From assembly GCA_964449385.1 (NCBI GenBank), contig CAYUYO010000001.1:36720-100719 (forward strand): a DNA stretch of 64,000 bases. Reading direction: 5' to 3'. How positions within the stretch are numbered: the stretch's first letter is position 1; each line of letters opens with the position of its first letter. A program made the translations under genes and the position numbers. Shown one piece after another: positions 1 through 64,000 of the stretch. The notes below the pieces were generated by a model. That model was not told where the DNA came from. It searched no databases and saw nothing but the letters and a program-made list of their open reading frames with translations. Source of the stretch: an uncultured Candidatus Saccharibacteria bacterium (lineage in GTDB: Bacteria > Patescibacteriota > Minisyncoccia > Minisyncoccales > CAYUYO01).

Positions 1-769
1 TTGTTTTTTTATCTTTTTCTATTTTTTTAGGTTTCTTTATTTTTTTAAGCTCTGTTGAAATTTTATTTTCTGGAGGAACAAGCGTTTTTTCTAATAAAGA
101 AAAATGTTCAATTAAAATTTCTGAAGCTTGCAAAAATGCAGCCTCTGGTTCAATAGTACCATCGGTTTCAATATCTAAAAATAATCTGTCAAAATCTGTT
201 CTCTCTCCTACTCGCATATTTTCAACTTTATAGCTTACTCTTTTAATTGGAGTAAAAATAGTATCAATAAGTATTGCTCCAATCTCTAATTTTTCTTTTT
301 TTCGGCTTTCTCTTGAAGAATAACCTACACCTTTTTCAATTTGCACCTCTATATCTAACTCAGCTGATTTTGTTGTTAAGGTAGCAATATGAGCATTTTT
401 ATTCATCAGGTCAACTGTGCTAGGAAATTTAAAATCAGAACCTTTAATTTTTTTTATTCCTTTAATTTTTAAACTGGCCTTTTGTGGTCCCTGATTCCCC
501 TCTTCCTCATAGATTTTAAATCTCAATTGTTTTAAATTTTGCATAATTATAATCACATCTTCCAAAACTCCTGGAATTGTAGAAAACTCATGAGAAAATC
601 CTTTAATTTTCATTTGAGTGATAGCTGCTCCTGATAAAGAAGAAATTAAAACTCTTCTTAAAGAGTTTCCAATAGTCACGCCATAACCTGGGTAAAGACC
701 CTCTATCTCGAAACGAGCTTGATCATCTTTTTTCTCAATAATTTTTAACGAATAAGGTAAAGGTATCAT
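1..769 (-). CDS. rpoA: DNA-directed RNA polymerase alpha subunit, N-terminal part (C-terminal part runs off the window edge)
   Basis: Minus-strand translation starts MIPLPYSLKIIEKKDDQARFEIEGLYPGYG..., matching the RpoA N-terminal domain. Sits immediately after rpsD in canonical order. ATG rc at 767-769. Confidence 0.8.
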   Translation of the reverse strand, partial: MIPLPYSLKIIEKKDDQARFEIEGLYPGYGVTIGNSLRRVLISSLSGAAITQMKIKGFSHEFSTIPGVLEDVIIIMQNLKQLRFKIYEEEGNQGPQKASLKIKGIKKIKGSDFKFPSTVDLMNKNAHIATLTTKSAELDIEVQIEKGVGYSSRESRKKEKLEIGAILIDTIFTPIKRVSYKVENMRVGERTDFDRLFLDIETDGTIEPEAAFLQASEILIEHFSLLEKTLVPPENKISTELKKIKKPKKIEKDKKT

Positions 770-806
770 AGATTTAAATTTTTAATTAAGGCTTCTCTTT
801 GAAGCG

Positions 807-1436
807 TTATTTAGAATAATACTCGAAAATAGAAGAAATTTCAACAGGAGGATTAATAATTTCTAAAGTTGGCTTATCTAAAACTTTTCCTTCTAATTTT
901 TCAATATTTAATTCAAGCCAAGCTGGTGGTTTAGATTTTTTTAAAGTTTGAATAAGACTTTGAAAAACAGGTTTTTTAGCTGAAGTTGGTCTAATCTTAA
1001 TTTTATCTTCTTTTTTAACTAAAAAGCTGGAAATATTAACAACTTTATCATTAACTAAAAAATGACGATGTGAAATTAGCTGTCGGGCTTGAAGTCTTGA
1101 AATAGCAAAACCCAATTGAAAAACTACATTATCCAAGCGACTTTCCAACGTTCTAATCAATAAAGTACCGGCATTTTCTACTTTTCCTCTTTTTGCTAAA
1201 ATTTCTTTAACATATTTCTGAAACTGTTTTTCTCTTAAACCATACCAGTTTCTTAGTTTTTGTTTTTCCTTTAACTCTTTAGCGTATTCAGAAAAAACAC
1301 TCCTGCTTTTTCTTTTCCTTAAACCGGGCGGATAAGCTTTTTTTATCATCGGGCATTTTGGTGATAAGCATTTATCACCTTTTAGAAATAATTTCACTCC
1401 TGCCCTTCTACATATTTTACATTTAGCGTTTTTCAT
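807..1436 (-). CDS. rpsD: 30S ribosomal protein S4
   Basis: 209 aa with an N-terminal Cys cluster (CKICRRAG...CLSPKC) and an S4 domain; order rpsM-rpsK-rpsD-rpoA. Confidence 0.9.
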   Translation of the reverse strand: MKNAKCKICRRAGVKLFLKGDKCLSPKCPMIKKAYPPGLRKRKSRSVFSEYAKELKEKQKLRNWYGLREKQFQKYVKEILAKRGKVENAGTLLIRTLESRLDNVVFQLGFAISRLQARQLISHRHFLVNDKVVNISSFLVKKEDKIKIRPTSAKKPVFQSLIQTLKKSKPPAWLELNIEKLEGKVLDKPTLEIINPPVEISSIFEYYSK

Positions 1437-1449
1437 TTTTAATTATTTG

Positions 1450-1899
1450 TTACACTCTTCTTCTTTTTGGAGGACGACATCCGTTATGCGGAATCGGGGT
1501 AATATCAGTTATTGAACTAATTTCCAAGTCTCTAGCTATCATTGACCTGATCGCCGATTCCCGACCCGAACCAACTCCTTTAACAAAAATATCTATTTTT
1601 TCAATACCTAATTTGTTAATCGCTTGACTCATTGCTTCGGCTACTTTTGAAGCAGCAAAAGGGGTAGATTTTTTTGTTCCTTTAAATCCAATAGAACCAG
1701 CACTCATCCAATGAAGAACATCACCTTGAGAATTAGTTAGCGTAATAATCGTATTATTATAGGAAGAAAAAATATAAACTCTTCCCTCTTTAATTTTTTG
1801 AGGGCCACTTTTAATCTCTTTTTTCACCTTTGAATCTACCTTTTCCCTTTCTTTGAGGAGTTCATCCTCAGTTTGAATAGCAATTCTTTTTTTACCCAT
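1450..1899 (-). CDS. rpsK: 30S ribosomal protein S11
   Basis: Carries the S11 signature YNNTIITLTN...GSIGFKG and sits in operon context. Confidence 0.9.
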   Translation of the reverse strand: MGKKRIAIQTEDELLKEREKVDSKVKKEIKSGPQKIKEGRVYIFSSYNNTIITLTNSQGDVLHWMSAGSIGFKGTKKSTPFAASKVAEAMSQAINKLGIEKIDIFVKGVGSGRESAIRSMIARDLEISSITDITPIPHNGCRPPKRRRV

Positions 1900-1915
1900 T
1901 GAAAATATTGAATTA

Positions 1916-2305
1916 TTATGTTGGAGTTGCTGCCGGTTTTCTTCCAGAACTCACTGTTCTTCTGACATTTCCCCGAATAGTCCTATTATTAGTTTTCGTT
2001 CTCTGGCCCCTAACCGGAAGTCTTTTTTGGTGCCGTATTCCACGAAAAGAACCAATATCCTTTAACCTTTTTATTGATGTAATTATTTCTCTTCTAAGGT
2101 CTCCTTCAATTTTATAATTTTTCTCAATAATTTCTTTAAGTCTTTGAATTTCAATTGAATCTAACTGAGAAGCTTTTCGCTCGGATTTAATATTAGCTTC
2201 AACTAAAATTTTCTTACTTAAAGAAAGACCTATTCCATAAATATAAGTTAAAGCTATTTCTATTTGTTTGTTTTCTGGGATATTAATCCCTGCAATTCTT
2301 GGCAT
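1916..2305 (-). CDS. rpsM: 30S ribosomal protein S13
   Basis: MPRIAGINIPENKQIEIALTYIYGIG is typical of S13. Confidence 0.92.
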   Translation of the reverse strand: MPRIAGINIPENKQIEIALTYIYGIGLSLSKKILVEANIKSERKASQLDSIEIQRLKEIIEKNYKIEGDLRREIITSIKRLKDIGSFRGIRHQKRLPVRGQRTKTNNRTIRGNVRRTVSSGRKPAATPT

Positions 2306-2307
2306 AA

Positions 2308-2421
2308 TTATCCTTGTCTTTGTTTATGTTTTGGATTTTTACAAATAACATAAACTCGTCCTTTTCTACGGACGATTTTACAATCTTTACAAATTTTTTT
2401 AACCGACGATTGAACTTTCAT
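2308..2421 (-). CDS. rpmJ: 50S ribosomal protein L36
   Basis: Not in the ORF track (37 aa). Hand translation of the minus strand gives [37 protein letters not shown], the L36 zinc-ribbon consensus, between infA and rpsM. Confidence 0.9.
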
Positions 2422-2431
2422 TTAGTAAATT

Positions 2432-2659
2432 TTATTTACCTCTGTAAACAATTCTTCCTCGTTTATTATCATAAGGACTTGTTTCTATTGTTACTCTATC
2501 GCCGGGTAAAACTTTAATTCTATGTATTCTTAATTTACCGGCAAGATGACAAAGTATCTCTTCATTACTATCATCCAATTTTACTCGAAAATTGGTGCTT
2601 GGTAAAGCTTCTAAAACTATTCCTTCTTTTCGAATAATATTTTTTTTATCAGAATCCAT
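2432..2659 (-). CDS. infA: translation initiation factor IF-1
   Basis: 75 aa S1-like fold: EGIVLEALPSTNFRVKLDDSNEEILCHLAGKLR... Confidence 0.9.
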   Translation of the reverse strand: MDSDKKNIIRKEGIVLEALPSTNFRVKLDDSNEEILCHLAGKLRIHRIKVLPGDRVTIETSPYDNKRGRIVYRGK

Positions 2660-2700
2660 TAACAGTTCCCTAATTATTTAAAATAGCAAAATTCTTTAAT

Positions 2701-3957
2701 TTAGTCAAGATTTAGTTTAAGTTTAATTTTTTCAGTATTTTCGGGAATTCTATTAACCCAAAATGGCGAAAATCTAACTAGAGCTTTAGTAATCTGGGGT
2801 AAGTTTTCTAAGAAAATTTGCGTTTCAGTTAATGATTTTTTTCTTAAAGCTTTTTTTAATTCATCCTGATCAATGGCCGAATAAATTTTAGCTTCCATAT
2901 TTAATGAAAGAGAAATTTTCCCTGTTTCCAAATCAATAGTTTTTAAATCATAATTTAATTTCAAACTTTCTTGATAAAGTTCTTCCTCCTTAGAGATTTG
3001 AGAAATTATATATTCTTTAGCAAAGGTTTCAATGTCTTCTGTTTTAAATACCAAAGCAGTTGATTTAGCTTTTACTTGAAAATTAAATTTTTCTAATTCA
3101 TCTTCGGCTTGAGCTGAAGAAAATTTATCTAAAATTTTTGAATCCAAAATTCCTTTTAATAAAATAAAATCTGAAGGAATTTTTTCTTTCAGGGCAATTT
3201 CGTTTTGCTCAAGAGCTCTTTTTTCTAATGTTTCTTGGGCTTGATCTAAATCTTCTTGTGTAACTTTAGAAACTTCCTCTTTAAAACCTCCTGTCATATT
3301 CTGAAAAGACTCACCATAAAATTTGGTATATCTGGCTGTTCCGGCAAATCCAGGAATAGAAAAACTAGAAGCACCTATGTTATATTCCGGACCTGGCTGG
3401 TCAGCTTTTACCGCAATATCAGAATAACCAGGAACTAATTTTCCGCCTTCATAATGTTCACCTGGAATAACAACTTTAACAGGAGTTCTAAATAATTTTC
3501 CATCAGCTGAAACAAAACGGGTTCTGGCTATTAAAATTTGAGAATTAGAAGAATAAACATTATAAACTCGGATTATTCCTTCAGCTTTGTTTTCTTTTAA
3601 GGCCTTACCTGAAGATGAAATTTCTTCGGTAACAGTTTTCTCAATTTCGAAAATCTCTCCAGGAATATTTTTATTTGAAACATCTAATTGATTTATTTCT
3701 TTACTAATAGTAATTTCCGTTTTAAAAGTAGAAACCCTTTTTACCGGCCAAATTTCCACCTCTGCTTTAGATAAAGTGAAATAACAGGAAAGAAAAACTA
3801 AAACTAAAATTAATACAATAAAAACTAAATTCCTCTTTTTTTTAGAAAAACAAGTGATATTTTTATGTTTTTCTGATATTTTTTTCTTCTCTTTTTTAAA
3901 AAGAGGGCCTTTTTTTACTTTTTCTGGCGGTAAAATATCAAATATTTTTTTGGACAT
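2701..3957 (-). CDS. membrane-anchored hypothetical protein (N-terminal TM helix, large extracytoplasmic domain)
   Basis: 418 aa with a Lys-rich N-terminus then a hydrophobic helix LVFIVLILVLVFLSCYF. No recognisable catalytic motif. Inserted inside the ribosomal super-operon. Confidence 0.45.
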   Translation of the reverse strand: MSKKIFDILPPEKVKKGPLFKKEKKKISEKHKNITCFSKKKRNLVFIVLILVLVFLSCYFTLSKAEVEIWPVKRVSTFKTEITISKEINQLDVSNKNIPGEIFEIEKTVTEEISSSGKALKENKAEGIIRVYNVYSSNSQILIARTRFVSADGKLFRTPVKVVIPGEHYEGGKLVPGYSDIAVKADQPGPEYNIGASSFSIPGFAGTARYTKFYGESFQNMTGGFKEEVSKVTQEDLDQAQETLEKRALEQNEIALKEKIPSDFILLKGILDSKILDKFSSAQAEDELEKFNFQVKAKSTALVFKTEDIETFAKEYIISQISKEEELYQESLKLNYDLKTIDLETGKISLSLNMEAKIYSAIDQDELKKALRKKSLTETQIFLENLPQITKALVRFSPFWVNRIPENTEKIKLKLNLD

Positions 3958-3961
3958 GTTT

Positions 3962-5629
3962 TTATCTTAACAAAATAGCTTTAATTCTCCTAATGCCTGC
4001 TCCCGAGGATTCTTCTTTAATAATCTTGAATTTACCTAATTCTGAAGTTCTTCTTACATGAGGTCCAGCACAAATTTCTTTAGAAAAATTACCAATTAGA
4101 TAAACGCTCACTTCTTCGGGATATTTTTCTTTAAAGAAGGCCAAAGCTCCTTTTTTAACTGCTTCTTCGTATTTCATTTCCTCTCTTTTTACTTCTAAAT
4201 CTTCTTTAATTTTCTGATTGACAATTTCTTCAACTTTCTTTAACTGCTCATCACTCATTTTTTGAAAATAAGAAAAGTCAAATCGAAGTCTTTCAGAAGT
4301 AATATCTGAACCCATTTGTTTTACTTTATCTCCTAAAACTTTTCTTAAAGCAGCGTGTAATAAATGAGTTGCAGTATGAAGTTTTGGTGAAAATTTTCCA
4401 CCTCCGCCAAACTTTTTTTCCTTTCCAGCTCGAGAAATTTCCTGATGTTTTTTCTGAGCCTCAAAAAAAGCTTTTTTATCAATCTTTAATCCTTTTTCTT
4501 TAGCAATCTCCTCAATAAGTTCTAAAGGAAATCCATAGCTTTGATAAAGGTCAAACGCCTCATTTCCTTTAATTTCATATTTGAGAGTTTTAGTAATCTT
4601 TCTTATTTTTTTCTCTCCTTTCTCTAAAGTTTTTTCAAATTTTTCCTCTTCGTTTTGAATTATAATTAAAATATCCGCTTCTTTTGATTTGATTTGAGGA
4701 TAAGTATCCTGGTAAATCTCAATAACTTTTTTAGCCATGGGAATTAAAAAATCCGAATCTAATTTTAAGATCCTGCCATAACGAATAGCCCTCCTTAAAA
4801 TCCTTCTTAAAATATAGCCTCTTTCAATATTTGAAGGTAAAATTCCTTCCGAAGCCAAAAAAACTGCCCCTCTAATATGATCAGCGACGATTCTCTTAGC
4901 TTTTTCATTATTGCTCGAGATTTCTTTTATTATAGGTGTAAACAAATCGCTTTCATATACTGAAGATTTTTTCTGACAAATCATAAGTAACCTTTCAAAT
5001 CCCATACCAGTGTCTACTCCTTTTTGTTTCAGCAAACTTAGTTTTCCATTTTCATCTTGATAATATTCATTAAAAACTAAATTCCAAATTTCAGTGTCGC
5101 CAAAATGTATTTCAGTTGTTGGTCCGCAAGGGCCTTCTTTTCCAGTTGGTCCCCAAAAATTATCCTCTTTTCCAAATCTTTTTATTATTTTTTCAGAAAC
5201 ACCCATTTTTTTCCAAATTAAAAAAGATTCTTTATCAAAAGGAACTTCTTTATTTCCCTTAAAAACAGTGAAAAAAACATTTTTTAAGGGTAATTTCAGT
5301 TCCTGGAAAAGAAAGTCATAAGCTAGTTTCATAGCTTCTTCTTTAAAATAATCGTTAAAACTAAAATTTCCCAGCATTTCTAAAAAGGTTAAGTGATTTT
5401 TATCTCCTACTTCTTCAATATCCGAAGTTCTGAAGCATTTCTGACAGGAAACAACTTTGTTTCCATACGGAGATTTCTTATCTAAAAAATATTCTTTAAA
5501 TTGTTGCATTCCAGCTGTTGTAAATAAGCAAGTAGGGTCAGCTGGAATCAACGAAGCAGAGGATACAACTTTATGTCCTCTTTTTTCAAAAAAATCCAAA
5601 AATTTTTTTCTTAATTCTTTTGAAGTCAT
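3962..5629 (-). CDS. alaS: alanine--tRNA ligase, short form (catalytic, tRNA-recognition and editing domains; no C-terminal C-Ala extension)
   Basis: N-terminal class II AlaRS motifs (FTTAGMQQFK, CFRTSDIEEVG) and the editing-domain HxxxH motif (HTATHLLHAALRKVLG). Only 555 aa, against ~870 aa for typical bacterial AlaRS. Confidence 0.8.
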   Translation of the reverse strand: MTSKELRKKFLDFFEKRGHKVVSSASLIPADPTCLFTTAGMQQFKEYFLDKKSPYGNKVVSCQKCFRTSDIEEVGDKNHLTFLEMLGNFSFNDYFKEEAMKLAYDFLFQELKLPLKNVFFTVFKGNKEVPFDKESFLIWKKMGVSEKIIKRFGKEDNFWGPTGKEGPCGPTTEIHFGDTEIWNLVFNEYYQDENGKLSLLKQKGVDTGMGFERLLMICQKKSSVYESDLFTPIIKEISSNNEKAKRIVADHIRGAVFLASEGILPSNIERGYILRRILRRAIRYGRILKLDSDFLIPMAKKVIEIYQDTYPQIKSKEADILIIIQNEEEKFEKTLEKGEKKIRKITKTLKYEIKGNEAFDLYQSYGFPLELIEEIAKEKGLKIDKKAFFEAQKKHQEISRAGKEKKFGGGGKFSPKLHTATHLLHAALRKVLGDKVKQMGSDITSERLRFDFSYFQKMSDEQLKKVEEIVNQKIKEDLEVKREEMKYEEAVKKGALAFFKEKYPEEVSVYLIGNFSKEICAGPHVRRTSELGKFKIIKEESSGAGIRRIKAILLR

Positions 5630-5677
5630 ATGTTTTATCTATTTTATCAAAAATAGATAACTTCGCCAAATAAAAAA

Positions 5678-6712
5678 TTATTTTATTATTCCCCCACCTA
5701 AAATTTCTTTACCTTTGTAAAAAACCACTGATTGACCAGGAGTGATTGCTCGCTGAGGTATAGTAAAAATTATCCGATAACAGTTTTGCGTTTTGACGGA
5801 CGAAGAGATGATAGCTGAATCAGCTGGATGTAAATATCTAATTTTAGCTTTAATTTTTAAAGGCATTTTAGGCTTTTTCCCTGAAATCCAGTTTACTTTT
5901 TCAGCTATCAATTCTTTTTTATATAAATCTTTTTCATTATCTGTCACAATTAAAGCATTTTTTTTGAAATCTAATTTTAAAACATAATAAGGATTAAGAC
6001 CGGCTATTCTTATTTCTTTTCTCTGGCCAATGGTATATAAAAACAAACCTTGATGCTCGCCAATTTTCTTTCCGGATATATCAAGAATTGGTCCTGGTTT
6101 TAATTTTAAATATTTTTTTAAAAAATCCTGATATTTACCTTTAAGGAAACAAATATCTTTTGATTCCGGCCTTATTAAACTAGCTATGCCAATATCTTTG
6201 GCTATTTTTCTAATTTCTACTTTCGTAAAATTACCGATAGGAAATAAAATTTTTTTGAGTTGGCTTTGTTTTAAATTATATAAAAAATAAGTTTGGTCTT
6301 TTTCTTTATCTTTAGCTTTTAACAACTTATTATTTTTAGTTTGAGCATAGTGACCAGTAGCAATATAATCGGCGTCTAATTCCATTGCCTTTTTTAGAAA
6401 AATTCCAAATTTTATTTCCTGATTACATTTAATACAAGGATTCGGTGTTTTTCCTTTTTTATATTCTCTTAAAAAATAATCTATCACATCTTTTTCAAAC
6501 TCTTTTTTAAAATCTAAAGTTAAAAAGGAAATTTTTAGAAATTTAGCAATTTCTTTTGCTTTTCTTTCGGCTTTCCTAAATTCAGAGGAGTCATAAAGTT
6601 TCATAAAAACTCCCGTAACATCAAAATCAGCCCTTTTTAACAGGGCTGCTACTACTGAACTATCTACTCCTCCAGACATTGCTATAATCGCCTTTATATT
6701 CGATCTAGGCAT
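5678..6712 (-). CDS. mnmA: tRNA-specific 2-thiouridylase MnmA
   Basis: PP-loop SGGVDSSV, catalytic Cys region NPCIKCN, 344 aa. Confidence 0.85.
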   Translation of the reverse strand: MPRSNIKAIIAMSGGVDSSVVAALLKRADFDVTGVFMKLYDSSEFRKAERKAKEIAKFLKISFLTLDFKKEFEKDVIDYFLREYKKGKTPNPCIKCNQEIKFGIFLKKAMELDADYIATGHYAQTKNNKLLKAKDKEKDQTYFLYNLKQSQLKKILFPIGNFTKVEIRKIAKDIGIASLIRPESKDICFLKGKYQDFLKKYLKLKPGPILDISGKKIGEHQGLFLYTIGQRKEIRIAGLNPYYVLKLDFKKNALIVTDNEKDLYKKELIAEKVNWISGKKPKMPLKIKAKIRYLHPADSAIISSSVKTQNCYRIIFTIPQRAITPGQSVVFYKGKEILGGGIIK

Positions 6713-7211
6713 ATCTATCAGCTACGTTTGAGGCTGCAAATGATTCCGGTTTAATCCTCGGCTCAAAACCATTTCCTCGAATTAGCCCAATTACTTCTTT
6801 TATCATATCTCTGGTAAGCCCATTTTCTCCAACATCAGCGTGAATATAACGAAATTGATAATTAAAAGAATGAGTTTTTATTTTTTGTTCTACGTTTTCT
6901 CTTAAAAACAAAGCTAATTTGCAAGACAATAAAACTTCTTCTAAAATTCTTTCTTTCCAATTATAAAATTTACGATTTTTATATTTAATTTTTTTAATAA
7001 AAAATCTTCCCCCTTCTCCTTTTCTCAAAACTACTACTACTACTGGAAAATTGGGCTCTTCGCCCGAAGACGAATCGCAACCAACAATAATATCATAAAA
7101 CTTTTCAGGATTATCTTTCATATAACTCAAAATTTCATCAATTACTTGATTTAGTTTTAAATTTCCACGAGTTGGATTGTAAAAATGGCCATTTAAAAAA
7201 TATTCTACCAT
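6705..7211 (-). CDS. YkuK/DUF458-family RNase H-like protein
   Basis: IIVGCDSS...FPVVVVVLRKGEGGRF...IHADVGENG...KPESFAASNVADRY aligns with my recollection of B. subtilis YkuK (LIIGTDSQ...GIVIHRVGKG...KPDSYVASSYGNRF). Family assignment is from memory. Confidence 0.5.
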   Translation of the reverse strand: MVEYFLNGHFYNPTRGNLKLNQVIDEILSYMKDNPEKFYDIIVGCDSSSGEEPNFPVVVVVLRKGEGGRFFIKKIKYKNRKFYNWKERILEEVLLSCKLALFLRENVEQKIKTHSFNYQFRYIHADVGENGLTRDMIKEVIGLIRGNGFEPRIKPESFAASNVADRYA

Positions 7212-7216
7212 AAATA

Positions 7217-7861
7217 TTAGTTACTAATACTCTCAACTATTTTAATAAACTCCTTAGCGTTTAAGGAAGCTTTACCGATTAAAACTCCTTGAAATCCAGC
7301 TTCTTTAATAAAACCTTTAACATTTTGAGAATTAACACTCCCTCCATACAATAAAATGTTTTTCTTAAGAATTTTTCTAATTGCTGAATTCATTTTCCTT
7401 GCTACTGAAATCCCACAAGCTTTACCACTACCAATTGCCCAAACCGGCTCATAGGCTAAAATTATTTTTCCTAATTTTTCTTTTGAAATTCCATTTATAT
7501 CTCTTTTAATTTGAGAAATTTTTTCAATACACAAAATTGGTCTTAAATTTACTTCTAGAACAGCTTTCAATTTTTTATTAATCATCTCTTCTGTTTCTCC
7601 TTGATATTTTCTCCTTTCCGAATGACCAATAAGCACATATTTACAACCAAAATCTTTAAGCTGTTTTGGAGAAACTTCACCAGTAAAAGCTCCTTGATTC
7701 TCCCAAAAACAATCTTGAGCACCAGAAGTCCTCAAAGCTGACAAATAAACAAAAGGTGGACAAATAATTGCTTTGGTTTTTTTAATCTCATTAAAAAGCT
7801 GCTTAGCTTTAGCTAAGCTTATAGGATTCATTTTCCAGTTAGCTACAATAAAAGGTTTCAT
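7217..7861 (-). CDS. tpiA: triosephosphate isomerase (short form)
   Basis: ANWKMN signature at the N-terminus, IGHSERR catalytic region, YEPVWAIG, GGSV; 214 aa. Confidence 0.85.
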   Translation of the reverse strand: MKPFIVANWKMNPISLAKAKQLFNEIKKTKAIICPPFVYLSALRTSGAQDCFWENQGAFTGEVSPKQLKDFGCKYVLIGHSERRKYQGETEEMINKKLKAVLEVNLRPILCIEKISQIKRDINGISKEKLGKIILAYEPVWAIGSGKACGISVARKMNSAIRKILKKNILLYGGSVNSQNVKGFIKEAGFQGVLIGKASLNAKEFIKIVESISN

Positions 7862-7869
7862 CTAAATTA

Positions 7870-8616
7870 TTATACCACAGTTAAAACTTTGACGCCGTTT
7901 TTAGTTACAGCCATCATATGTTCAAAATGAGCCGATAAAGAACCATCTTCTGTTTCATAGCTATAGCCATCTTTACTTTTTTTTATCTTCCAATTTCCTG
8001 CTGTCAACATTGGTTCTATACAAAATACCATGCCTTCTTTTATTTTTAATCCTGAATGTTTTTTCCCATAATTTAAAATTTGAGGATCTTCGTGTAGGTT
8101 TCTACCAATTCCGTGACCGCATAATTCTCTAACTACATTAAATCCTTGCGATTCTGCGTATTCTTGAATAGCATTTCCTATATCACCAAAAGTATTTCCA
8201 GGTCTTACTTTTTTAATTCCTTTTTTAAGCGCTTCTTTAGTTGATTGAATTAATTTTTCAGCTTGAGAAGAAATTTTCCCTACTGGTATAGTAACAGCCA
8301 TATCAGTATGAAAACCCTTCCATAAAAGTCCGCAATCCAAAGTAATAATATCTCCTTCCTTGAGAATCCTTTTTGAAGGCACTGAATGAACAATTTCTTC
8401 ATTTATTGAAGTACAAAGAGCTGCCGGATATCCATCCTGACCTTTGAAATTCGGTTTTCCTCCACAGTTAAAAATTAGGGCTTCAATAGCCCTATCTAAT
8501 TCTTTGGTTTTAATACCCGGTTTAATCTTTTTCTCTAAAACTTTTACAATTTTAGATAAGAGCTTTCCTCCTTCGGCCATTATTTGAATTTCTTCCGGAG
8601 TTTTAATTAAAATCAT
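7870..8616 (-). CDS. map: methionine aminopeptidase type I
   Basis: 248 aa; metal-ligand region DIITLDCG, HTDMAVT, FCIEPM. Confidence 0.88.
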   Translation of the reverse strand: MILIKTPEEIQIMAEGGKLLSKIVKVLEKKIKPGIKTKELDRAIEALIFNCGGKPNFKGQDGYPAALCTSINEEIVHSVPSKRILKEGDIITLDCGLLWKGFHTDMAVTIPVGKISSQAEKLIQSTKEALKKGIKKVRPGNTFGDIGNAIQEYAESQGFNVVRELCGHGIGRNLHEDPQILNYGKKHSGLKIKEGMVFCIEPMLTAGNWKIKKSKDGYSYETEDGSLSAHFEHMMAVTKNGVKVLTVV

Positions 8617-8629
8617 TGACTATATAAAT

Positions 8630-9292
8630 TTAGTTGATGTTTTTTAAAATATCTTGAAAAACATCTTCTATACTCTGTTCCCCGTTAATTTTAACTAATT
8701 TACCTTGCTTTCGATAATGATTTATTACTGGTATAACTTCTTTTTTGAATTCTGCCAAGCGTTTTTTAATAGCAAAAAGTTTATCATCGGCTCTGATAAT
8801 AAGTTCTCCGCCGCATTTATCACATTTCTTAAGTTTTTTGAATTCTCCAATCCAGGGAATAATTCTGCCACATTTTTTACATTGTCTTCTTTTGGTCAGG
8901 CGATTAAAAGATTCTCTTTCAGAAATACTAATAAAAACAACTTTTATATTCTTTTGCCATTCATACCACTCTAAAGCTTCATCAAGAAGTTTAGCTTCTT
9001 CTGTTTTTCTCGGGCTACCGTCACTAAGTAAGCCATTTATTTTTTTTTCCTGTTTAAATTTCTCCAATTTATCCATCCAAAGTTTAGAAATTACAAAACT
9101 GGGAACAAGTTTTCCCTCTCTCATAATTTTAATAAGTTTCTTTGAAGTAAAATCCCCTATTTTTTGCCGCTGTCTAAGACTATCGCCGCTGCCAAAATAT
9201 TCCAAACCAAGATTTTTACAAAGTATTTTTGCCTGTGTTCCTTTTCCTGATCCTGCCGATCCCAATAAAATAATTACTCTAAAAGGTTTCAT
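8630..9292 (-). CDS. adk: adenylate kinase (zinc-lid type)
   Basis: P-loop LLGSAGSGKGTQA and Cys4 lid CKKCGRI...CDKCGGEL; classic secY-adk-map order. Confidence 0.9.
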   Translation of the reverse strand: MKPFRVIILLGSAGSGKGTQAKILCKNLGLEYFGSGDSLRQRQKIGDFTSKKLIKIMREGKLVPSFVISKLWMDKLEKFKQEKKINGLLSDGSPRKTEEAKLLDEALEWYEWQKNIKVVFISISERESFNRLTKRRQCKKCGRIIPWIGEFKKLKKCDKCGGELIIRADDKLFAIKKRLAEFKKEVIPVINHYRKQGKLVKINGEQSIEDVFQDILKNIN

Positions 9293-10556
9293 ATTCCCGC
9301 ATTTGCAATTGAGCGTTTATTTGCTTCACTGTTTCCAAAATTACAGCAACCACAATTAATAAAGCCGTTCCTCCAATTAAAAAGCTAAAAACCATTACTC
9401 CCGTTATTCCGCCAATAATTGACGGCATAACAGCAATCGTTCCCAAGAAAAGAGCACCGATTAACAAAACTCGATTTAAGATATAATACATGAAATTAGC
9501 CGTGCTTTCTCCCGGCCTGATTCCGGGAATAAATCCACCCATCTTCTTTAAATTAGTAGCAATAGCTTTTGGGTCAAAGGTAACAGCAGTATAAAAATAA
9601 GTAAAAAGAACAACTAATAAAAAATATGAGATTCCGTAAAACCAAGCATTCTCAAATAAATTTCCAATAGTTTGAGCAATATGTCCAATTGTTCCTCCAG
9701 CTCCTCCTAAAAAACCAGCAATCATACCTGGAAAAAGCATAATTGATAAAGCAAAAATTATTGGAATTACTCCAGCTGGGTTAACATTTAATGGTAAATA
9801 AGTGGAAACACCTCCATACATTTTCATTCCCCTTACTCTTTTAGCATAAGAAACAGGGATATTCCTGCGACCTTCATTAATCAAAACTACTCCGAAAATA
9901 ATAAACAAAGCCATGCCGAAAAAGAGTATATAGCTTGGCAGACGAGCCGGATCCCAAGTAACTAACATCTGTCGGACATTATTAGGAAAGTCAGCAATAA
10001 TTCCTGCAAAAATCATAAGAGAAACACCATTGCCAATTCCTTTTTCTGAAATCAGTTCTCCTAACCACATTAAAAATAAAGCTCCGGCAGTAATAGTTAA
10101 AATTGAAACAAGCAAAGCTATTGGCGACAAAACACCAATAGCTCCTTGACGTTGAAATAAACTAAGCATTGCATACCCCTGAAGAGCAGCTAATGGAACA
10201 GCAGCAATTCGGCAATATTGATTGAATTTTTGGCGGCCAGCTTCGCCTTCTTCTTTGTACATTTTTTCCAGTTGAGGAAAAATCATAGTCAATAATTGAA
10301 GAATAATCATAGCTGTAATATATGGACCTAATCCCAACATTACAATAGAAAGGTTATCTAATGCTCCGCCGGTAAACATATTTAAAAGACCAAACATTTG
10401 AAACTGATCAAAAAAACTTCTTAGATTTTCAGCATTAACTCCTGGCATGGGAATATTAGCCATTATGCGAAAAAGAGTAAAAGTACCTAAAACAAATAAT
10501 ATTTTGTTTCTTAAATCTCTGATCTTAAAAATTTGAATGATTTTGTTCAACCACAT
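9279..10556 (-). CDS. secY: preprotein translocase subunit SecY
   Basis: 425 aa polytopic membrane protein following rplO. Confidence 0.9.
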   Translation of the reverse strand: MWLNKIIQIFKIRDLRNKILFVLGTFTLFRIMANIPMPGVNAENLRSFFDQFQMFGLLNMFTGGALDNLSIVMLGLGPYITAMIILQLLTMIFPQLEKMYKEEGEAGRQKFNQYCRIAAVPLAALQGYAMLSLFQRQGAIGVLSPIALLVSILTITAGALFLMWLGELISEKGIGNGVSLMIFAGIIADFPNNVRQMLVTWDPARLPSYILFFGMALFIIFGVVLINEGRRNIPVSYAKRVRGMKMYGGVSTYLPLNVNPAGVIPIIFALSIMLFPGMIAGFLGGAGGTIGHIAQTIGNLFENAWFYGISYFLLVVLFTYFYTAVTFDPKAIATNLKKMGGFIPGIRPGESTANFMYYILNRVLLIGALFLGTIAVMPSIIGGITGVMVFSFLIGGTALLIVVAVILETVKQINAQLQMREYETF

Positions 10557-10557
10557 A

Positions 10558-11001
10558 TTATTTTATATTACCACCGGCTTTTTCTATTTTTTCTTTAGCT
10601 TGTTTTGAAAATTGACAATTTTCAATAATCAAAGCTTTTGTTAATTTTCCTTCTGCTAAAATTTTTACTTTAGGCAATTTCCCTTTTATTGTAGAAATTA
10701 TTTTTTTCTCAAGCAATACTTTAGGAGTTATTCTCTCTCCAGAATTAAATTTCTTTTCTAAAATATCCAAATTTAAAATAACAATTTCTGAATTTTGGTT
10801 TTTGACTTTTGGCTTAAATTTGTATCCTCTTAATTTTGGATACCTTTTTATTAAACCTCGAATAATCGGTTCGAATCTTCGCCCGGCTCGCGACCGTTGG
10901 CCCTTCATTCCTCGGCCCGAATAAGTTCCTTTCTTTCCTCCCCTACCTATTCTTTTCTTTGTCTTTAATTTATGTTTTGGTTTTAGTTGATGGAGTTGCA
11001 T
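10558..11001 (-). CDS. rplO: 50S ribosomal protein L15
   Basis: KTKKRIGRGGKKGTYSGRGMKGQRSRAG is typical of L15. It directly abuts rpsE with no rpmD between them. Confidence 0.9.
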   Translation of the reverse strand: MQLHQLKPKHKLKTKKRIGRGGKKGTYSGRGMKGQRSRAGRRFEPIIRGLIKRYPKLRGYKFKPKVKNQNSEIVILNLDILEKKFNSGERITPKVLLEKKIISTIKGKLPKVKILAEGKLTKALIIENCQFSKQAKEKIEKAGGNIK

Positions 11002-11467
11002 ATTTTAATTTTTTAAGCGCTATAATAGTAGCTCTTGCATTATTAAGTTTATTCCCGGTTCTACCTAAAATTTTAGACGAAATATTTTTTATCCCTACTA
11101 AGTTACAAATAACTCTTACGGTTCCACCAGCTACTAATCCTCTTCCTTTTCTTTGGGGTTTCAAAAGTACTCTAGCTGGACCAAACTTTGCATTAATTTC
11201 ATGGGAAATAGTATCCGAAACAATTGGAACATTAATTAAGTTCTTTTTAGCCAATTTGGTTGCTTTTTCAATTGCCTGAGCTACATCTGCTCCTTTAGCT
11301 ACTCCTAATCCAACTCTACCATTTTTATCTCCAATTATTATCACAGCTCTAAATCCTATCCTTCTCCCGCCAGCTCTGGTATGAGAAGTTCTTGCCAAAT
11401 CTAAAAGTTTTGATTCAAACTCCTGCTTTTTTTCCTCTTTATTTTTTTGAAAATTTCTTTTAAACAT
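10970..11467 (-). CDS. rpsE: 30S ribosomal protein S5
   Basis: dsRBD plus S5 C-terminal domain (GGRRIGFRAVIIIGDKNGRVGLG). Confidence 0.9.
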   Translation of the reverse strand: MFKRNFQKNKEEKKQEFESKLLDLARTSHTRAGGRRIGFRAVIIIGDKNGRVGLGVAKGADVAQAIEKATKLAKKNLINVPIVSDTISHEINAKFGPARVLLKPQRKGRGLVAGGTVRVICNLVGIKNISSKILGRTGNKLNNARATIIALKKLKYATPSTKTKT

Positions 11468-11468
11468 C

Positions 11469-11858
11469 TTAAAATTTTAATCCTTCTTCTCTTGCTTTAT
11501 CAGCTAAAGCTTTTATTCTACCATGATAAGCATAACCTGCTTTATCAAAAACAACTTTTTTAATTTTTTTCTTCAGGGCTTTCTCGGCAATTAATTTCCC
11601 AACTTCCTTAGCAATTTCAATTTTTGTTTTCTTGCCTTTAGATTTCATCTCTCGATCATCTGCTGCAGCTATTGTATGACCTTTTTCATCATCAATAAGT
11701 TGAGTATAAATATAATTTGCCGAGCGAAAAACACAAAGCCTGGGAATAGCTGCTGTTCCTTTTACTTTCGCCCTTACTCTTTTATGTCGTATGAATCTTT
11801 TTTCGCGTTTTATTTTAGTATCCATAAAATTACATTGAGGTAGTGGCTTTCTTTCCAA
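11469..11858 (-). CDS. rplR: 50S ribosomal protein L18
   Basis: 129 aa, [18 protein letters not shown]..., operon order. Confidence 0.88.
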
Positions 11859-12372
11859 CCTTCTTTTTAATTATTTCTCCTTGATATCTAATTCCTTTTC
11901 CCTTATAAGGTTCGGGAGGTTTAACTTTTTTTATTTTAGATGCAAAAAGACCAACTTTCTCTTTATCAATTCCTGAAACAATAATAATATTTTTTTCTAC
12001 TGAAAATTTTATACCCTGTGGCGCTTTTATTCTAACCAAGTGACTAAAACCAACAGATAAAACTATTTCTTCTCCTTCTATAGAAGCCTTAAAGCCTAAT
12101 CCTTGTATCTCTAATTTTTTTTCATAACCTTCGGTTGTCCCTAAAACCATATTAGCTATAAGGGCTCGGGTTAATCCCCAAAAAGCTTTAGTTTTTTTGG
12201 TTTCATCTTTAGGTGAAACCAAAATTTGATTTTCTTTAATCTCAACTTTAATTTCCGGCCGAATTTCCCGAAAAAGTTCACCTTTTGGTCCTTTAATAAC
12301 AATTTTTTGGCCTTCAATTTTAGCCTCTATATTTTCCGGTATTTGAATTGGTTTTTTACCTATACGACTCAT
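11830..12372 (-). CDS. rplF: 50S ribosomal protein L6
   Basis: Likely true start at [12 protein letters not shown] (conserved L6 N-terminus), downstream of the track's upstream Met. Confidence 0.88.
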
Positions 12373-12373
12373 A

Positions 12374-12769
12374 TTATTTACAAATTTCACATAATACTTC
12401 TCCTCCCAATTTTTGTTTTCTGGCTTTTTTATCAGTCATAAGTCCTTTAGGAGTAGAAATTATAGCTATTCCATAACCACCTTTTATTGGTTTAAGCTCT
12501 TTAGCTTTTTTATAAATTCTCTGACCCGGCCTTGAAATTCTCTTCAGTTCATAAATTATCGGAGATTTATCTTTACTTTTTTTTAATGTAATTTCAATAA
12601 TTCTTTTTATTCCCCTTCCTTTTTTTTCAACTTTCATAATAAATTCTTCTTTCTCTAAAATTTTAGCAATTTCATATTTTAACTTAGAAAAAGGACACTC
12701 TAATGTATCTTTTAATACGGCTTGGGCATTTCTTATTCTATTTAATATGTCTGTTATTGGATCAGTCAT
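12374..12769 (-). CDS. rpsH: 30S ribosomal protein S8
   Basis: MTDPITDILNRIRNA is the S8 N-terminus. Confidence 0.9.
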   Translation of the reverse strand: MTDPITDILNRIRNAQAVLKDTLECPFSKLKYEIAKILEKEEFIMKVEKKGRGIKRIIEITLKKSKDKSPIIYELKRISRPGQRIYKKAKELKPIKGGYGIAIISTPKGLMTDKKARKQKLGGEVLCEICK

Positions 12770-12773
12770 AATT

Positions 12774-12959
12774 TTACCAGGAAGACTTTTTAATTCCAGG
12801 TATTTTCCCTTGATTTGCTAATTCTCTAAAACATATTCGGCATAAACCAAATTTGCGAAGATATCCTCTTTTTCTCCCACAGCGAAAACATCGTCTTACA
12901 ACTCGACTTTTGAATTTTGGTTCCCTTTTTGATTTAACAATTTGCGCTTTCGTAGTCAT
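12774..12959 (-). CDS. rpsN: 30S ribosomal protein S14, type Z (zinc-binding)
   Basis: 61 aa with [20 protein letters not shown]. Confidence 0.9.
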
Positions 12960-12966
12960 AATAATA

Positions 12967-13527
12967 TCACTGCGTTTTTATCGGAAATCCCATTAATTTT
13001 AATAATTCCAGACCTTCTTCTCTTGTTTTTGCCATAGTCACCACAGTTATTTCTAAACCGAAAATAATCTTTGTTTTTTCCGGTAAAATTTCAGGAAAAG
13101 TAATATGTTCATTAATTCCAATGGTTAAATTTCCTTTTTTATCAATGGATTTTACATCTATTCCTCGAAAGTCTCTGGATCTCGGTAAAACAATATGAAT
13201 TAATCTTTCCAAAAAATCAAACATTAATTTTTTCCTTAAAGTAACGGCAGCTCCAATTATCATTCCTTCACGAGTTTTGAAAACAGCAATTGATTTCTTA
13301 GCTTTAGTCAGAACTGGCTTCTGTCCGCAGATTAAAGCTAAATCTTCTGAAATAGATTGGCAAATTTTTTTCTGTTCGTCTGAAGATTTATCAGAAATTA
13401 ACTTTCCAAAACCGGTATTAACTACCACTTTTTCAATTTTCGGAACAGCCATTTTACTTTTATAACCAAACTTCTTCATCATTTCAACAACTACTTCTTT
13501 TTCATATTTTTCAGGTAAATGTAACAT
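12967..13527 (-). CDS. rplE: 50S ribosomal protein L5
   Basis: 186 aa between S14 and L24. Confidence 0.88.
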
Positions 13528-13534
13528 ATTTATT

Positions 13535-13840
13535 TTATACTTCCTGCTGACATTTTTTACAAATTCTATGTTTTTTCTTTTCGACTATTTTATAACCTAT
13601 CCTTGTTGCCTTACCACACTTTGGACAAATCAGTTTAATATTAGAAATATCAATAGGACCGGGCATCTCAACAATCTGGCCTTTTTCTCCTGTTTTTTTT
13701 GGCTTCTGGTGTTTTTTTCTTAAATTAACTCCTTCTATTAAAACTCGCTTTCTCTCTGGAAAAACTTCTAAAACCTTACCTTTCTTTCCTTTACTTTTTC
13801 CTGAAATTATTAAAACTGTATCGTCTTTATGTATTTTCAT
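13535..13840 (-). CDS. rplX: 50S ribosomal protein L24 (variant with C-terminal CxxC...CxxC)
   Basis: KOW motif MKIHKDDTVLIISGKSKGKKGKV. The C-terminus is LICPKCGKATRIGYKIVEKKKHRICKKCQQEV, with 4 Cys where Bacillus L24 has DPKTGEV...AKKSGQ. Confidence 0.85.
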   Translation of the reverse strand: MKIHKDDTVLIISGKSKGKKGKVLEVFPERKRVLIEGVNLRKKHQKPKKTGEKGQIVEMPGPIDISNIKLICPKCGKATRIGYKIVEKKKHRICKKCQQEV

Positions 13841-13845
13841 CTTAT

Positions 13846-14217
13846 TTATACAAGTTCTTCGGCTAAATTAGCTATTTTATTAAATCCCTTTTCCCTGATT
13901 TCTCGCGGTATTGGACCTAAAATTCTTCCTCCTTTTGGCTCTTTTGTTTTTCCTTCTAAAATTACACAAGCATTATCGTCAAAGCGAATATAGGAACCAT
14001 CTTTCCTTCGAAAAGCTCTCCTTTGTCTGACAATCACTGCTTGTACTATTTCATGTTTTTTAACTAACCTTCTCGGTTCTGCTTCTTTTACCGTAGCTAC
14101 AATACATTCTCCAATCTGAGAATATCTTTTACGAGTACTGCCTAAAACTCGAAAGCATTGAACAATTTTTGCTCCGGTATTATCAATTACTTTTAACATT
14201 GTTTGTGGTTGGATCAT
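13846..14217 (-). CDS. rplN: 50S ribosomal protein L14
   Basis: MIQPQTMLKVIDNTGAK; start taken at the internal Met matching the L14 N-terminus. Confidence 0.88.
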   Translation of the reverse strand: MIQPQTMLKVIDNTGAKIVQCFRVLGSTRKRYSQIGECIVATVKEAEPRRLVKKHEIVQAVIVRQRRAFRRKDGSYIRFDDNACVILEGKTKEPKGGRILGPIPREIREKGFNKIANLAEELV

Positions 14218-14444
14218 ATTTTTTTTATTACTTTCCACCGTTTATCTCTGCTTATCGGTCGGCATTCTTCAATAACCACCATATCGCCTATTTTATATTC
14301 CTCTTTTTCAAAATGAGCTTTATATTTGTTATGAAACTTATATCTCCTTTTATATTTAGGATGTTCTTTTATGGTTTCAACTTTAACTACAACCGTTTTA
14401 GGCATTTTATCAGAAATAATTTTTCCAGTTAATTGTTTTTTCAT
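14214..14444 (-). CDS. rpsQ: 30S ribosomal protein S17
   Basis: 76 aa, GKIISDKMPKTVVVKVE. Confidence 0.88.
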   Translation of the reverse strand: MKKQLTGKIISDKMPKTVVVKVETIKEHPKYKRRYKFHNKYKAHFEKEEYKIGDMVVIEECRPISRDKRWKVIKKI

Positions 14445-14620
14445 TTTTTTGATATTGTCATTATTCTTGCAATGTCTTTTTTAATATTCCTAATCTCTTT
14501 AACATTTTTAACTTTTCCAGCTGCTAAGTCAAAATATAAAACTCGTAATTTCTCTTCTTTACTATTTAAGAGTTTCTTTAATTCTGCTTTGGATTTTTGT
14601 CTTAATTCTGCTACTTTCAT
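14441..14620 (-). CDS. rpmC: 50S ribosomal protein L29
   Basis: Not in the ORF track. Hand translation gives [59 protein letters not shown] (59 aa), between rplP and rpsQ. Its stop overlaps the rpsQ ATG (ATGA). Confidence 0.85.
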
Positions 14621-15027
14621 TTTTTAACAAATTTTGTTCTTATTGGCAACTTATCGGCAGCTTTTTTGAAAGCATCCTTGGCTATTTCTTCTTTTATTCC
14701 TTCAAGTTCAAAAATAATTCTGCCTGGCTTAATAGGAAAAGCATAATGGTCAACCGAACCTTTTCCTCCGCCCATTGGCACTTCTGTTCCTTTTCTGGTT
14801 ATGGGTTTGTCAGGAAAAATTCTAATCCAAAGTTTTCCTCCTCGCTTCAAATATCTAATAATCGCTCTTCTACTGGCTTCAAGTTGTCTGGCAGAAATCC
14901 AACAGCTACCCAATGATTTTAAGCCAAAAGAGCCAAAAGCAATTTCGGTTCCCCGAAAAGATTTCCCTTTTGACCTTCCTTTTCTCCATTTTCGATGTTT
15001 TACTTTTTTCGGCATTAATATTGGCAT
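14617..15027 (-). CDS. rplP: 50S ribosomal protein L16
   Basis: 136 aa, [25 protein letters not shown]. Confidence 0.9.
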
Positions 15028-15031
15028 AAAA

Positions 15032-15718
15032 TTAAAACTTTTCTCCTTTGTATATCCAAACCTTTATTCCAATTACTCCATAAGTACAATGAGCTTCAGT
15101 AAGAGCATAATCTATTTCCGCTCTAATAGTCTGGCGAGGCATTTTGCCTTCTTTTAATAATATTCTCCTGGCAATTTCCGCTCCACCCAATCGTCCGGAT
15201 ATTTCTAACCGGCATCCCTTTGTTTCTCTGGAAGATAAAATTTTACTTAAAGCTTGTTTTAAAGCCCGCCTTGGATGAATTCTCCTTTCAATTTGTTGAG
15301 CAATCCATTGACCGGCTAAAGAAGCCGAAGACCACGGATCTTTAATCTCTTTAATTTCCAATCTTATTTCTCGTTTGTCTTCTTCAGTTACCTGAGCATT
15401 AGCGAAGGATGAAGCTTTAGCTTTATCTCCTAGTTTAAGTTTATTAATTAACTCTTTTTTCAACATCTCAACTCCCTCTCCCCCTCTTCCAATAATTAAA
15501 CCGGGCCTTGCGGAAGAAATTATAATATTTGTTTTTCTTGGAAATCTTTCAATTTCAATTTTTTCTATTCCTATTTTTCCTAATTTTTTTTCTAAGAAGT
15601 TTCTTATTTTTAAATCTTCTTCTAGATATTGAGGAAATTTCTTACGATAAAAACCCCTGGAATCCCAGTCATTTATCTCTTTTAATCTAAATATTTTTGG
15701 ATGGACTCTATGTGACAT
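15032..15718 (-). CDS. rpsC: 30S ribosomal protein S3
   Basis: KH domain plus S3 C-terminal domain, 228 aa. Confidence 0.9.
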
Positions 15719-15719
15719 A

Positions 15720-16229
15720 TTAAAATGCTTTTCGTCTAAATATTCTTTTTAATCCTCTTTCAATTTTTGGTTTTTTTATTTTCGTTTCCGGTTTTAATTT
15801 AGGTTTCTCAACTTTAATTGTTTTTTCTATTTTTTTAACTTTTGCCGGTTTTTCTATCTTCTTAATTTTCTTTATTTTATGAGAAGTTCCTTTTATAAGT
15901 TCATCAAGAACTATGGTAATATGAGAAGTTTTCTTCTGGATTTGTTCAGCTTTACCACGAGAGCGAGCTCGCCATCTTTTGTACTTTGGACCCTCATCAA
16001 CTAAAATTTTAGTGATAAAAAGATTTGATTCATTTAATTGAAAATTATTTTTAGCATTAGCTATTGCTTGTTTTAAGAGTTTCAATAAAGGAAGAGAAGC
16101 TTTTTTGATTGTAAAATTTAAAATATTTTGAGCTTCCTCAATTTTTTTTCCACGAATTAAATTCGCAACTAGCCTCACTTTTCGTGAAGCAATTTTTAAA
16201 TAACGCAATTTAGCAGTAACAGTTACCAT
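15720..16229 (-). CDS. rplV: 50S ribosomal protein L22 with Lys-rich C-terminal extension
   Basis: L22 core VTAKLRYLKIASRKVRLVANLIRGK. Start placed at the Met just after the rpsS stop; the track ORF extends further upstream into rpsS. Confidence 0.8.
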   Translation of the reverse strand: MVTVTAKLRYLKIASRKVRLVANLIRGKKIEEAQNILNFTIKKASLPLLKLLKQAIANAKNNFQLNESNLFITKILVDEGPKYKRWRARSRGKAEQIQKKTSHITIVLDELIKGTSHKIKKIKKIEKPAKVKKIEKTIKVEKPKLKPETKIKKPKIERGLKRIFRRKAF

Positions 16230-16230
16230 A

Positions 16231-16530
16231 TTATTTAGTAGTAGTAGTTGTCTTTTGTTCCATTTCTCTTTGCATTCTTCCTCCATGTCGGGAAAATTTC
16301 GTAGTAGGAGAAAATTCTCCAAGACGATGTCCAACCATTTCTTCGGTAGCTTGAACCGTTATAAACTCCCGACCGTTATGAACGCCAAAAGTAAAACCAA
16401 TCATTTCTGGACAAATTGTACAGTTTCTTGACCAGGTTTTAATAATTTCTTTCTGACCAGGTTTTAATTTCTTAATCTTTTTTAATAATTTTTCGTCCAA
16501 ATAAGGACCTTTTTTTAAACTTCTAGACAT
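16231..16530 (-). CDS. rpsS: 30S ribosomal protein S19
   Basis: [19 protein letters not shown]...[10 protein letters not shown]. Confidence 0.9.
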
Positions 16531-16533
16531 AAT

Positions 16534-17325
16534 TTATTTTTTCCTTTTCTTTTTCTTTCTTCTTTTAATAATAAGCTTATTTGTCCATTTATTTTTCTTT
16601 CGCGTTTTCACTCCTAAAGCCGGTTTTCCCCAAGGAGTTTTCGGATATTTTAATCCAATTGAACTTCTTCCTTCTCCTCCTCCGTGAGGATGGTCAACAG
16701 GATTCATTGCTATACCACGAACAACTGGCCGCCAACCCTTTAGTCTTTTTCTACCAGCTTTTCCCATCTTTTCAAAATGATATTCAGTTCTACATACTTG
16801 ACCGATTGTAGCATAACATTCTTGGGAAACTTTTCTAACTTCTGAAGAAGGCATATCTAAAAGACAGAAGGTTTCTTCCTGTGCTAATATTTTAGCTGAA
16901 GTACCAGCTCCCTTCACTAATTTTCCCCCTCTTCCTTGCTCTAATTCAATATTAAACACCTCTGTCCCAACTGGAATATTTTTTAATCTCATTCGATTGC
17001 CGATTTTAATTTCTGCTTTTTCTGAAATTATTACTTCGTCTCCAATTTTTAAATCTTTAGCAGCTATCCTATACCGTTTCTCTTTGTTTTGATATTCCAA
17101 AAGACAAAGAAAAGCTGTACGGTTTGGGTCATATTCAATAGCTATAACTTTAGCTGGAATATCTATTAAAATTTCTCCAAAATCAACAGTTCTATAGCAT
17201 TTTCTTGATCCTCCTCCTCTATGACGTACAGTTATACGGCCTGCAAAATTTCTACCAGCTCTTTTTTTAAGAGATATAAGTAATTTTCTTTCCGGTTTTT
17301 TTTTAGTTAATATTTTATATTTCAT
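16534..17325 (-). CDS. rplB: 50S ribosomal protein L2
   Basis: 263 aa; the L2 GGGSRKCYR-type region and the NPVDHPHGGGEG motif are present. Confidence 0.92.
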   Translation of the reverse strand: MKYKILTKKKPERKLLISLKKRAGRNFAGRITVRHRGGGSRKCYRTVDFGEILIDIPAKVIAIEYDPNRTAFLCLLEYQNKEKRYRIAAKDLKIGDEVIISEKAEIKIGNRMRLKNIPVGTEVFNIELEQGRGGKLVKGAGTSAKILAQEETFCLLDMPSSEVRKVSQECYATIGQVCRTEYHFEKMGKAGRKRLKGWRPVVRGIAMNPVDHPHGGGEGRSSIGLKYPKTPWGKPALGVKTRKKNKWTNKLIIKRRKKKKRKK

Positions 17326-17345
17326 TTATCAAAATAAATTCTTAA

Positions 17346-17630
17346 TTATCTTGGTAATACTTCTATCTTTTGTCCTTCTTTAATTTTAACAACAGCTTTT
17401 TTATAACTCTTTCTGAATCCGGATTTTTTTCCTAATCTTCTTTTCTTTCTTGGAATTTTAATAATATTCACTGCTACAACACTAACTCCGTAAATATCCT
17501 CAACTGCTTTTTTAATTTCCGGTTTATTCGTCCTTGACCAAACTTTAAAAACATACTGATTTTTTTTAACCAAATCGGTTGCTTTTTCTGTAACCTGAGG
17601 AGCTTTTAAAATTTTATATACTTGACTCAT
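17346..17630 (-). CDS. rplW: 50S ribosomal protein L23
   Basis: 94 aa, APQVTEKATDLVKKNQYVFKV. Confidence 0.88.
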   Translation of the reverse strand: MSQVYKILKAPQVTEKATDLVKKNQYVFKVWSRTNKPEIKKAVEDIYGVSVVAVNIIKIPRKKRRLGKKSGFRKSYKKAVVKIKEGQKIEVLPR

Positions 17631-17631
17631 T

Positions 17632-18282
17632 TTATTTTAGAAATGTTTCTTTTATTACTTTTAACGATCCTTTGGCTATTATTAAATATTTAAAAGAAAG
17701 TAAATCCAAAGCGTTTAAGTCTTTTGCTTGGATAGTTTTAATTCCGGAAAGATTTTTAGTAGCCAAAATAACATCTTTTTTCAATTCATCTAAAACAATT
17801 AAGCAAGAACCCTTTTCAGAAAAAATCTTTGTTTTTAATTTCCAATTTTTAATTATTTCAGCTAAAATTTTAGTTTTTGGTTTTTCAATATTAATTTTAT
17901 CAAAAATTAAAGTTAAATTATTTTTAACTTTAGATGATAAAATCATAAATAGGGCTTTTCTTTGCATTTTTTTATTAAGCTTTTTTTTAAAAACTCTTTC
18001 TTTGGTTGGCCCAAAAGTTACTCCTCCTCCGCGCCACAAAGGAGAACGATTAGAGCCCACTCTTGCTCTACCTGTTCCTTTTTGCCGCCAAGGTTTTTTT
18101 CCACCACCGCTTACTTCTCCTCTTCCCTTGGTATGAGCTATTCGTTTTCTCCGATTAGCCATTTGAGAAGTCACAATTTGATAAACTAAATCAGGATTAA
18201 CAGCAACCTCAAAAATCTCTTTTGACAATAAAGTTGTCCCAACCTCTTCTCCTTTTTGATTATAAATCGGTATTTTTAACAT
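17632..18282 (-). CDS. rplD: 50S ribosomal protein L4
   Basis: 216 aa, GRGEVSGGGKKPWRQKGTGRARVGS. Confidence 0.9.
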   Translation of the reverse strand: MLKIPIYNQKGEEVGTTLLSKEIFEVAVNPDLVYQIVTSQMANRRKRIAHTKGRGEVSGGGKKPWRQKGTGRARVGSNRSPLWRGGGVTFGPTKERVFKKKLNKKMQRKALFMILSSKVKNNLTLIFDKINIEKPKTKILAEIIKNWKLKTKIFSEKGSCLIVLDELKKDVILATKNLSGIKTIQAKDLNALDLLSFKYLIIAKGSLKVIKETFLK

Positions 18283-18915
18283 TTAAGAATTTGAAATTTC
18301 AAGAAGTGTTCCTTTTCTTCCTGGAACAGCTCCTTTTATCACTAATAAATTATTTTCTTTGTCTATTTTTACAATTTTTAAATTTTTAACTGTTACCCTC
18401 TCTGCTCCCATACGACCCGGCATCTTTCTTCCTTTAATTACCCTTTCCGGATAAGCACTACCTACTGAACCTAAAGTTCGTTCTTCGTGTTTTACTCCAT
18501 GAGTAGCATTTCTTCCATGAAATCCCCATCTTTTAACTCCTCCTTGAAAACCTTTTCCTTTAGAAATTCCGCTTACTTTTACTTTGTCTCCTTTTTGAAA
18601 AATAGAAGTATTAATTTCGTCACCAACTTTATATTTGGCTTCGTCATCCGATAAATTACTAAATTCTCTAAGATATTTAAATTCTTTTCCTTTTTCTGTT
18701 TTTTTAATTTTTTTCTTTTTTGGTAAAAAACCAATTTGAATAGCTTCATAACCATCTTTCTCTTTAGTTTTTATTTGACTAATTTTACACGGTCCTGCCG
18801 TAATCAAAGTCAAGGGAATTACTTCTCTTTTTTCATTAAACATTTGAGACATTCCAATTTTTAAACCAAGAATAAATTTTGTCATCGAATTTAATAATAA
18901 TTTAAAACCGGGCAT
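18283..18915 (-). CDS. rplC: 50S ribosomal protein L3
   Basis: 210 aa, GMSQMFNEKREVIPLTLITAGPC...GKGFQG. Confidence 0.9.
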   Translation of the reverse strand: MPGFKLLLNSMTKFILGLKIGMSQMFNEKREVIPLTLITAGPCKISQIKTKEKDGYEAIQIGFLPKKKKIKKTEKGKEFKYLREFSNLSDDEAKYKVGDEINTSIFQKGDKVKVSGISKGKGFQGGVKRWGFHGRNATHGVKHEERTLGSVGSAYPERVIKGRKMPGRMGAERVTVKNLKIVKIDKENNLLVIKGAVPGRKGTLLEISNS

Positions 18916-19036
18916 AGCCCGGCTCTAATCCGTGACTATTAAATTAAGATTTAAATTCTTAAAAAATTAATTTCAACATTTTAATTATAGAACAAAAACT
19001 TATCTTTGTAAACCGAGTTTCCACACTTACCGATAT

Positions 19037-19363
19037 TTACATTTTTATTTCTATTTCTACACCGGCTGGCAAAGTTAAATTCATCAAGGCATCAATCAAT
19101 TTCGGATTTGGAGTCAAAATATCAATCAATCTTTTATGGGTTCTCATTTCAAATTGTTCCCGACTGTCTTTATGAACAAACGAGGAGCGATTAACAGTAT
19201 ATTTATGAGTTTCAGTTGGTAATGGCACAGGGCCGGAAACTTCTATTCCGTAACGCAAAGCTGTTTCAATAATCTGTTTAGCAGAATTATCAATTACCTT
19301 GCTATCATAAGCCCGTAGCTTTATACGGATTTTCGGTTTTACTTCAAGATCCTCTTTTGTCAT
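19037..19363 (-). CDS. rpsJ: 30S ribosomal protein S10
   Basis: 108 aa, [24 protein letters not shown]. Confidence 0.9.
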
Positions 19364-19371
19364 TTGGACTT

Positions 19372-20571
19372 TTATTTCTCTATTTTTGTAACTACGCCAG
19401 CTCCTACTGTTTTTCCACCTTCCCGAATAGCAAATCTCTGTTTTTCTTCCATGGCAATAGGAGTAATTAATTTAACTTTTAAGTTAACCGTATCTCCAGG
19501 CATTACCATTTCCGTTCCTTCCGGTAAAGTTATTTCTCCTGTAACATCAGTAGTTCGAAAATAAAGTTGAGGTTTATAACCGGAAAAGAAAGGCGTATGT
19601 CTTCCTCCTTCTTCTTTGCTTAAAATATAAACTTCGCTTTCAAATTCAGTATGTGGAGTAATTGACCCTGTCTTAGCTAAAATTTGACCTCTTTCAATAT
19701 CTTCTTTTTTAAGTCCTCTTAACAAAATTCCTACGTTATCTCCGGACATTCCTTCATCCAAAATTTTGTTAAACATTTCAATACTTACGGCTGTAGTTTT
19801 TAGAACTGAACCTAATCCAACTACTTCTACTTCATCTCCTGGATGAACAACTCCTCTTTCAATTTTTCCAGTTGCTACTGTCCCCCGGCCAGCAATAGAA
19901 AAAACATCTTCAATAGCCATTAAAAATGGTTTTTCTTTTTCTCTTTCAGGTTCAGGAATATATTCATCAACAGTTTTAATTAAATCTAAAATTGGTTTAA
20001 CTGCTTCATCATCAATAGACTTTGCTTCAAGAGCTTTTATGGCTGAACCGCGAATTATAGGAGTTTCATCTCCTGGGAAATTATATTTTTTTAATAATTC
20101 TCTAACTTCAGATTCAACCAAATCAATAATTTCAGGATCATCCACCATATCGCATTTGTTTAAAAACACAACTATTGAAGGCAACCCTACCTGCCTTGCT
20201 AATAAAATATGTTCTCTGGTTTGAGGCATAGGGCCATCAGGAGCAGAAACAACTAAAATTGCTCCGTCCATCTGGGCAGCTCCAGTAATCATATTTTTAA
20301 TATAGTCAGCATGTCCAGGGCAATCAATAAGAGCATAATGTCTTTTTTCGCTTTCAAATTCAGTATGACAAATATTGATTGTTAAACCTCGGGCTTTTTC
20401 TTCGGGAGCCGAGTCAATCTGATCTATACCCTTTTCCGAAGCTTTCATTCCTTTCATTTTAGTAGTCTTAAGAATAGCTGCTGTTAAAGTAGTTTTTCCA
20501 TGATCAACATGACCAATGGTACCTATATTAAGATGAGGTTTCCCTCTTACAAATTTTTCTTTTTCTGCCAT
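19372..20571 (-). CDS. tuf: elongation factor Tu
   Basis: [26 protein letters not shown]. Confidence 0.95.
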
Positions 20572-20634
20572 ATTTTTTTTATTATTATTTTACTATATTA
20601 TTATTGTATTGATTTCGACAAGATAGTCAATACC

Positions 20635-22734
20635 TTATTTCTTTTTACCCTCAATAATTTCCTGAACAATATTTTGAGGAACTGTTTCGTAACAATCAAA
20701 TTCCATAGTAAACGTTCCTCTGCCTTCTGTCAATGAACGAAGCGAAGTAGCATAACCAAACATTTCAACTAAAGGTATTTTAGCTGAAATAACTTTTAAA
20801 TTCAATCTATCAGCAGTCTCTTCAATTCTTCCTCTTCTTGCTGATAAATCACCAATAACATCGCCAAAAAATTCTGCCGGAATAACTACCTCTAATTTCA
20901 TAATTGGCTCTAATAAAATAGGTTTAGCTTTTTTGCAAACTTCCTGAAAAGCCATAGAACCTGCAATTTTAAAAGCTATTTCCGAAGAATCAACTTCGTG
21001 AAAAGAACCATCATATAGAGCAACCGAAAGATCTATTAAAGGATATCCGGCCACTACTCCTTTTTCCATCGCTTCTCTCACTCCTTTTTCAACAGCAGGA
21101 ATAAATTCTTTTGGAATAACTCCTCCTTTAATTTCATCAATAAATTCAAATCCTTCACCTCGTTCTTTTGGCTCCGCTCTTAACAAAACATGACCATATT
21201 GTCCTCGGCCTCCAGACTGTCTTATATACTTACCTTCGGCTTCTGCTTCTTTTTGAATTGTTTCTTTATAAGCAACCTGCGGTCTTCCAACATTGGCTTC
21301 AACTTTAAAATCTCGTTTCATTCTATCAACAATAATTTCAAGATGAAGCTCTCCCATTCCGGAAATAATTATTTCTCCTGTTTCTTGATCTCCTTTAACT
21401 CTAAAAGTTGGATCTTCCTCACTCAATTTTTTAAGAGCCAAACCCATTTTTTCCTGGTCGGCCTTGGTTTTTGGTTCAACTCTAATAGAAATTACCGGTT
21501 CCGGGAAAGTAATTTTTTCAAAAATAATCGGATTATTTTCATCGCACAAACTATGACCGGTAAAAGTACTTTTTAAGCCGACAGTAGCAGCAATGTCCCC
21601 TGTAAAAATTTCAGAAACTTCTTCGCGTTCGGCAGCATGCATTCTTAAAATTCTACCAATTCTTTCCTGTTTACCAACGGTCGAATTTAAAATATAAGAA
21701 CCCTTGGTCAAAGAGCCAGAATAAACACGAAAATAAGTTAAAGTTCCAACATACGGATCACTGGTAATTTTAAAAGCTAAAGCAGAAAACGGTTCTGTAT
21801 CTTCAGCTTTCCTTTCAATTTCCTGACCGGTATTGGGATCAATTCCTTTGGTCGACGGTAAATCCATTGGACTAGGAAGAAAATCTACTACTCCGTCTAA
21901 TAATGGCTGAACGCCTTTGTTTTTAAGAGCTGAACCGCAAAAAATAGGAATTAGCTTATAATTTAAAGTTGCTTTTCTTAAAACTTTTTTTAATTCAGCA
22001 ACCGTAATTTCTTCCTTTGCTAAATATTTTTCAACCAATTTTTCATCTTCTGCAGCAACTTTTTCTACTAATTTCTCCCGCCACTCTTGAGCTTTTTCTA
22101 ATAAATTCTCAGGGATTTCTGTTTCTTTTACAATTTGACCAAAATCACCTTCAAAAGTTACCATTTTCATATTTAATAAATCAATTACACCTTTGAATTC
22201 AGCCTCTTCTCCAACAGGCAACTGAACTGCAACAGCTAAAGGAGATAATTTTTGCCAAATAGATTTTAAACTCTTTTCAAAATTAGCTCCCATTCTATCT
22301 AATTTATTAATAAAGCAAATTCTAGGAACTTGAAATTTATCTGCCTGGCGCCAAACTGTTTCAGATTGAGGCTCTACTCCGGCCACGCCGTCAAAAACTA
22401 CTACTGCTCCATCCAAAACTCTGAGAGACCTCTGAACTTCTACAGTAAAATCAATATGGCCAGGAGTATCAATAATATTTATCCGGTATTCGTCTTTTTT
22501 TTCAGAATCAATTGACGTCCAAAAACAAGTAGTAGCCGCTGAAGTAATAGTAATTCCTCTTTCTCTCTCTTGATCCATCCAATCCATAATCGCTTTGCCA
22601 TCATGAACCTCGCCAATTTTATGAGAAATTCCGGTATAAAAAAGTACCCGTTCGGTAACGGTTGTTTTTCCAGCATCAATATGAGCTATAATTCCTATAT
22701 CCCTTGTACGTTCTATTGGATAAATTCTTGGCAT
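20635..22734 (-). CDS. fusA: elongation factor G
   Basis: 699 aa, [17 protein letters not shown], five-domain EF-G. Confidence 0.95.
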
Positions 22735-22746
22735 ATCTTAAAAAAT

Positions 22747-23214
22747 TTATCGCGCAAAGTGGGCAAAAGCTTGATTGGCTTCAGCCATTCGATGAGTATC
22801 TTGTTTTTTCTTTACTGCCCAGCCAGTATTATTAGCTGCTGAAATTAATTCTTCGGCAAGTTTTTCCCTCATCGGTTTTCCTTTGGTTGTTTTAGCCGCT
22901 TTAATTATCCAACGCATAGCTAAAGTTATTCTTCTATCTTTTTTCACTTCTCTCGGAACTTGATAAGTAGCCCCTCCAACTCTTTTTGCTTTAACTTCAA
23001 GCAGAGGTGCAGTATTTTTAATAGCAAGTTCAAAAATTTCCAAAGGATCTTTCTTTGTTTTTTCTTTAATTATATCAAAAGCTTTATAAATAATTTTTTT
23101 AGCAATTGTTTTTTTACCCCGCCTCATTATCTGATTAATGAATTTAGTAACAATTACATTACTATATACAAGGTCAGGCACCAATGCTTTTCTTTCTTTT
23201 ATTTTATGACTCAT
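22747..23214 (-). CDS. rpsG: 30S ribosomal protein S7
   Basis: Start placed at [17 protein letters not shown] (S7-like N-terminus); the track ORF begins 19 aa further upstream, overlapping rpsL. Confidence 0.85.
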
Positions 23215-23626
23215 TTTTCTTTTCACGTTTTGTTCCGTATTTTGACCTTTCCCGTTTTCTTCCTTCAACACCTCCTGTATCCAGTATTCCTCTAATTATA
23301 TGGTATCTTACTCCAGGCAAATCTTTTACTTTACCTCCTCTAATTAAAACTATTGAATGCTCTTGTAAATTATGACCTTCACCTGGAATATAAGCCGTTA
23401 CTTCCATACCATTAGTTAATTTCACTCTTGCTACTTTTCTTAAAGCAGAGTTTGGTTTTTTGGGAGTAACCGTAAAAACTTTTAAACACACTCCCCTCTT
23501 AAATGGAGAAAAATATCTTTTAGGCCTATTTTTTAAAACATTAAAACTAAAACCCAAAGCTGGTCTTTTTCCGGCTTTTTTAGTTTTCTTTCTATTTTTT
23601 TTTACTAACTGATGAATAGTAGGCAT
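23204..23626 (-). CDS. rpsL: 30S ribosomal protein S12
   Basis: [14 protein letters not shown]...[19 protein letters not shown]; start placed at the MPTIHQL Met. Confidence 0.9.
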
Positions 23627-23668
23627 ATACAAAAAATAATTTAACAAATAAATCTAAAAGTGTCAAAC

Positions 23669-24295
23669 CTAAAATAACGGCGTACCGACAATTAAAGCGA
23701 AAATCCAATTAATAATATAAACTAACCATTGAAAGCAAAAGAAAATAATAAAAAATAAAATGAAAATTCCAAACTGACTTAAAAATATTTTTACATTTTG
23801 AAATCTTTGAGGTAAAAAAGTAAATAAAATATGAGAACCATCTAAGGGAGGAATAGGCAGTAAATTAAACACTGCTAAAAGAATATTAATATAGATAATA
23901 TAAGAAAACATCAAAGTAAGACCGGAAAAAGTAGAAATTGCCGGACAAAATCTTAATAATAAACCAAAAAATAAAGCGATAATTAAATTTGCCCCGGGTC
24001 CTGCTAAAGCTACTTTAGCTGAGTCGTACTTCTGGTCTCTAAAATTATAAGGGTTAATCGGCACTGGCTTTGCCCAACCAAAAATAAATCCTCCTCCTGT
24101 TAAATTAGCGAATAAAATACAAAAAAGAGGTAAAACAACTGAACCAATTGGGTCTAAATGCTTCAATGGATTTAGAGTTAATCGGCCAGCATATTTTGCA
24201 GTCGGGTCACCCAAATAATAAGCCATTGCCCCATGAGAAACTTCATGAATAACAATAGAAAAAATTAAAATAATAATTAAAAATAAATACTCCAT
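23669..24295 (-). CDS. site-2 protease (M50) family zinc metalloprotease, membrane
   Basis: HEVSHG (HExxH) in the first TM helix, multi-TM, 208 aa. Confidence 0.7.
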   Translation of the reverse strand: MEYLFLIIILIFSIVIHEVSHGAMAYYLGDPTAKYAGRLTLNPLKHLDPIGSVVLPLFCILFANLTGGGFIFGWAKPVPINPYNFRDQKYDSAKVALAGPGANLIIALFFGLLLRFCPAISTFSGLTLMFSYIIYINILLAVFNLLPIPPLDGSHILFTFLPQRFQNVKIFLSQFGIFILFFIIFFCFQWLVYIINWIFALIVGTPLF

Positions 24296-24372
24296 AATAA
24301 TTTCAATAATTTAATTATACTCTATATTAAATATTTTACAAAAATAAAAGTTTCTGTTAAGATAATTTTATT

Positions 24373-24561
24373 ATGGCAAAACAATGTGCAATTTGCGGAA
24401 AAAGAGGAATGATGGTTGGAAAAAGAATAAAATTAAGAGGCAAATATAATCCAACCATTAAAAAAAGAAAACACCCAAACTTACAATGGGTTCTTTTACC
24501 TTCTGGTAAAAGAGTTTTAGCTTGTACTAAATGTATTAAAGCAATAGGAAAACAGAAATAG
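24373..24561 (+). CDS. rpmB: 50S ribosomal protein L28
   Basis: MAKQCAICGKRGMMVGKRIKLRGKYNPT... with a second Cys pair CTKC (zinc-ribbon form). Confidence 0.88.
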   Translation: MAKQCAICGKRGMMVGKRIKLRGKYNPTIKKRKHPNLQWVLLPSGKRVLACTKCIKAIGKQK

Positions 24562-24568
24562 CTTTCTC

Positions 24569-24643
24569 CGGGGTGTAGTATAACGGTTAGTATTTACCCT
24601 TGGGGTGGGTAAGACCCGAGTTCAATTCTCGGCACCCCGACCA
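24569..24643 (+). tRNA. tRNA-Pro (anticodon GGG)
   Basis: Hand-folded cloverleaf: acceptor CGGGGTG/CACCCCG, anticodon stem TACCC/GGGTA, loop TTGGGGT, T-arm CCGAG-TTCAATT-CTCGG, encoded CCA. Confidence 0.8.
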
Positions 24644-24703
24644 ACTTTAAAAGAAATTAGAGACTTGTTCTCTGATTTCTTTTAAAAAATCCAACTAAAA
24701 TTA

Positions 24704-24723
24704 AAAGCCCTGCCGGCTTTTAG
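24704..24723 (+). terminator. putative rho-independent terminator after rpmB-tRNA-Pro
   Basis: aaaagcc-ctgcc-ggctttt hairpin downstream of the tRNA. Confidence 0.45.
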
Positions 24724-24919
24724 GTAGTTCTTCAGGAAAAATTTTCAAGTGGGATTCATAGAGGCAACCCATAGGTTACCATCATTTCAGATTCCCTTTA
24801 AAAAACTTTTGTACCAGAATCTATCTAAAAGTAACAGGGCTACTTTTATTATATCTCTTGCTAAAAAGTTATGTCAAGCAATAAATCTTCAGTTTGTTTT
24901 TACTAAATTCTAAAGAGCT

Positions 24920-25987
24920 TTATAAGTGAAGTACTGCTACCATTTGTTTTATCAAGGATACTACTATCGGAGGAGGCAATAAACTGTATGAAGGAACTCC
25001 TTCATCATTAAGCACCTGCCAAGGCTTTTCAATTATTTTTATATTTTTAGTTTTCTCGTCTTGCTCATAGCTGTACTCTGGAGTAATTTCGTAATCATCA
25101 ACATATTCTTCTGCTTTTTCCACAGGAACCGTATTTCTTAAAAGAATTCTAGGGATCCCATAAAGGGAAAAAGCTTTTTCTATTAATTTTTCATCCATTT
25201 CTAATCTCTTTTGAATTGATTTAATACCTGCAGCGTCACCTTCTTTTTGAATCATCCGAACCTCTTTACAAAGAGGATTATCACAAATTAAATAAAATTG
25301 TTTTTCTTTTTTGTCATAATTTATTTTTGAAGTTGGAAGCAATTTCAAGTTTCTTGAAGTCTGGCAAAGAGGACAAATCCTTCTCCATTTAATTCTTTCG
25401 TCAATCACTTTTTCCGAAACATCAATCAAAACAAAAATATCCTGATCTTCTCTATACCCAATTAAATCACGGAAAAATAAAGAATAAGAAATTTGGTCTA
25501 AGTCTCTTGGAAAGCCATCTACAAAAAGAGCTTTCTTTTTTCTTTTGCTTATTTCTCTTTTAAATAAAGTTAAGATTATTTCAGTTGGTAAAAGCTTTTC
25601 CGTGCTCCTTTTCTCTAAATTGGAAACTAGTTCTTCCAGAGATAGAAATCCCCTATAATTCTTTTCTAAAAAATTGATTAATTCTTTTCTTTTTTCTGGC
25701 ACCTTTAATTCTTTATCAATCTCCCTAATTACATCTCCTATTGAAAAATGATCTATTTTCTCAAAATCAACTATTTCGGCAAACATTTTAGAATAAGTTC
25801 CTTTGCCAGAATTCTTTTTTCCTAATAAATAAACAATGAAACTATTATCTTTTAGAAAGTTTCTCAACTTTTTAATTTCTGCTCCTGCTTTCAATTCAAA
25901 ATAAGCTTTTCTTTCTGTTGGATCATTTAAGTTAAATTTTTGAGTTATTCCCTCTGTTTTAGTTTTAAAAACTGGAAACTGCTGCAT
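24920..25987 (-). CDS. adenylate-kinase-family (NMP kinase) paralog with N- and C-terminal extensions
   Basis: P-loop LLGKKNSGKGTYSKM, NMP-binding motif VDGFPRD, Cys4 lid-like CPLCQ...CDNPLCKE. It is 355 aa against ~215 aa for canonical Adk, which is also present at 8630-9292. Confidence 0.6.
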   Translation of the reverse strand: MQQFPVFKTKTEGITQKFNLNDPTERKAYFELKAGAEIKKLRNFLKDNSFIVYLLGKKNSGKGTYSKMFAEIVDFEKIDHFSIGDVIREIDKELKVPEKRKELINFLEKNYRGFLSLEELVSNLEKRSTEKLLPTEIILTLFKREISKRKKKALFVDGFPRDLDQISYSLFFRDLIGYREDQDIFVLIDVSEKVIDERIKWRRICPLCQTSRNLKLLPTSKINYDKKEKQFYLICDNPLCKEVRMIQKEGDAAGIKSIQKRLEMDEKLIEKAFSLYGIPRILLRNTVPVEKAEEYVDDYEITPEYSYEQDEKTKNIKIIEKPWQVLNDEGVPSYSLLPPPIVVSLIKQMVAVLHL

Positions 25988-26101
25988 ATTTTTATTACAT
26001 AACTTATTTTTATTTTTTAATCAAGGTTAACAAACAACCCAAGGCCGAAAACTTTTACGACCTTGAGTTGAAAGTTGATTGCTCTCTTTTTAAGAGCAAT
26101 C

Positions 26102-26266
26102 CTATTTACCTAAAATCCTAAACATTTTTGTTCCGCATTTCGGACAAGTTCCGGTCATCGCTCTCCTCTTTGTTCCTCCTTTTCCTTTCATACTAACTTC
26201 TTTAGGATTCTCAATTTCTCTTTTTGCTTTGCACTTTACACAATATGCTGTAACTTTTTCTGCCAT
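26102..26266 (-). CDS. small zinc-ribbon protein (CxxC...CxxC)
   Basis: Not in the ORF track. Hand translation gives MAEKVTAYCVKCKAKREIENPKEVSMKGKGGTKRRAMTGTCPKCGTKMFRILGK (54 aa). Confidence 0.5.
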   Translation of the reverse strand: MAEKVTAYCVKCKAKREIENPKEVSMKGKGGTKRRAMTGTCPKCGTKMFRILGK

Positions 26267-26361
26267 AATTATTAATATATTAAAATTAATCTTTAAGGTT
26301 TTTCTCTCGACCTTTATTTCAAGTTTTCCACAGATTAACTTAGCTTAATTTAAGCATAAAT

Positions 26362-27222
26362 CTAAGTCAAGCCCGCACAAAGTTTTGAATATATTATTTC
26401 AATCTCTTTCTTAGTTTTTAATTTCGTTTCTAAAATCGGAATTAAATTGCTAATCGCTTTAAAAATTTCTTTATTATAAGATATTTTCCCCAAAAATTTT
26501 TCCTTTGCCCATTTTTCTATTTTATTACTTAGTTCAGAATTAATATCCCATTTATTTATTACTATTTGGTAAGGAACCTTAAAATGATTAACTACTTCTA
26601 AAACTCTTTTTAAATCGGAAAATCCGGAAAGAGTTGGTTCGGTAATCAAAACTGTAAAATCAGCTCCTTGTAAAGAAGCGATTACCGGGCAGCCAGTTCC
26701 CGGAGCCGAATCAATAATCATTAAATCATATTTGAATTTTTCTGCTTCTTTTTTTATTTCAGCTACTACTTTGCCCGAACCAATTTCCCCGGGATAAAGC
26801 TGTCCGGAAACTAAAGGAAAATTATATTTATTTTTTTTAATTTTGATTTCTCCATTTTGAACCGGTTTTAATTTAATTGCTTTTTTAGGACAAATCGCTT
26901 CACAAGCCCCGCACCCTTCACATAAAAATGGATTTACTTTGGGTTTTCCATTAATCATTTTTATTGCCGAAAATCTGCAATTTTTAGCGCAAAGTCCGCA
27001 GCCATCACATTTTTTATAATCAATTTCTGGCCGAGCAGAAACTGTTACTGGTATAATTTTATCCCATTTTTTTACTCCTCCAAGCCAAATTGCCAAGTTA
27101 GGTGCATCAGAATCGCAATCCACTGCTACTATTTTTCTATCTTTGGCAAAAAGCATAGCCAAAGTCGAACACAACATTGATTTCCCTACTCCACCTTTTC
27201 CAGAAGCAATTACTAATTTCAT
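26362..27222 (-). CDS. MinD/ParA-superfamily P-loop ATPase with inserted 4Fe-4S ferredoxin domain
   Basis: Deviant Walker A GKGGVGKS plus two Cys clusters: CDGCGLCAKNC...CEGCGACEAICP. Confidence 0.75.
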   Translation of the reverse strand: MKLVIASGKGGVGKSMLCSTLAMLFAKDRKIVAVDCDSDAPNLAIWLGGVKKWDKIIPVTVSARPEIDYKKCDGCGLCAKNCRFSAIKMINGKPKVNPFLCEGCGACEAICPKKAIKLKPVQNGEIKIKKNKYNFPLVSGQLYPGEIGSGKVVAEIKKEAEKFKYDLMIIDSAPGTGCPVIASLQGADFTVLITEPTLSGFSDLKRVLEVVNHFKVPYQIVINKWDINSELSNKIEKWAKEKFLGKISYNKEIFKAISNLIPILETKLKTKKEIEIIYSKLCAGLT

Positions 27223-27785
27223 TTAAATTGTTCTAAGATTTTGAAATCTTCTTTTAAAGTTTCCTTCATATTGATATTATAAGTAACTACTGCTGGATGA
27301 TATAAAGGGATAATATTAATACTTTGAAAAAGGTTCTTGACTTTAAAAATCTCGCCATGGATTTTAGAAATTCCTTGAATTTGGTCTTTTAAACCATATT
27401 TTTCAAAAATATATTTTGTAGAGTAATTCCCTAAAGTACAAATTACTTTCGGCTTAATAATTTCAATCTGTTTTTCTAAATAAGGAGTACATGCTTCAAT
27501 TTCGTCTGCCTGAGGATTACGATTCTCCGGTGGGCGACATTTTAATATATTAGTAATATAAATTTCCTCTCTTTTTATTCCGGCTGATTCCAATAATTCA
27601 TCTAAAATTTTACCTGCTGCTCCGCAAAAAGGACGGCCAGTTTTTGCTTCATTTAATCCTGGTGCCTCACCAATAAACATTATTTTTGTTTGAGGATTTC
27701 CTTCTCCAAAAACTATATTTATTCTGGTTTTCCATAATTCACATTTCCTGCACTTCTCAACTTCTTTTTTTAGATCTTCCTTCAT
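27219..27785 (-). CDS. uracil-DNA glycosylase, family 4 (Fe-S type)
   Basis: CRKCELW...GEGNPQTKIMFIGEAPG...FCGAAG...HPA. ATGA-coupled to neighbours on both sides. Confidence 0.8.
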   Translation of the reverse strand: MKEDLKKEVEKCRKCELWKTRINIVFGEGNPQTKIMFIGEAPGLNEAKTGRPFCGAAGKILDELLESAGIKREEIYITNILKCRPPENRNPQADEIEACTPYLEKQIEIIKPKVICTLGNYSTKYIFEKYGLKDQIQGISKIHGEIFKVKNLFQSINIIPLYHPAVVTYNINMKETLKEDFKILEQFK

Positions 27786-28687
27786 GCTTTTAAAAAGCCG
27801 TTAATAATTAAATCTATCGCTTGTTTTTCCGAAAAACCTCGCATTCTCAAATAACTTAACTGTTCTCCGGAAATTCTTCCAATCGAAGCTTCGTGAGTAA
27901 GTTGAGCTAATTTATTTTTGCAAATAAGTTTTGGATCCAAAGAAATTACTGAATCTTTATCAACCATCAACCCCTGACAATCCAAATGTCCTTTACTTTC
28001 AGCTTCAGCTAAAATTTGAGAATAAGCCGAAATATTACTGCCTTTTTCTCCCACTAATCTAAGCTTTACTATTCCTGAAGCTCCTTTTTCAACTAATCGC
28101 AAAGTATCTTTAATTTCAGTTTCGGTTTGAGTACAATTTACTACAATTTTTACATTACAACTTGCTCCGGCGAAAACATCAAACGAGCTTACTATCTTAA
28201 GTTTTTTGGAAGTAAAAAGATTTTCATAGTTATAATCTAATTTTGAATTTTTTTCTAACAAAAATTTATAATCTGGCTCAACAATGTCTTCTCTACTCCA
28301 AGAATGAATATGTTTATATTTTAAAGTAGAACCTTCTTTTAAAATAATTTTTCCTTGAGCTTTATGAATTCCGCAAAGATTTTTACTTAGAGTATTACAA
28401 ACTCCCTGAATTTCTATATTTAAATTTTTTTCTAAAATCAAAAGATTTTGAAGCTCTTGATGAATTTTTTTTGAGGCAATAGAAACACAAGTAAAAAGAG
28501 GAAAGTCAACCTGTTTTTTCACCCAAATAAAATAACCTTCTTTTGGTTTCTTATTAAACCATTTTCTGCTCCATTTAAATTTTTCCCAAGCCTCAGGACT
28601 AGGTAAAATAATAATCCCTTTTACATCAAGAATATTTTTTGTTTTATGGTCAATCTGCCAAAAATGAGCACTTTTTACATTTTTCAT
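27782..28687 (-). CDS. sufD: Fe-S cluster assembly protein SufB/SufD family
   Basis: C-terminal EASIGRISGEQLSYLRMRGFSEKQAIDLIINGF matches the SufBD consensus. Adjacent to sufC. Confidence 0.7.
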   Translation of the reverse strand: MKNVKSAHFWQIDHKTKNILDVKGIIILPSPEAWEKFKWSRKWFNKKPKEGYFIWVKKQVDFPLFTCVSIASKKIHQELQNLLILEKNLNIEIQGVCNTLSKNLCGIHKAQGKIILKEGSTLKYKHIHSWSREDIVEPDYKFLLEKNSKLDYNYENLFTSKKLKIVSSFDVFAGASCNVKIVVNCTQTETEIKDTLRLVEKGASGIVKLRLVGEKGSNISAYSQILAEAESKGHLDCQGLMVDKDSVISLDPKLICKNKLAQLTHEASIGRISGEQLSYLRMRGFSEKQAIDLIINGFLKA

Positions 28688-29390
28688 AACCGTATTTTTT
28701 TATAGTTCGTAAAACTTTTCTATAATCTTTTTCCTTACAAATAATTTTACCTTCAACCATTACATTGGTAATTTTAGGTTTTAAAAAATTCAAAATAGCT
28801 CCAGAGTGAGTAATTAGTAAAATAGAAACATTTTTATCTATAAGCTCTTTTTTAATTATTTTTGAAACCTTTTTTAACTTTTCTAGATCTAATCCTGAAT
28901 CAATTTCGTCAAAAATCACTAATTTGGCTTTTGAAACTAAAACTTGTAGTAATTCGGATATCTTTTTTTCTCCACCGGAAAAATCTAAATTAATTTCTCG
29001 CTCCAATAATTGAGATTCACCTTCCGAACGTTTTAAGGTTGAACCTTGAGATATTCTCGTTTTTGAAATTTTTTCAAGAAGTTGAGAAAGTTTAACTCCT
29101 TTTATTATCGGCGGCGTCTGCCAAGTTAAAAACAGGCCTAATTTTACTCTTTTTTCCGAAGGGAATTTAGTAATTTCTTTTCCTCTAAAAAAAATCTTTC
29201 CGTCCACAACTTTATATTTTGGGTTCCCTAAAATTGTCTGGGCAAAAACGCTTTTCCCTGAACCATTCGGACCGAGTAATGCTTGAGTCTCCCCTTTCTT
29301 CATTTTTAAATTAACCCCTTTCAGTATCTCCTTTCCGTTTCTTTTAACTTTTAAATTTTTAATTTCAAAAAGCATATAAAAAAATTGCAA
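28650..29390 (-). CDS. sufC: Fe-S cluster assembly ATPase SufC
   Basis: ABC ATPase Walker A GPNGSGKS, signature FSGGEKK, Walker B VIFDEIDSGLD. Confidence 0.85.
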   Translation of the reverse strand: MQFFYMLFEIKNLKVKRNGKEILKGVNLKMKKGETQALLGPNGSGKSVFAQTILGNPKYKVVDGKIFFRGKEITKFPSEKRVKLGLFLTWQTPPIIKGVKLSQLLEKISKTRISQGSTLKRSEGESQLLEREINLDFSGGEKKISELLQVLVSKAKLVIFDEIDSGLDLEKLKKVSKIIKKELIDKNVSILLITHSGAILNFLKPKITNVMVEGKIICKEKDYRKVLRTIKKYGYEKCKKCSFLAD

Positions 29391-29412
29391 TTAATCCTGT
29401 CACATTGCTGAT

Positions 29413-29853
29413 TTATTGCTGAATATTTATAGTTGTAGAATCTTTCACATTAATATCTTTGTAGATTACTTCACAATTCAAAGTGTAATCTCCTGCTTTT
29501 ATTCCGCCACAAACATTACATCTCGGCAATTCATAAGAAAACGAAATTTTATTTATCCCCTTTTCTAAATCCAAAATTCTTTCCTTATTAAATCTACCAT
29601 TTATTCCCTCTACTTTAACAATAGTATCTTTTGTTCCAGAATTGGAATAAATCGCTATATCAAGATTTACTAATTCTGATGAATGGTATGTAGTTTTATC
29701 AGTAGAAATGTTTTCTATGGAAATCTCTGTTTGTGTTTCAGGTAATTTTTCAGATTGATTAGAAAAATTATTATATTCTTGTTTTAAAATATATCCTGAA
29801 ATAAGAACTAATCCTATTACTCCTAAAATTATAAAAAATAAAGTCTTTTTCAT
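29413..29853 (-). CDS. membrane-anchored/secreted hypothetical protein
   Basis: N-terminal hydrophobic segment LFFIILGVIGLVLISGY, 146 aa, no motif recognised. Confidence 0.4.
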   Translation of the reverse strand: MKKTLFFIILGVIGLVLISGYILKQEYNNFSNQSEKLPETQTEISIENISTDKTTYHSSELVNLDIAIYSNSGTKDTIVKVEGINGRFNKERILDLEKGINKISFSYELPRCNVCGGIKAGDYTLNCEVIYKDINVKDSTTINIQQ

Positions 29854-29864
29854 TTTTCCAATTT

Positions 29865-30068
29865 TTAACGGAGTGAATTTAATTCTTTAAGTAATTCTTC
29901 AAGGTCAATTTTATACATTTTGCAAACCTGACCGATTTTCAAATTTTCCATTTCAAATTTAGCAAAAGGACAATTTAAACAAGGCAAATCATATTTTGAT
30001 AAAATTTTCTCGGTTCCCGAGTATTTTAAAATCTCAGATAAGGTTGTATCTTTGGTAATTTTCAACAT
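29865..30068 (-). CDS. DUF1858-type redox-disulfide domain protein (hybrid-cluster-protein-associated family)
   Basis: LKITKDTTLSEILKY...KYDLPCLNCPFA...IDLEELLKELN matches my recollection of the DUF1858/TIGR03980 consensus. Confidence 0.5.
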   Translation of the reverse strand: MLKITKDTTLSEILKYSGTEKILSKYDLPCLNCPFAKFEMENLKIGQVCKMYKIDLEELLKELNSLR

Positions 30069-30071
30069 TTA

Positions 30072-30824
30072 TTAGCGAGTAAGCCATCCCCCGTCAACAG
30101 GTATCGTATGACCAGTAATATATTCCCCTTCTTCCGAACAGAGAAAGGCAACGGTATTAGCAATATCTTCTGGTTTACCTATTCTTCCGTAAGGAATATT
30201 GGCCATAAGTCCCGATTTAACCTCTTCCTGTGCCAGCATATCTTTGGTCATATCGGTAGCAATAACTCCTGGGGCAACAGCATTAACATTGATTTTATAT
30301 TTTCCCAATTCTAAAGCCAGCTCTTTTGTCATTGCTATTATTGCGCCTTTTGTAGCACAATAAACACTTGCCATTTCAAAACCGACAAAACCGGCAACAC
30401 TAGCAGTATTGACAATTTTACCGTAATTCTGCGATTTCATTTCGGGCAGTACATACTTTGTACATAAAATTGCACCCCTTAAGTTTATGGTTAATTCTTT
30501 ATCTATTGCCGAAGTTTCCATTTTATCTAATTCCTGCTGGATAAATATTCCGGCGTTATTCGCTAAAATATCAATTCTGCCAAATTTCTCTTTTACCGTT
30601 TTTACCGTTTGTTTAATTTCCTCTTCGTTTGTCACGTCCAATTTTAAAGCAAGTCCTTCTGAACCCAAACTTTCAATTTCTTCTACCACTTTTTGACAAT
30701 CCTCTTTTGAAATATCTGTTACTACAACTTTTGCTCCTTGTTTTGCTAATTTTAAGGCAATTGCTTTTCCGATTCCCCTTCTTGCTCCGGTGACAATAGC
30801 TACTTTGTTTTTTAAATCAGACAT
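30072..30824 (-). CDS. SDR-family oxidoreductase (FabG-like 3-oxoacyl-ACP reductase)
   Basis: TGARRGIGKA, NAG, catalytic YCATKGA. Confidence 0.8.
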   Translation of the reverse strand: MSDLKNKVAIVTGARRGIGKAIALKLAKQGAKVVVTDISKEDCQKVVEEIESLGSEGLALKLDVTNEEEIKQTVKTVKEKFGRIDILANNAGIFIQQELDKMETSAIDKELTINLRGAILCTKYVLPEMKSQNYGKIVNTASVAGFVGFEMASVYCATKGAIIAMTKELALELGKYKINVNAVAPGVIATDMTKDMLAQEEVKSGLMANIPYGRIGKPEDIANTVAFLCSEEGEYITGHTIPVDGGWLTR

Positions 30825-30867
30825 ATTTATTTATTTTTTATTGAATAATTTAAATTATAATCGACCT

Positions 30868-32052
30868 TTAAACTAATCCCAAAATCATAGCTATTCCTAA
30901 TCCTAAAATTATAAGACCGGAAATTAAATTAAGATATTTCAGATTTTTTGCTTCCCAACTTAAAATATTTTCTGTCCTGCTTAAACCAAAATAAACCATT
31001 AAAACTATAGCCAGCATCGGTAAAATAAATATTAAGTTATAAAGCAATAACCAGGGAAAAGCTTCACAGACACATAAGACGGATAAAATCCCACCGCAGA
31101 TAATATAAGGCCCGATAGTACAGGGAAGCAAAAATATCGTTACAAAGGCTCCGACCAGAAAAGCTCCTCGAGGACTGGTTACCTTATTAATAATTTTATC
31201 TACTCTTGGTGATATCTTACAAGTTGTTTTATTCTGAAAAAAATCTTTAAGACTAAAACAACCTAGTATTATCGCTCCCGCACCCAGAATTTTATAAAGC
31301 CACGGTCTAACAATAGTTAGTATCTGGATAAGCTGAAAAGATTTAATAATTATCAAACCGTAAATTAAATACATTATAAAAACCGAAGTAATAAAAGCTA
31401 ATCCGGCCAGTAAAACATTTTTTCTTTTGGAAGGATTATAACTTAAGATAGCAATAAGCATTAGAATTAAAACAGCCATAGCACATGGATTAACTGCATC
31501 AACCAACGCTAAAGAAATAATTTTGGAAAAAGTGAGCTTTGTTATGTTTTCTTCTATTGGCGGCTTTTCATTGTTATTTTCTTCCGGAATTATTTCCCCA
31601 TTCATCCAAACTTTTGGAGAACCTTGTAAAGAACTAATGTCTAATTCATTAAAACTAATCAAAGTCCCATCTATCATCGGACATTTGTTTCCATCAAGAG
31701 TTTCAATTTTTCCTCTAATATTTTCTAAAATCGGCTTATCCCCTGCTATATGCTCCTCTTGATTAAATATTATCAAAGGTATGCCTAATCCTGAATTATA
31801 TTTTTCATTATATTCGTAAAGCAGAGGAGCGTTTTCTTTTTGCTGATAAATTTCATATTCTATTATCACTAAATCAGGATATTCTTTCGGCAATTGCTCT
31901 AAAACTATTGGGTCTGCTTTAGCACAATGAGGACAGCCGATCCCGGTAAAATAAACTGCACAGGTAAAATCATTTTTAGCTAAACTAAAATTAGGAATTA
32001 AAAAAAATCCTAAAATTAAAATAATTATAATAAAAAATATTCTCTTATTCAT
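30868..32052 (-). CDS. CcdA/DsbD-family thiol:disulfide transmembrane electron transporter with N-terminal extracytoplasmic thioredoxin-like (CPHC) domain
   Basis: Signal/anchor, then GIGCPHCAKADP. The TM domain carries the two conserved CcdA Cys (DAVNPCAM and LLPCTIGPY). Confidence 0.7.
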   Translation of the reverse strand: MNKRIFFIIIILILGFFLIPNFSLAKNDFTCAVYFTGIGCPHCAKADPIVLEQLPKEYPDLVIIEYEIYQQKENAPLLYEYNEKYNSGLGIPLIIFNQEEHIAGDKPILENIRGKIETLDGNKCPMIDGTLISFNELDISSLQGSPKVWMNGEIIPEENNNEKPPIEENITKLTFSKIISLALVDAVNPCAMAVLILMLIAILSYNPSKRKNVLLAGLAFITSVFIMYLIYGLIIIKSFQLIQILTIVRPWLYKILGAGAIILGCFSLKDFFQNKTTCKISPRVDKIINKVTSPRGAFLVGAFVTIFLLPCTIGPYIICGGILSVLCVCEAFPWLLLYNLIFILPMLAIVLMVYFGLSRTENILSWEAKNLKYLNLISGLIILGLGIAMILGLV

Positions 32053-32680
32053 CTTTTACAAACAGTCCGCAATAACAATGGCCATCTTTTTCAATTTCTT
32101 CTTTATGCCATTGGCAAGGACAGATTTTAGGTCTATCTTCTTCTATATCTTCGGTTATTCTTCTACATGGACAATATCGAGCTCCATATTTTTTCTCGTT
32201 TACCAAAAGTCCTTTTATTAATCTTTCAACTGCTGTTTTATCAAGGTTTAATCTAAAACCGTTCTTCTTAGCATAGTCTTTATACCATTTAATCATCTCT
32301 TCTTTTTCTTCTTTCTCTTCGCCTTTATTTTTTATTTCTTCTTTCTCTTCTTCTTTTTTACTATCTTCTAACATTTTATCTAACATTTCTTTGACTGTCT
32401 GCTCTGGTCTCACTCCAATAAATCCACTAATCGGCTTTTCATTTTTAAATAAAATAACTGTGGGAATTTGATCGATTCCAAATTTTTGGGCAGTTTGACG
32501 AGCTTCATCTACATTAACTTCAGCTAAAATGACTTTATCTTCGTATTCTTGGGCTAATTTTTCCAAAATCGGCGATAATATATTACATGGTCCGCACCAA
32601 GTTGCCCAAAAATCAACCAAAACAGGTTTGTCAGCTTTCTCTAAAAATTGTTCAAAATTTTGATCAGTTAAATTAACCAT
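32045..32680 (-). CDS. thioredoxin fused to ferredoxin:thioredoxin-reductase catalytic-subunit-like domain
   Basis: N-terminal DFWATWCGPCNILSP (Trx WCGPC). C-terminal RYCPCRR...ICPCQ...GHCYC resembles the FtrB CPC/CPC/CHC Fe-S/disulfide centre. Start placed at MVNLTDQNF just after the ferredoxin stop. Confidence 0.65.
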   Translation of the reverse strand: MVNLTDQNFEQFLEKADKPVLVDFWATWCGPCNILSPILEKLAQEYEDKVILAEVNVDEARQTAQKFGIDQIPTVILFKNEKPISGFIGVRPEQTVKEMLDKMLEDSKKEEEKEEIKNKGEEKEEKEEMIKWYKDYAKKNGFRLNLDKTAVERLIKGLLVNEKKYGARYCPCRRITEDIEEDRPKICPCQWHKEEIEKDGHCYCGLFVKDE

Positions 32681-32681
32681 T

Positions 32682-32867
32682 TTATTTTTTTGATGTTTCC
32701 TCAATCGCTCCCATTGGACAAATACTTTCTCCTCCGCATTTTTCAAGTTTTTCCGAATTAATAATTTCGGCTTTACCATCTTTTCCTATTTGAGTTGCTT
32801 CAGGACAATTTGCTACGCAAAGACCACAACCAATACATTTTTCTTTGTTCACCTTAAATTTTGCCAT
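32682..32867 (-). CDS. 4Fe-4S ferredoxin
   Basis: 61 aa, CIGCGLCVANCP ... CGGESICP. Confidence 0.8.
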   Translation of the reverse strand: MAKFKVNKEKCIGCGLCVANCPEATQIGKDGKAEIINSEKLEKCGGESICPMGAIEETSKK

Positions 32868-32910
32868 AATATATTTTTAATTTAATTTCCAATTATTTAA
32901 ATTTGTCTTA

Positions 32911-33744
32911 TTACTTATTAAAGCTTAAAAGTTTTCCCTTAGAATAAGCCTCAACCAGTTTTTTAGAATAAGGAATCTCTTTTTCGATTTTTATCTTAAA
33001 TTTTTTGGAAATTTTTTCAATTGTTTTTTTATTTCCTAAATCTGACTGATTTAAGATTATTTTTGCTTTAATTTTTAGTTTTTTACATAAATCCAAAATT
33101 AAATTTAAATCAGAAGCTCCCATTGGAGTTGGTTCGGTAACGCAAAAAGCCAAATCACAGTCCAATAAAGCAGAAATTACTGGACAGTGAGTGCCGGCAG
33201 CAGTATCAAATAAAATATAGTCTATTTTATTTTTTTCTGCAAATTTTAAAGCAAAGTTTTTAACTTCGGTAACCACTGGCCCAGTTTCTTCCAATCCAGG
33301 ATTAGCTGCTCCTGTTACCAGCCAATAATCTTTTTTAATTTGAGTAAGATAAATTTGTCCTGTTTCTTCTTTTTGAGGTTTAATCGCTCCATAAGGACAA
33401 ACTATCCAACAGGCACCGCAACCTGAACATAAGTCTTTAAGAAAAACCGGATACTGGCCAGGAGCTTGAAAGATAGCATTACTTCGACAAGTTTTGGTAC
33501 ACAAACCACATTTAGTACATTTTTTTTTAATTAATTTTGGAAACTCAGCATAAACTTTTTGTCGAGGTTTTCTTAATTTTTGTCCTAAAAGAAGATAATC
33601 ATTAGGACATTCAACATCACAATCACAAAGAATAACTTTTTTATTTTTCCTAACTAATTTATTGGCAAATAAAATAGCAACAGTTGATTTCCCGACGCCT
33701 CCCTTTCCTCCTGTTATACTTATAGTTTTAATTCTCTGAGCCAT
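32911..33744 (-). CDS. MinD/ParA-superfamily P-loop ATPase with inserted 4Fe-4S ferredoxin domain (second copy)
   Basis: GGKGGVGKST plus CTKCGLCTKTC...CSGCGACWIVCP. Confidence 0.75.
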   Translation of the reverse strand: MAQRIKTISITGGKGGVGKSTVAILFANKLVRKNKKVILCDCDVECPNDYLLLGQKLRKPRQKVYAEFPKLIKKKCTKCGLCTKTCRSNAIFQAPGQYPVFLKDLCSGCGACWIVCPYGAIKPQKEETGQIYLTQIKKDYWLVTGAANPGLEETGPVVTEVKNFALKFAEKNKIDYILFDTAAGTHCPVISALLDCDLAFCVTEPTPMGASDLNLILDLCKKLKIKAKIILNQSDLGNKKTIEKISKKFKIKIEKEIPYSKKLVEAYSKGKLLSFNK

Positions 33745-33749
33745 TTCTT

Positions 33750-34991
33750 TTATTTTTTCCTGGTTGGTTCTTCTAAAAGTTTAAGTTTTTCTTTCGAAAA
33801 TTTCTCTAAAAGTTCTTTTACACTTCCATCTACTCCCTGATAAACATCTACTACGTTATCTCTTAAAGTATGGAGAGAAATCGGTCCCATTTCTTTAGTA
33901 ATGATTGAATCAATTTTTTCTTCCAATACAAAATTTGAAGCTTCCAGCCCAGCTCTCATTTTTCTTTCTAAAAAAGGATTGTTCTTAAAATAAAAACTTT
34001 TAACTTCCCCTTTTTCAAATTCAATAAACATAAATTTTTTAGCTCTTCCAAAATGATTTGAAATCTCAGAATCCAAACCTTTTTCTTCTTCTATTGGAAT
34101 AGATAGTTTATGACTATCGGCAATTTCCGGAGCTATTCCAACTATTAAAGAATCTATAGTCTTCACTTTGTTTTTTATTTCTCTTTCAATATTGTTTGAA
34201 ATTTCCCTGGCTCGATTAATACTTACGCTCCGCCCCAATTTAACCTGAACTTCTCCAAAAATAAAAGGACCGGCTTTTCTCAATCTCAATCCTTTAAATC
34301 CCCTTACCCCGGAAATATTCTCCAAAATTTTTTTTATCTTTTCCTCTATCTCTTTACTGGGAGAAACATCCATTAAAGCAAAAATTGAATCTTTAGCGGA
34401 TTCAATTCCTATTTTAAAAATAAAAAAGGAAATTAAAATTCCCATAATTCCCTCCAAATACATAATTCCAAACCACCTGGCAAACAAACCGATTAAAACA
34501 ATTCCAGAAGAAAACAAATGCATTCTGGATTCTTTCCCGTCTGTCATTAAACTTTGAGAATTAATTTTCTGGCCTATTTTCATCTCATAGGTTCCAATAA
34601 AAAACATTACTATAGCATCCAATATTGCCACTCCAATTGCTATCAAAGGAATATTTAGTTCTCCTAAAGTAAAAATTTTACCAATAGCTTCTTTAATTAT
34701 TTCAAACCCAGCAAATAAAATTAAGCCGGAAATAATTAAAGCTGTAATATTTTCTACTTTGTAAAAGCCATAAGGAAATTTTTCAGTTGAAGGCTTTTGA
34801 GCAATTTTTAAACCAAACCAGGCAAAAAAGGTAGAAAAAGAATCAGCAGTACTATGAATAGCATCTGCCAATAAAACAACACTTCCAGAAATAAAACCTG
34901 CTACAGCTTTGGCTATAGCAAATAAAACGGTAACAGTTCCTGCTATCAATGCTGCTTTTTGCCCTTTTTTAAAAATATCTATATCTGCCAT
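33750..34991 (-). CDS. cation-diffusion-facilitator (CDF) transporter fused to a C-terminal NifX/NifB-like (dinitrogenase FeMo-cofactor-fold) domain
   Basis: CDF TM core (LLADAIHSTADS...). The C-terminal ~110 aa (HFGRAKKFMFIEF...GPISLHTLRDNVVDVYQG) parallels the standalone NifX-like protein at 35009-35413. Confidence 0.65.
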   Translation of the reverse strand: MADIDIFKKGQKAALIAGTVTVLFAIAKAVAGFISGSVVLLADAIHSTADSFSTFFAWFGLKIAQKPSTEKFPYGFYKVENITALIISGLILFAGFEIIKEAIGKIFTLGELNIPLIAIGVAILDAIVMFFIGTYEMKIGQKINSQSLMTDGKESRMHLFSSGIVLIGLFARWFGIMYLEGIMGILISFFIFKIGIESAKDSIFALMDVSPSKEIEEKIKKILENISGVRGFKGLRLRKAGPFIFGEVQVKLGRSVSINRAREISNNIEREIKNKVKTIDSLIVGIAPEIADSHKLSIPIEEEKGLDSEISNHFGRAKKFMFIEFEKGEVKSFYFKNNPFLERKMRAGLEASNFVLEEKIDSIITKEMGPISLHTLRDNVVDVYQGVDGSVKELLEKFSKEKLKLLEEPTRKK

Positions 34992-35008
34992 ATTATTCTA
35001 TTCTTTAT

Positions 35009-35413
35009 CTATCTCCCTCTCCTTCTCCTATCAAACCCTCTGCCTTGACCTAAACCAAAATGACCAGGAGCAGTAGGCATTTTTTCTTCCTTTAATTCTC
35101 CTTTATTATATTTATCAAGAGTTTCTTTAACCGTTAAATCAAACACTCCAGGATAAATTTTAATTCCTGACATTTGTAAAACTGAAAAAGCATTGGGACC
35201 AAAATTTCCACAAATTACAATTATAGCTCCTTCTGAAACTACAAGTTGAGATGCTGCTACTCCAGCTCCTTTTCCAGATTGAACAGCTTGATTTGGAATA
35301 GCTTTAAATTCTTTGCTCTCTGAATCTATAATTAAAAAATAAGGGCAACGGCCAAAAATCGGCGAAATCTGAGAATTTAAATCAGGTCCAGTAGCACAAA
35401 TACAAATCTTCAT
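35009..35413 (-). CDS. NifX/NifB-like dinitrogenase FeMo-cofactor-family domain protein with Gly/Arg-rich tail
   Basis: MKICICATGPDL...IFGRCPYFLIID...VICGNFGPNAFSVLQMSGIKIY is typical of the family; tail GLGQGRGFDRRRRGR. Confidence 0.65.
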   Translation of the reverse strand: MKICICATGPDLNSQISPIFGRCPYFLIIDSESKEFKAIPNQAVQSGKGAGVAASQLVVSEGAIIVICGNFGPNAFSVLQMSGIKIYPGVFDLTVKETLDKYNKGELKEEKMPTAPGHFGLGQGRGFDRRRRGR

Positions 35414-35421
35414 AAATAAAT

Positions 35422-35634
35422 TTAGCGGTTTCGGGTCATTGAAGTACCGCATTTAGGACAGTGCTGCTCATAACAAGGAACACCTTGCTGGTGAGGAACT
35501 TTGTTTCCACATTTATGACAAATACATTCTCCTGAAGGTCCTAATCCAAAACCGCCAGATTGGCGACCTCTACCCCCTTTACCTAAACTTTGGCCTCCTC
35601 CTAATCTTTGACCAGATCCGCGTCCGTTAAACAT
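35422..35634 (-). CDS. Gly/Arg-rich small protein with C-terminal Cys-rich zinc-ribbon-like motif
   Basis: GRGSGQRLGGGQSLGKGGRGRQSGG...CICHKCGNKVPH...CPKCG. Confidence 0.45.
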   Translation of the reverse strand: MFNGRGSGQRLGGGQSLGKGGRGRQSGGFGLGPSGECICHKCGNKVPHQQGVPCYEQHCPKCGTSMTRNR

Positions 35635-35635
35635 A

Positions 35636-35935
35636 TTATTTTTTGTTTTTTTTAGTTTCTAATTCTTTTATTCTTTCTTCAATTGCTTTCATCTCTTCTC
35701 TTAAAACTTCTAAATCTTCACCTAATATTTCTTTTTCTTCTTTCGGAGTAGGAAGTTCTGGAGAATAAAAAGGATAGTTTCCCCAACCTCTACCTAAACC
35801 TCTACCAAATCCTCTCCCCCAACCAAATCCATAGGGATTCATATAGCCAGGATAAGGATATCCAGAACAATAACCAAATCCCCTTCCGGTTCTTGGTCCC
35901 AAACCTCTAGGACCCGTTCTATCTCCACGTGGCAT
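35636..35935 (-). CDS. DUF5320-like Gly/Arg/aromatic-rich protein with C-terminal coiled coil
   Basis: MPRGDRTGPRGLGPRTGRGFGYCSGYPYPGYMNPYGFGWGRGFGRG... then KEEKEILGEDLEVLREEMKAIEERIKELE. Family assignment is from memory. Confidence 0.5.
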   Translation of the reverse strand: MPRGDRTGPRGLGPRTGRGFGYCSGYPYPGYMNPYGFGWGRGFGRGLGRGWGNYPFYSPELPTPKEEKEILGEDLEVLREEMKAIEERIKELETKKNKK

Positions 35936-36034
35936 AGTTTTTTAAAATTAAATTTTTAGATAATACGACCTTTTTCTTTATAATATTTTTTAATTGCCTA
36001 ACTGTCAACTCTTTATATTCCTAATTCTATTCAA

Positions 36035-36060
36035 AATTAAAAAATGGCTGTAAAGCCATC
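36035..36060 (-). terminator. rho-independent terminator downstream of ORF 36099-36368
   Basis: On the minus strand: ggatggctttacagccat followed by ttttttaatttt. Confidence 0.55.
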
Positions 36061-36098
36061 CTTATCCTCTTTCCTATTTTAAATCTTTATATTTACTA

Positions 36099-36368
36099 TT
36101 AAATGTTCATGTTTAGAATTTCTTCGTAAGACAGGCCAATAAAATCCTTTAATTTATCAGCAATTAAGTCTAATTCTTGCTCACCCTGAATATTCTTGGC
36201 TCGAATTGTCGCTTCTTTTCCATTTTTAAAATCTAATTCTATTCTATCGTCTATTTCATCAAAGCGTTCCAATAAACACTTGTTCGGTTCAACATGATTA
36301 TAACCCTCGTACCTTCTTATTAATGGAAAACGGTCGCAGACTAAGTTTTTACTTTCTTTGACCTTCAT
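36099..36368 (-). CDS. hypothetical protein
   Basis: 89 aa, own terminator; no motif recognised. Confidence 0.4.
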   Translation of the reverse strand: MKVKESKNLVCDRFPLIRRYEGYNHVEPNKCLLERFDEIDDRIELDFKNGKEATIRAKNIQGEQELDLIADKLKDFIGLSYEEILNMNI

Positions 36369-36412
36369 TTCTTTATTTTAAATAACAAACTTGATATGTC
36401 AAGGCAAAGATA

Positions 36413-36440
36413 TTGACATAGTTGAAATAATAGCTATAAT
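36413..36440 (+). promoter_or_regulatory. near-consensus sigma70-type promoter (TTGACA-N16-TATAAT) with a 7-bp inverted repeat overlapping the -35
   Basis: ttgaca 36413-36418 and tataat 36435-36440, with atgtcaa...ttgacat palindrome. Reading by eye. Confidence 0.5.
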
Positions 36441-36519
36441 GAATCTAGACTTATAGTCGAAGTATCTTAAAGTAAGTTTTTGGCAATTCCAAAAAATTAG
36501 TAAAGGCTCAAATAAGTAG

Positions 36520-36555
36520 AGCGACTCGTAGTCATAAAAGGTCGCTTTATTTTTT
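36520..36555 (+). terminator. intrinsic-terminator-like hairpin + T-run between the promoter and the downstream zinc-ribbon gene (attenuator or 3' end of a small RNA)
   Basis: agcgac-N15-gtcgct followed by ttatttttt. Confidence 0.45.
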
Positions 36556-36575
36556 AACAAATTCATTAACTTTAT

Positions 36576-36764
36576 ATGGCATTCGAAAAATTTAACGAAT
36601 CCTCGAGAAGTGATTTTCCTCCTCGAGAAATGGTTAAGGGAAATTGGAAATGTACTGATTGCGGAAAAGAAATAACTGAACTTCCTTTTAAACCATCACC
36701 GGACAGACCGATTTATTGTCGAGACTGCTGGGCAAAAAGAAGAGCCCAGAGACCTGAACGATAA
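36576..36764 (+). CDS. CxxC-x17/18-CxxC zinc-ribbon domain protein
   Basis: 62 aa: KCTDCGKEITELPFKPSPDRPIYCRDCWAKRR. Confidence 0.55.
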   Translation: MAFEKFNESSRSDFPPREMVKGNWKCTDCGKEITELPFKPSPDRPIYCRDCWAKRRAQRPER

Positions 36765-36770
36765 AACAAA

Positions 36771-36803
36771 ACTCCCGCTAGATTTTAGCGGGAGTTTTTT
36801 ATT
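36771..36803. terminator. rho-independent terminator (ctcccgcta/tagcgggag hairpin + T-run), convergent junction
   Basis: aaaactcccgctagattttagcgggagttttttatttttt. Confidence 0.65.
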
Positions 36804-37392
36804 TTTTAAAAACAACAAATTTATATCCAAAGAAATTCCATGCAGAAGCACAAATAATTCCTATAATTTTACCGATATTTGCCCATACTACGGTTGAAAT
36901 ATTAAATTGAGGACCAATGTAATTAACCACTATTGAGGCAATTCCTACATGGATAGCTCCGCTTATTAAGGTAATGACAAAAAACTGGCTGAATTCCTTG
37001 TTTATTCTTTTCTTCTCCATTTTTTCAAAAACCCAAAATTTGTCTCCGGAATATTTAATAAGAGTAGCAATAATAAAAGAAGCTCCTACAAAAACTGAAT
37101 ATGCTGCGCCTTCTGTAATTTTAGTAAAACTCATAAAAAGGTTAAAAATACCAATATCAATTAATGTTGCCGCTCCACCCATTAAAAGAAACTTTCCTCC
37201 CTGTAAAATAATCAAATATTTTTTACCAAGGAAAGAAACAATAAACATCCCGAGCAAAGATAAGAAAGGAAAAACTATTATAATAAATTCTTTGTAAGGA
37301 ATTTCTCTTCCAATATTATTTAAAGTAATAAAGAGAAAAACTCCGATAAAGAAACCAATTATTGTACTGATTATTGCATCTGTTTTTTTCAT
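36799..37392 (-). CDS. GtrA-like polysaccharide-synthesis membrane protein
   Basis: 4 TM helices, KF..VG...T..D..I......Y..K..VF pattern, adjacent to glycosyltransferases. Confidence 0.5.
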   Translation of the reverse strand: MKKTDAIISTIIGFFIGVFLFITLNNIGREIPYKEFIIIVFPFLSLLGMFIVSFLGKKYLIILQGGKFLLMGGAATLIDIGIFNLFMSFTKITEGAAYSVFVGASFIIATLIKYSGDKFWVFEKMEKKRINKEFSQFFVITLISGAIHVGIASIVVNYIGPQFNISTVVWANIGKIIGIICASAWNFFGYKFVVFKK

Positions 37393-38423
37393 AATTTTCT
37401 CAAATATTGGGCAGCTTTTTCCGGTTCAATAGTTGAAATTTCCATGCCCATTCCCAATTCAAATCCTGCTAAAGAAGAAGTTCGCGGAAGAATTGTCCAG
37501 TGCCAATGATAATAAGGATATTCTTTGCCGTCGCAAGGAGAAGTATGAAGATAAAAATTATAGGCTGGATTTGATAATCCCTTATAAAGCTTCTTAAATA
37601 CCGTTTGAAAAGCTTCAGCCAAACTCCATTTTTCGTCTTCGCTAATTTTTTCAAAATAAGGAAGATGTTTTTTAGGAGATATTATAATCTGAAAAGCCAA
37701 TTTTGAAGCAAACGGACAAACAACAATAAATTTATTATTTTCAAAAACTTTTCTTTTTTTAACTTTCATATCCCATTTATTCAATTCGCAGTAAATACAC
37801 TTTCCAGATTTTTTATAATAATTTTTTGAGGTCTCAAGAGCTTTGTTTAAATCAACGTCAATCAACGGAGTAGTAATTATTTGAGAATGGGGATGAGTAA
37901 TTGAAGCTCCTGCTTTTTCTCCATAATTATGAAATATAGCAATGTGATTAACAAAAGTTTTATTCATTAAGTCTAAATATCTCTGATGATAAACGTCGAT
38001 CAATTCTTTAACTTCTTGTATGGTGAATTGAGCTAATGTTTTTTTATGGTCTCTTGTTACCACAACTTCGTGAAATCCTGCCGCATTCATTTTTTGATAA
38101 AACTCTCCTTCCTTTCTTTTTTCTAACTTCGGAAAAGGAATAAATGCCGGATACTTATTAGGAATGGAAACCGTAGTCCACTCTTTAGGAATTTTATTTG
38201 TCAAAATTTTTTTTCCCTTATTAAAAATTAAAACGGGCTTTTCCTGGCTTTCTAAATTACAAAATGGGCAATCTTTGGGCAAAATCTCTTTATCTTTTTT
38301 TCCTTTCGTCTTAAAATTTTCTGGTCTTTTAGCTCTTCCTGTGGCAATAATAACCCAGTTCTTACTAATAAGATCGTATCGCAATTCTGAAGGAAATTTT
38401 AATTGATTTTTTTTCTTTTGCAT
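37389..38423 (-). CDS. galactose-1-phosphate uridylyltransferase-like (GalT / HIT-superfamily nucleotidyltransferase)
   Basis: CPFCNLE zinc motif, HEVVV, active-site HPHSQ (HxHxQ). Confidence 0.65.
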   Translation of the reverse strand: MQKKKNQLKFPSELRYDLISKNWVIIATGRAKRPENFKTKGKKDKEILPKDCPFCNLESQEKPVLIFNKGKKILTNKIPKEWTTVSIPNKYPAFIPFPKLEKRKEGEFYQKMNAAGFHEVVVTRDHKKTLAQFTIQEVKELIDVYHQRYLDLMNKTFVNHIAIFHNYGEKAGASITHPHSQIITTPLIDVDLNKALETSKNYYKKSGKCIYCELNKWDMKVKKRKVFENNKFIVVCPFASKLAFQIIISPKKHLPYFEKISEDEKWSLAEAFQTVFKKLYKGLSNPAYNFYLHTSPCDGKEYPYYHWHWTILPRTSSLAGFELGMGMEISTIEPEKAAQYLRKL

Positions 38424-38436
38424 TTTATTACTATCT

Positions 38437-39159
38437 TTAATTATATTTTCTCTTAATTATATTCCATCTTATCACAAGCATATCTTTTGCCATTCTTAAA
38501 ATACTTTTAAAGTTTACCTTACTGGACAGATCGTTTTTCCAATAAATAGGTATTTCTTTTATTTTATATCCTTGCTTCTTGGCCAGAACCAAAGTTTCCG
38601 GGTCAAAGGCGAAACGTTCAATTCTTGTTTTGGAAAAAATTGATTCGGCTGCTTTTTTAGTGAATCCTTTAAAACCGCACTGAGTGTCTTCAATTTTCCA
38701 AAGCCCGACAATTATTTTCCTATATAATTTAAAACCTTCTCCAAAAAGAAAGTTTCTTAACCAGGACTGGGGCGGATCTAAAACTGCTCCTTTTATATCT
38801 CTTGAACCAATAATAACATCATAACCTTTTTTAAAGTATGGCCACATCTTCTCAATCTGATTAATACTGGTAGAGTTATCCGCATCAGTAAAAAGCCGGT
38901 AATCCCCTTTTGCTTCTAACATTCCAAAACGAACAGCATAACCTTTCCCGCGATTATTTTTATATCCCGTGATTACAAGATTTTTAATTTTCAGTACTAA
39001 CGATCGAACTACTTCAACTGTCCTATCTTTTGATCCGTCATCAACCACCAGAATTTCATATTCATAATTCTGCCTGCTTAAATATCTATCAATGTCTTTC
39101 AATGTAAAAGAAAGGCGATTTTCTTCATTATAAGCGGGAATAATTACTGATAAGTGCAT
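38437..39159 (-). CDS. family-2 glycosyltransferase (dolichol/polyprenol-phosphate hexosyltransferase-like)
   Basis: SVIIPAYNEE...VVDDGSKDRT...DAD. Confidence 0.8.
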   Translation of the reverse strand: MHLSVIIPAYNEENRLSFTLKDIDRYLSRQNYEYEILVVDDGSKDRTVEVVRSLVLKIKNLVITGYKNNRGKGYAVRFGMLEAKGDYRLFTDADNSTSINQIEKMWPYFKKGYDVIIGSRDIKGAVLDPPQSWLRNFLFGEGFKLYRKIIVGLWKIEDTQCGFKGFTKKAAESIFSKTRIERFAFDPETLVLAKKQGYKIKEIPIYWKNDLSSKVNFKSILRMAKDMLVIRWNIIKRKYN

Positions 39160-39160
39160 A

Positions 39161-40942
39161 TTAATCTATATAATAAACAAAAATCGAATGGCCGATTTGA
39201 GCTACCGGCGTATATTTATTGAGCCAGCAATAATAATCAGAAGGTTGATCAAATCCTTTAGACGGTTCTGCCCTACCTCCTTGTAAAAGAGTTGCTGAAA
39301 CCGCTATATAACTACCCTTCGGAAGTTCTTCAGGGTTTCTGGTACCCCACCACGGAGCATATTTTTCTTTTAGATAATATTCAACATCTCCTCCGCCAAA
39401 ATAATTAACATATATCTTATTGATTTCTTTTTCATCTACCCATTTTTTAAGCCGTTTCAAATCCTGACCCCAGTCCAGATTAGAATCAACTGCATAAATA
39501 TAGGTTTTATCAGGGCCTCCGGTTAATTCATTGGAATAGGAAAGAAAATGAGGAAAACAACTAATGGAAGAAATCATATACCAACCCAATAAAACTGAAA
39601 CAAAAGAAATTGCTATTTTCTTTAAGGATATTTTTTTTATATTCTCAATCCATTTAACAATTCCCGTTGAAACTAAAATAAAGGTAAAAGGAAAAATCGG
39701 CAATAAATGACGAACCCCGATATTAAGATCAGAGGTTAAAGAAGTTAGCCAATAAATTCCAATAAAAGTAAGCATGGCAAATTCGGAAAAATGATTTTTT
39801 ATCCAGTCTTTAATTCTTCTATTAGTTTCCTGCCAAAACGGTTTTTTTATCAACCAAGCTGCATATAAGAGCGTAATTAAGGTTAAAATATGAAAAGCTA
39901 AAGGAATTTTTATTGAATAGATTACGGGAAAATAATTTTTCCTGCCGGAAGCTGAGATTTCGCCTAAGAAATAAGTGGTATTGCCGGTAGCGCTTCTGTT
40001 TGTAGCCATCAATAGTCCAAAAAAATATTGAGAGAAAGGCCTTAAAACAGATTTTTGAGCCATCCAGACATCAAGATTAATTAACGGTTCGGGAATGGAA
40101 CTGTTTAAAAGAAGAGATTGAGTATCTTGAAGTTGTTTTTCAGCAGAAAGGTTTGATATATGAAACTGATAGACCGGCCAGACAACAAAAACCATACCAA
40201 TTATTCCCACCAATAATCCAAGTCCTATATATTTTAAAAATCTATATTTTTGTTTTTCAGCTTTTAACCAAGCATAAAACAAAGTAATAATTGCAAAAAA
40301 TGGAACCAGTAGAACCAAAGAAAACTTCAAAAGCATTACAAATCCGAATATTAGTCCGGCTATAAAAACATTTTTTTTTGTTGGATTTTTTAAAAATTTT
40401 AGCCAGAAAAAAGTAGCTAAAACTACTCCCAAAGCAGCACCAACATCAGTAGTAACCAGCCTTCCGTGGGCTAAGAAAGTAGGAGAAAAAGAAAATAAAA
40501 ATAAAGCAAATAGGGCTGTTTTATTTCCAAAAAGTTTTCTTGTCCAATAGAATAAAAACCATCCAAAAAACAGCAAAAGTAAAATCATCGGAATACGGGA
40601 ATAAAGAGCAATTTGGTCAGGATCATTGTCAGAATGGTATAGAAACTGGAAGCCGAGATCAAATTGTTCCCACCAGTTAGCAGGAGTTAGTTCGGTCCAA
40701 ACAGGAAGGTCTTTTGGAAAATTAAGATTTAAAAATAAAAGCGGGGAGGCGGCTAGGTCCTTTATTATTGGAGGATGTTCTGGATTTACTCTATAATCCT
40801 TTTGAGTTAAATAAGAATAACCTGCTACGATATGAGCTGTTTCGTCAAAAGTAAGACTATCATTAAGAACACTAAAAATAGCAAGAAAAAACATTATTAT
40901 TAATAATGCTCCTGCAATAACGCAAGTAAAACGATTAAACAT
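39161..40942 (-). CDS. polyprenol-phosphate-dependent glycosyltransferase (ArnT/PMT-like, GT39/GT83 type), polytopic membrane
   Basis: 593 aa, >10 TM helices, N-terminal loop DETAH motif. Confidence 0.6.
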   Translation of the reverse strand: MFNRFTCVIAGALLIIMFFLAIFSVLNDSLTFDETAHIVAGYSYLTQKDYRVNPEHPPIIKDLAASPLLFLNLNFPKDLPVWTELTPANWWEQFDLGFQFLYHSDNDPDQIALYSRIPMILLLLFFGWFLFYWTRKLFGNKTALFALFLFSFSPTFLAHGRLVTTDVGAALGVVLATFFWLKFLKNPTKKNVFIAGLIFGFVMLLKFSLVLLVPFFAIITLFYAWLKAEKQKYRFLKYIGLGLLVGIIGMVFVVWPVYQFHISNLSAEKQLQDTQSLLLNSSIPEPLINLDVWMAQKSVLRPFSQYFFGLLMATNRSATGNTTYFLGEISASGRKNYFPVIYSIKIPLAFHILTLITLLYAAWLIKKPFWQETNRRIKDWIKNHFSEFAMLTFIGIYWLTSLTSDLNIGVRHLLPIFPFTFILVSTGIVKWIENIKKISLKKIAISFVSVLLGWYMISSISCFPHFLSYSNELTGGPDKTYIYAVDSNLDWGQDLKRLKKWVDEKEINKIYVNYFGGGDVEYYLKEKYAPWWGTRNPEELPKGSYIAVSATLLQGGRAEPSKGFDQPSDYYCWLNKYTPVAQIGHSIFVYYID

Positions 40943-40965
40943 ATTGTTTTATTATTATCTGAATT

Positions 40966-41391
40966 TTACTTGTTTTTTTTCTTATTAAGTAGCACTACAC
41001 TGCCGATCACACCAATAAGAAAACCCAAAGGACAAACAAAAATGGCAATAATAAAAAATCCTACATTAATAGCCTCAACTAAATAGTTTAATATGATGAT
41101 TTGATTAGTTATTGTACCCAAGGCATAAAAGGCATTGTGCAGAAAAACGCTTAGAAAAAATCCTCCAGCCGAAGCTCCTGTTAACATCAAAAACTTTTTA
41201 AGTATTCCTTCAACTTTTTCCCTTAAAGTTAAAACTATCAAGATTATGCCTAATAAAGAAAAAATAATAAAAGGTAATAAAAAAAGAATAGATCCTATAA
41301 ATAATTCATTTACCAATGGAATAAAAAACTCACTCATTATCACAAGAAAAGTTCCCACTAGCGCCCAAAATGTTATCGTTAATTTCTTCAT
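40966..41391 (-). CDS. hypothetical integral membrane protein
   Basis: 141 aa, 4 predicted TM helices. Confidence 0.4.
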   Translation of the reverse strand: MKKLTITFWALVGTFLVIMSEFFIPLVNELFIGSILFLLPFIIFSLLGIILIVLTLREKVEGILKKFLMLTGASAGGFFLSVFLHNAFYALGTITNQIIILNYLVEAINVGFFIIAIFVCPLGFLIGVIGSVVLLNKKKNK

Positions 41392-41436
41392 TATTTTATT
41401 ATAGCATATTCTATTAAAAATCTCCCAACTGGATAT

Positions 41437-41461
41437 GAAAAAAAGCCCGATAACGGGCTTA
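41437..41461 (-). terminator. rho-independent terminator downstream of csp
   Basis: On the minus strand: aagcccgttatcgggctt followed by tttttttc. Confidence 0.65.
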
Positions 41462-41487
41462 ATTTCATTGATTTGATAAATTAATTC

Positions 41488-41685
41488 TTAAAGACGGGTT
41501 ACGTTTGTTGCGTTAGGGCCTTTTGGAGAATCAGTTTTCTCGAAAGACACTCTATCACCTACTTTTAATTCTTCGTAGGTTACGTCTTTAAGTTCGTTGC
41601 TGTGAAAAAATAAATCTTTTTCTTCACCATCAACGGTAATAAATCCAAATCCTTTATCTGTAAGGTTTTTAATTGTTCCTTCCAT
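41488..41685 (-). CDS. cold-shock protein (CspA family)
   Basis: KGFGFITVDGEEKDLFFH (RNP1/RNP2 motifs). Confidence 0.9.
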   Translation of the reverse strand: MEGTIKNLTDKGFGFITVDGEEKDLFFHSNELKDVTYEELKVGDRVSFEKTDSPKGPNATNVTRL

Positions 41686-41902
41686 GATTGTGATATAAAT
41701 TAATTAATGTTTAATGTTTTAAGGTTTTATCCTAAAGTTTAGTTTCCCAAATGAACTCGACCAATTTTTCACTAGGCAAAGAAGATAAATCTTCTTTTTC
41801 ACCTTTCGCTCGCTTTCGCTTGCTCAGGTAGACAACTATCTTACATAAACAAGATTAACATACAAAAAATAATCTGTCAACTGAAAAACCGTTTTCTTGA
41901 TA

Positions 41903-42691
41903 TTATTTATCTTCACCTTCTTTGCTTTTATTTTCTTCTTGCTGTTTCTTGCCAAACCTTTCAAAGGCTCTTAAAATTTCTAGAGGCACGGCAAAAATAA
42001 TAGTATTTGATTTATCAGAACTTATATCATTGATTGATTGAAGAGTTCTTAAATGAAGAGCTCCCCTGGATTCTGATAAGGTTTGGGCAGCTTTTGCAAG
42101 ATTATTAGCAGCAATAACTTCTCCTTCAGCCTTAATAATTATTGCTCTTTTTTCTCTTTCCGCTTCAGCTTGCTTTCCGATTACCCTTTTCATTTCTTCC
42201 GGCAAAGTTATATCTTTTAATTCAACGTTAATAACTTCAATCCCCCAAGGATCGGTAGCTTTATCAATAATACTTCTTATGTTTTCTGAAACTCTGTCTC
42301 TTTGAGAAAGAAGCCCGTCTAAATCAACCTGGCCTACGGCATTTCGCATTGTTGTTTGGGCTAACTGAGAAATGGCATAGTAAAAATTTTCTACTTCCAA
42401 AACTACCTTATCAGCCTCTCGAACTTTGTAATAAATAACTGCATTAACACTAACCGAGATATTGTCTTTAGTAATCGCTTCTTGATTTGGCACATCTACT
42501 GCCTTTACTCTTAAATCTATATTGCGGTAAAACTGAATAATTGGAAAAACTAATCTCCATCCGGGGTTCATTAAACCAACATACTTCCCCAGCGTAAATT
42601 TAACTCCTTTTTGATACTGATTAATCTGTTTGATAGAAATTAAAATTATAAAAACAATTATTGTTAAAATTGTCCAAAATGTACCTGGCAT
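41903..42691 (-). CDS. SPFH/band-7 (stomatin/HflK-like) membrane protein
   Basis: N-terminal TM helix followed by an SPFH domain. Confidence 0.75.
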   Translation of the reverse strand: MPGTFWTILTIIVFIILISIKQINQYQKGVKFTLGKYVGLMNPGWRLVFPIIQFYRNIDLRVKAVDVPNQEAITKDNISVSVNAVIYYKVREADKVVLEVENFYYAISQLAQTTMRNAVGQVDLDGLLSQRDRVSENIRSIIDKATDPWGIEVINVELKDITLPEEMKRVIGKQAEAEREKRAIIIKAEGEVIAANNLAKAAQTLSESRGALHLRTLQSINDISSDKSNTIIFAVPLEILRAFERFGKKQQEENKSKEGEDK

Positions 42692-42769
42692 ATTTTTATT
42701 AATGATTAATAACTAATATTTTCGACTTTTCTTAATCTTACTATAATAAAAATCAAACACAAAAAATTC

Positions 42770-43564
42770 TTATCTTCCCCATTTAAACAAATTTTTAATC
42801 CAGCCGAATAATCCATTGGTGCTTTTCTCTTTGTCTGTTAATTGCTGAAGTCTTTCTTGTTCCTGTTCCATATTCTGAACCTGTTCTTGTATCGTTGTTT
42901 TAATTTCTTCGCCGCAGGTGCATTCTTCTTTCAACTGCTTAAGTTCTTGGATTTTCTGCTGGTTCTGATTTAATTCCTGTTCTATATCTTCAGCAGCGTT
43001 TTTTTCTCCACCCATAAAAAATCTGACAAACGCATTCCTTTCCTGTATTTTTTCCTCAGCTGTTATTGTTGCTTGAACAGAATTGTTGAATTCGCGAGCA
43101 ATTTGAGAAATTTTAGAACCAATGCCCGTCGCTAAATCCTCTAAAGAAAGCAAGACATGTACAGCTTCTCTAACTTTATTTTGATTCTGATACACTTTTT
43201 GCTGAACATTGCTTAATTCCTGCATCTCTTGGGTCATTTCCTGTTTCTTTTGCTGAATCATTTCTTTTACTTCATTCATAGTACGAGCCTTTTGTAGATT
43301 TTCCAAGATAAAGTTTTGCTGGCTAGAATCTTCTTCTTGTTCCTCTTCCCTGGTTTGTGTTTGCTGTTCTGTCTGTATCTGTTGATCTTCACCTTGATTT
43401 TGAGTTTGCTGCTCTGTTTGTGTCTGTTGATTCTGACTTATTTCTTGACCTTTTTTAGAATTTTCTACTATTGTATCAGTATCCTGAGCTACTTTTAGAT
43501 CAGCAGCAACTATCACTGATCCAAATAAAGCAAAAACTAAAAGCGGAATAATTATTTTTTTCAT
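42770..43564 (-). CDS. secreted Gln/Glu-rich coiled-coil protein
   Basis: Signal peptide MKKIIIPLLVFALFGSVIVAA, QQTQTEQQTQNQ repeats, C-terminal CTCGEE. Confidence 0.45.
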   Translation of the reverse strand: MKKIIIPLLVFALFGSVIVAADLKVAQDTDTIVENSKKGQEISQNQQTQTEQQTQNQGEDQQIQTEQQTQTREEEQEEDSSQQNFILENLQKARTMNEVKEMIQQKKQEMTQEMQELSNVQQKVYQNQNKVREAVHVLLSLEDLATGIGSKISQIAREFNNSVQATITAEEKIQERNAFVRFFMGGEKNAAEDIEQELNQNQQKIQELKQLKEECTCGEEIKTTIQEQVQNMEQEQERLQQLTDKEKSTNGLFGWIKNLFKWGR

Positions 43565-43678
43565 ATATATATAAATTTAAAAATTATTAGTCTCGACTTT
43601 TTTTATTTTATCATTTCAGAGACTCAAAGTAAATAAAAAAACCGTCTTCTTGACGATTTTTTTATTAAAGATTTCTAA

Positions 43679-43912
43679 CTACTCCGTAGGAAGATAAGGA
43701 GCACACATCTCCTGAAGATTAACCAGTGCTTCTTGAAATTGGGTGGCTTGAACCATACATGTCTCTAAACCAGCTCCGCATTCTTGTAATTTTGTTCCTA
43801 AGTCCGTTGCCACAGTCTTACATTTTGTTACTCCAGAATATAAATAACCAGCCAAAGCAATTAACACTATAATTAAAACAATTACTCCAATATTTTTTTT
43901 ATTCATTTTCAA
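43679..43912 (-). CDS. small membrane-anchored Cys-containing hypothetical protein
   Basis: 77 aa, N-terminal TM helix, 4 Cys. Confidence 0.35.
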   Translation of the reverse strand: MKMNKKNIGVIVLIIVLIALAGYLYSGVTKCKTVATDLGTKLQECGAGLETCMVQATQFQEALVNLQEMCAPYLPTE

Positions 43913-44034
43913 TTTCGCTTTTGATATAACTAAAACATAGTCGACCTTTTATTTTTTTATTCTACCAAATAATCGCCTTATTGGCGATTTTTTAATACTT
44001 CTCGGTCGCTTGAACCAAGCACTAGCCTGCTCCG

Positions 44035-44061
44035 GCGGTAGGACGATATTAGAACCTGTTT
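44035..44061. repeat. degenerate tRNA-Asn 3'-end-like repeat (copy B)
   Basis: cggtaggacgatattagaacctgttta vs the tRNA-Asn region gggtaggattcgaacctac, and copies at 44913-44936 and 46228-46253. Confidence 0.45.
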
Positions 44062-44193
44062 AATAAAAACTTAAATAAAAAAATCAACTCTCTCAAGTTA
44101 ATTTTTCCCTTTCAGAAACTTCCAAATGTTTTTTGAAAATCTTTGAAAGGGAGGGATGGATGAAGTGTTGGAAGTTCCATCCCTTTTCCAGAC

Positions 44194-44676
44194 CTACCTG
44201 GCTATCGCATTGCCAGGATCATGCGGTCCGTTAGGTTTTTCCTCCTTCTTCTTTTTCTCGGCGGGCGGAGGCGGATCAATCTGTTCAAGATCCTCCTCGT
44301 CGAACTCTTGAACATCAGGAATCTCCCCTTTTCCGTTCATCCACGGCTGAACCCCATACCGGTCGCCTGTGTGCATCTGTTTAACACGTAGCACAGCGAT
44401 ACCTGTCAAACCGGTAAGACGATCTCTCACCTTGACGCCGAGCTTGAAGGCATTAGAGGTTTTGCCTGTCAAGGGCGGGTCTTCTTTGGATGGGGAGATG
44501 ATTTCAAGATTTGGCCCAGCCAAGACCTTGCCGTTGGGTAACTGTCCCTCTTTATCCGCCACGGGTTGAACCGCGTAACGGATACAGTTGTTCATGTGTT
44601 CCACGCGATAAACTGTAACTCCCTCAAAGCCAGTAACCTTATCGCGTACCAAACACCCAAATGGAATAAAATTCAC
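44194..44676 (-). CDS. hypothetical protein with internal tandem duplication, in compositionally foreign (~50% GC) DNA
   Basis: GTG start with strong SD (AGGAGGAAACCGTG). Two ~45-aa repeats: VRDKVTGFEGVTVYRVEHMNNCIRYAVQP and VRDRLTGLTGIAVLRVKQMHTGDRYGVQP. Acidic/Pro-rich tail. Confidence 0.5.
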   Translation of the reverse strand: MNFIPFGCLVRDKVTGFEGVTVYRVEHMNNCIRYAVQPVADKEGQLPNGKVLAGPNLEIISPSKEDPPLTGKTSNAFKLGVKVRDRLTGLTGIAVLRVKQMHTGDRYGVQPWMNGKGEIPDVQEFDEEDLEQIDPPPPAEKKKKEEKPNGPHDPGNAIAR

Positions 44677-44912
44677 GGTTTCCTCCTTTTCTGTATGCTG
44701 TTCTCTTCGCTGATTCTCACAGTCGAAGTGCCTTCATATTTTTCTATACTTCACCTCCTAATTTTCTAATAACATATTATATAAAAAAGTCAAGCCCTGA
44801 TGGCTTGAAATTTGCTCCCCAGTTCAAAGCTTATTATAACTTTGGAGGATTGGAATTATATGAGAATGTTGAAAGAAAAATTGATGGAAATAAAAAATCT
44901 TGATTACGAGAT

Positions 44913-44936
44913 GGTACAATATTAGAACTTGGTTTA
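44913..44936. repeat. degenerate tRNA-Asn 3'-end-like repeat (copy C)
   Basis: ggtacaatattagaacttggttta. Confidence 0.4.
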
Positions 44937-45014
44937 CAAGTAATTTTCCAAATCAACCACTAAATTTTCACTTTTCTGCAAAAGAATTAAAACTTCTTTA
45001 ACTAATTAAAAAAA

Positions 45015-45848
45015 TTAATTAATATTCTGTAATTGTACTTTGACGTATGGCGCTAGGGCAGCGTCCCAGAATTCAAACATCTTTTCATATTCATATTGAC
45101 AGTGCGTTGCCCGTTCTTGGGGCAGACCGTAAGTTCCTACAAAATAATTAAATTTTTGCGGATTGCTGCCGTAAACCCAACATAGAATATTATAATAGCG
45201 CTGTTGGTTCAAAGGATGTTCGTCCCAAAAGGGAGAACCCTCGCCTACCTGCGAGCTTGTAATATAAAAGAAATTTGCTCCGGTAATCGCAGCCTTTGGT
45301 CCGTCTTCGCCCAAACCCGTTAAAATTACGGAGGACAGCTGGTCAGCCACATCTTCCTCTTTCCCGGAATAAGTTAAATTATAGACATTTATAAGACCGT
45401 GCCCTAATTCATGAAAAAAAACAAAATAAGTGGCGCCGCTTACAGCCATATCTACTTCCTCTTTTGTGTTAACAATGTATGAAAAATTTTGAGCAAAACT
45501 TTCCAACAGTTCATCGCAGATGACTATTTCTTTCCCTTGCGAATCATAATAAGCATTAACGAACCCGCATTCCTTTAAAATAATCGGAAAATCCTGCGGC
45601 AATATGAACACTTCATTCAAAAAAACAGCCAAATTTTCAAAGGAATCGGAATTTTTAATAAGTTCATTGTATTGGGTATATTTGGGATTCTGCGTTTCGC
45701 CGTAGACAATTTTAAAATCCCCCCTATCTTCAAAGGCGAGTTTTTTGGATGAGCTAAGCTGGCCGTTTTGTTCTTCAGTTCCTATATAATAAAAAAGTCC
45801 AACCACAAGAATTACAATTGACAAAATAATACCTTTCTTTTTGCTCAT
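45015..45848 (-). CDS. DUF4344-like putative zinc metallopeptidase, membrane-anchored
   Basis: N-terminal TM helix, HELGHGL (HExxH). GC elevated relative to backbone. Confidence 0.5.
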   Translation of the reverse strand: MSKKKGIILSIVILVVGLFYYIGTEEQNGQLSSSKKLAFEDRGDFKIVYGETQNPKYTQYNELIKNSDSFENLAVFLNEVFILPQDFPIILKECGFVNAYYDSQGKEIVICDELLESFAQNFSYIVNTKEEVDMAVSGATYFVFFHELGHGLINVYNLTYSGKEEDVADQLSSVILTGLGEDGPKAAITGANFFYITSSQVGEGSPFWDEHPLNQQRYYNILCWVYGSNPQKFNYFVGTYGLPQERATHCQYEYEKMFEFWDAALAPYVKVQLQNIN

Positions 45849-45925
45849 ATTGCTATATTTTACTGCGTCTATGGGTAAATAACAAGATTATAAAACCAAA
45901 AACGCCTGATTGGCGATTCTAATTT

Positions 45926-46102
45926 TCAGCAATAAATATGCACGGCTATATACATTGCCAGCATTCCCAACAAAAAGCCGCTGAATAATAATTCAAAGCT
46001 TTCTAACTTTATTTCTCCTCCCACGGACCACGCAATATAGTTTATAAGCACAAGGGCGATAATAACGCCGATTACATATACATACAGAGGATATTTTTTC
46101 AT
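45926..46102 (-). CDS. small hydrophobic protein (2 TM)
   Basis: Not in the ORF track. Hand translation: MKKYPLYVYVIGVIIALVLINYIAWSVGGEIKLESFELLFSGFLLGMLAMYIAVHIYC. Confidence 0.3.
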   Translation of the reverse strand: MKKYPLYVYVIGVIIALVLINYIAWSVGGEIKLESFELLFSGFLLGMLAMYIAVHIYC

Positions 46103-46227
46103 AACTTCAGTATAGCAATTTTTACCTCACCCTGCTGCCCACTATTTGTTAAACAAAAACCGCCCCTTGGGCGACTTTTTACTTTCTGAAAATTAATGGC
46201 GAGTTCGAGACCCATCTCCAGTCGTAA

Positions 46228-46253
46228 CGGGAATAGGAATTTAGAACCTGTCC
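46228..46253. repeat. degenerate tRNA-Asn 3'-end-like repeat (copy A), inside a 69-nt element closed by an 8-bp inverted repeat (46195-46202 / 46256-46263)
   Basis: cgggaataggaatttagaacctgtcc, flanked by aatggcga...tcgccatt. Confidence 0.4.
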
Positions 46254-46322
46254 CATCGCCATTTTATGCTTAAAATATGGACTGGAATGGGACGGAAACG
46301 GGTCAGTCTCACAAAAAACGTC

Positions 46323-46397
46323 TGGCTCTGCGGGTAGGATTCGAACCTACAACCTAGTGCTTAACAGGCACCCGCGCTACCATTGCGCCACCGCAGA
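46323..46397 (-). tRNA. tRNA-Asn (anticodon GTT)
   Basis: Hand fold of the minus strand: acceptor TCTGCGG/CCGCAGA, D-arm GCGC-AATGGTA-GCGC, anticodon stem GGTGC/GCACT, loop CTGTTAA, T-arm GTAGG-TTCGAAT-CCTAC, CCA encoded. Confidence 0.8.
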
Positions 46398-46419
46398 ATA
46401 CATTAACTATATACTATTT

Positions 46420-47655
46420 TCAATATCCTTTCAATTTTTTAAGGGAGCGATGTTCTCTGACACGCTCTAATGCTTTAGCTTCAATCTGACGAATTCTCTC
46501 CCTGGTAACTCCGAATACCTGGCCAACCTCTTCTAAAGTATGAGTAACACCATCGTCTAATCCAAATCTCATTTCTAAAATTTTTTGTTCTCGAGGAGTT
46601 AAATCAATTAAAATTTCTTCTAGTCTTTCTCTTAATAAAGTTCTGGCCGCTGTTTTTGACGGAGACGGAACTTTTTCATCTTCAATAAATTCCGACAAAA
46701 CACTGTCTTCTTCATTATCTCCAACCGGCGTTTCCAGAGAAATAGTTTCTTGAGAGATTTTCATAATATGGCGTACTTTATCCACTTCAATTCCCATTTC
46801 AGAAGCAATTTCTTCCGGTAAGGGATCCCTGCCCAAACCCTGTAAAAGTCTTCTCCTTGCTTGGGTATATTTGGAGATAGTTTCCACCATATGAACCGGT
46901 ATTCTAATAGTTCTTGCCTGGTCAGCCAAAGCCCTGGTGATCGCCTGTCTTATCCACCAAGTAGCATAGGTTGAAAATTTATATCCCCTTCTCCAATCAA
47001 ATTTCACTACTGCTCGGAATAATCCTAAATTTCCTTCTTGAATTAAATCAAGCAAGGTTAAATTTGGGCTGCGACCAATATATCTTTTAGCAATAGAAAC
47101 AACTAATCTTAAATTAGCTTTGGCAAGTTTTTTCTTTGCATCTTCGTCCCCTTTTTCAATTCGTTTAGATAACTCTTTTTCCCCTTCTGCAGTCAAAAAA
47201 GAATAAGAACCAATTTCTTTTAAATACATTTGAATCGGGTCAATTTTTGATGCCAAACGTTTTTTAGCTGGTTTAGAAGCATCTAAATCTAGAAATTCCT
47301 TGACTTCTTTCACTTCAATTCCTTTTTTTTCTAATTCATCATATAATTTCTCTAATCCATTAATATCCTTTTCCATTTCAGGGAAAGAGGTTAAAATTTC
47401 CGAAGACGTAATAAAACCACGCTGTCTTCCTTTTTCCATTAATTGCTGAATTTTCTCTTCGGTGAAAATCTTTTTAGATCTGCTAGATACAGTTTTTGCT
47501 TTCTTTTTTGTTTTCTTGATTGCTTTCTTAACTACTTTCTTGGTTATTTTTTTGGTAATCTTCTTAACTGTTTTCTTAGTTGCCTTCTTGACTACTTTTT
47601 TAACTGCTTTTTTGGTCGTTTTCTTTTTTATTTTTTTTGTTTTTTTCTTTTTCAT
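46420..47655 (-). CDS. rpoD: RNA polymerase sigma factor RpoD (sigma-70) with Lys-rich KKxxKK N-terminal repeats
   Basis: Regions 2-4 present ([14 protein letters not shown]...; region 4 [20 protein letters not shown]). N-terminal ~55 aa of (T/V)KK repeats. Confidence 0.9.
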
Positions 47656-50528
47656 CCGATTATTTCTTTAGCTAATTGATTAAAGTCTTGAGTTAATTTT
47701 TCCAGTTTTTTTGAATCTTTCTCGAATTCAGCTTTTTTAATTTCTTTGGAAATTTCATCCAGTTTATTTTTAATTTTCAAGGATTGAAGTTCTGCTAAGC
47801 AATATTTTATTTCAGATTCTACTTCTTTTTCCTCTATATCTTCTATTTCTGCTTTCAGTGAAAGATAATTAAAAAACTCTGAGTCAGGATTTTGATTTTT
47901 TCTTAAACTAATTAAAAATTTCTGAATATCGTCTGGAAAATCAACTAGTTTATCTTTTTCAATAAGATTTATATTTTTAGGAAATTTTATAATTAAAGTA
48001 ACTATTCTTTCTTCTAAAAGTTCTTTTCTCGACTTTATAGGATTCTTGTTTTCAGCAGGAAGAGAAACTATCTCAATATTTTCAATTTTTGTTTTTTTTA
48101 ATTCTTCTTCAACGCTTTCTTCTTTAACTTCTAATTTCTTTGCCAATTCCTGAATCCAAAATGATTGTTCAATTTTATTCGGAATTCTCCTAATAACGGG
48201 CAAAAGGATTTTAGAAATTTCCCTTTTGTCTTCTGGAGTTTTGGAATCTCTACTGGAAAAAGTTGTATCAAAATAAAAATCAAGAATTGACTTTGTTGAT
48301 TTAAGAGCTTCTTTCCAAATATTGGGATCTTTGGCAATGATTTCGGCCGGGTCTTTGCCTTTTGGTAAAAGCACTACTTTTATATTAAACCCTTGAGTCT
48401 GAGCTAGATCAATCCCCTTTTTGGTAGCGGAATCACCGGCAATATCCATATCGAAAGAAGTTAATAAATTACTGGAATATCTTTTCAAAATTTTTAATTG
48501 AAAGGAAGTTAGAGCCGTTCCAGAAACAGCTGCAACATTTTCATTACCTGCTTGGGAAACCATAATAACATCTGTATAACCCTCAACTAAAATACAAGAA
48601 TCTTTTTTTCTAATTTCTATTTTTGCTTTATTCAAACCGTACAAAGTTTGGCTTTTATCATAAAGAAGAGTGTTGGGCGTATTAAGATATTTAGCAGGAT
48701 CATCGGACTTGAATATTCTTCCTCCGAAACCAATAACCTGAGAGTTCAAGTCAAAAATAGGAAAAATAATTCTGCCTCTGAATCTGTCAAAAAAATTTCC
48801 TTTAGCTTTTTCAGATTTAATAGCTAAGCCGGCTTTCTCTATTTCTTCTTTCTGATATCCTTTAGAAATTAAAAAATCAGACAATCCTTGCCAAACATCC
48901 GGCGAATAACCGAGCCTCCACTTCTTAATACTTTCTTCTAAAATCCCTCTCTGTAAAAGATATTCTTTTACTTCTTGGCCTACTTTTGATTCTAACTGCC
49001 TTTCGAAAAATTGAGCTGCCAGTTCGCAAATTTCATATAATCTTTGCCTTTCTGTTTTTAATTCCGGAGATTGTTTTTTTAATTCCACGCCAGCTCTCTG
49101 AGCTAAAATTCTCAAAGCATCGCCGAACTCCACTCCCTCAATTTTCATTACAAATTTAAAAATGTCACCTCCTTCACCGCAGTTCCCCACCACAAAATTA
49201 TTAGCTACATAAGAATGGTCTTTGTCTACGGTTAAATTATAAACGCTACCATTAAACTTCCTTTTCTTAATTTCTTTAACTGGAAAAAGAACGTATAAAA
49301 CATTATTTTTTTTATAAAAATCAGCAAAATGTAATTTAATATTTTCCTGCCAGGAAATTTCAAATGATTTTCTATGATGAACTCCTTTTTTATCAATTTT
49401 TGCTTTATTTGTGATGATTGTCGGTATAATTCCCAATCTTAATAAAATATCTCGTAATTGTTCAGTTAAAACCGGTGAAATAGTACCGATAGATTTGAAA
49501 TACCTTTCTGTTTTTGTCTTAGCTACTCTACCCGTATATCCATCTCCTCTAAAAATCGCCTCTAAAATTATTCTTTGCTTCTTCGGAGGAAGATGTTGAA
49601 AATCAAAAGGGATGTGTTTATTTTCTGCTCCTTTACCGCAAAGGTTTCCAAAAATATTAGCCAAATTAGAGCTATTAGCAACAATGTCTAAGCCCCTATA
49701 CTCTTTTCTCTTTTTACGCCGAATAGTACTCTCTAAATTAAATACATTTTTAAGGAAATTTATAATATCTTTGGCAAAATCTTTTTCATAAGTAGCGATG
49801 CTAAATATGATGTGCCCATAATTATCAACACTACCTTCTGCAATCCAGTATCCTATCAATTTTAAAAAGTCTTCATTCATTTCCACTTTCGTGGGAAATT
49901 TTTTTGATCTTCTGTCATGGTCACTAATCCTACGAGTAAAATAGTCATTCAAATTTATGAACTTTTTATCTTCTTCTTTCGTATCAATAGGAAAGAGCAA
50001 ATAATCATTTATGGAGATATTACCTATTGGAATTTTCTCTATTTTATAATCTAAAAAATATTTTGTAGGACAATTTCGTGAACAACGCCATTGACAAATT
50101 CTTGTTTCCCGATTTTTTTGTCTACAATTTTTTGTTTTTATAGCATACACTTCATGGTCGGCGGTCAAAGAAACCCAATCGCTAGATTTACGTACTCTTA
50201 TGTCTACTATTTCTCCATTGTATGGTCGTTTAAAGGTTTTAATAACTGGCATAAACCTTCCCTGGTGCGTAAGCACTTGCTGACCAATTTGCACATCTTC
50301 AATATTGTGATACCCTCTAAATGTTTTAATTAAAGAACCTGAAGGAAAACAACCACCAAAGCAATGCCAAATTTGCTTTGCTGGAGATATAAAAAAAGAA
50401 GGAGTCTTTTCCGAATGAAAAGGACAAAGAGCCCGATAATTTATTCCGGCTTTTTGCAGTTTGATATAACTACCAATAACTTCAACAATATCCAATCGCG
50501 ATTTAATTTCCTCAACCGGACTTAACAT
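47652..50528 (-). CDS. dnaG: DNA primase DnaG interrupted by an intein
   Basis: Zinc finger [11 protein letters not shown]...HCFG, then intein, then [17 protein letters not shown] domain ([13 protein letters not shown]...DMDIAGD). 958 aa against ~600 aa typical. Confidence 0.85.
49182..50351 (-). mobile_element. intein (~390 aa) with LAGLIDADG homing-endonuclease domain inside the dnaG zinc-finger coding region
   Basis: Block [11 protein letters not shown], block B LTADHEV, LAGLIDADG-like [11 protein letters not shown] and [12 protein letters not shown]-terminal [21 protein letters not shown] followed by +1 Cys. Confidence 0.8.
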
Positions 50529-50534
50529 AAAAGA

Positions 50535-51362
50535 TTATTTCTCTGATTTTTCTCTTGACCAAACTGACATTTGTGGAAATGGAATTTCTATGCCTTCTTT
50601 ATCAAAAGCAATTTTTAATCTTCGCCTAAACTCTTTTAAGGTATCCCATTGTTTAAGAGGTTTTGTTTCTCCTAAAACTTTTATTTCTACGCCAGATTCG
50701 CCAAATTTATCTGGTCCTGGCCCTGCTACCTGAATCGGCTTTATAATATATTCATTCCAAGGAGATTCAACCGCCATTTCCTGCCCTACTTTATTAATCA
50801 AAGTCATTACTTTGTCTATATCTTCTTTGTAAGCTACGGAAACATTCATGTGCGCTCTGGAAAAATCTTTAGTCAGATTAGCAGCCACTTTAAACGAGCC
50901 GTTAGGAATATGGTAAACTTTACCGTCCAAATCTCTTAAAACTGTTTTTCTTAAAGTAATATCTTCCACTCCTCCGCAGATTTCATCTAAACAAACCACG
51001 TCTCCTATTCGATACTGATTCTCAATAATTATAAAAAGACCGGCTAAAAAATCTCTCACTACATACTGAGCGCCAAAACCAAGAGCCACGCCAACAATTC
51101 CAGCGCCAGCTAAAATAGGCGCAATATTTATACCAAATTCCGGCAGGACCAGCATTACGGCCATAAACCAAACAATAATATTTAAAGCACCGTTAAAAAT
51201 TCCAATTAATGTATTTTCCCTTTTTTCTTCTGCTTCCTTGTTTTCGGATTTAACTGCTTGCCTGATTGTTTTTCCAACAAGTTTTTTACCAAAATGATTA
51301 ATTAAAAAAGCAGCAACTAAAATGCAAATAATTTTAATACCGTGAATGAAAATCCAGTCCAT
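50535..51362 (-). CDS. MscS-family mechanosensitive channel
   Basis: TM helices plus a conserved MscS beta domain (NYRIGDVV..., VGETKPL). Confidence 0.75.
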   Translation of the reverse strand: MDWIFIHGIKIICILVAAFLINHFGKKLVGKTIRQAVKSENKEAEEKRENTLIGIFNGALNIIVWFMAVMLVLPEFGINIAPILAGAGIVGVALGFGAQYVVRDFLAGLFIIIENQYRIGDVVCLDEICGGVEDITLRKTVLRDLDGKVYHIPNGSFKVAANLTKDFSRAHMNVSVAYKEDIDKVMTLINKVGQEMAVESPWNEYIIKPIQVAGPGPDKFGESGVEIKVLGETKPLKQWDTLKEFRRRLKIAFDKEGIEIPFPQMSVWSREKSEK

Positions 51363-51580
51363 AAATTTAAAAATAAAAATTAATTATTATGCGGGACACT
51401 TTCGGCCGTTCCGACCTTAGTCGTGGACAGATTCGTTTACTATCCGATTTTAATTATAACTCATTTTTATTAAAAGAAAAGTTCTCTCCCACAGATGTGA
51501 AAGAGAGCTCCGTCGTCCAAGGGACCAAGAAATCGAGTTTCCCAAACAAGAACCAAATTCCCAAGAGTCCAAGGACTTTT

Positions 51581-52213
51581 TTACTTGCAGAAGACCAAGA
51601 AATCGGCAGGATCCCAGATAAAGTCAGGATTGTCCCAATCCAAACTGCCGCAGAGCCATAGCTTCGAGGTAAGACACCCCACTAAGAACACGCGCGGGTG
51701 ACCAGCAGAATCGATAATGGGCTCCATCCATATAAGAACCCACTCGTTGTTCGGCTGGTCTTGGCATTGCAGACGCAGTTGAGGACCGACTTCTGGTGGA
51801 CAGAGCTCAAGTCCGAGTTCCTTGGCGCGTTCGTATATCTGGTCGCTCCGGGCACCTTTCTTGAAGCCGAGTTCGGCAAGCGTGACTTTTACAAGATCCA
51901 CCTCGATCGTCTCGGTAGCTACTGTAAAAGCTGGCTTTCCAAGGATGTCGTCGGCCCAGTGGCTGATATCAAATCCGTTGTCCTTCAGGGCTTTGCGGAA
52001 ATCATCAGCGGTCTTGAGGCCGGTGCCAAGGTTGATGGTTTTCCAGATATTGAATTCGGGATCGGGTGAACAAAATGCATTACTGAGAGCTTTCTGCACA
52101 GCCCTGGGGTTTTGAATCCATCTCTGCATCACATCGCCCGAAAGCTCGGGCATGTTCTCGCCGACCACGGCGAGAAATTTGGCAGTCTGCCGATCATAGG
52201 TTTTCGCTGTCAT
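51581..52213 (-). CDS. hypothetical protein in compositionally foreign (~50% GC) cassette
   Basis: Longest ORF of several alternative frames in the GC-rich block; SD AAGGAG upstream of the ATG; no motif recognised. Confidence 0.4.
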   Translation of the reverse strand: MTAKTYDRQTAKFLAVVGENMPELSGDVMQRWIQNPRAVQKALSNAFCSPDPEFNIWKTINLGTGLKTADDFRKALKDNGFDISHWADDILGKPAFTVATETIEVDLVKVTLAELGFKKGARSDQIYERAKELGLELCPPEVGPQLRLQCQDQPNNEWVLIWMEPIIDSAGHPRVFLVGCLTSKLWLCGSLDWDNPDFIWDPADFLVFCK

Positions 52214-52247
52214 TAGCGTTTTCTCCTTTTGCTAGCGGGCTACTTCT

Positions 52248-52299
52248 GTAGTCATAGCCAGTAGACACCGAAAAATCAGTGGCTTTTGGCTATGACTAC
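52248..52299. repeat. perfect 13-bp inverted repeat (gtagtcatagcca / tggctatgactac) with 26-nt spacer, 35-86 nt upstream of ORF 51581-52213
   Basis: Read directly from sequence. Confidence 0.7.
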
Positions 52300-52408
52300 T
52301 AATTCGCAAGTAAATAATGAAAAGAGCTAATTTATTATGTTTAAAGAGTAATACACTAATTAATTTCTGTCAATATTTCCGTGATACATTCTACTCTGAA
52401 GTGCAACA

Positions 52409-52440
52409 TAAAAAAATCACCCAAGAAGGTGATTTTTTTG
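52409..52440. terminator. bidirectional rho-independent terminator (atcacc-caagaa-ggtgat flanked by A7/T7)
   Basis: aaaaaaatcacccaagaaggtgattttttt downstream of the HNH gene. Confidence 0.65.
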
Positions 52441-52471
52441 ATAAGCACTTGAGCCGCAATTTATTTTAGAT

Positions 52472-52525
52472 TAATCGGGTTGCGTCGATAAGAAATTGTC
52501 TTGGCGGGACACTCAGGTTAAGTAT
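52472..52525. repeat. cassette-boundary repeat R1 (taatcggg...cgataagaaattgtcttggcgg + 8-nt variable + ggttaagtat)
   Basis: Matches R2 (53209-53248) and the 3' flank/3' end of tRNA-Ser (54047-54081). Confidence 0.6.
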
Positions 52526-52591
52526 TAATTATTTGAAGGTGTTTTGATGATATTTGTGGTACTCGCTAAGCCAGGCACGTGGGTCGGGATA

Positions 52592-53206
52592 TTATCTTCG
52601 AGCACCGAGAATCTTTTCACACAATTCCACTAGATATTGGCGTAGTAATTTTTCGTCCTTTTCTAAATTTATAAGTTTACGAATCTCTCTTGTCAAAAGT
52701 ATCGCCCTTGCATTTTGAATTACCAGATTATCACCCCTGTCTAATTTCCGATGACAGTTAGGACAAAGATTTAATATATTGAATGATTTTGAGCTTCCTT
52801 TTTCGGCATTTTCAATCCAATGTGCCTTATCTAAAGAACAGTCTTTTTCTCCGCATAGTTCACAGCAAGATCCAACGATTTTTGGTTTATTATTTAAAAG
52901 TTTTTTGTCGCGAGACGGTAAGTTTAACATTTGGACCCACGATCTTCGATGACTACGGAGATTTTTAGCAAAAATTAAATTTCTACTAGATGTTCCCCAG
53001 CGACGCGCAAATAATTTCTGTCCCATTCTCTCACTTAAATATAAATCTTTATAGTCTTTTTCGAACTTAACACGCAATACTTTTTCCATGTCTTTCATTT
53101 TTTGTGGCTTTTCGCCTGGCAGGATGGGTAGAAATCTACCCGTTTTTTTATCTAGTTTTGGATGAAAATTTTTCATAAGATGCTTGAAACTATGTATTTG
53201 GGTCAA
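52592..53206 (-). CDS. HNH-nuclease-domain protein
   Basis: C-terminal CELCGE...DKAHWIEN...NILNLCPNCHRKLD (HNH/Cys4). N-terminal ~100 aa unknown. Possible TTG or internal ATG start. Confidence 0.6.
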   Translation of the reverse strand: MTQIHSFKHLMKNFHPKLDKKTGRFLPILPGEKPQKMKDMEKVLRVKFEKDYKDLYLSERMGQKLFARRWGTSSRNLIFAKNLRSHRRSWVQMLNLPSRDKKLLNNKPKIVGSCCELCGEKDCSLDKAHWIENAEKGSSKSFNILNLCPNCHRKLDRGDNLVIQNARAILLTREIRKLINLEKDEKLLRQYLVELCEKILGARR

Positions 53207-53208
53207 AC

Positions 53209-53248
53209 CGATAATAAATTGTCTTGGCGGTAGCCATGGGTTAAGTAT
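53209..53248. repeat. cassette-boundary repeat R2 (cgataataaattgtcttggcgg + tagccatg + ggttaagtat)
   Basis: 21/22-nt identity with the R1 core; shares the ggttaagtat tail. Confidence 0.6.
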
Positions 53249-53332
53249 CCATGAGAAAGTATCTCACAAGGCTATTTTAACAGATTTCCCGATTGAGAAC
53301 CGAGGCTCTCGGGTCAGACTATATTTTCATTT

Positions 53333-54028
53333 TTATTGAACCGGATGTTTCTTAAGATAGTTATTTATTTTCTCCATTATCCGATCATTCATCTCCATTA
53401 CTTTCAGCACCAACCTATTCGCACGGCTTGCTTTCGCTTGAATATTTTGTTTCCAGAGTTTGGACATCACTTTCGGGTCCTTAGATTCAATATTTGGGAT
53501 CATTAGATTACTGTATCCACCCTCCTTGCCATAGTATCGACGGTGAGTCATCAAAATTCTTTCACTCAAAGTACTTTTAAAATCTTTGTCTTTATCAAAT
53601 TTTTTTAATTCTGTGTCTAGGCGTGCATCCCTAATAATACCGTGGCTAATTATAGTTGAAAGTATTCCCATACTCTTTTCGTCAAAACCAATCCTTAGAC
53701 CTTGATTTACAAACTGAATTACTTTATCGCGATAACCAGTTACTCGAAAAGTAAAATTCTCAATGTGATACAAAGAATTCTCGAAGTGAACAAAGCCAGT
53801 TCGCGAAACAAGATGCCCGCAATCTTTCTTGCTGATACAACTTATCTGATAGTTACACAGTGCTACTGATTCTTGAAGTTTCTGATTAATACGTCGGAGA
53901 TCAGTCGTCAAATGTAACAACTCGTAATGGTAATCTCTTGCGAGTTTAGTAAATCTATTCCCCTGAAAATCAAAGAAAGGTCTCTTCGTTTTCTTTACTT
54001 TTTTCTTACGAATCTTTTTCTTAGTCAT
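53333..54028 (-). CDS. hypothetical protein (Lys-rich N-terminus), cassette cargo
   Basis: 231 aa, no motif recognised. Confidence 0.4.
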   Translation of the reverse strand: MTKKKIRKKKVKKTKRPFFDFQGNRFTKLARDYHYELLHLTTDLRRINQKLQESVALCNYQISCISKKDCGHLVSRTGFVHFENSLYHIENFTFRVTGYRDKVIQFVNQGLRIGFDEKSMGILSTIISHGIIRDARLDTELKKFDKDKDFKSTLSERILMTHRRYYGKEGGYSNLMIPNIESKDPKVMSKLWKQNIQAKASRANRLVLKVMEMNDRIMEKINNYLKKHPVQ

Positions 54029-54075
54029 AGTTTAGGTCCATTTTACTAATCGGGCCTTCCGATACTAAATATTCT

Positions 54076-54165
<90 letters not shown>

Positions 54166-54239
54166 TCTCATTCTCACTATAACTAAAAACTCCTCCCAAA
54201 GCAACTGAGAGAAGTCTTTAATTTAATTTAAAATTCTAA

Positions 54240-56160
<1,921 letters not shown>

Positions 56161-56306
56161 AAATTTTAATAAATTATTTTATGACCTTTAATCACTAATC
56201 TAATATCTTAAATCAGTAAAAGTTTTTTGTCAATTCTAAATATGTAAAAGGTTGCTAATATTACTATTCTTTGCTATTATCTAAAGTGAAGCATTAAACT
56301 ACTTTT

Positions 56307-56711
56307 ATGGGATATTTAATTTTGCAAATTATTGCCGGTGTTTCAGGATTTTTTTTAGCAACTCGTTTTGTCCCTGGAGTAAGCTTAGAAGTTATTCCGG
56401 GCCAGTCCAGTTTATTCGGAATAGATTTTACAGCTACTTGGCAGATTTTGCTTCTAATAGGTACTGCTTTAGGACTAATTAATTTTTTTATTAAGCCGAT
56501 TCTGAAAATAATTACATTGCCTTTACGAATACTTACCCTTGGACTTTTTGGATTAGTGCTCAATATGATTATAGTTTGGGCTGTAGATATTTTCTTTCCC
56601 GAATTAATTATTGAAGGAATAATCCCACTTTTTTTAACCACGGCTATTATTTGGGGAATCAGTTTTTTCTTAGGACTTTATAAATCAAAACAAAAAGTAA
56701 TTATAGAATAA
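56307..56711 (+). CDS. YvlD / phage-holin-4_2-family membrane protein
   Basis: 4 TM helices with ITLPLRILTLGLFGLVLNMIIVWAVD, characteristic of the family. Preferred over the antisense ORF 56294-56641. Confidence 0.55.
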   Translation: MGYLILQIIAGVSGFFLATRFVPGVSLEVIPGQSSLFGIDFTATWQILLLIGTALGLINFFIKPILKIITLPLRILTLGLFGLVLNMIIVWAVDIFFPELIIEGIIPLFLTTAIIWGISFFLGLYKSKQKVIIE

Positions 56712-56713
56712 CA

Positions 56714-56929
56714 ATGGAACAATATTTACCAATTGCTCAAATTATCGTTGCTGTCCTCTTAATAATTTCCATTCTTTTACAACAGAGAGGAACAGCTTTA
56801 GGTTCAGCTTTCGGAGGAGGAGGTGGATTTTATGCTACCAGGCGCGGAATTCAACAGAAACTTCTTTGGGCTACCTGTATTCTCGGAGCTTTATTTATCA
56901 TTTTAGCCCTGTTGAACCTCATTATTTAG
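56714..56929 (+). CDS. secG: preprotein translocase subunit SecG
   Basis: 71 aa, ILLQQRGTALGSAFGGGGG...RRG, 2 TM helices. Confidence 0.75.
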   Translation: MEQYLPIAQIIVAVLLIISILLQQRGTALGSAFGGGGGFYATRRGIQQKLLWATCILGALFIILALLNLII

Positions 56930-56935
56930 CTTAAT

Positions 56936-58918
56936 ATGAAATTGCCATCTAAATCGCAATGGAGACAATTTTTTAAGGTACTGACTAAAAAAGAAAAAAA
57001 TATTTTTCTTATTTTTTTATTTTTCTTTCTAAGTTCCTCTATTTTTCTATTAATTAATTTTTACTTTCAAAACACGGAAGTCAAAGCTGCTATTGGAGGA
57101 AAATATATTGAAGGTATTTTGACTGAAAATGGAGGACCAAGATATATTAATCCTATTTATGCTGAAACCTCTGACGTTAATAGGGATTTGGTAGAAATGA
57201 TTTTTTCAGGACTGATGAAATACAGTCCCGATGGAAAAATCATTCCCGATTTAGTAAAAGAAGATTATAAAGTTTTAGAAGAAGGAATTATTTATGAATT
57301 TTCTTTAAAAGAAAATCTTTTCTGGCACGATTCTAAACCTCTCACAGCTGACGACGTAATTTTTACAATTGAAGCAATTCAAAATCCGGAAATAAACAGC
57401 CCCTTAAGAGTAAATTGGCTGGGAGTTGAAGTAGAAAAAATTTCTGACAGTTCTTTCCGTTTTACTCTAAAAAACCCTTCAGCGGTTTTTCTTGAAAACT
57501 GTACTGTAAAAATAATTCCCAAACACATCTGGCAAGATATTTCTTCTCAAAATTTTCCTCTTGCTACTTATAATCTGGCGCCAGTTGGTTCAGGACCTTA
57601 TAAATTCAAAAAAATATTTCAAGGAAAGGAAGGTAATATCGAATCTTTGGATTTAGAAAGAAATTCTGAATATTTCGGGAAAAAGCCCAATATTTCACAA
57701 ATTTCTTTTCAATTTTTTAACAATAAAGAACAATTAATTGCTGCTGCTAATTTGGGAAAAATTAACGGATTCTCCATAAGACCTTCAAAAGATATTTCTT
57801 TTAAAAATAATCAATTTCAGCAATATTCTCTTTCCTTACCAAGATATTTTGCTATTTTTTTAAATCCTCAAAAATTAAAACTTTTTTCAGAAGAAAAAAT
57901 AAGGCAAGCTCTTAATTACGGAATTGATAAAGAAGAAATTGTTCAAGAAGTCCTGGGAGGTCGCGGTGAAATTATTGATTCCCCCATCCTTCCTGAAATC
58001 TACGGATTTGAAAAACCTTTAGAAATTTATGATTTTAATCCGGAAAAAGCTAAAGAACTTTTGAATAAAGCTGGTTTTACCAAATTCAATCAAGAAGGCA
58101 TATTAGTAAAGACCGTTAAAGAAGAACCTTCTTTTCAATTTAAAAGTGATCTCAAAATCGGTTCTGAAGGAAACGAAGTGAAAAAACTCCAAGAATGTTT
58201 AGCTAGAGACCCCGAAATTTATCCCGAAGGCGAAGTAACCAGCTATTTCGGCTCAAAAACAAAAGCAGCTGTAATCCGTTTTCAGGAAAAATATAAAGAA
58301 GACGTTTTATCTCCTTACAATCTTACTAAGGGAACAGGTGAAGTTAAAACAAGCACTCGGGCAAAATTAAATGAAATTTATTTTCAGTCCTCTGAAGAAA
58401 CAATTCCTTTGAAATTTTCTTTAACTACTGTAGACCAGCCATTATTAATTGAAATGGCTTCTATGGTCAAATCCCAGTTGGAAAAACTTGGGATTGAAAC
58501 TGAAATTAAAACTTTTGATAATTTCACTTTAGAAAGAGAAATTATTAAGCCCAGGGATTACGAAGCTTTGTTATTCGGCGAAGTTTTAGGAGCTATCCCC
58601 GACCCTTTTCCCTTCTGGTCATCTCTGCAAAAAAAGGACCCCGGTTTAAACTTATCCATATATGAAAACAAAGAATGCGATAAGCTACTGGAAGAAGCTC
58701 GACAATCGTTGGATGATGAAATTAGAAAAGAAAAATTAGAAGAATTTCAAAATATTTTAATTGAAGATGCTCCTGTGGTATTTTTAGTTAATCCGGATTA
58801 TCTTTATTTTGTTTCTAAAAAAATTAAAGGAATAGATACGAAATTGATTAGTGATCCTTCAAAAAGATTTTCCGGAATTGAAAACTGGTATATTAAAACA
58901 AAAAGAGCATGGAAATAA
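56936..58918 (+). CDS. ABC-transporter substrate-binding protein, family 5 (peptide/nickel type), membrane-anchored, with an inserted putative peptidoglycan-binding-like module
   Basis: SBP_bac_5-like N- and C-terminal parts. Internal segment GSEGNEVKKLQECLA...YFGSKTKAAVIRFQEKY resembles a PG_binding_1 repeat. Confidence 0.6.
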   Translation: MKLPSKSQWRQFFKVLTKKEKNIFLIFLFFFLSSSIFLLINFYFQNTEVKAAIGGKYIEGILTENGGPRYINPIYAETSDVNRDLVEMIFSGLMKYSPDGKIIPDLVKEDYKVLEEGIIYEFSLKENLFWHDSKPLTADDVIFTIEAIQNPEINSPLRVNWLGVEVEKISDSSFRFTLKNPSAVFLENCTVKIIPKHIWQDISSQNFPLATYNLAPVGSGPYKFKKIFQGKEGNIESLDLERNSEYFGKKPNISQISFQFFNNKEQLIAAANLGKINGFSIRPSKDISFKNNQFQQYSLSLPRYFAIFLNPQKLKLFSEEKIRQALNYGIDKEEIVQEVLGGRGEIIDSPILPEIYGFEKPLEIYDFNPEKAKELLNKAGFTKFNQEGILVKTVKEEPSFQFKSDLKIGSEGNEVKKLQECLARDPEIYPEGEVTSYFGSKTKAAVIRFQEKYKEDVLSPYNLTKGTGEVKTSTRAKLNEIYFQSSEETIPLKFSLTTVDQPLLIEMASMVKSQLEKLGIETEIKTFDNFTLEREIIKPRDYEALLFGEVLGAIPDPFPFWSSLQKKDPGLNLSIYENKECDKLLEEARQSLDDEIRKEKLEEFQNILIEDAPVVFLVNPDYLYFVSKKIKGIDTKLISDPSKRFSGIENWYIKTKRAWK

Positions 58919-59484
58919 AAAATAAACCTCAGATAAGACATTTAGATGAAATGAAAAAAGTTCTCTATGACCAGAAATGGGCTAAAAATGCTTTTAATTC
59001 TGAAATTTATTATGTCTATCGCAACGTCAAGAAAAAAAATGGTTTAAGATACGACATTACTATAATGCCTCCTAATATGTTAGGCAGAGAATTTCCCAAA
59101 ACTAAAGGTCATAAACATAAAGAAAAGTTTCAAGAATTAATTCAAGTCTTAGAAGGAAAAGCTTTTTATTTTGCTCAAAAAGGTAAAGGGAAAAATATTG
59201 AAGATTGTTATTTCACTGAAGCAAAAAAGGGTGATTTTGTTATTATTCCTTCGGACTACGAACATTTAACCATCAACCCTGCTAAAAAAGAGTTAAAAAT
59301 GGCTAATTGGATTTCTGAAAAATGTAAAAACGACTATTCTCTCTTTGAACATCTCCAAGGAGCTTGTTATTACTATACGAAAAGAGGCTGGATTAGAAAT
59401 AAAAACTATGTTAAAATACCTTTACTACATATTAAAAAACCTCTTAAATCAAAACCTAAAAATTTAGATTTCCTTTTAATATAG
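58909..59484 (+). CDS. cupin-type (archaeal-type) glucose-6-phosphate isomerase family protein
   Basis: EFPKTKGHKHKE (TxGHxH) and IIPSDYEHLTINP (cupin metal ligands). Confidence 0.55.
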   Translation: MEIKNKPQIRHLDEMKKVLYDQKWAKNAFNSEIYYVYRNVKKKNGLRYDITIMPPNMLGREFPKTKGHKHKEKFQELIQVLEGKAFYFAQKGKGKNIEDCYFTEAKKGDFVIIPSDYEHLTINPAKKELKMANWISEKCKNDYSLFEHLQGACYYYTKRGWIRNKNYVKIPLLHIKKPLKSKPKNLDFLLI

Positions 59485-59500
59485 TAACTTATTAAATTTT

Positions 59501-60205
59501 ATGAAAGGTTTTATTTTAGCAGCCGGTGAGGGAACAAGATTAAGACCTTTAACCTACGAAATTCCAAAACCGTTATTACCAGTAGGTAAAATTCCAATCC
59601 TTACCTACTTAGTAGAGCTTTATCTAAAAAATGGAATTGACGATATAAAGATTAATGTCCAAAAAAGCCACCTTGAAGATTTTTATAAGTGGAAAGTAAC
59701 TTATTTTCCAAGAGAAAAGATCGAATTAATAGTTGAGCCAAAACCCTCCGGAACTTTCACCCCTATTGTTAAAAAAGTAGATCCAAAATGGTTTTCCGAA
59801 CCAATTGTGATATCAAACGGAGATGAATTAAAAGAATTAAACTTAAAGAAAATGGTTGCTTGGCATAAAAGGAAAAAAGCAACAGTTACTATCGGTCTAA
59901 TAAAAGTTGATGATCCTAGCACATATGGTTCTGTTAGAATGAAAGGTGATAAAATTATAGAATTTCTACAAAAATCTCCTAATCCTCCTTCTAATTTTAT
60001 TAATTCAGGTATTTTTATTTTAAGTCCTGAGGTTAAAAAATATTATCCTTTTAAAAAAGCTAAGTTCTCAATGCTAGAAGAAGACCTTTTTCCTAAACTA
60101 GCCAAGGAAGGCAAACTTTTCGGATATAAATGGAAAGGAAAATGGCAAGATGTGGGAACTTTTGAAAGATGGGAAGAAGCTATTAAAAATTGGAATGAAA
60201 AATAA
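59501..60205 (+). CDS. sugar-1-phosphate nucleotidyltransferase
   Basis: MKGFILAAGEGTRLRPLTYEIPKPLLPV. Confidence 0.8.
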   Translation: MKGFILAAGEGTRLRPLTYEIPKPLLPVGKIPILTYLVELYLKNGIDDIKINVQKSHLEDFYKWKVTYFPREKIELIVEPKPSGTFTPIVKKVDPKWFSEPIVISNGDELKELNLKKMVAWHKRKKATVTIGLIKVDDPSTYGSVRMKGDKIIEFLQKSPNPPSNFINSGIFILSPEVKKYYPFKKAKFSMLEEDLFPKLAKEGKLFGYKWKGKWQDVGTFERWEEAIKNWNEK

Positions 60206-60206
60206 T

Positions 60207-61250
60207 ATGTCCAAAAAAGTTTTAATTACCGGAGGTGCAGGATTTATTGGAACCAATGCTGCTTCTTATTATCTTAAAAAAGGATATAAAATCATTGTTT
60301 ATGATAATCTTTCCCGAGCCGGAGCTAAACAAAATTTAGATTGGTTAAAAAATCAGAAAGGAAATTTTATTTTTATTAAAGGAGATATCAGGAATGACAA
60401 AAAGTTATTAGAAACTTTTAAAAAATATAAACCAGATATAGTTTTACATTTAGCTGCGCAAACCACGATGGTGACTTCAGTAACTAATCCCAGAGAAGAT
60501 TTTGAAATAAATGCCTTTGGTACATTCAATGTTTTAGAAGCGATGCGAAAAGAGAGTCCAAAAGCCAGTTTACTTTATAGTTCTACAAACAAAGTTTATG
60601 GAGAAATGACTGATGTTCCAGTAGTTGAAAAAAAGAAAAGATATTCTTATAAAAATATTAAAGGCATCGATGAAAAATATCCTCTTGATTTTTGTGGACC
60701 TTATGGAAATTCAAAAGGTACTGGCGACCAATATACGATTGACTATGCAAGAATTTATGGTTTAAATACAATTGTTTTTCGGCAATCAGGAATTTATGGT
60801 CCTAATCAGTTTGGAATTGAAGAACAAGGTTGGTTAGCTTGGTTTTGCAACGCTTTATTGTTTAATAAACCGGTTACTATTTTTGGCGACGGCAAACAGG
60901 TTAGAGATGTTTTATATATTGATGACTTAATTTCAGCTTATGATTTGGCTCTCAGAAATATCAAGAAAACTCGCGGTAAGGTTTATAATATCGGCGGTGG
61001 GTTAAAATTTTCTCTTTCCATCTGGGAATTGTTTGAAATTTTAGAAACAGTATCTGGTAAAAAATTTAATTACAAATTCAGTTCTTGGAGACCGGGTGAT
61101 CAAAAGATTTATATTTCCGATATCAGGAAAATTAAAAAAGAACTTGGCTGGCAGCCTAAGATTTCTCCAAAAGAAGGAGTTGAAAAACTATTTAATTGGA
61201 TTTCTCAAAACAAAACTCTTATTAAAAAAGCTGGAGTATTCAAGTGTTAA
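60207..61250 (+). CDS. NAD-dependent sugar epimerase/dehydratase (CDP-paratose-2-epimerase-like extended SDR)
   Basis: MSKKVLITGGAGFIGTN, catalytic YGNSKG. Start at the ATG just after the upstream stop. Confidence 0.8.
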   Translation: MSKKVLITGGAGFIGTNAASYYLKKGYKIIVYDNLSRAGAKQNLDWLKNQKGNFIFIKGDIRNDKKLLETFKKYKPDIVLHLAAQTTMVTSVTNPREDFEINAFGTFNVLEAMRKESPKASLLYSSTNKVYGEMTDVPVVEKKKRYSYKNIKGIDEKYPLDFCGPYGNSKGTGDQYTIDYARIYGLNTIVFRQSGIYGPNQFGIEEQGWLAWFCNALLFNKPVTIFGDGKQVRDVLYIDDLISAYDLALRNIKKTRGKVYNIGGGLKFSLSIWELFEILETVSGKKFNYKFSSWRPGDQKIYISDIRKIKKELGWQPKISPKEGVEKLFNWISQNKTLIKKAGVFKC

Positions 61251-61253
61251 AGA

Positions 61254-61335
61254 GCCGCGGTGATGAAATTGGCAAACATGCTGGCTTCAGGAGTCAGTGC
61301 TAAAAAGCTTGTGGGTTCGAGTCCCACCCGCGGCA
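61254..61335 (+). tRNA. tRNA-Leu (anticodon CAG), class II, no encoded CCA
   Basis: Acceptor GCCGCGG/CCGCGGC, D-arm ATG-AAATTGGCAAA-CAT, anticodon stem CTGGC/GTCAG, loop TTCAGGA, long variable arm, T-arm GTGGG-TTCGAGT-CCCAC. Confidence 0.75.
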
Positions 61336-61337
61336 CT

Positions 61338-63017
61338 ATGAATATACAACAAAAACAAAACCTTAAACTTATTCCTTTAGGCGGACTTGGAGAAGTTGGT
61401 CGAAATATGATACTTCTTGAATGGCAAGAGAAGATTTTAATTTGCGATATGGGACTGCGTTTTCCCGAAGAGGATATGCCTGGAATTGATTGTATTATTC
61501 CAAATATCAGTTATCTTAGAAACAAAGAAAAAAATATTTTAGGAATAATTTTTACTCACGGCCATTATGATCATATTGGTGCTATCCCTTATTTTATTGG
61601 AAAAATTGGCAATCCTAAAATGTTTGCCTCTGCTTTAACTAAGGGAATTATTTTAAAAAGGCAGGAAGAATTTCCAAATCAGCCAAAACTTAATATTGAA
61701 ACAGTCAAATCAGGAGATAGAATCCAATTAGGCCCTTTTAAGATTGAATTTTTCAGGCAAAATCATAATATTCCTGGTAATTTAGGATTCTTTATTGAAA
61801 CTCCTGTCGGTAATATTATAGACACTTCCGATTTCAAATTTGACCCAAATCCGGTTAACGACTTGCCTACTGATTTTGAAAAATTAAAAACTCTTTCCAA
61901 AAGAAAAGTTCTTCTTTTAATGTCGGATTCAACCGGAGCCGAAGAGGAAAATCACTCTCTTTCTGAAAAAACCATTGAACAAAATTTGGAGAAAATCTTT
62001 CAAGATTCTCCAGGCAGAATTATTGCCGCTACTTTTGCTTCTCTGATTAACCGAATTCAACAAATGATTACCCTTTCAGAAAAATATAATCGGAAAGTTT
62101 TGATTGAAGGTTATTCAATGAAAAACGACGTTGAAATTGCCAAAAACTTGGGTTACATCAAAATAAAAAAAGGCACTTTGATCAAAAGTAAGGAGCTTGT
62201 AAATTATCCTGATTCAAAATTAACTATTCTTTGTACCGGTGCTCAGGGAGAAGGACGCGCAGTTTTAATGAAGATCATTAATAAAGAACATCGACTTATC
62301 CGTTTTAAAAAAGGAGATAGTATAGTTCTTTCTTCTTCAGTTATTCCAGGAAATGAAAGAACAGTTCAGATTCTTAAAGATGGTATTTTAAGACAAAAAG
62401 CTAAAGTTTTCCATTACAAAATGATGGATATTCATGCCGGAGGCCATGCTCATAAAGAAGAATTGAAAGAAATGATTGAAATTATAAAGCCGAAGTTCTT
62501 TATCCCTATCCACGGCCAATATTCAATGTTAGTTGCTCATAGTGAAATAGCTAAAGAAACAGGTGTTCTTGAAAAAAATATCATTACAGCTGAAAATGGG
62601 CAAATTATCAATTTAAACCAAGACAGGATTTTTATTGACAAAAAAAATGTTCCCTCAAATTATATAATGGTTGACGGTTTGGGAATTGGAGATGTCGGAG
62701 AAATAGTTCTCCGTGACAGACAAATGTTATCCAGGGACGGAATGTTTGTAATCGTAGCTATAATTGACAGACAAACTGGCCAGGTGAAGGGTTCTCCTGA
62801 TATAATATCAAGAGGATTTGTTTATCTGAGAGAATCAAAAGATTTATTAAATCAAACTCGGAAAAGAGTAATTGAAATTGTTAATCAGGCGGCCGGTTCA
62901 GGAGGAGCTGTAAATTGGATCTATGTCAAAGATGAAATTAGAAACAAAATAGGCAAGTTTTTATATGTTAAAACTCAAAGAAGGCCGATGATATTGCCAG
63001 TAGTAATAGAAGTATAA
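61338..63017 (+). CDS. rnj: ribonuclease J (metallo-beta-lactamase / beta-CASP)
   Basis: THGHYDHIGAIPY motif. Start moved to MNIQQKQ because the track ORF's first 26 codons overlap tRNA-Leu. Confidence 0.8.
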   Translation: MNIQQKQNLKLIPLGGLGEVGRNMILLEWQEKILICDMGLRFPEEDMPGIDCIIPNISYLRNKEKNILGIIFTHGHYDHIGAIPYFIGKIGNPKMFASALTKGIILKRQEEFPNQPKLNIETVKSGDRIQLGPFKIEFFRQNHNIPGNLGFFIETPVGNIIDTSDFKFDPNPVNDLPTDFEKLKTLSKRKVLLLMSDSTGAEEENHSLSEKTIEQNLEKIFQDSPGRIIAATFASLINRIQQMITLSEKYNRKVLIEGYSMKNDVEIAKNLGYIKIKKGTLIKSKELVNYPDSKLTILCTGAQGEGRAVLMKIINKEHRLIRFKKGDSIVLSSSVIPGNERTVQILKDGILRQKAKVFHYKMMDIHAGGHAHKEELKEMIEIIKPKFFIPIHGQYSMLVAHSEIAKETGVLEKNIITAENGQIINLNQDRIFIDKKNVPSNYIMVDGLGIGDVGEIVLRDRQMLSRDGMFVIVAIIDRQTGQVKGSPDIISRGFVYLRESKDLLNQTRKRVIEIVNQAAGSGGAVNWIYVKDEIRNKIGKFLYVKTQRRPMILPVVIEV

Positions 63018-63022
63018 AATAT

Positions 63023-63997
63023 ATGCGAGTATTTTCTGGTATTCAACCAACAGGCGAATTACATATTGGAAATTATCTGGGAATGCTTAAACAATCTGTT
63101 GAGCTTCAGGAAAAAGCTGAATGTATTTTTTCAATTGTTGATTTACATGCTATTACTATTCCCTATCAGCCAGAAAATTTTCAGAAAAGAATTATTGAAA
63201 CTGCTATTACTTATTTAGCTGTAGGATTCAATCCGGAAAAATCAATTATTTATGTCCAGTCTCGAGTAAAAGCTCACACAGAACTCTGTTGGTTGTTATC
63301 TACAGTATGCCCTATTGGCGATTTAATGCGTATGACCCAGTACAAAGAAAAAGCCAGACAGTTTAAGAAAAATATCAATGCCGGACTTTTGAACTATCCG
63401 ATTTTAATGGCTGCCGACATTTTGCTTTATCAAACAGATTTGGTACCAGTAGGAAAAGACCAGAAACAGCATGTTGAATTAGCCAGAACTATTGCCAGAA
63501 AATTCAATCAAAAATTTGGTAAAACTTTTAAGGAGCCGAAAGTCCAGATACCAAAAATAGGAGCAAAGATTATGGCTTTGAATAATCCTAAAAAGAAAAT
63601 GTCAAAATCTTTAGGACCTCAAAGCTATATTTCTCTTTTTGATGAACCGGAAGTAATTAAGAAAAAAGTGATGGCTGCCGTAACCGACTTGGGTCGGATT
63701 GTTAAATATGCGGACAGCAAGCCGGGAATTTCTAATCTTTTAACTATTTATTCTTTATTCTCTGATAAATCAATCAAAGAAATTGAAAAGAAATTTAATA
63801 AAAAAGGATATGCTGATTTTAAAAAATCTTTAGCCGAGCTTTTAATAAGACATTTAGAGCCTTTTCGCCGAAAAAGAAAAGAACTTCTTTTAAGAGAAGT
63901 TTATATTAAAGAAATTTTACAAAAAGGAGCTGAAAGAGCTGAAATTCTTGCCCAATCAACCTTGGAAGAAACCAAGAAAAAAATGGGCCTGATATAA
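63023..63997 (+). CDS. trpS: tryptophan--tRNA ligase
   Basis: GIQPTGELHIGNYLG (HIGH) and KMSKS. Confidence 0.9.
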   Translation: MRVFSGIQPTGELHIGNYLGMLKQSVELQEKAECIFSIVDLHAITIPYQPENFQKRIIETAITYLAVGFNPEKSIIYVQSRVKAHTELCWLLSTVCPIGDLMRMTQYKEKARQFKKNINAGLLNYPILMAADILLYQTDLVPVGKDQKQHVELARTIARKFNQKFGKTFKEPKVQIPKIGAKIMALNNPKKKMSKSLGPQSYISLFDEPEVIKKKVMAAVTDLGRIVKYADSKPGISNLLTIYSLFSDKSIKEIEKKFNKKGYADFKKSLAELLIRHLEPFRRKRKELLLREVYIKEILQKGAERAEILAQSTLEETKKKMGLI

Positions 63998-64000
63998 TCT

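What the first reader, a model, noticed from the sequence alone, without database searches (positions are those of the whole stretch)
30868..32867. Three-gene operon encoding a complete ferredoxin-driven transmembrane disulfide-reduction relay
Three consecutive minus-strand genes encode a 61-aa 4Fe-4S ferredoxin, a thioredoxin (WCGPC) fused to a C-terminal domain with the CPC...CPC...C(H/Y)C arrangement of the ferredoxin:thioredoxin reductase catalytic subunit, and a CcdA/DsbD-type membrane electron transporter fused to an extracytoplasmic thioredoxin-like CPHC domain. Read together, this predicts electron flow from ferredoxin to the FTR-like Fe-S/disulfide centre, the fused thioredoxin, CcdA, the external CPHC domain, and finally envelope substrates. 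The relay does not depend on NADPH, which is plausible for a fermentative symbiont lacking NADPH-thioredoxin reductase. Each link is a known family; the fused, self-contained operon is the notable part.
Basis: inference. Interest (0 to 1): 0.6.

Follow-up and report, generated by a model that had tools for sequence, protein, structure and literature searches.

The report
Ferredoxin-driven thioredoxin fusion beside CcdA-like protein
Three tightly packed genes in a probable candidate-phyla-radiation bacterium encode a small ferredoxin, a thioredoxin fused to its own iron-sulfur reductase, and a membrane protein that could carry reducing power to the cell surface; the parts are real and would need no NADPH, but the trio is a local arrangement rather than a conserved module.

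Summary
Three minus-strand genes are packed together: a 1-nt gap, then an 8-nt ATGAATAA overlap. They encode a 61-aa single-cluster [4Fe-4S] ferredoxin, a WCGPC thioredoxin fused to an FTR-catalytic-subunit domain (PF02943, E 1e-22), and a 394-aa membrane protein.

Two corrections. The FTR domain is the archaeal/bacterial ferredoxin:disulfide reductase (FDR) type (CPC-x14-CPC-x12-CYC; best PDB match 4TPU), not the plant type. The membrane domain does not match Pfam DsbD. It sits on the SfLAP cut-off, and only some homologs hit DsbD_2. It does have six predicted helices and invariant NPC (TM1) and LPCTxGP (TM4) cysteines, plus a secreted Trx/Grx-fold CPHC domain at its N-terminus.

The proposed relay (ferredoxin, FTRc centre, fused Trx, membrane cysteines, external CPHC) is the most likely reading here, but it is inferred. 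Other FTRc domains are fused to ferredoxin, glutaredoxin or thioredoxin, which supports the first two steps.

The trio is not conserved. Only 1 of 10 other unbiased Trx-FTRc contexts has even a distant membrane homolog nearby. The fusion is widespread (over 1,000 clusters) and looks like a general cytoplasmic reductase. No trxB lies in the 64 kb; whether the genome lacks it is untested.

The parts
32682..32867 (-). 61-aa single-cluster [4Fe-4S] ferredoxin. C11-x2-C14-x2-C17 ... C50-P are the likely cluster ligands. C21 and C44 are an extra pair, as in Thermotoga/Pyrococcus-type ferredoxins.
   Evidence: Pfam Fer4_15 E 4e-9 and Fer4_13. Sequence read. A 69%-identical homolog sits immediately upstream of Trx-FTRc in L001. 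Ligand assignment is by analogy with known monocluster ferredoxins (own knowledge).
32369..32680 (-). Thioredoxin domain of the fusion (residues 1-104), with active site W28-C29-G-P-C32, buried Asp23 and cis-Pro73.
   Evidence: PF00085 E 6e-32; TIGR01068 117.6 bits above its 96.8 cut-off. Foldseek TM-score 0.92 to thioredoxins. D23, W28, C29, P31, C32 and P73 are invariant in 28 homologs, while the middle residue of WCxPC varies.
32300..32368 (-). Glu/Lys-rich linker (residues 105-127). In homologs its length ranges from about 13 to about 80 residues.
   Evidence: Alignment A1. AF2 models it as a long helix with low pLDDT (57) around residues 111-120, and overall pTM is 0.55.
32048..32299 (-). 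FTR-catalytic-subunit-like domain of the FDR type (residues 128-211). Motif: C170-P-C172 ... x14 ... C187-P-C189 ... x12 ... C202-Y-C204. By alignment, the cluster ligands are C170, C187, C189 and C202, and the redox-active pair is C172/C204.
   Evidence: PF02943 E 1e-22. Best PDB matches are 4TPU (M. acetivorans FTR-like/rubredoxin protein), E 6e-17, and 7PWE, E 4e-16. Plant and cyanobacterial FTRc score only 2e-7 to 7e-4. All six Cys are invariant in 28 homologs, and residue 203 varies Y/F/H/L. Cys roles are transferred from the alignment to Synechocystis FTRc and published FTR chemistry (own knowledge).
31978..32052 (-). N-terminal signal peptide or membrane anchor of the 394-aa protein (MNKRIFFIIIILILGFFLIPNFSLA).
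   Evidence: Hydropathy peak 2.66 and a K/R-bearing N-terminus. AF2 helix at residues 3-17.
31588..31977 (-). Predicted extracytoplasmic Trx/Grx-fold domain (residues about 26-155). C40-P-H-C43 and C31 are invariant, C124 is nearly invariant, and cis-Pro92 is invariant.
   Evidence: AF2 pLDDT about 90-94 with a beta-alpha-beta-alpha-beta-beta-alpha fold. Foldseek probability 1.0 to glutaredoxins and thioredoxins. The family profile hits ScsC/DsbA-like proteins at E 4e-4. Invariant residues. Net acidic, 12 K+R versus 25 D+E.
30871..31530 (-). Six-helix membrane domain (residues 175-394). N188-P-C190 in TM1 and L309-P-C311-T-x-G-P in TM4 are invariant. CcdA-like in architecture, of the LysE/DsbD superfamily.
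   Evidence: AF2 helices with breaks at both Pro-Cys motifs. K/R-rich loops alternate as expected for an N-out topology. Invariant residues. SfLAP 33.2-35.6 bits against a cut-off of 35, with no DsbD hit. Among 37 homologs, 30 hit SfLAP and 6 hit DsbD_2. 5VKV CcdA: TM-score 0.40, probability 0.66. JGI names several homologs 'cytochrome c biogenesis protein CcdA/thiol-disulfide isomerase'.
32911..35935 (-). Upstream co-directional context: DUF5320 (35636-35935), a Gly/Arg-rich zinc-ribbon protein (35422-35634), a NifX-like Nitro_FeMo-Co protein (35009-35452), a CDF transporter fused to a Nitro_FeMo-Co domain (33750-34991), and a Mrp/MinD-type P-loop ATPase with a 2x[4Fe-4S] insert (32911-33744).
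   Evidence: Pfam and NCBIfam. A promoter-like site (11 of 12 matches) at 36008-35980 lies just upstream of DUF5320. The same gene set accompanies Trx-FTRc in L012, L014 and L096. In L101 it accompanies a plain thioredoxin in the same position. In L098 it lies about 7 kb from Trx-FTRc.
26362..30824 (-). Downstream co-directional context: SDR (30072-30824), a DUF1858/TIGR03980 redox-disulfide protein with a CLNC motif (29865-30068), an anchored 146-aa protein with a CNVC motif (29413-29853), SufC (28650-29390), a SufB/D-like protein (27782-28687), a UDG-superfamily glycosylase (27219-27785), and a second Mrp/Fer4 ATPase (26362-27222).
   Evidence: The order membrane gene, SDR, DUF1858 recurs in L099.

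Best explanation
The locus encodes an NADPH-independent thiol-reducing chain.

1. Reduced ferredoxin delivers single electrons to the [4Fe-4S] cluster of the FDR-type FTRc domain. The donor is probably the adjacent 61-aa monocluster protein, or any low-potential ferredoxin.
2. The cluster works together with the C172/C204 disulfide, as in ferredoxin:thioredoxin reductase and Methanosarcina FDR, and reduces the WCGPC disulfide of the thioredoxin tethered to it. The reduction may occur in cis or across a dimer.
3. That thioredoxin is the cell's general cytoplasmic disulfide reductant.
4. In this lineage one of its clients is the translationally coupled membrane protein. Its two membrane-embedded cysteines (NPC190 and LPC311) shuttle the reducing equivalents across the membrane, as in CcdA/DsbD.
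5. They pass them to its own N-terminal extracytoplasmic CPHC Trx-fold domain, which reduces or isomerises disulfides, or handles thiophilic metals, in envelope proteins.

Shown here: gene order and coupling, domain identities, conserved cysteines, and predicted folds and topology. Inferred: every electron-transfer step, the identity of the ferredoxin donor, and the envelope substrates.

The Trx-FTRc fusion is a general-purpose module found in many contexts. The three-gene arrangement is a lineage-specific juxtaposition inside a conserved Fe-S/metal-homeostasis cluster.
For: - Tight coupling of the three genes.
- Strong HMM matches for Trx, FTRc and ferredoxin.
- The FTRc domain aligns without gaps to the FDR structure 4TPU, including all six Cys. 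All six are invariant in 28 homologs.
- Published FDR reduces thioredoxin-type proteins with ferredoxin, as cited in PMC6262447.
- Fusion ('Rosetta-stone') evidence: other FTRc-like domains are fused to a 2x[4Fe-4S] ferredoxin (P0260), a glutaredoxin (P0255) or a thioredoxin (P0244, P0249, P0259, P0340).
- The membrane protein has a signal/anchor, a Trx-fold domain with an invariant CxxC and cis-Pro, six helices, invariant Pro-Cys motifs in TM1 and TM4, and positive-inside loops consistent with N-out.
- ScsC-like sequence similarity of the external domain. CcdA is the only real membrane-protein structural match.
- Membrane-gene homologs lie near a thioredoxin-domain gene in the window, L012/13, L014/15, L100 (plain Trx 0.2 kb away) and L101 (plain Trx about 5 kb away).
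- No TrxB in 64 kb.
Against: - The trio is not conserved. Among 10 unbiased Trx-FTRc contexts, only L096 has a membrane homolog in the flank, and it is distant (23% identity). The closest relatives (66-71% identity) instead follow a CsoR-like gene.
- The small ferredoxin is adjacent only in the window lineage and L001.
- The membrane domain fails the Pfam DsbD model and is nearer to SfLAP/GAP, a family annotated for lipid export.
- The structural match to CcdA is weak (TM-score 0.40).
- CPHC is the classic DsbA (oxidase) motif (own knowledge).
- AF2 gives no confident Trx-FTRc docking (pTM 0.55).
- No biochemical data exist for any member that I could find.
Confidence: 0.55

Rival explanations
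1. There is no dedicated relay. Trx-FTRc is simply the organism's general cytoplasmic ferredoxin-dependent thioredoxin system. It would serve targets such as class III ribonucleotide reductase, peroxiredoxin/AhpD-type proteins and Fe-S assembly or repair. Its adjacency to the membrane gene would be a by-product of both genes belonging to one syntenic cluster, and the membrane protein would accept electrons from whatever thioredoxin is present.
For: - Trx-FTRc occurs in many contexts without the membrane gene. These include next to NrdD (L001), after CsoR and before a Mrp/Mbh-type hydrogenase (L097, L103), alone (L098, L102, L104), and next to NifS/NifU (L002).
- Membrane-gene homologs pair with plain thioredoxins (L100, L101), or with no thioredoxin but a TrxB-like gene 7 kb away (L099).
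- The window cluster is rich in Fe-S functions: SufC, SufB/D, two Mrp/Fer4 ATPases and NifX-like proteins.
Against: In the window the two genes overlap by 8 nt, which implies co-translation and matched dosage. The rival differs from the best explanation mainly in degree, since a general thioredoxin would still feed the membrane protein.
Confidence: 0.3
2. The membrane protein is not a thiol-disulfide electron transporter. It would be a LysE-superfamily exporter, either of the GAP/SfLAP type or a metal transporter, whose CxxC domain and membrane cysteines bind a thiophilic metal or sense redox state. That would fit its place in a metal-homeostasis cluster.
For: - The best Pfam match is SfLAP (30 of 37 homologs, best E 8e-12), and NCBI names one homolog 'GAP family protein'.
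- A weak ArsG-permease hit.
- Neighbours include a CDF transporter, and in relatives ZIP and ABC-3 metal transporters and a Fe-dependent repressor.
- The external domain resembles ScsC, a copper-tolerance protein.
Against: - The invariant pair of Pro-Cys motifs at mid-membrane in TM1 and TM4, together with a fused secreted Trx-fold CxxC domain with cis-Pro, is the hallmark of DsbD-superfamily electron transfer (PMC3322552).
- No lipid-synthesis or MmpL-type genes are nearby.
- ScsC itself is a substrate of a DsbD-family reductase (PMC3322552).
Confidence: 0.1
3. The system runs in the oxidative direction. The DsbA-like CPHC domain would introduce disulfides into secreted proteins, and the membrane cysteines would carry the electrons inward to oxidised thioredoxin/FTRc. 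This would substitute for the DsbB or VKOR pathway in an organism without quinones.
For: CPHC is the canonical DsbA active-site motif (own knowledge). The external domain's best sequence matches are DsbA-like proteins.
Against: Passing electrons from a DsbA-type couple up to a thioredoxin/FTR/ferredoxin chain is strongly uphill (published potentials, own knowledge). No terminal oxidant is evident. The closest matches (ScsC) are kept reduced by DsbD-family proteins (PMC3322552).
Confidence: 0.05

Closest known systems
Ferredoxin:disulfide reductase (FDR) of Methanosarcina acetivorans/barkeri (PDB 4TPU)
   Same: Closest solved relative of the C-terminal domain (E 6e-17). It has the same CPC-x14-CPC-x12-CYC motif and no variable subunit. 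It is reported to use ferredoxin to reduce thioredoxin/NrdH-type proteins (PMC6262447).
   Different: FDR carries a C-terminal rubredoxin domain, and its thioredoxin-type substrate is a separate protein. Here the substrate thioredoxin is fused at the N-terminus and there is no rubredoxin.
[quoted passage not shown]
   Same: Same Pfam family (PF02943) and the same six-cysteine [4Fe-4S]-plus-disulfide centre. The same logic of ferredoxin on one face and thioredoxin on the other.
   Different: Only a distant match (E 2e-7 to 7e-4). The spacing differs (x16/x8 versus x14/x12). CHC replaces CYC, and the position is not even conserved here. FTRc needs the FTRv subunit, which is confined to oxygenic phototrophs (PMC9025218). 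Its thioredoxin is not fused.
NTRC (NADPH-thioredoxin reductase with a fused thioredoxin module)
   Same: The same design idea: a thioredoxin reductase and its thioredoxin in one polypeptide (PMC9025218).
   Different: NTRC is a flavoenzyme that uses NADPH, with the Trx module at the C-terminus. It is unrelated in sequence and fold to the FTRc domain. This is an analogy only.
CcdA / DsbD / ScsB membrane electron transporters with ScsC-type partners
   Same: Two essential membrane cysteines next to prolines. Electrons come from cytoplasmic thioredoxin and go to an extracytoplasmic Trx-fold protein (PMC3322552). The architecture is six helices with N-out topology. The external domain resembles ScsC.
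   Different: No match to Pfam DsbD, and only some homologs reach DsbD_2; SfLAP is the nearest model. The Trx-fold partner is fused to the N-terminus. In DsbD the fused Trx-fold domain is at the C-terminus. In Mycobacterium DipZ it is also C-terminal (own knowledge). With CcdA it is a separate protein.
Ferredoxin-dependent flavin thioredoxin reductase (FFTR, Clostridium; PDB 6GND)
   Same: Another NADPH-independent, ferredoxin-driven way for anaerobes to reduce thioredoxin.
   Different: FFTR is a TrxB-like flavoprotein, not an Fe-S/disulfide enzyme, and is not fused to thioredoxin. A TrxB-like gene that appears to lack the HRR NADPH motif was seen in a relative (L099) but not in this window.

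Membership tests
FTR catalytic subunit family (Pfam PF02943 FeThRed_B) | HMM match above the curated cut-off | tested here: met
   80.4 bits against a cut-off of 22, E 1e-22, residues 160-244 of the long ORF.
FTR catalytic subunit family (Pfam PF02943 FeThRed_B) | Six cysteines arranged CPC...CPC...CxC (four cluster ligands plus a redox-active pair) | tested here: met
   C170, C172, C187, C189, C202 and C204 are present and invariant in 28 homologs. They align to the Cys of 4TPU, 7PWE and FTRc structures.
Plant/cyanobacterial-type FTRc (strict sense) | CPC-x16-CPC-x8-CHC spacing with the catalytic His, and pairing with the FTRv subunit | tested here: not met
   Spacing is x14/x12, and Tyr replaces His (variable Y/F/H/L in homologs). 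FTRv was not searched for, and it is reported only in oxygenic phototrophs (PMC9025218).
FDR-type FTRc-like proteins (4TPU group) | Sequence closest to FDR, with CPC-x14-CPC-x12-CYC | tested here: met
   4TPU E 6e-17 and 7PWE E 4e-16, ungapped across the motif.
FDR-type FTRc-like proteins (4TPU group) | Binds a [4Fe-4S] cluster and catalyses ferredoxin-dependent disulfide reduction | not testable with these tools
   Requires anaerobic protein chemistry.
Thioredoxin (PF00085 / TIGR01068) | HMM above cut-off, WCGPC active site, cis-Pro, Trx fold | tested here: met
   TIGR01068 117.6 bits against 96.8. WCGPC found. P73 invariant. TM-score 0.92 to thioredoxin structures.
Single-cluster [4Fe-4S] ferredoxin | CxxCxxC...CP motif in a protein of about 60 aa; single-cluster Pfam models | tested here: met
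   Fer4_15 E 4e-9 and Fer4_13 E 3.5e-6. Motif read.
CcdA/DsbD family (Pfam PF02683 DsbD) | HMM match | tested here: not met
   No hit at E up to 10 for the isolated membrane domain or at E up to 0.01 for the whole protein. HMMER filters may hide very weak matches.
DsbD superfamily (broad: CcdA, DsbD, ScsB, DsbD_2) | Two conserved cysteines within TM1 and TM4, next to prolines | tested here: met
   N188-P-C190 and L309-P-C311-T-x-G-P are invariant in 37 homologs. Both lie at helix breaks in the AF2 model.
DsbD superfamily (broad: CcdA, DsbD, ScsB, DsbD_2) | Detectable sequence or structural homology to a known member | tested here: inconclusive
   DsbD_2 is hit by 6 of 37 homologs (best E 2.7e-5) but not by the window protein. 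5VKV: profile E 1.4; Foldseek TM-score 0.40, probability 0.66.
DsbD superfamily (broad: CcdA, DsbD, ScsB, DsbD_2) | Six-helix core with the N-terminus outside, and an extracytoplasmic Trx-fold partner | tested here: met
   By prediction only. Six helices. K/R counts of 3, 0, 7, 0 and 2 in successive loops fit an N-out topology. A secreted Trx-fold CPHC domain is fused.
DsbD superfamily (broad: CcdA, DsbD, ScsB, DsbD_2) | Receives electrons from cytoplasmic thioredoxin and reduces the external partner | not testable with these tools
   Only gene-neighbourhood support: a thioredoxin-domain gene lies within 5 kb in the window, L012, L014, L100 and L101.
SfLAP / GAP family (Pfam PF11139) | HMM match above the curated cut-off | tested here: inconclusive
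   33.2 bits for the whole protein and 35.6 bits for the isolated membrane domain, against a cut-off of 35. 30 of 37 homologs match at E up to 1.
SfLAP / GAP family (Pfam PF11139) | Association with glycolipid or sulfolipid synthesis and export genes | tested here: not met
   No such genes in the window cluster or in nine related contexts. The neighbours are thiol-redox, Fe-S and metal genes.

The most novel reading that the evidence does not exclude
The Trx-FTRc fusion is the main, perhaps the only, thioredoxin-reducing system of many candidate-phyla-radiation bacteria. It would be a one-polypeptide, ferredoxin-powered thioredoxin system replacing NADPH-thioredoxin reductase. It would be wired through a previously unrecognised CcdA-like family, currently annotated as 'GAP family' or hypothetical, to the cell envelope of organisms that have no quinones or cytochromes. 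The redox state of the episymbiont's surface proteins would then be set directly by its fermentative ferredoxin pool.
Probability: 0.3. Interest if true: 0.65.

Novelty: new variant of a known kind. Interest (0 to 1): 0.45.

Why it matters
Thioredoxin reduction in bacteria is usually credited to NADPH-dependent TrxB. Ferredoxin-dependent Fe-S reductases are textbook only for chloroplasts and cyanobacteria, with one studied archaeal offshoot (FDR).

A widespread fusion (over 1,000 clusters at 90% identity) tethers that reductase to its own thioredoxin in small-genome, mostly Patescibacteria-type anaerobes. It would tie thiol redox control directly to the fermentative ferredoxin pool. No paper on it turned up in my searches.

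The membrane partner belongs to a large family (over 1,700 clusters) that is mostly unnamed; the few names sources give range from 'hypothetical' and 'GAP family' to JGI's 'CcdA'. It carries the hallmarks of a thiol-disulfide electron transporter. Re-annotating it would give these organisms an envelope-reducing pathway that has not been described for them.

Both predictions can be tested directly with standard anaerobic biochemistry and dsbD/ccdA complementation.

Tried and rejected
1. The genome-contig scan with the single fusion protein returned only 4 fusion loci among 10 hits.
2. The metagenome-contig scan with alignment A1 was swamped by the thioredoxin pattern. All 80 loci kept were plain thioredoxins, useless for context.
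4. Six literature searches found no paper on Trx-FTRc fusions or on FTR in candidate-phyla-radiation bacteria. A search for the 7PWE entry also found nothing. The FDR papers PMC6005431 and PMC4697749 and the supplement of PMC3322552 are not held.
5. I looked for CcdA genes in the fetched loci to build a reference profile and found none.
6. I tested whether PDB 7PWE is a solved Trx-FTRc fusion. Its N-terminal 75 residues do not align with thioredoxin.
7. I asked AF2 whether the Trx active site docks on the FTRc centre.
8. I searched the window for trxB, NrdD, the GltB-like FMN protein and DUF134. All are absent; only UDG is shared with L001.
9. Rfam and tRNA scans show no RNA feature in the region.
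10. I rejected the longer 244-aa reading of the Trx-FTRc ORF, because it overlaps the ferredoxin gene and homologs start at the downstream ATG.


Full report
**1. Observation**

- Ferredoxin: 32682-32867, 61 aa.
- Trx-FTRc fusion: 32045-32680, 211 aa.
- Membrane protein: 30868-32052, 394 aa.

The ORF lister extends the second gene to 32779. That extension overlaps the ferredoxin gene, and 27 homologs begin at the downstream Met. The ATG at 32680, 1 nt after the ferredoxin stop, is therefore the start. The second and third genes overlap by 8 nt (ATGAATAA). The motifs WCGPC, CPC-x14-CPC and CPHC each occur once in the 64-kb window, all in these genes.

**2. The ferredoxin**

It matches the single-cluster models Fer4_15 (E 4e-9) and Fer4_13. 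Its pattern is C11xxC14xxC17...C50P with an extra pair C21/C44. From my own knowledge, this is the layout of Thermotoga/Pyrococcus-type monocluster ferredoxins.

**3. The Trx-FTRc fusion**

The N-terminal 104 residues are a bona fide thioredoxin.
- PF00085, E 6e-32.
- TIGR01068 scores 117.6 bits against a cut-off of 96.8.
- The model superposes on thioredoxin structures at TM-score 0.92.

The last 84 residues match FeThRed_B (PF02943) at 80 bits against a cut-off of 22.

Against solved structures, the closest relatives are not plant or cyanobacterial FTRc (E 2e-7 to 7e-4). They are the Methanosarcina acetivorans FTR-like/rubredoxin protein 4TPU (E 6e-17) and 7PWE (E 4e-16). Both align without gaps through CPC-x14-CPC-x12-CYC. 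The canonical enzyme has CPC-x16-CPC-x8-CHC.

The 4TPU group is the ferredoxin:disulfide reductase (FDR) type. It is reported to reduce thioredoxin-type proteins with ferredoxin in Methanosarcina (PMC6262447).

In 28 homologs the six Cys are invariant. The residue between the last two Cys varies (Y/F/H/L). The thioredoxin motif is WCxPC with x = G, M, S, Q, T, A or E. The Glu/Lys-rich linker varies from about 13 to about 80 residues.

AF2 models both domains confidently (mean pLDDT 92), but pTM is only 0.55. The model therefore does not say how the Trx site meets the FTRc centre.

**4. How common the fusion is**

A search of 5.8 billion clusters (at 90% identity) gave 1,109 hits. All of the best 120 carry both domains, at 55-100% identity to the query. 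Where they have a name it is usually just 'thioredoxin'. Named sources include Patescibacteria, Nealsonbacteria and Parcubacteria MAGs and a Humimicrobiaceae MAG.

A phmmer of the FTRc domain alone against 1.84 billion representatives found 688 clusters at E up to 1e-3. Most are stand-alone proteins of 85-130 aa.

The longer ones show that the domain is modular. It is fused to:
- thioredoxin (P0244, P0249, P0259, P0340);
- glutaredoxin (P0255);
- a 2x[4Fe-4S] ferredoxin (P0260);
- a CoA-binding domain (P0254, P0263);
- a SLOG domain (P0266);
- a sestrin-like domain (P0331).

In 4TPU it is fused to rubredoxin. A donor fused in one lineage and acceptors fused in others is classic fusion evidence for ferredoxin to FTRc and FTRc to Trx/Grx.

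**5. The membrane protein**

It opens with a signal peptide or anchor helix. Next comes a beta-alpha-beta-alpha-beta-beta-alpha domain (pLDDT about 90-94), then six membrane helices. TM1 and TM4 are broken at Pro-Cys motifs.

Thirty-seven homologs share C40xxC43 (mostly CPHC), C31, cis-Pro92, N188-P-C190 and L309-P-C311-T-x-G-P as invariant residues; C124 is nearly invariant. Successive loops carry 3, 0, 7, 0 and 2 Lys+Arg. The N-terminal domain is net acidic. This is the pattern expected if the CPHC domain is outside the cell.

The family profile hits ScsC/DsbA-like proteins at E 4e-4. Foldseek gives Grx/Trx folds for the N-domain at probability 1.0. CcdA (5VKV) is the only genuine membrane-protein match, and it is weak (TM-score 0.40, probability 0.66).

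- There is no hit to Pfam DsbD.
- The nearest model is SfLAP/GAP, right at its cut-off (33.2 to 35.6 bits against 35).
- Among homologs, 30 of 37 reach SfLAP and 6 of 37 reach DsbD_2 (best E 2.7e-5).
- JGI calls several homologs 'cytochrome c biogenesis protein CcdA/thiol-disulfide isomerase', while NCBI calls one 'GAP family protein'.
I count this only as a lead.

I conclude that it works like a CcdA with a fused external partner. It is a distinct family within the wider LysE/DsbD superfamily, not a member of CcdA/DsbD in the strict sense. The superfamily placement of SfLAP is from my own knowledge.

**6. Genomic context in the window**

The three genes sit in a co-directional run from 35935 down to 26362:
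- DUF5320;
- a Gly/Arg-rich zinc-ribbon protein;
- a NifX-like protein;
- a CDF transporter fused to a NifX-like domain;
- a Mrp/MinD ATPase with a ferredoxin insert;
- the trio;
- an SDR;
- a DUF1858/TIGR03980 'redox disulfide' protein with a CLNC motif;
- an anchored Cys-containing protein;
- SufC and a SufB/D-like protein;
- a UDG-superfamily glycosylase;
- a second Mrp/Fer4 ATPase.

An adenylate-kinase-like gene and then the S12/S7/EF-G operon follow. The best promoter-like site (11 of 12 matches) is upstream of DUF5320, not of the ferredoxin. The overall promoter count is no higher than in shuffled sequence. The trio is therefore the tightest part of a larger Fe-S/metal/thiol cluster, not a free-standing operon.

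**7. Conservation of the arrangement**

The exact arrangement was seen only in a 99%-identical contig (L011).

Starting from Trx-FTRc proteins chosen without regard to neighbours gave 10 other contexts.
- L001: DUF134, a GltB-like FMN protein, ferredoxin, Trx-FTRc, an MBL-fold protein, UDG and NrdD.
- L002: UDG, Def, a ZIP transporter, ferredoxin, ArsR, NifS and NifU.
- L003: only tblastn with the window proteins was run, and it found no ferredoxin or membrane homolog in the flanks; the neighbouring genes were not read.
- L004: NifX-like genes, the GltB-like protein, Trx-FTRc, then MBL, UDG and further genes, then Mrp/Fer4, CDF, DUF134 and ferredoxin.
- L096: the NifX, CDF, Mrp/Fer4 cluster, with a 23%-identical membrane homolog 3.2 kb downstream.
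- L097 and L103: a CsoR-like gene, Trx-FTRc, then a Mrp/Mbh-type membrane hydrogenase.
- L098, L102 and L104: Trx-FTRc with none of the window's thiol-redox partners beside it. In L102 and L104 it follows a CsoR-like gene.

So 1 of 10 has any membrane homolog in the flank. The small ferredoxin is adjacent in 1 and within 2-5.5 kb in 2 more.

Starting from the membrane protein:
They have Trx-FTRc one or two genes upstream. In L014 the gene in between is an AhpD-like CMD protein.
- L100 (unbiased) has a plain thioredoxin 0.2 kb downstream and a ferredoxin 2 kb upstream.
- L101 (unbiased) has a plain thioredoxin in the position that Trx-FTRc occupies elsewhere.
- L099 (unbiased) has no thioredoxin in the flanks. 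It has a glutaredoxin 2 kb away and a TrxB-like flavoprotein 7 kb away.

The membrane family therefore does keep company with thioredoxin-domain genes. Trx-FTRc does not depend on the membrane family.

**8. Mechanism**

The best-supported reading is the chain below.
1. Reduced ferredoxin donates electrons to the [4Fe-4S]/C172-C204 centre.
2. The centre reduces the tethered thioredoxin.
3. The thioredoxin reduces general cytoplasmic clients.
4. In this lineage it also reduces the C190/C311 pair of the co-translated membrane protein.
5. That pair reduces its external CPHC domain.
6. The CPHC domain acts on envelope proteins.

The direction is downhill on published potentials for ferredoxin, FTR, thioredoxin and the DsbD cascade (own knowledge). 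Every transfer step is inference.

The main rival differs in emphasis: Trx-FTRc is a general reductase and the adjacency reflects shared synteny. Minor rivals are a metal or lipid exporter with a metal-binding CxxC domain, and an oxidative DsbA-like role.

**9. NADPH independence**

This covers only 64 kb. The genome-wide claim is untested. The L099 relative shows that TrxB-like genes exist in the group. That gene appears to lack the HRR NADPH motif, by my reading of the translated sequence.

**10. Novelty and score**

Each part belongs to a known kind. Thioredoxin is fused to an FDR-type FTRc domain, and a Trx-fold domain is fused to the N-terminus of a CcdA-like protein. Both architectures are catalogued in databases. 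I found no publication on the Trx-FTRc fusion; the membrane family itself was not the subject of a literature search.

I rate this a new variant of a known kind, of moderate interest (0.45). The more ambitious reading is that this fusion is the principal thioredoxin system of many candidate-phyla-radiation bacteria and feeds a new envelope-reducing family. That reading is not excluded (probability about 0.3).

Noticed in passing
window 47652-50528 (-): The DnaG primase ORF is 958 aa. An intein with a LAGLIDADG homing endonuclease (residues about 77-449) is inserted just after the CHC2 zinc ribbon. A relative (L104) has an intein-free 585-aa DnaG.
   Followed up: no
P0254, P0255, P0260, P0263, P0266, P0331: FDR-type FTRc domains are fused not only to thioredoxin. 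Other partners are glutaredoxin, a 2x[4Fe-4S] ferredoxin, CoA_binding_2, a SLOG (YAcAr) domain and a sestrin/PA26-like domain. This suggests a modular family of ferredoxin-driven disulfide reductases with varied substrates.
   Followed up: partly
L097 9712-18322; L103 6471-14572; L102 6745-7693; L104 6718-7693: The closest relatives of the window's Trx-FTRc are preceded by a CsoR/RcnR-family repressor gene (PF02583). In two cases a Mrp/Mbh-type group-4 membrane hydrogenase cluster follows, hinting at metal- or persulfide-responsive regulation and a link to ferredoxin-dependent energy conversion.
   Followed up: partly
L001 4196-6322: An anaerobic class III ribonucleotide reductase (NrdD-like, 708 aa) lies 1.7 kb downstream of ferredoxin and Trx-FTRc. 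This recalls the published FDR-to-NrdH-to-NrdD pathway of Methanosarcina barkeri. No NrdD is present in the window.
   Followed up: partly
L099 452-1420: A TrxB-like flavoprotein (TIGR01292, 313 bits, below its 343 cut-off) has a CTAC active site but appears to lack the HRRxxxR NADPH-binding motif. It may be a ferredoxin-dependent or otherwise atypical thioredoxin reductase.
   Followed up: partly
window 26362-35935 (-); also L012, L014, L096, L098, L101: A conserved cluster lies upstream of the S12/S7/EF-G operon. It comprises DUF5320, a Gly/Arg-rich zinc-ribbon protein, NifX-like proteins, a CDF transporter and two Mrp/MinD ATPases with ferredoxin inserts, often with DUF134, a GltB-like FMN protein, UDG and an MBL-fold protein. 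Its collective function is unknown but looks related to Fe-S or metals.
   Followed up: partly
window 35422-35634 (-); L004 6714-7763: The 70-aa zinc-ribbon protein (CICHKCG...CPKCG) is a separate gene in the window. The same motif forms the C-terminus of the CDF transporter in L004, a fusion that links the two proteins functionally.
   Followed up: no
window 29865-30068 (-): The DUF1858 protein matches TIGR03980 'hybrid cluster protein-associated redox disulfide domain' (51 bits against a cut-off of 45) and carries a CLNC motif. The order membrane gene, SDR, DUF1858 recurs in L099.
   Followed up: partly
alignment A2 columns about 200-345: About two thirds of the aligned membrane-protein homologs (455-520 aa) carry an extra domain of about 70-100 residues between the external Trx-fold domain and TM1. 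It is absent from the window protein and its function is unknown.
   Followed up: no
window 61254-61336 (+): A tRNA-Leu(CAG) overlaps the first 77 nt of the mechanically called RNase J ORF (GTG at 61260). The true RNase J start is probably further downstream.
   Followed up: no
L002 (DATKUR010000007.1); L003 (CAZMJP010000003.1): Contigs labelled Humimicrobiaceae (Actinomycetota) and 'Gammaproteobacteria' carry Trx-FTRc genes 61-63% identical to the window's. L002 also has Patescibacteria-like neighbours (UDG, Def). The cause could be mis-binning or horizontal transfer.
   Followed up: no

Follow-up and report, generated by a model that had tools for sequence, protein, structure and literature searches.

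Patescibacteria (CPR) genomes have a size of roughly 1 Mb. To our knowledge, few mobile elements have been recognized in them, and the route by which they acquire accessory genes is poorly understood. A small region behind a tRNA-Asn gene raises the question if such genes can accumulate, one or two at a time, at the 3' end of a tRNA. The 64-kb stretch of DNA analyzed is referred to as the window, and the loci fetched for comparison carry L numbers. The sequence evidence supports the view that region 44021-46322 (the islet) is a patchwork of putatively imported cassettes, separated by degraded tRNA 3' ends. With a probability of about 0.6, the tRNA-Asn 3' end was the target of repeated site-specific insertions, of which the islet is a fixed remnant devoid of an integrase. 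Together with its relatives, the locus suggests one route of acquisition, namely the stacking of single-gene cassettes behind tRNA-Asn, with tRNA-Ser and tRNA-Trp as similar sites.

Layout and composition of the islet

In the window, tRNA-Asn(GTT) is encoded immediately downstream of dnaG-rpoD. The linkage between rpoD and tRNA-Asn is also found in L020, L028, L085 and L189. The islet spans 2.3 kb overall, with single modules of 0.1-1.3 kb, and has the order tRNA, A, [58-aa ORF and DUF4344], C, C', [160-aa cassette], B, followed by the presumed original terminator and promoter (Table 1). The 'AAAAATCGCCAATnAGGCG..TTTGGTAGAATA' module seen in this last stretch also follows B-like elements in L190. 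Gene content behind rpoD-tRNA-Asn varies among the window, L189, L190, L125, L126 and L115.

Table 1. Features of the tRNA-Asn islet and its borders, listed from the tRNA gene to the distal flank.
Feature	Position	Strand	Description
tRNA-Asn(GTT)	46323..46397	(-)	islet anchor (attB/attL side); ARAGORN and Rfam tRNA, 72.3 bits
Repeat A	46228..46253	(-)	most degenerate putative pseudo-tRNA-3'-end copy; 70 nt behind the tRNA, then terminator
Terminator	46154..46183	(-)	intrinsic, between A and the 58-aa ORF; hairpin and T-run; member of repeat family D2
58-aa ORF	45926..46102	(-)	from the ORF list; GC3 0.42-0.43
Terminator and promoter/leader	45849..45925	(-)	upstream of DUF4344; travels with the gene
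DUF4344 putative metallopeptidase	45015..45848	(-)	Pfam PF14247, 1.1e-67; GC3 0.37
Repeat C	44910..44937	(-)	degenerate B-like element closing the DUF4344 unit; R1 profile match
C'	44813..44845	(-)	very degenerate fourth B-like copy; left border of the 160-aa cassette
Cassette promoter (TTGACT) and 5' leader	44677..44812	(-)	TTGAC-type -35 box, hairpin 44696-44735 and Shine-Dalgarno; 86% identical to L111
160-aa cargo gene	44194..44676	(-)	tandem SH3-like barrels, phage-related; GC 0.507, GC3 0.53
Cassette 3' UTR	44066..44193	(-)	long hairpin 44106-44152 (inverted repeat I5) and own terminator ~44077-44099
Repeat B	44021..44065	(-)	best-preserved pseudo-tRNA-Asn 3' end; distal islet border
Terminator and TGGTAGAAT promoter	43945..43996	(-)	presumed original tRNA-Asn flank; backbone composition back here

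An earlier note on this DNA had pointed to elevated GC behind tRNA-Asn, which is confirmed: GC runs at 0.45-0.52 in 44000-44800 and at about 0.41-0.44 in 45000-45600 and 46000-46600, compared with 0.326 for the window as a whole. The three islet ORFs are foreign in composition. Relative to the median GC3 of 0.22 over the 66 window ORFs of at least 100 aa, their robust z scores are 6.3 (160-aa ORF), 3.1 (DUF4344) and 4.3 (58-aa ORF). Just one other ORF in the 64 kb exceeds a z of 3, the 210-aa ORF of the tRNA-Ser island (see below). The next ORF past the islet (77 aa) has a GC3 of 0.25.

The near-identical same-species contigs examined, six of which were aligned (at least 99.8% identical), all have the same islet. 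Neither an empty site nor a polymorphism was found among them, so there is no sign of current activity at the locus. The best RpoD match among GTDB representatives is just 65% identical, and closer relatives (RpoD 70-76%) were reached solely via DUF4344 homologues. Of the relatives fetched, a Nealsonbacteria MAG is the closest.

No tyrosine recombinase was found in the 64-kb window or in the fetched flanks of L115, L190, L125 and L126. When all fetched loci were searched by tblastn with the integrase from L099, the only Patescibacteria loci with a match were L099/L100. Pfam assigned a recombinase domain to none of the three islet ORFs; its only match above threshold was DUF4344, in the 277-aa ORF.

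The repeats and their relation to tRNA-Asn

Repeats A, B and C had been described as related repeats on the tRNA strand. They indeed lie at the coordinates given for them and rank first among the direct-repeat families of the region. A and B have the exact 11-mer ACAGGTTCTAA in common. The exact 10-mer TTAGAACCTG occurs in A and B only when the whole window is searched. C is identical to B at 19 of 24 positions, and C' terminates in the tRNA-end remnant GGGGAGCA.

The resemblance of A, B and C to the T-arm region of the tRNA, as claimed in the earlier note, has two sides. Simple local alignment to the tRNA 3' half gives scores of 11-17, which are reached by 53 of 3196 window chunks. These scores lie within background, so the resemblance is not demonstrable from the window alone; it becomes significant only with profile and comparative evidence. 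With one mismatch allowed, the 10-mer is not enriched (7 occurrences, 4.4 expected). Such numbers would be expected if the resemblance had arisen by chance from compositional heterogeneity and AT-rich low-complexity matches. This explanation is contradicted by the profile and comparative results and by the recurrent linkage to tRNA-Asn, and both the GC3 statistics and the clean tRNA-Ser parallel oppose it. We consider it extremely improbable.

B belongs to a family of elements of about 45 nt, which is found on at least eight other Patescibacteria contigs. Near-identical elements occur in L111, L099, L190, L114, L115, L173 and L103. MAFFT placed 14 B-like elements (from nine contigs, the window included) in an alignment with four tRNA-Asn 3' ends that has a single gap, of 5 nt. 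The alignment of B with tRNA-Asn spans the T-loop and the acceptor strand, the gap corresponding to one conserved 5-nt insertion in B: B reads AGGTTCtAA[TATCG]TCCTACCgcCGGAGCA, and the tRNA-Asn counterpart is AGGTTCGAATCCTACCCGCGGAGCA. AGGTTC.AA, TCC.ACC and GGAGC are common to the elements and the tRNA ends.

A profile (R1) was built from the B-like elements of other genomes only, devoid of any tRNA sequence, and the window was scanned with filters off. B ranked first, C second, the real tRNA-Asn 3' end (46322-46348) third and A fifth. The match at the tRNA end shows exactly the same 5-nt gap. For C, the score was 13 bits, with an E of 0.0054 for the window and of 0.045 for 539 kb. A by itself is not significant (E=2.6). 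All four matches are on the minus strand and within 2.4 kb. Alignment and profile together thus show an element family with homology to tRNA-Asn 3' ends, and the division of the islet by degenerate tRNA 3' ends, proposed from the window alone, is upheld by the GC3 values, the alignment of B and the R1 profile. By the same comparison, the repeats are members of a conserved inter-genomic element family rather than mere decay products of the tRNA gene next to them. In L190, the position of A is taken by TTCGATCCTACCCGCGGAGC, a clean, displaced fragment located about 130 nt past tRNA-Asn.

The elements are co-oriented with the tRNA: in the loci with a tRNA-Asn (window, L190, L115 and L125), all 11 R1 matches are downstream of it and on its strand. 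Neighboring B-like elements often enclose a single gene, at a spacing of 0.5-1 kb (e.g., 8859/9407 in L190, 10567/11156 in L115 and 15161/14675/13654 in L099). In L114 and L115, TTGACA follows immediately after the B-like elements.

Complementarity in the T-stem has been lost in the B-like elements. Their 5' half, including the 5-nt insertion, is nearly invariant, even though RpoD differs by 24-32% between those genomes. This near-invariance suggests a constrained binding site. The conservation of the elements across genera would be difficult to explain unless they are protein-binding sites.

Several other assignments were considered. A conserved C-terminal peptide (TGSNIV) was rejected, as the reading frame begins no more than 34 codons upstream in eight of nine distinct instances. 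Only the element at 9407 in L190 is inside a real ORF; it overlaps the end of that ORF, much as a recombination site might. Comparison by eye with dif/Xer sites and integron R'/R'' boxes gave no convincing match. The sole match in a viral contig (L192, a prophage contig) falls in host-like flanking sequence, just 90 nt short of the end, and is uninformative. A known RNA family or riboswitch was rejected, as an Rfam search around A, B, C and the cassette leader, at the gathering score and with E up to 10, returned tRNA only. Single-strand fold Z-scores for the three repeat regions (-2.1, -1.9 and 0.06) are uninformative.

The B-like elements might instead be host cis elements, such as tRNA-like signals for RNA processing or stability, or marks that punctuate transcription. 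The GC-rich genes would then be native, and the link to mobility a coincidence. The elements do lie at gene 3' ends, right before terminators or promoters, they retain a T-loop-like GGTTCnAA, and the islet is fixed in the population. On the other side, RNAalifold for 12 B-like elements yielded a consensus of -1.2 kcal/mol with neither covariation nor a conserved structure, and there is no Rfam match. The 64 kb contain only 3-4 copies, all behind one tRNA. The adjacent genes are GC3 outliers, the synonymous divergence of DUF4344 is reduced, and the 160-aa cassette is found in many contexts (see below). A role as host signals is judged improbable.

The DUF4344 unit

The DUF4344 likeness postulated earlier for this putative metallopeptidase is borne out by Pfam (E=1e-67; 228.5 bits, gathering cut-off 29.6), and the motif FFHELGH (HExxH) is visible in the translation. 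DUF4344 is also encoded downstream of rpoD/tRNA-Asn in two relatives, L189 and L190. The gene is thus syntenic in these relatives, although its divergence is unlike that of its neighbors: at fourfold sites, DUF4344 is 0.57-0.67 identical to its L189/L190 homologues, compared with 0.25-0.39 for rpoD, dnaG and mscS. A synonymous divergence far below that of these three genes shows apparent horizontal exchange of DUF4344. The terminator and promoter/leader stretch ahead of the gene is, by eye, about 85% identical to that before the L190 gene.

The 58-aa ORF is hydrophobic when read by eye and may code for a small membrane protein. A tblastn search of the fetched loci found nothing outside the species.

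The 160-aa cassette

The 160-aa ORF had been noted for a GC content of about 50%, a GTG start and a strong Shine-Dalgarno sequence; the GC value holds (Table 1), and AAAGGAGGAAACC just precedes the GTG. Its description as a tandem-duplication protein is also correct: the protein is an internal duplication with two SH3-like barrels (AF2 model, pLDDT 80) and matches phrog_16275 (1e-18) in two stretches. The best fold matches are uncharacterized phage proteins (E 2e-11, TM 0.75). A phage origin of the family was rejected, as IMG/VR contains no relative, even though there are these distant PHROG and fold matches. Among the 46 homologues, the few named ones are from Patescibacteria MAGs. The gene is GC-richer than its flanks in 27 of 27 listed loci, a few of which are near-duplicate contigs.

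The window and L111 have the cassette from C' to B in common, while the upstream gene differs. Nucleotide homology starts at C', which aligns to the upstream B-like element of L111. The leader hairpin (AAGGCACTTCGACTGTGAnAATCAGCGAAGAGAACAGC), which has no match in Rfam, recurs in L099, L101 and L126. The 3' UTR is 91% identical to that of L111 and is kept in L103.

The cassette has a size of about 1 kb and occurs in many contexts, in unrelated neighborhoods without common outer flanks. In the window, L125, L126/L110 and L115, a homologue follows downstream of tRNA-Asn at a distance of 0.8-4.6 kb. These are four independent arrangements, and the intervening genes differ. In L126, the cassette is preceded by a clean copy (~90 nt) of the tRNA end and its flank, which separates two modules; the duplication extends about 75 nt past the tRNA and includes the terminator. 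In L099, 64-nt direct repeats (88% identical) ending in GGTTCGAATCCTACCTCCGGA flank a 74-aa ORF plus the homologue. The 3' part of this repeat matches a real tRNA-Asn, and the integrase (a tyrosine recombinase) is encoded 4.4 kb away. These comparisons show a portable cassette that is recurrently linked to tRNA-Asn. Of the proposed recurrent delivery of one or two genes at tRNA 3' ends, the recurrence thus stands (L125, L126/L110, L115); a putative mechanism is described below.

How the islet may have arisen

The cassettes may have moved by homologous recombination through their flanks (RecA-type), without a dedicated site-specific system. Terminator/promoter modules and tRNA remnants would then be portable homology arms, with tRNA-Asn as the conserved left arm, and cassettes would enter as DNA, to be swapped for others or added to them. 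Between the window and L111, the non-coding flanks are 86-91% identical and the ORF only 75%. The L126 duplication is long and contains a terminator, 'AAAAATCGCC..GGCG..TTTGGTAGAAT' modules recur between cassettes, and no integrase was found in any array. However, the same cassette is found in unrelated neighborhoods that have no outer flanks in common, and its borders fall at the tRNA 3' end or at a B-like element, not at variable points within homologous stretches. A near-invariant 5' half that retains its 5-nt insertion despite the RpoD divergence would also not be expected, and the tRNA-Ser repeats, at 22 nt, are short for RecA. We consider recombination through the flanks unlikely.

Site-specific insertion at the tRNA 3' end, the reading that we prefer, would proceed as follows. 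Small circular cassettes would bring one or two genes, together with a promoter and a terminator of their own. Each would carry a pseudo-tRNA-Asn 3' end of about 45 nt (the B-like element), acting as attP. A tyrosine recombinase encoded elsewhere would join the cassettes to the T-loop/acceptor region of the tRNA. Every insertion would regenerate the tRNA and displace the earlier 3' end, and all behind it, distally. B-like elements would thereby build up as separators, all co-oriented with the tRNA. Neither an integrase nor an empty site or polymorphism turned up, so that trans-acting, site-specific recombination at the tRNA 3' end is an inferred mechanism. The circular intermediate, the recombinase acting in trans, the position of the crossover and the order of insertions are likewise proposed. 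Under this reading, tRNA-Asn would be an insertion hotspot in the Patescibacteria clade to which the window belongs.

Several observations count against this explanation. No recombinase was found in the sequences searched, the islet is uniform among the same-species contigs, A is weak by itself, plain alignment to the tRNA stays within background, and the B-like elements show neither T-stem complementarity nor covariation. The duplicated stretch in L126 exceeds a simple crossover core. The ORF is also less conserved than the cassette flanks, a pattern that flank-mediated homologous exchange would fit as well, and the family did not turn up in IMG/VR.

Comparison with known systems

A regenerated tDNA with a displaced fragment, tandem arrays included, is an established paradigm (Islander; Williams 2002; Hudson, Lau and Williams 2015, PMC4383910), which calls for an integrase and an island length of at least 2 kb (PMC4383910). 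As in Islander-type islands, there is an intact tRNA at one end, the same tRNA is used repeatedly, the cargo is foreign in composition, and co-oriented tRNA 3' fragments (T-loop to acceptor end) are found at the far border and at internal junctions. The islet has the tRNA, the displaced fragment in direct orientation at the distal end and a length of at least 2 kb, while an internal tyrosine integrase is lacking. The displaced fragment is recognized by the alignment of B and the R1 profile; BLAST-type alignment alone is not significant. As to a horizontal origin, the GC3 outliers and the reduced synonymous divergence of DUF4344 point to transfer, but the same-species contigs include no empty site. 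The islet differs in having no integrase on board and no active form seen, in the size of its modules (0.1-1.3 kb, compared with at least 2 kb), and in its fragments, which represent an inter-genomic element with a 5-nt insertion rather than copies of the resident tRNA.

Additive islands seeded by a tRNA are established for streamlined genomes (tycheposon islands of Prochlorococcus; Hackl et al., bioRxiv 10.1101/2020.12.28.424599). The likeness lies in the streamlined host with a tRNA as seed, in degenerated elements and partial tRNAs that pile up behind it, in niche or defence cargo and in rearrangements limited to islands. The seeding itself is reflected here by variable content next to tRNA-Asn and partial tRNA copies. 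In contrast to tycheposons, the arrays examined are devoid of the hallmark genes (the recombinase and replication module is not in the window, L115 or L190), a tyrosine recombinase is nearby in L099 only, and the arrays are about ten times smaller. Streptococcal CIMEs (ICE accretion-mobilization) are similar in their att-like flanks, lack of recombination genes and tandem arrangement at a conserved site. They differ in that no cognate ICE or integrase was identified here, in the much smaller units and in the phylum. The islet is a small-scale, integrase-less variant of known tRNA-seeded islands, recurring at the same tRNA in relatives.

Integron arrays (attI/attC) share with the present arrays their mostly single-gene units of 0.5-1 kb in one orientation, a short conserved element resembling a recombination site at each unit end, and the lack of a recombinase inside the cassettes. 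They are unlike in several respects. There is no intI/attI platform (no tyrosine recombinase was found in the 64-kb window), the B-like elements do not have the imperfect-palindrome structure of attC, the cassettes have their own promoters and terminators (integron cassettes are promoterless), and the anchor is a tRNA gene. It is tempting, though doubtful, to see the clade as having an integron-like, tRNA-anchored cassette-capture system, with the B-like element as attC and the tRNA-Asn 3' end as attI. A chromosomal tyrosine recombinase would then insert, excise and shuffle single-gene cassettes in trans. This would provide tiny genomes with a dedicated, renewable slot for accessory genes.

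The conserved tRNA-derived element can be searched for genome-wide. If it is a recombination site, the cassette system would stand between classical tRNA islands and integrons, and the element could be used in practice to trace the flexible gene pool in uncultured CPR bacteria. Otherwise, the islet still illustrates, clearly and at a small scale, the tRNA-seeded additive islands of other streamlined genomes.

A parallel array behind tRNA-Ser

The same genome has an array behind tRNA-Ser, which had been described as having a mirroring architecture. This is well founded: a clean 22-nt repeat, CCGCCAAGAnAATTTnTTATCG, is found at the tRNA end and twice more between modules (3 copies, 0.01 expected). 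In the population variant L011/L014, the homology breakpoint is exactly inside this repeat, and the distal 210-aa cassette is located behind tRNA-Trp instead of tRNA-Ser.

Layout and composition of the tRNA-Asn islet

The window is a low-GC segment (32.6%) of a Patescibacteria genome. The ~2.3 kb behind its tRNA-Asn (the islet, 44021-46322) are subdivided by repeats (see table). We put the probability at roughly 60% that this islet is a decayed array of small cassettes, devoid of an integrase, and that site-specific recombination put them in place at the 3' end of tRNA-Asn. Repeat B would be the distal border of the array, with the original terminator and promoter beyond it.

The foreign composition proposed in the earlier note was confirmed. 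GC3 was surveyed for 83 non-overlapping window ORFs; the median (0.22) was taken from the 66 ORFs of at least 100 aa. Only four of the 83 ORFs have a robust z above 3, and these outliers are confined to two tRNA-adjacent regions of the window.

Features of the islet and its surroundings, and of the tRNA-Ser array (window positions unless a contig is named)
Feature	Position	Strand	GC3	z	Remarks
DnaG primase	47652-50528				
tRNA-Asn(GTT)	46323-46397	minus			directly downstream of dnaG and rpoD
Repeat A, then terminator	46253-46228	minus			first feature behind tRNA-Asn
58-aa ORF		minus	0.43	4.3	hydrophobic sequence; between the terminator of A and the DUF4344 unit
Terminator/promoter, then DUF4344 gene	45015-45848 (gene)	minus	0.37	3.1	Pfam 1e-67
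Repeat C	44937-44910	minus			behind DUF4344 gene
Repeat C'	44813-44845				
Leader hairpin	44696-44735	minus			
Promoter, conserved leader, 160-aa ORF	44194-44676 (ORF)	minus	0.53	6.3	GTG start preceded by AAAGGAGGAAACC
Two hairpins and terminator		minus			between 160-aa ORF and B
Repeat B	44065-44021	minus			beyond cassette terminator
Further terminator and TGGTAGAAT promoter, then 77-aa ORF		minus			beyond B; ORF of ordinary composition
264-aa ORF	42770-43564				
tRNA-Ser att-like repeats (22 nt), clean	52486-52507, 53209-53230, 54060-54081				
210-aa ORF	51581-52213		0.60	7.7	distal in tRNA-Ser array
tRNA-Trp(CCA) site	L011 5082-5156				

DnaG contains an intein bearing a LAGLIDADG homing-endonuclease domain and has 958 aa, compared with 597 aa for dnaG of the relative L189. 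A Q/E-rich 264-aa protein adjoins the far side of the islet. It is homologous to a 225-aa ORF of Nealsonbacteria contig L190 (5118-5795; 29% identity, E 1e-13), which sits between tRNA-Asn and DUF4344. Because the homologs are placed differently, the shared gene order behind tRNA-Asn has been shuffled between genera.

A tRNA-Asn-derived element family

A, B and C are the top direct-repeat family of the islet region, and across the 64 kb the 10-mer TTAGAACCTG is matched exactly at A and B and nowhere else. They had been regarded as degenerate copies of the tRNA 3' end. Plain local alignment of each repeat with the tRNA 3' half does not bear this out: scores are only 11-17, which is background level, with 53 of 3196 window chunks reaching 17. 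Judged from the window alone, the likeness is indistinguishable from chance. An Rfam search found no family except tRNA itself.

The B core AAACAGGTTCTAAYATCGTCC is, however, present in further Patescibacteria contigs: upstream of the 160-aa homolog in L099, on both sides of it in L111, in two copies in L190, in five in L115, and also in L103, L114 and L173. MAFFT needs only one 5-nt gap to align the ~45-nt B-like elements with the 3' ends of the clade's tRNA-Asn genes (element: AGGTTCtAA[YRTCG]TCCnACCnnCGGAGC; tRNA: AGGTTCGAATCCTACCCGCGGAGC). A profile (R1) was built from 12 B-like elements alone, with tRNA sequences left out, and was run across the whole window with filters off. B, being a training sequence, ranked first, ahead of C (E 0.0054) and, in third place, the authentic 3' end of tRNA-Asn (46322-46348, with the same 5-nt gap); A was fifth. 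All four are on the minus strand within 2.4 kb. In the fetched loci that bear a tRNA-Asn (window, L190, L115 and L125), R1 has 11 matches, and each of them is both downstream of the tRNA and on the tRNA strand. A very degenerate fourth copy, C', which ends in GGGGAGCA, was revealed by the cassette alignment with L111. Chance resemblance, to which the plain alignment scores would correspond, is highly improbable beside the MAFFT alignment, the R1 ranking and the co-orientation. A, B and C belong to a conserved element family that derives from tRNA-Asn and are not private decayed tRNA copies, so that the earlier reading stands in substance but not as decay of their own tRNA.

A cis-regulatory role of the elements in the host would fit their position next to terminators and promoters, but we consider it quite unlikely; a conserved hairpin or covariation was looked for in the B-like elements, and neither was found. 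Among viral contigs, the B-like element was matched once only, and this match is uninformative.

In L099 (10032-10172), the 5' part of the tRNA-like repeat (TTTGTGTCGCAGTACATACGACTGAGGAAGGGAAG...) occurs in three head-to-tail 41-nt copies. Simple successive integration does not account for such gene-free "empty" junctions. In L190, a B-like element (9405-9446) covers the final 8 codons of an Imm5-like ORF, which has 158 aa versus 182 aa in the L191 homolog and differs at the C-terminus; the gene has apparently lost its own 3' end to the element.

The 160-aa cassette

The 160-aa protein has 46 homologs in the protein database, and the few source-named ones are from Patescibacteria MAGs. A Pfam search returned no domain, but the protein matches phrog_16275. 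Its predicted fold consists of two SH3-like barrels (pLDDT 80), and uncharacterised phage proteins give the best structural matches to the model (E 2e-11, TM 0.75). No relative of the family was found in IMG/VR. The gene exceeds its flanks in GC in 27 of the 27 loci listed (a few near-duplicate contigs among them), and its neighbourhood is different in each genome examined.

The window and L111 share the entire unit from C' to B, while the upstream gene differs. Between window 44000-44822 and L111 495-1384, the non-coding flanks have 86-91% nt identity; the ORF is below this (75% nt, 66% aa). The pattern may mean that the protein is under diversifying selection, or else that alleles are swapped while the flanks stay conserved. 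The latter would suit homologous exchange mediated by the flanks, which we consider rather unlikely as the origin of the islet, the neighbourhoods being so varied.

Site-specific insertion at tRNA-Asn is the reading that we prefer, and several loci bear on it. In L099, 64-nt direct repeats (88% identical, ending in GGTTCGAATCCTACCTCCGGA) bracket the homolog and a 74-aa ORF; their 3' part matches real tRNA-Asn, and a tyrosine integrase is encoded 4.4 kb away. In L107, the acceptor strand of tRNA-Asn (CCCGCGGAGC) occurs twice without mismatch ahead of the cassette promoter. In the window, L125, L126/L110 and L115, a co-oriented tRNA-Asn lies 0.8-4.6 kb upstream of the homolog, and the genes in between are different in each. 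An SRPBCC-like module and the cassette are separated in L126 by ~90 nt that copy the tRNA end and its flank.

The leader hairpin AAGGCACTTCGACTGTGAnAATCAGCGAAGAGAACAGC upstream of the 160-aa gene is common to L111, L099, L101 and L126; L110 has a shorter version. Rfam offers no match for it, and it could represent a cis-regulatory RNA that has not been described.

The DUF4344 gene

The closest DUF4344 homologs are 72-83% identical; the source-named ones are from Nealsonbacteria, Paceibacterota and other Patescibacteria MAGs. In L189 and L190, whose RpoD is 70% and 76% identical to that of the window, respectively, the gene is again found past rpoD and tRNA-Asn, 1.1-1.5 kb from the latter and separated from it by other genes. 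Its position is thus alike, and conservation of the island genes in place would, by the earlier note's own criteria, have counted against a foreign origin; but synonymous divergence points to exchange rather than conservation in place. Identity to relatives at fourfold sites is 0.57-0.67 for DUF4344 and 0.25-0.39 for rpoD, dnaG and mscS, with about 0.27 expected by chance. The copy in L191, which has an unrelated context, is equally close at fourfold sites, and DUF4344 GC3 stays at 0.33-0.37 while host GC3 ranges from 0.22 to 0.48. These data indicate that horizontal exchange of the gene is far younger than the divergence of the backbones. If so, the recurrent position favours site preference over inheritance.

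Probable recombination at tRNA ends

No recombinase was found in the window or, within the fetched flanks, in the other arrays (L115, L190, L125 and L126). Same-species contigs revealed no empty site and no polymorphism at the islet: it is present in six of six aligned contigs, which are at least 99.8% identical, and in every longer one returned.

The tRNA-Ser array offers a parallel. The 22-mer CCGCCAAGAnAATTTnTTATCG occurs at the tRNA-Ser end and at two more sites, flanking an HEPN module and an HNH module (three found, 0.01 expected). In L011 and L014, from the same species, the GC-rich 210-aa cassette is behind tRNA-Trp(CCA), not tRNA-Ser, and homology to the window starts in the repeat (~52508), at a point in the final 7 nt of tRNA-Trp. 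This switch is a population-level rearrangement at an att-like site and, of all the data, it alone points directly to recent recombination at repeats of this kind. The proposal that cargo is added repeatedly at tRNA 3' ends is supported with corrections, and the observation behind it was confirmed.

The principle is already established. In tDNA islands, the tRNA is regenerated and a fragment displaced, tandem arrays included (PMC4383910), as in the islet. Islands of streamlined Prochlorococcus are likewise additive and tRNA-seeded (bioRxiv 10.1101/2020.12.28.424599). The islet differs from both in its small scale, with units of 0.5-1.3 kb that mostly hold one gene, in the lack of an on-board recombinase, and in a conserved pseudo-tRNA separator that different genera have in common. 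A capture system of the integron type, with tRNA-Asn as its anchor, is a doubtful, speculative extension.

The tRNA-Asn of L190 (RBG_13_42_11, 4636-4895) has a group I intron in the anticodon loop (4652-4848; Rfam RF00028, 57.3 bits). Split tRNA-Asn genes, missed by ARAGORN, are also present in L115 (~3196-3462) and L110 (1-123). For the window species, every Logan unitig is interrupted at ~46360-46365, the position of the tRNA-Asn anticodon loop.

Follow-up and report, generated by a model that had tools for sequence, protein, structure and literature searches.

Class-1 inteins with a homing endonuclease (HEN), such as TliVMA, PhoVMA, PI-SceI, PI-PkoII and PI-PfuI, have a two-motif LAGLIDADG endonuclease nested in a Hint splicing domain, and besides Cys1 and the T-x-x-H of block B these solved inteins carry Asn at the C-terminus and Cys at +1. 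TliVMA and PhoVMA are the VMA inteins of Thermococcus litoralis and Pyrococcus horikoshii, respectively. Replisome proteins are preferred intein hosts (PMC4760082), and DnaG is among the top 15 bacterial hosts (Novikova et al. 2016, PMC4760082, Table 1); the same study counted 14 DnaG inteins, in Actinobacteria and Proteobacteria. DnaG-like primases of actinobacteriophages carry inteins as well, their hosts having been identified by IPR006171 (bioRxiv 10.1101/2025.01.02.630785). In the literature that we searched, the phrase 'DnaG intein' was not found, and inteins of candidate-phyla-radiation bacteria were barely discussed. As for conditional splicing, zinc reversibly inhibits the mycobacterial DnaB intein in vivo (PMC7360933), a DnaB intein is an oxidative stress sensor (PMC6195587), and the P. 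abyssi MoaA intein is blocked by a disulfide between an extein Cys and Cys1 (PMC10663303).

An intein in the zinc knuckle of DnaG

We analysed a stretch of 64,000 nucleotides (the window) from a bacterium of the candidate phyla radiation with a small genome, in which the dnaG precursor is the sole ORF across its region in the ORF list. The start of rpoD overlaps the dnaG stop, and no second dnaG was found within the 64-kb window. The features of the gene are listed below.

47652..50528, minus strand: dnaG precursor ORF, 958 aa (ORF list; Pfam, TIGR01391)
50352..50528, minus strand: N-extein, aa 1-59 (alignment to 1D0Q and 2AU3)
50415-50426, minus strand: zinc ligands C35 and H38 (CPFH), in the N-extein
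50352-50363, minus strand: zinc ligand C56 (CFGG), in the N-extein
49182..50351, minus strand: class-1 intein with nested LAGLIDADG homing endonuclease, 390 aa, precursor aa 60-449 (profiles, AF2 model, Foldseek)
50322..50351, minus strand: intein N-terminal block with Cys1 (Hint_2 match over residues 1-46)
50154..50165, minus strand: block B, TADH, residues 63-66 with T63 and H66 (conserved in the family)
50070..50126, minus strand: Cys-rich insert C-x9-C-x3-C-x3-C, residues 76-94, between block B and the endonuclease
49182..49244, minus strand: block F to the C-terminal end, with H379 and Asn390 (TIGR01443 above cutoff; conserved residues)
49179..49181, minus strand: +1 Cys, precursor C450 (aligns with C64 of 1D0Q and its 2AU3 equivalent)
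47652..49181, minus strand: C-extein, with the remaining zinc-binding domain and the catalytic and C-terminal primase domains

The gene carries the complete bacterial DnaG domain set, in the order CHC2 zinc ribbon (the zinc-binding domain, with the intein), RNA polymerase core, Toprim and DnaB-binding domain, with Pfam matches to Zn_ribbon_DnaG, DNAG_N, Toprim_2 and DnaB_bind. After removal of the insert, the 568-aa sequence matched TIGR01391 dnaG at E=9e-125, and it aligned end to end and without loss with the solved Aquifex and Geobacillus primases, an alignment that the original prediction had suggested as a check. At least 24 contigs, assembled from samples in ENA, JGI, Logan and NCBI, encode exactly this 958-aa protein. 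The GC content of the intein equals that of its host gene (0.311 vs 0.314), and there is no compositional sign of a recent arrival. Rfam gave no match in 50500-53500, indicating that the GC-rich island beside dnaG is not a known RNA.

The insert was identified by profile and by fold, with a likeness well beyond chance. Pfam LAGLIDADG_3 matched it in two stretches at 56.6 bits (cutoff 22.5), and TIGR01443 intein_Cterm of NCBIfam scored 23.5-26.2 against a cutoff of 15.6, while Pfam Intein_splicing (35.5) fell just under its cutoff of 35.8 and Hint_2 (26.7, spanning residues 1-46) just under its gathering score of 28.4. A profile of the inteins at this DnaG site matched PI-PkoII in the PDB at 4.8e-24, together with the VMA and PI-SceI inteins and the KlbA and gp41-1 mini-inteins. 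The AF2 model of the intein (pLDDT 88.5, pTM 0.88) has the Hint fold, and its top PDB matches by Foldseek were TliVMA, PI-SceI, PhoVMA, PI-PkoII and PI-PfuI, all of them HEN-containing inteins (E down to 1.4e-22, TMq 0.68). Against these solved inteins the fold E-values ranged from 1e-22 to 1e-12 at a sequence identity of 13-17%, and host protein and insertion site are different. Unlike them, the intein of the window lacks the penultimate His, has Asn at block F position 4 and carries the additional Cys-rich insert. This insert occurs in 29 of the 73 inteins at the DnaG site (the window and 28 of the 72 others) and was poorly modelled, with an AF2 pLDDT of about 50-66.

Apart from a penultimate His, the residues expected of class 1 are present. 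Cys1, T63, H66, H379, Asn390 and Cys+1 were invariant in 73/73 DnaG-site inteins, which gives a Cys nucleophile at position 1, the T-x-x-H of block B, and a C-terminal Asn followed by Cys at +1; furthermore, removal of the insert restores a contiguous DnaG homologue, of which intein-free alleles exist. The junction lies directly 5′ of the Cys of C(F/L)P in 72/72 homologues. Two other starts, at Gly59 and at Cys56, were rejected, since the intein would then have no nucleophile or a zinc ligand would be deleted. The original prediction had placed the insert at 49182-50351, quoted its TADH, its two LAGLIDADG motifs and its ...VANNFVVGN end followed by Cys, and called it a full-size intein with a LAGLIDADG endonuclease; ORF translation showed the coordinates to be exact to the base, the motifs were all found, and the profiles and the predicted fold bear out the identification.

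The intein interrupts the zinc-binding site itself. C35, H38, C56 and C+1 align with C40, H43, C61 and C64 of the solved primase zinc-binding domain 1D0Q, and the intein sits between the Gly after the third zinc ligand and the Cys of the fourth, directly before the last ligand as had been predicted, so that these ligands are 390 residues apart in the precursor. The flanks rejoin as DnaG, but the normal continuation of the zinc motif that the original prediction described was only partly found: the spliced product reads HCFGGCG, whereas the canonical HCFGCG is shorter by one residue. The 'HCFG-G' of the original prediction was a hint of this that went uninterpreted there. The extra residue, an insertion before the last Cys relative to 1D0Q and 2AU3, is a second Gly codon (GGT GGT), and it changes the spacing of the knuckle from CX2C to CX3C. 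We rejected an assembly or sequencing error as its origin, because the protein is identical on at least 24 contigs from several sources and because the CX3C knuckle, as CFGGC or CFGAC, is native to 27 intein-free relatives.

Taken together, we are highly confident that the insert is a bona fide class-1 LAGLIDADG intein in the CHC2 knuckle of DnaG, which belongs to a small CX3C sub-lineage and appears to have arrived with a CX3C stretch. As an intein it is ordinary, being a known kind of element in an already catalogued host.

Same-site inteins and a mosaic dnaG

In a scan seeded with the endonuclease motifs, at least 72 genomes at species level, most of them Patescibacteria, had an intein at the same DnaG site. 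This number, together with the rank of DnaG among known hosts, shows that the original prediction overstated the case in calling inteins unusual in DnaG. The family members are 382-396 aa long, share 37-67% identity and have the insertion point CFG[G/S]^C...N^CG (^, junction). They reside in public Patescibacteria and 'Omnitrophota' MAGs, for example L008, L009, L019 (Nealsonbacteria RBG_13_42_11) and P0031, and the few named homologues bear generic labels ('hypothetical protein', 'LAGLIDADG family homing endonuclease', 'CHC2 zinc finger domain-containing protein'). The catalogued DnaG inteins share the host protein family with these but come from other phyla or from phages, and are compared here by host, not by insertion site; the actinobacteriophage hosts were defined by IPR006171, not by the zinc knuckle. 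We take IPR006171 to be the Toprim domain. As far as we found, the DnaG zinc knuckle is a well-populated insertion site, concentrated in candidate-phyla-radiation bacteria and undescribed in the literature searched. With respect to a phage origin, a scan of IMG/VR gave one match, 24% identical, and inteins in GenBank phages reached at most 30% identity and all lay in other proteins, so a close relative was not found there.

Empty sites, which the original prediction had proposed to look for, are abundant in close relatives: 118 of the closest 120 DnaG clusters were intein-free. They come in two lengths, the CX2C type (P0030, P0021) and the CX3C type, the latter represented by the P0040 allele, TTTGGAGGA^TGCGGCGAAGGTGGG (^, insertion point). 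CX2C alleles host 70 of the 72 same-site inteins, and the CX3C context was found only in L008 and L009 besides the window. Intein and extein identities are decoupled; the window and P0031 share 57% in the intein and 74% in the extein, while the window and P0001 share 55% and 47%, respectively.

The dnaG gene of the window is itself a mosaic, in which the flanks of the intein are CX3C-like and the rest is CX2C-like.

49104..50511, minus strand: CX3C-type recombinant tract, comprising N-extein, intein and about 80 nt of C-extein (diagnostic nucleotides, max-chi-square)

The 3′ breakpoint of this tract lies between 49014 and 49104. Diagnostic nucleotides were CX3C-type at 12/12 sites and then CX2C-type at 26/31, and none of 20,000 permutations attained the observed breakpoint statistic in the max-chi-square test. 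A diagnostic-site test with strict thresholds left 4 sites only, and tests with looser thresholds on protein and on nucleotides took its place; the protein-level pattern was concordant with that of the nucleotides. Past the breakpoint, dnaG is nearest to CX2C intein-free alleles, and the flanking synteny is also that of the CX2C group. Apparently, the intein came into a genome of the CX2C type along with part of a CX3C-type zinc-binding domain, and such a mosaic is expected from co-conversion during homing. The CX3C-like tract may reach the 5′ end of the gene, in which case general recombination that incidentally included the intein could also account for it. One site in two lengths, each with its own intein lineage, and at least one mosaic transfer amount to a natural experiment in which endonuclease retargeting and extein co-conversion are testable.

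The endonuclease of the CX3C clade

The endonuclease has the following parts.

49380..49946, minus strand: homing endonuclease domain, about intein residues 136-324 (LAGLIDADG_3, fold matches)
49830-49859, minus strand: LAGLIDADG motif 1, LIGYWIAEG, residues 165-174, acid E172
49791..49829, minus strand: first beta-hairpin after LAGLIDADG helix 1 (model strands E173-175 and E180-185)
49536-49568, minus strand: LAGLIDADG motif 2, residues 262-272, acid D270

Each of the two LAGLIDADG helices has an acidic residue followed by Gly, as expected of a two-motif, monomeric enzyme, and the catalytic acids are kept in 71/73 (E172 position) and 72/73 (D270 position) family members. The predicted secondary structure of residues 160-334 follows an alpha-beta-beta-alpha-beta-beta-alpha pattern, as in the subdomains that build the DNA-binding saddle of such enzymes, and Foldseek matched the endonuclease to I-DmoI, I-Tsp061I, I-SceI and PI-SceI. 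The freed 390-aa intein would cut intein-less dnaG at ...TGC TTT GGN GGN^TGC GGN GAR GGN..., and repair would copy the intein into the cut allele and drag flanking extein sequence along. Its sporadic distribution, the decoupled identities and the mosaic extein are indirect support for homing by site-specific cleavage of the empty allele, which probably takes place.

The inteins of the window, L008 and L009 form a clade (200/200 bootstrap) in which nine positions are altered in all three members, six of them in subdomain-1 beta strands of the predicted model, which belong to the DNA-contacting sheet; five of the nine carry identical replacements (I112, F120, G179, H180 and N226). In the window, the beta-hairpin is altered relative to the NHRAYIRFSLG that is near-invariant in the 70 other family members. 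The endonuclease changes may reflect the target that is 3 bp longer. Tentatively, as a scenario that we hold to be somewhat unlikely, this lineage re-specialised on the one-codon-longer CFG(G/S)C target, with the DNA-contacting sheet of one half rebuilt, CX3C spread into CX2C genomes by co-conversion, and splicing perhaps became responsive to zinc or redox state through the alternative ligands Cys1 and Cys+1. If such a retargeted lineage is real, an intein would be the driver of a structural polymorphism at the zinc site of an enzyme essential for replication.

The same changes could also be the drift of a decayed, immobilised intein that still splices since dnaG is needed, with an inactive endonuclease and vertical inheritance, which we regard as possible though not what we expect. 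The three members of the clade are the largest outliers of the family at otherwise conserved positions, deviating at 12-15 of these where the median is 3, and conservation of the endonuclease minus that of the splicing domain was -1.4, -2.7 and -7.4 points within the clade, compared with an endonuclease better conserved by 6.1 +/- 4.7 points in other pairs of similar divergence, which could mean relaxed constraint, not retargeting. Decay does happen in this family, as P0010 is without the second LAGLIDADG motif, and the composition of the intein is fully ameliorated. However, both catalytic acids and both LAGLIDADG Gly residues are retained in all three clade members, the nine common deviations with their five identical replacements suggest that selection established a new state, as opposed to decay in each member on its own, and the mosaic extein points to one or more earlier transfers into this genome backbone. 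As a separate observation, synonymous sites of the endonuclease were saturated at about 65% amino-acid identity.

Splicing and the zinc ligands

From the conserved residues of the bona fide class-1 intein, a splicing pathway can be proposed. An N-S acyl shift would occur at Gly59-Cys60 of the 958-aa precursor, Cys450 (+1) would attack the thioester, Asn449 (intein Asn390) would cyclise and free the intein, and an S-N shift would yield the 568-aa primase, whose zinc ligands would be C35, H38, C56 and, completing a CFGGC knuckle, the former +1 Cys. Autocatalytic splicing probably takes place, and the +1 Cys would be its second-step nucleophile and, in the mature primase, the fourth zinc ligand. 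The original prediction went on to hold that the zinc finger is functional only after splicing. That may be so, but in the precursor sequence Cys1 takes the place of the fourth ligand, so that a CHC2 motif that looks complete is present even before splicing.

This arrangement raises the question of whether zinc binding or disulfide formation in the precursor, by C35, H38 and C56 with either Cys1 or Cys+1, makes splicing, and hence the priming of replication, conditional on metal or redox state. With Cys1 at the fourth-ligand position and Cys+1 as the true fourth ligand, such a switch would resemble the mycobacterial DnaB and P. abyssi MoaA inteins; in P. abyssi MoaA and M. smegmatis DnaB intein 1, the catalytic Cys adjoin extein Cys/His ligands as they do in the window (PMC10663303, PMC7360933). 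A catalytic Cys beside extein ligands makes zinc binding or disulfide trapping chemically plausible, and a splice junction whose Cys also serve an essential primase as zinc ligands is a clean candidate for metal- or redox-conditional splicing. Nevertheless, we consider a switch unlikely: the likeness to MoaA and DnaB is positional only, conserved ligand-binding motifs make good homing targets so that the position needs no regulatory cause, and most close relatives are intein-free.

A non-splicing insert, whether an assembly chimera, a bacterial intein-like (BIL) domain or a tolerated domain insertion, would fit the slightly sub-threshold Intein_splicing and Hint_2 scores but is so improbable that it can be set aside, given that the identical protein recurs on all those contigs, the best structural matches of the model are full inteins, the third and fourth zinc ligands would stay parted by 390 residues, and the traits of a BIL domain (no +1 nucleophile or C-terminal Asn, no HEN, a variable non-housekeeping host) were not found in the insert, which has Asn and Cys+1 in 73/73, a HEN and a housekeeping motif as its target.

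The class-1 intein of the window differs from many inteins in the residue before its terminal Asn. Its penultimate Gly in block G, pointed out in the original prediction in place of the usual His, is real and typical of the family, in which this position is G in 36, A in 19, S in 15, K in 2 and N in 1 and never His (0/73). Penultimate His is a common but not universal intein trait, and inteins without it are known, so the Gly does not bar membership. At block F position 4, 64 members, that of the window among them, have N and the other 9 have D. With the penultimate His absent and Asn rather than Asp at this position, Asn cyclisation may not follow the chemistry of textbook inteins.

Anatomy and identity of the intein

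The dnaG precursor is encoded by a single open reading frame across the region, in which the insert has the boundaries first proposed for it. The features of the locus are as follows.

47652-50528, minus strand: dnaG precursor ORF, 958 aa
49182-50351, minus strand: intein, 390 aa, precursor residues 60-449
50070-50126, minus strand: Cys-rich insert C-x9-C-x3-C-x3-C, intein residues 76-94, between block B and the endonuclease
46420-47655, minus strand: rpoD, with a long, Lys-rich N-terminal tail

Upstream of the insert, the primase N-terminus is that of an ordinary bacterial enzyme (MLSPVEEIK...), and the primase resumes directly after the last intein residues, VANNFVVGN. An MscS-type channel gene lies 5′ of dnaG and rpoD lies 3′; the rpoD ATG overlaps the dnaG stop codon, a sign that the two genes may be translationally coupled within a dnaG-rpoD operon. 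Neither a second dnaG nor a second copy of the DnaG-site intein family was found in the 64-kb window. The base composition of the intein (GC 0.311, GC3 0.238) is like that of the host gene (0.314, 0.224).

The original prediction described the insert as an intein with a LAGLIDADG endonuclease, and profile matches, predicted fold and class-1 residues all agree with this. Pfam LAGLIDADG_3 matched it in two stretches (56.6 bits) and NCBIfam intein_Cterm scored above its cutoff (23.5-26.2, cutoff 15.6), with Intein_splicing (35.5 bits, cutoff 35.8) and Hint_2 (26.7, cutoff 28.4) just below theirs; the NCBI intein-containing GyrA and Tes models matched the endonuclease part. A PDB search using a profile of the window intein and its homologues retrieved PI-PkoII (4.8e-24), followed by the VMA1 and PI-SceI inteins, the KlbA mini-intein and gp41-1. 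AlphaFold2, run on a 19-sequence alignment, gave a confident model (pLDDT 88.5, pTM 0.88), low only at residues 71-100 and 141-150. When this model was compared with the PDB using Foldseek, the top 16 matches were endonuclease-associated inteins, led by TliVMA (1.4e-22, TMq 0.68), then PI-SceI, PhoVMA, PI-PkoII and PI-PfuI, and free-standing LAGLIDADG enzymes such as I-DmoI ranked below them.

The window intein carries the full set of class-1 splicing residues, and Cys1, Thr63, His66 (block B), His379 (block F), Asn390 and Cys+1 are invariant in all 73 same-site members. Of the endonuclease acids, E172 is conserved in 71 of these members and D270 in 72. The penultimate residue, noted from the outset as not being His, is Gly in 36 members, Ala in 19, Ser in 15, Lys in two and Asn in one, indicating that the absent His is a family trait and not a defect of the window copy; 64 of the 73 have Asn at block F position 4. 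The Cys-rich insert, modelled with poor confidence (pLDDT ~50-66), occurs in 29 of the 73 members; some have C-x3-C-x2-C instead, and others have a longer insert free of Cys or no insert here. The Cys-rich form may represent a small module that binds metal or forms disulfides. Within the family, a deletion of 30 residues (alignment columns 255-284) has removed the second LAGLIDADG motif from the intein of P0010, a same-site DnaG homologue, and the endonuclease of this intein looks like one in decay.

Position of the intein in the zinc-binding domain

Removal of the insert restores a contiguous primase. It is a TIGR01391 hit (9e-125) and could be aligned over its length to two solved structures, the Aquifex aeolicus primase (2AU3, 1e-64) and the Geobacillus zinc-binding domain (1D0Q, 3e-31); the Pfam family is named 'CHC2 zinc finger'. 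In the 1D0Q alignment, C35, H38, C56 and the +1 Cys of the window protein correspond to C40, H43, C61 and C64, which we take to be the four zinc ligands described for that structure. Judged from this alignment, the central point of the original prediction holds, namely that the intein parts ligands 3 and 4 and that its +1 nucleophile doubles as ligand 4. The further claim that a functional zinc finger exists only after splicing is an inference. Cys1 occupies the same sequence position as the +1 Cys relative to the N-extein, and the Aquifex Cys aligns to both junction cysteines, so that a complete-looking CHC2 motif is already present in the precursor. The zinc motif was first described as continuing normally after the intein; the last ligand is in place, but the spliced knuckle, HCFGGCG, is one residue longer than the canonical HCFGCG, leaving a one-residue gap in both structure alignments. 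The DNA directly 5′ of the intein reads GGT GGT.

Using the spliced sequence as the query, we found that the 120 best DnaG clusters comprised one identical protein (P0020), one other intein-containing protein (P0031) and 118 intein-free proteins of 564-595 aa, showing that the empty site is the rule among close relatives. The knuckle of the 118 is CFGC (CX2C) in 91 and CFGGC or CFGAC (CX3C) in 27. The CX3C alleles share a linked downstream signature of 13 residues, and the CX2C alleles mostly read GGDIFGF(V/I)KEIEG. An error or lesion as the source of the extra Gly was rejected, since the CX3C knuckle is native, with its linked signature, in these 27 relatives and at least 24 contigs assembled from ENA, JGI, Logan and NCBI samples encode the very same 958-aa protein. 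The CX3C knuckle is thus a natural variant.

By the established class-1 mechanism, splicing would start with an N-S acyl shift at Gly59-Cys60; the N-extein would then pass to Cys450 by trans-thioesterification, Asn449 would cyclise, and an S-N shift would complete the reaction. This would leave a 568-aa primase whose CHC2 zinc site is of the CX3C type, together with a free 390-aa endonuclease that would cut intein-less dnaG alleles at the codons of the knuckle. Other inteins are known to be inhibited by zinc or trapped by a disulfide (PMC7360933, PMC6195587, PMC10663303), which makes it chemically reasonable, if speculative, that the neighbouring ligands might place splicing of the DnaG intein under zinc or redox control.

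Distribution of the DnaG-site intein

A word-indexed search with the intein as query identified 12 further DnaG-borne homologues (35-56% identity); few of them are named, and those names are generic. We then scanned one genome per GTDB species with seeds on the endonuclease motifs, which mini-inteins at the DnaG site would escape; this yielded 87 confirmed loci, 80 of which were kept. The same junctions were readable in 72, with the pattern CFG / C(F/L)(P/L/V)... and ...F-x-V-x-N / C(G/S/Q/H/D), the slash marking the splice point. Their record titles name Nealson-, Magasanik-, Moran-, Shapiro-, Levy-, Davies-, Collier-, Woese-, Chisholm-, Harrison- and Colwellbacteria (Patescibacteria), and a few MAGs bear the label Omnitrophota or others. 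MAGs L034, L041, L050, L059 and L013-L016 are labelled Pacearchaeota archaeon, Dehalococcoidales, Gammaproteobacteria or Omnitrophota, yet carry the CPR-type DnaG intein; these are probably crude labels or mis-binned contigs, and if genuine they would mean cross-phylum transfer.

When 1.84 billion cluster representatives were searched exhaustively with HMMER, some two dozen proteins, each around 930-1020 aa long, carried the intein at residues ~58-61; behind them came a long tail of inteins in other hosts, mostly at 25-36% identity. Three proteins in this search, P0145 (3308 aa), P0284 (4392 aa) and P0218 (3003 aa), matched in 8-9 separate stretches each and may be multi-intein giants. No close relative of the window intein was found in phage collections; a literature search showed that actinobacteriophage DnaG-like primases also bear inteins.

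The view that inteins are unusual in DnaG proved too strong, given the 72 loci and a survey that ranks DnaG within the 15 leading intein hosts of bacteria and counts 14 such inteins, from Actinobacteria and Proteobacteria (PMC4760082). The window element is of an already known intein type, its nature correctly predicted and its zinc finger almost so. In the searchable literature the phrase 'DnaG intein' is absent and Patescibacteria inteins receive passing mentions only; the zinc-knuckle site is common in public CPR genomes, yet apparently undescribed.

A CX3C-linked sub-lineage and a mosaic gene

The added interest of the window element lies in its CX3C-linked sub-lineage and its mosaic host gene. 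Only two of the 72 other loci have a CX3C context, L008 (CFGG / C) and L009 (CFGS / C), and these carry the nearest relatives of the window intein (67% and 65% identity). The three formed a clade in 200 of 200 neighbour-joining bootstraps, as well as in 92 of 100 with the splicing domain alone and 100 of 100 with the endonuclease alone. They are also the top three outliers at family positions conserved at ≥90% (12-15 deviations, median 3). At nine positions (112, 120, 146, 178, 179, 180, 213, 222 and 226) all three depart from a residue shared by 91-100% of the other 70 members, with identical replacements at five (I112, F120, G179, H180 and N226). In the AlphaFold2 model, the first beta hairpin to follow LAGLIDADG helix 1 has positions 178-180 in it or next to it, and positions 213, 222 and 226 fall in the next strand pair. 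In LAGLIDADG enzymes, the first subdomain contacts DNA through this beta sheet. We infer that this half of the endonuclease was remodelled in the clade for a half-site shifted by three bases. Relaxed constraint could also account for the changes, and is favoured by the finding that the endonuclease is no better conserved than the splicing domain within the clade (differences of -1.4, -2.7 and -7.4 points), whereas in 254 other pairs of similar divergence it is better conserved by 6.1 ± 4.7 points.

Over its first 440 residues, the extein is closest to the intein-free CX2C proteins P0030, P0021 and P0025 (80-81%; CX3C proteins 73-77%). This similarity reverses around the insertion site, which marks the gene as a mosaic: over residues 46-80 of the spliced protein, identity to the CX3C group is 87% and to the three CX2C proteins 71%, and over all later segments 62-76% and 72-84%, respectively. 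Diagnostic amino acids are CX3C-type at 5 of 5 sites in residues 46-80 and at 4 of 20 elsewhere (Fisher p=0.002). At the DNA level, we compared CX2C alleles (L088, L089) with CX3C alleles (L087, L090, L008). In 90-nt windows over nt 120-270 of the spliced gene, identity was 73-82% to CX3C and 61-70% to CX2C alleles; from ~nt 240, P0040 and L008 dropped to 53-73%, with CX2C alleles at 71-83%, and P0049 stayed on par with the latter until ~nt 360. Diagnostic nucleotides are CX3C-type at 12 of 12 sites from nt 18 to nt 255 and CX2C-type at 26 of 31 after nt 345, and the maximum chi-square breakpoint value was reached in none of 20,000 permutations. Synteny agrees with the mosaic reading: dnaG is preceded by MscS in the window, at the P0030 and P0021 loci and at L022, where the allele is CX2C and its intein belongs to the main clade, but not in L008, L087 or L090. 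Intein and extein identities to the window are decoupled (P0031, 57% and 74%; P0001, 55% and 47%).

Most simply, a CX2C-type genome would have received a CX3C-clade intein together with flanking zinc-binding-domain sequence, as expected from double-strand-break repair in homing; recombination that began without the endonuclease would produce the same mosaic. Locus L022 shares the MscS-dnaG-rpoD synteny (extein 74.6%) and holds a main-clade intein (56%) in its CX2C allele, so two intein lineages seem to have entered closely related genomes independently of each other.

Three further features lie 5′ of dnaG.

51400-52300: GC-rich island, GC 0.45-0.53, surroundings ~0.33
51581-52213, minus strand: ORF in the island, 210 aa
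52592-53206, minus strand: ORF, 204 aa, with a weak HNH match

The 210-aa ORF had no match in Pfam, PHROG or Rfam; it is present in all seven listed loci with an identical dnaG, clipped by the contig end in one, and the island and its ORF may have been horizontally acquired. The 204-aa ORF matched HNH profiles weakly (Pfam 19.5 bits, below cutoff; PHROG HNH families, E ~5e-5) and is possibly a second mobile-element nuclease within 3 kb of the intein.
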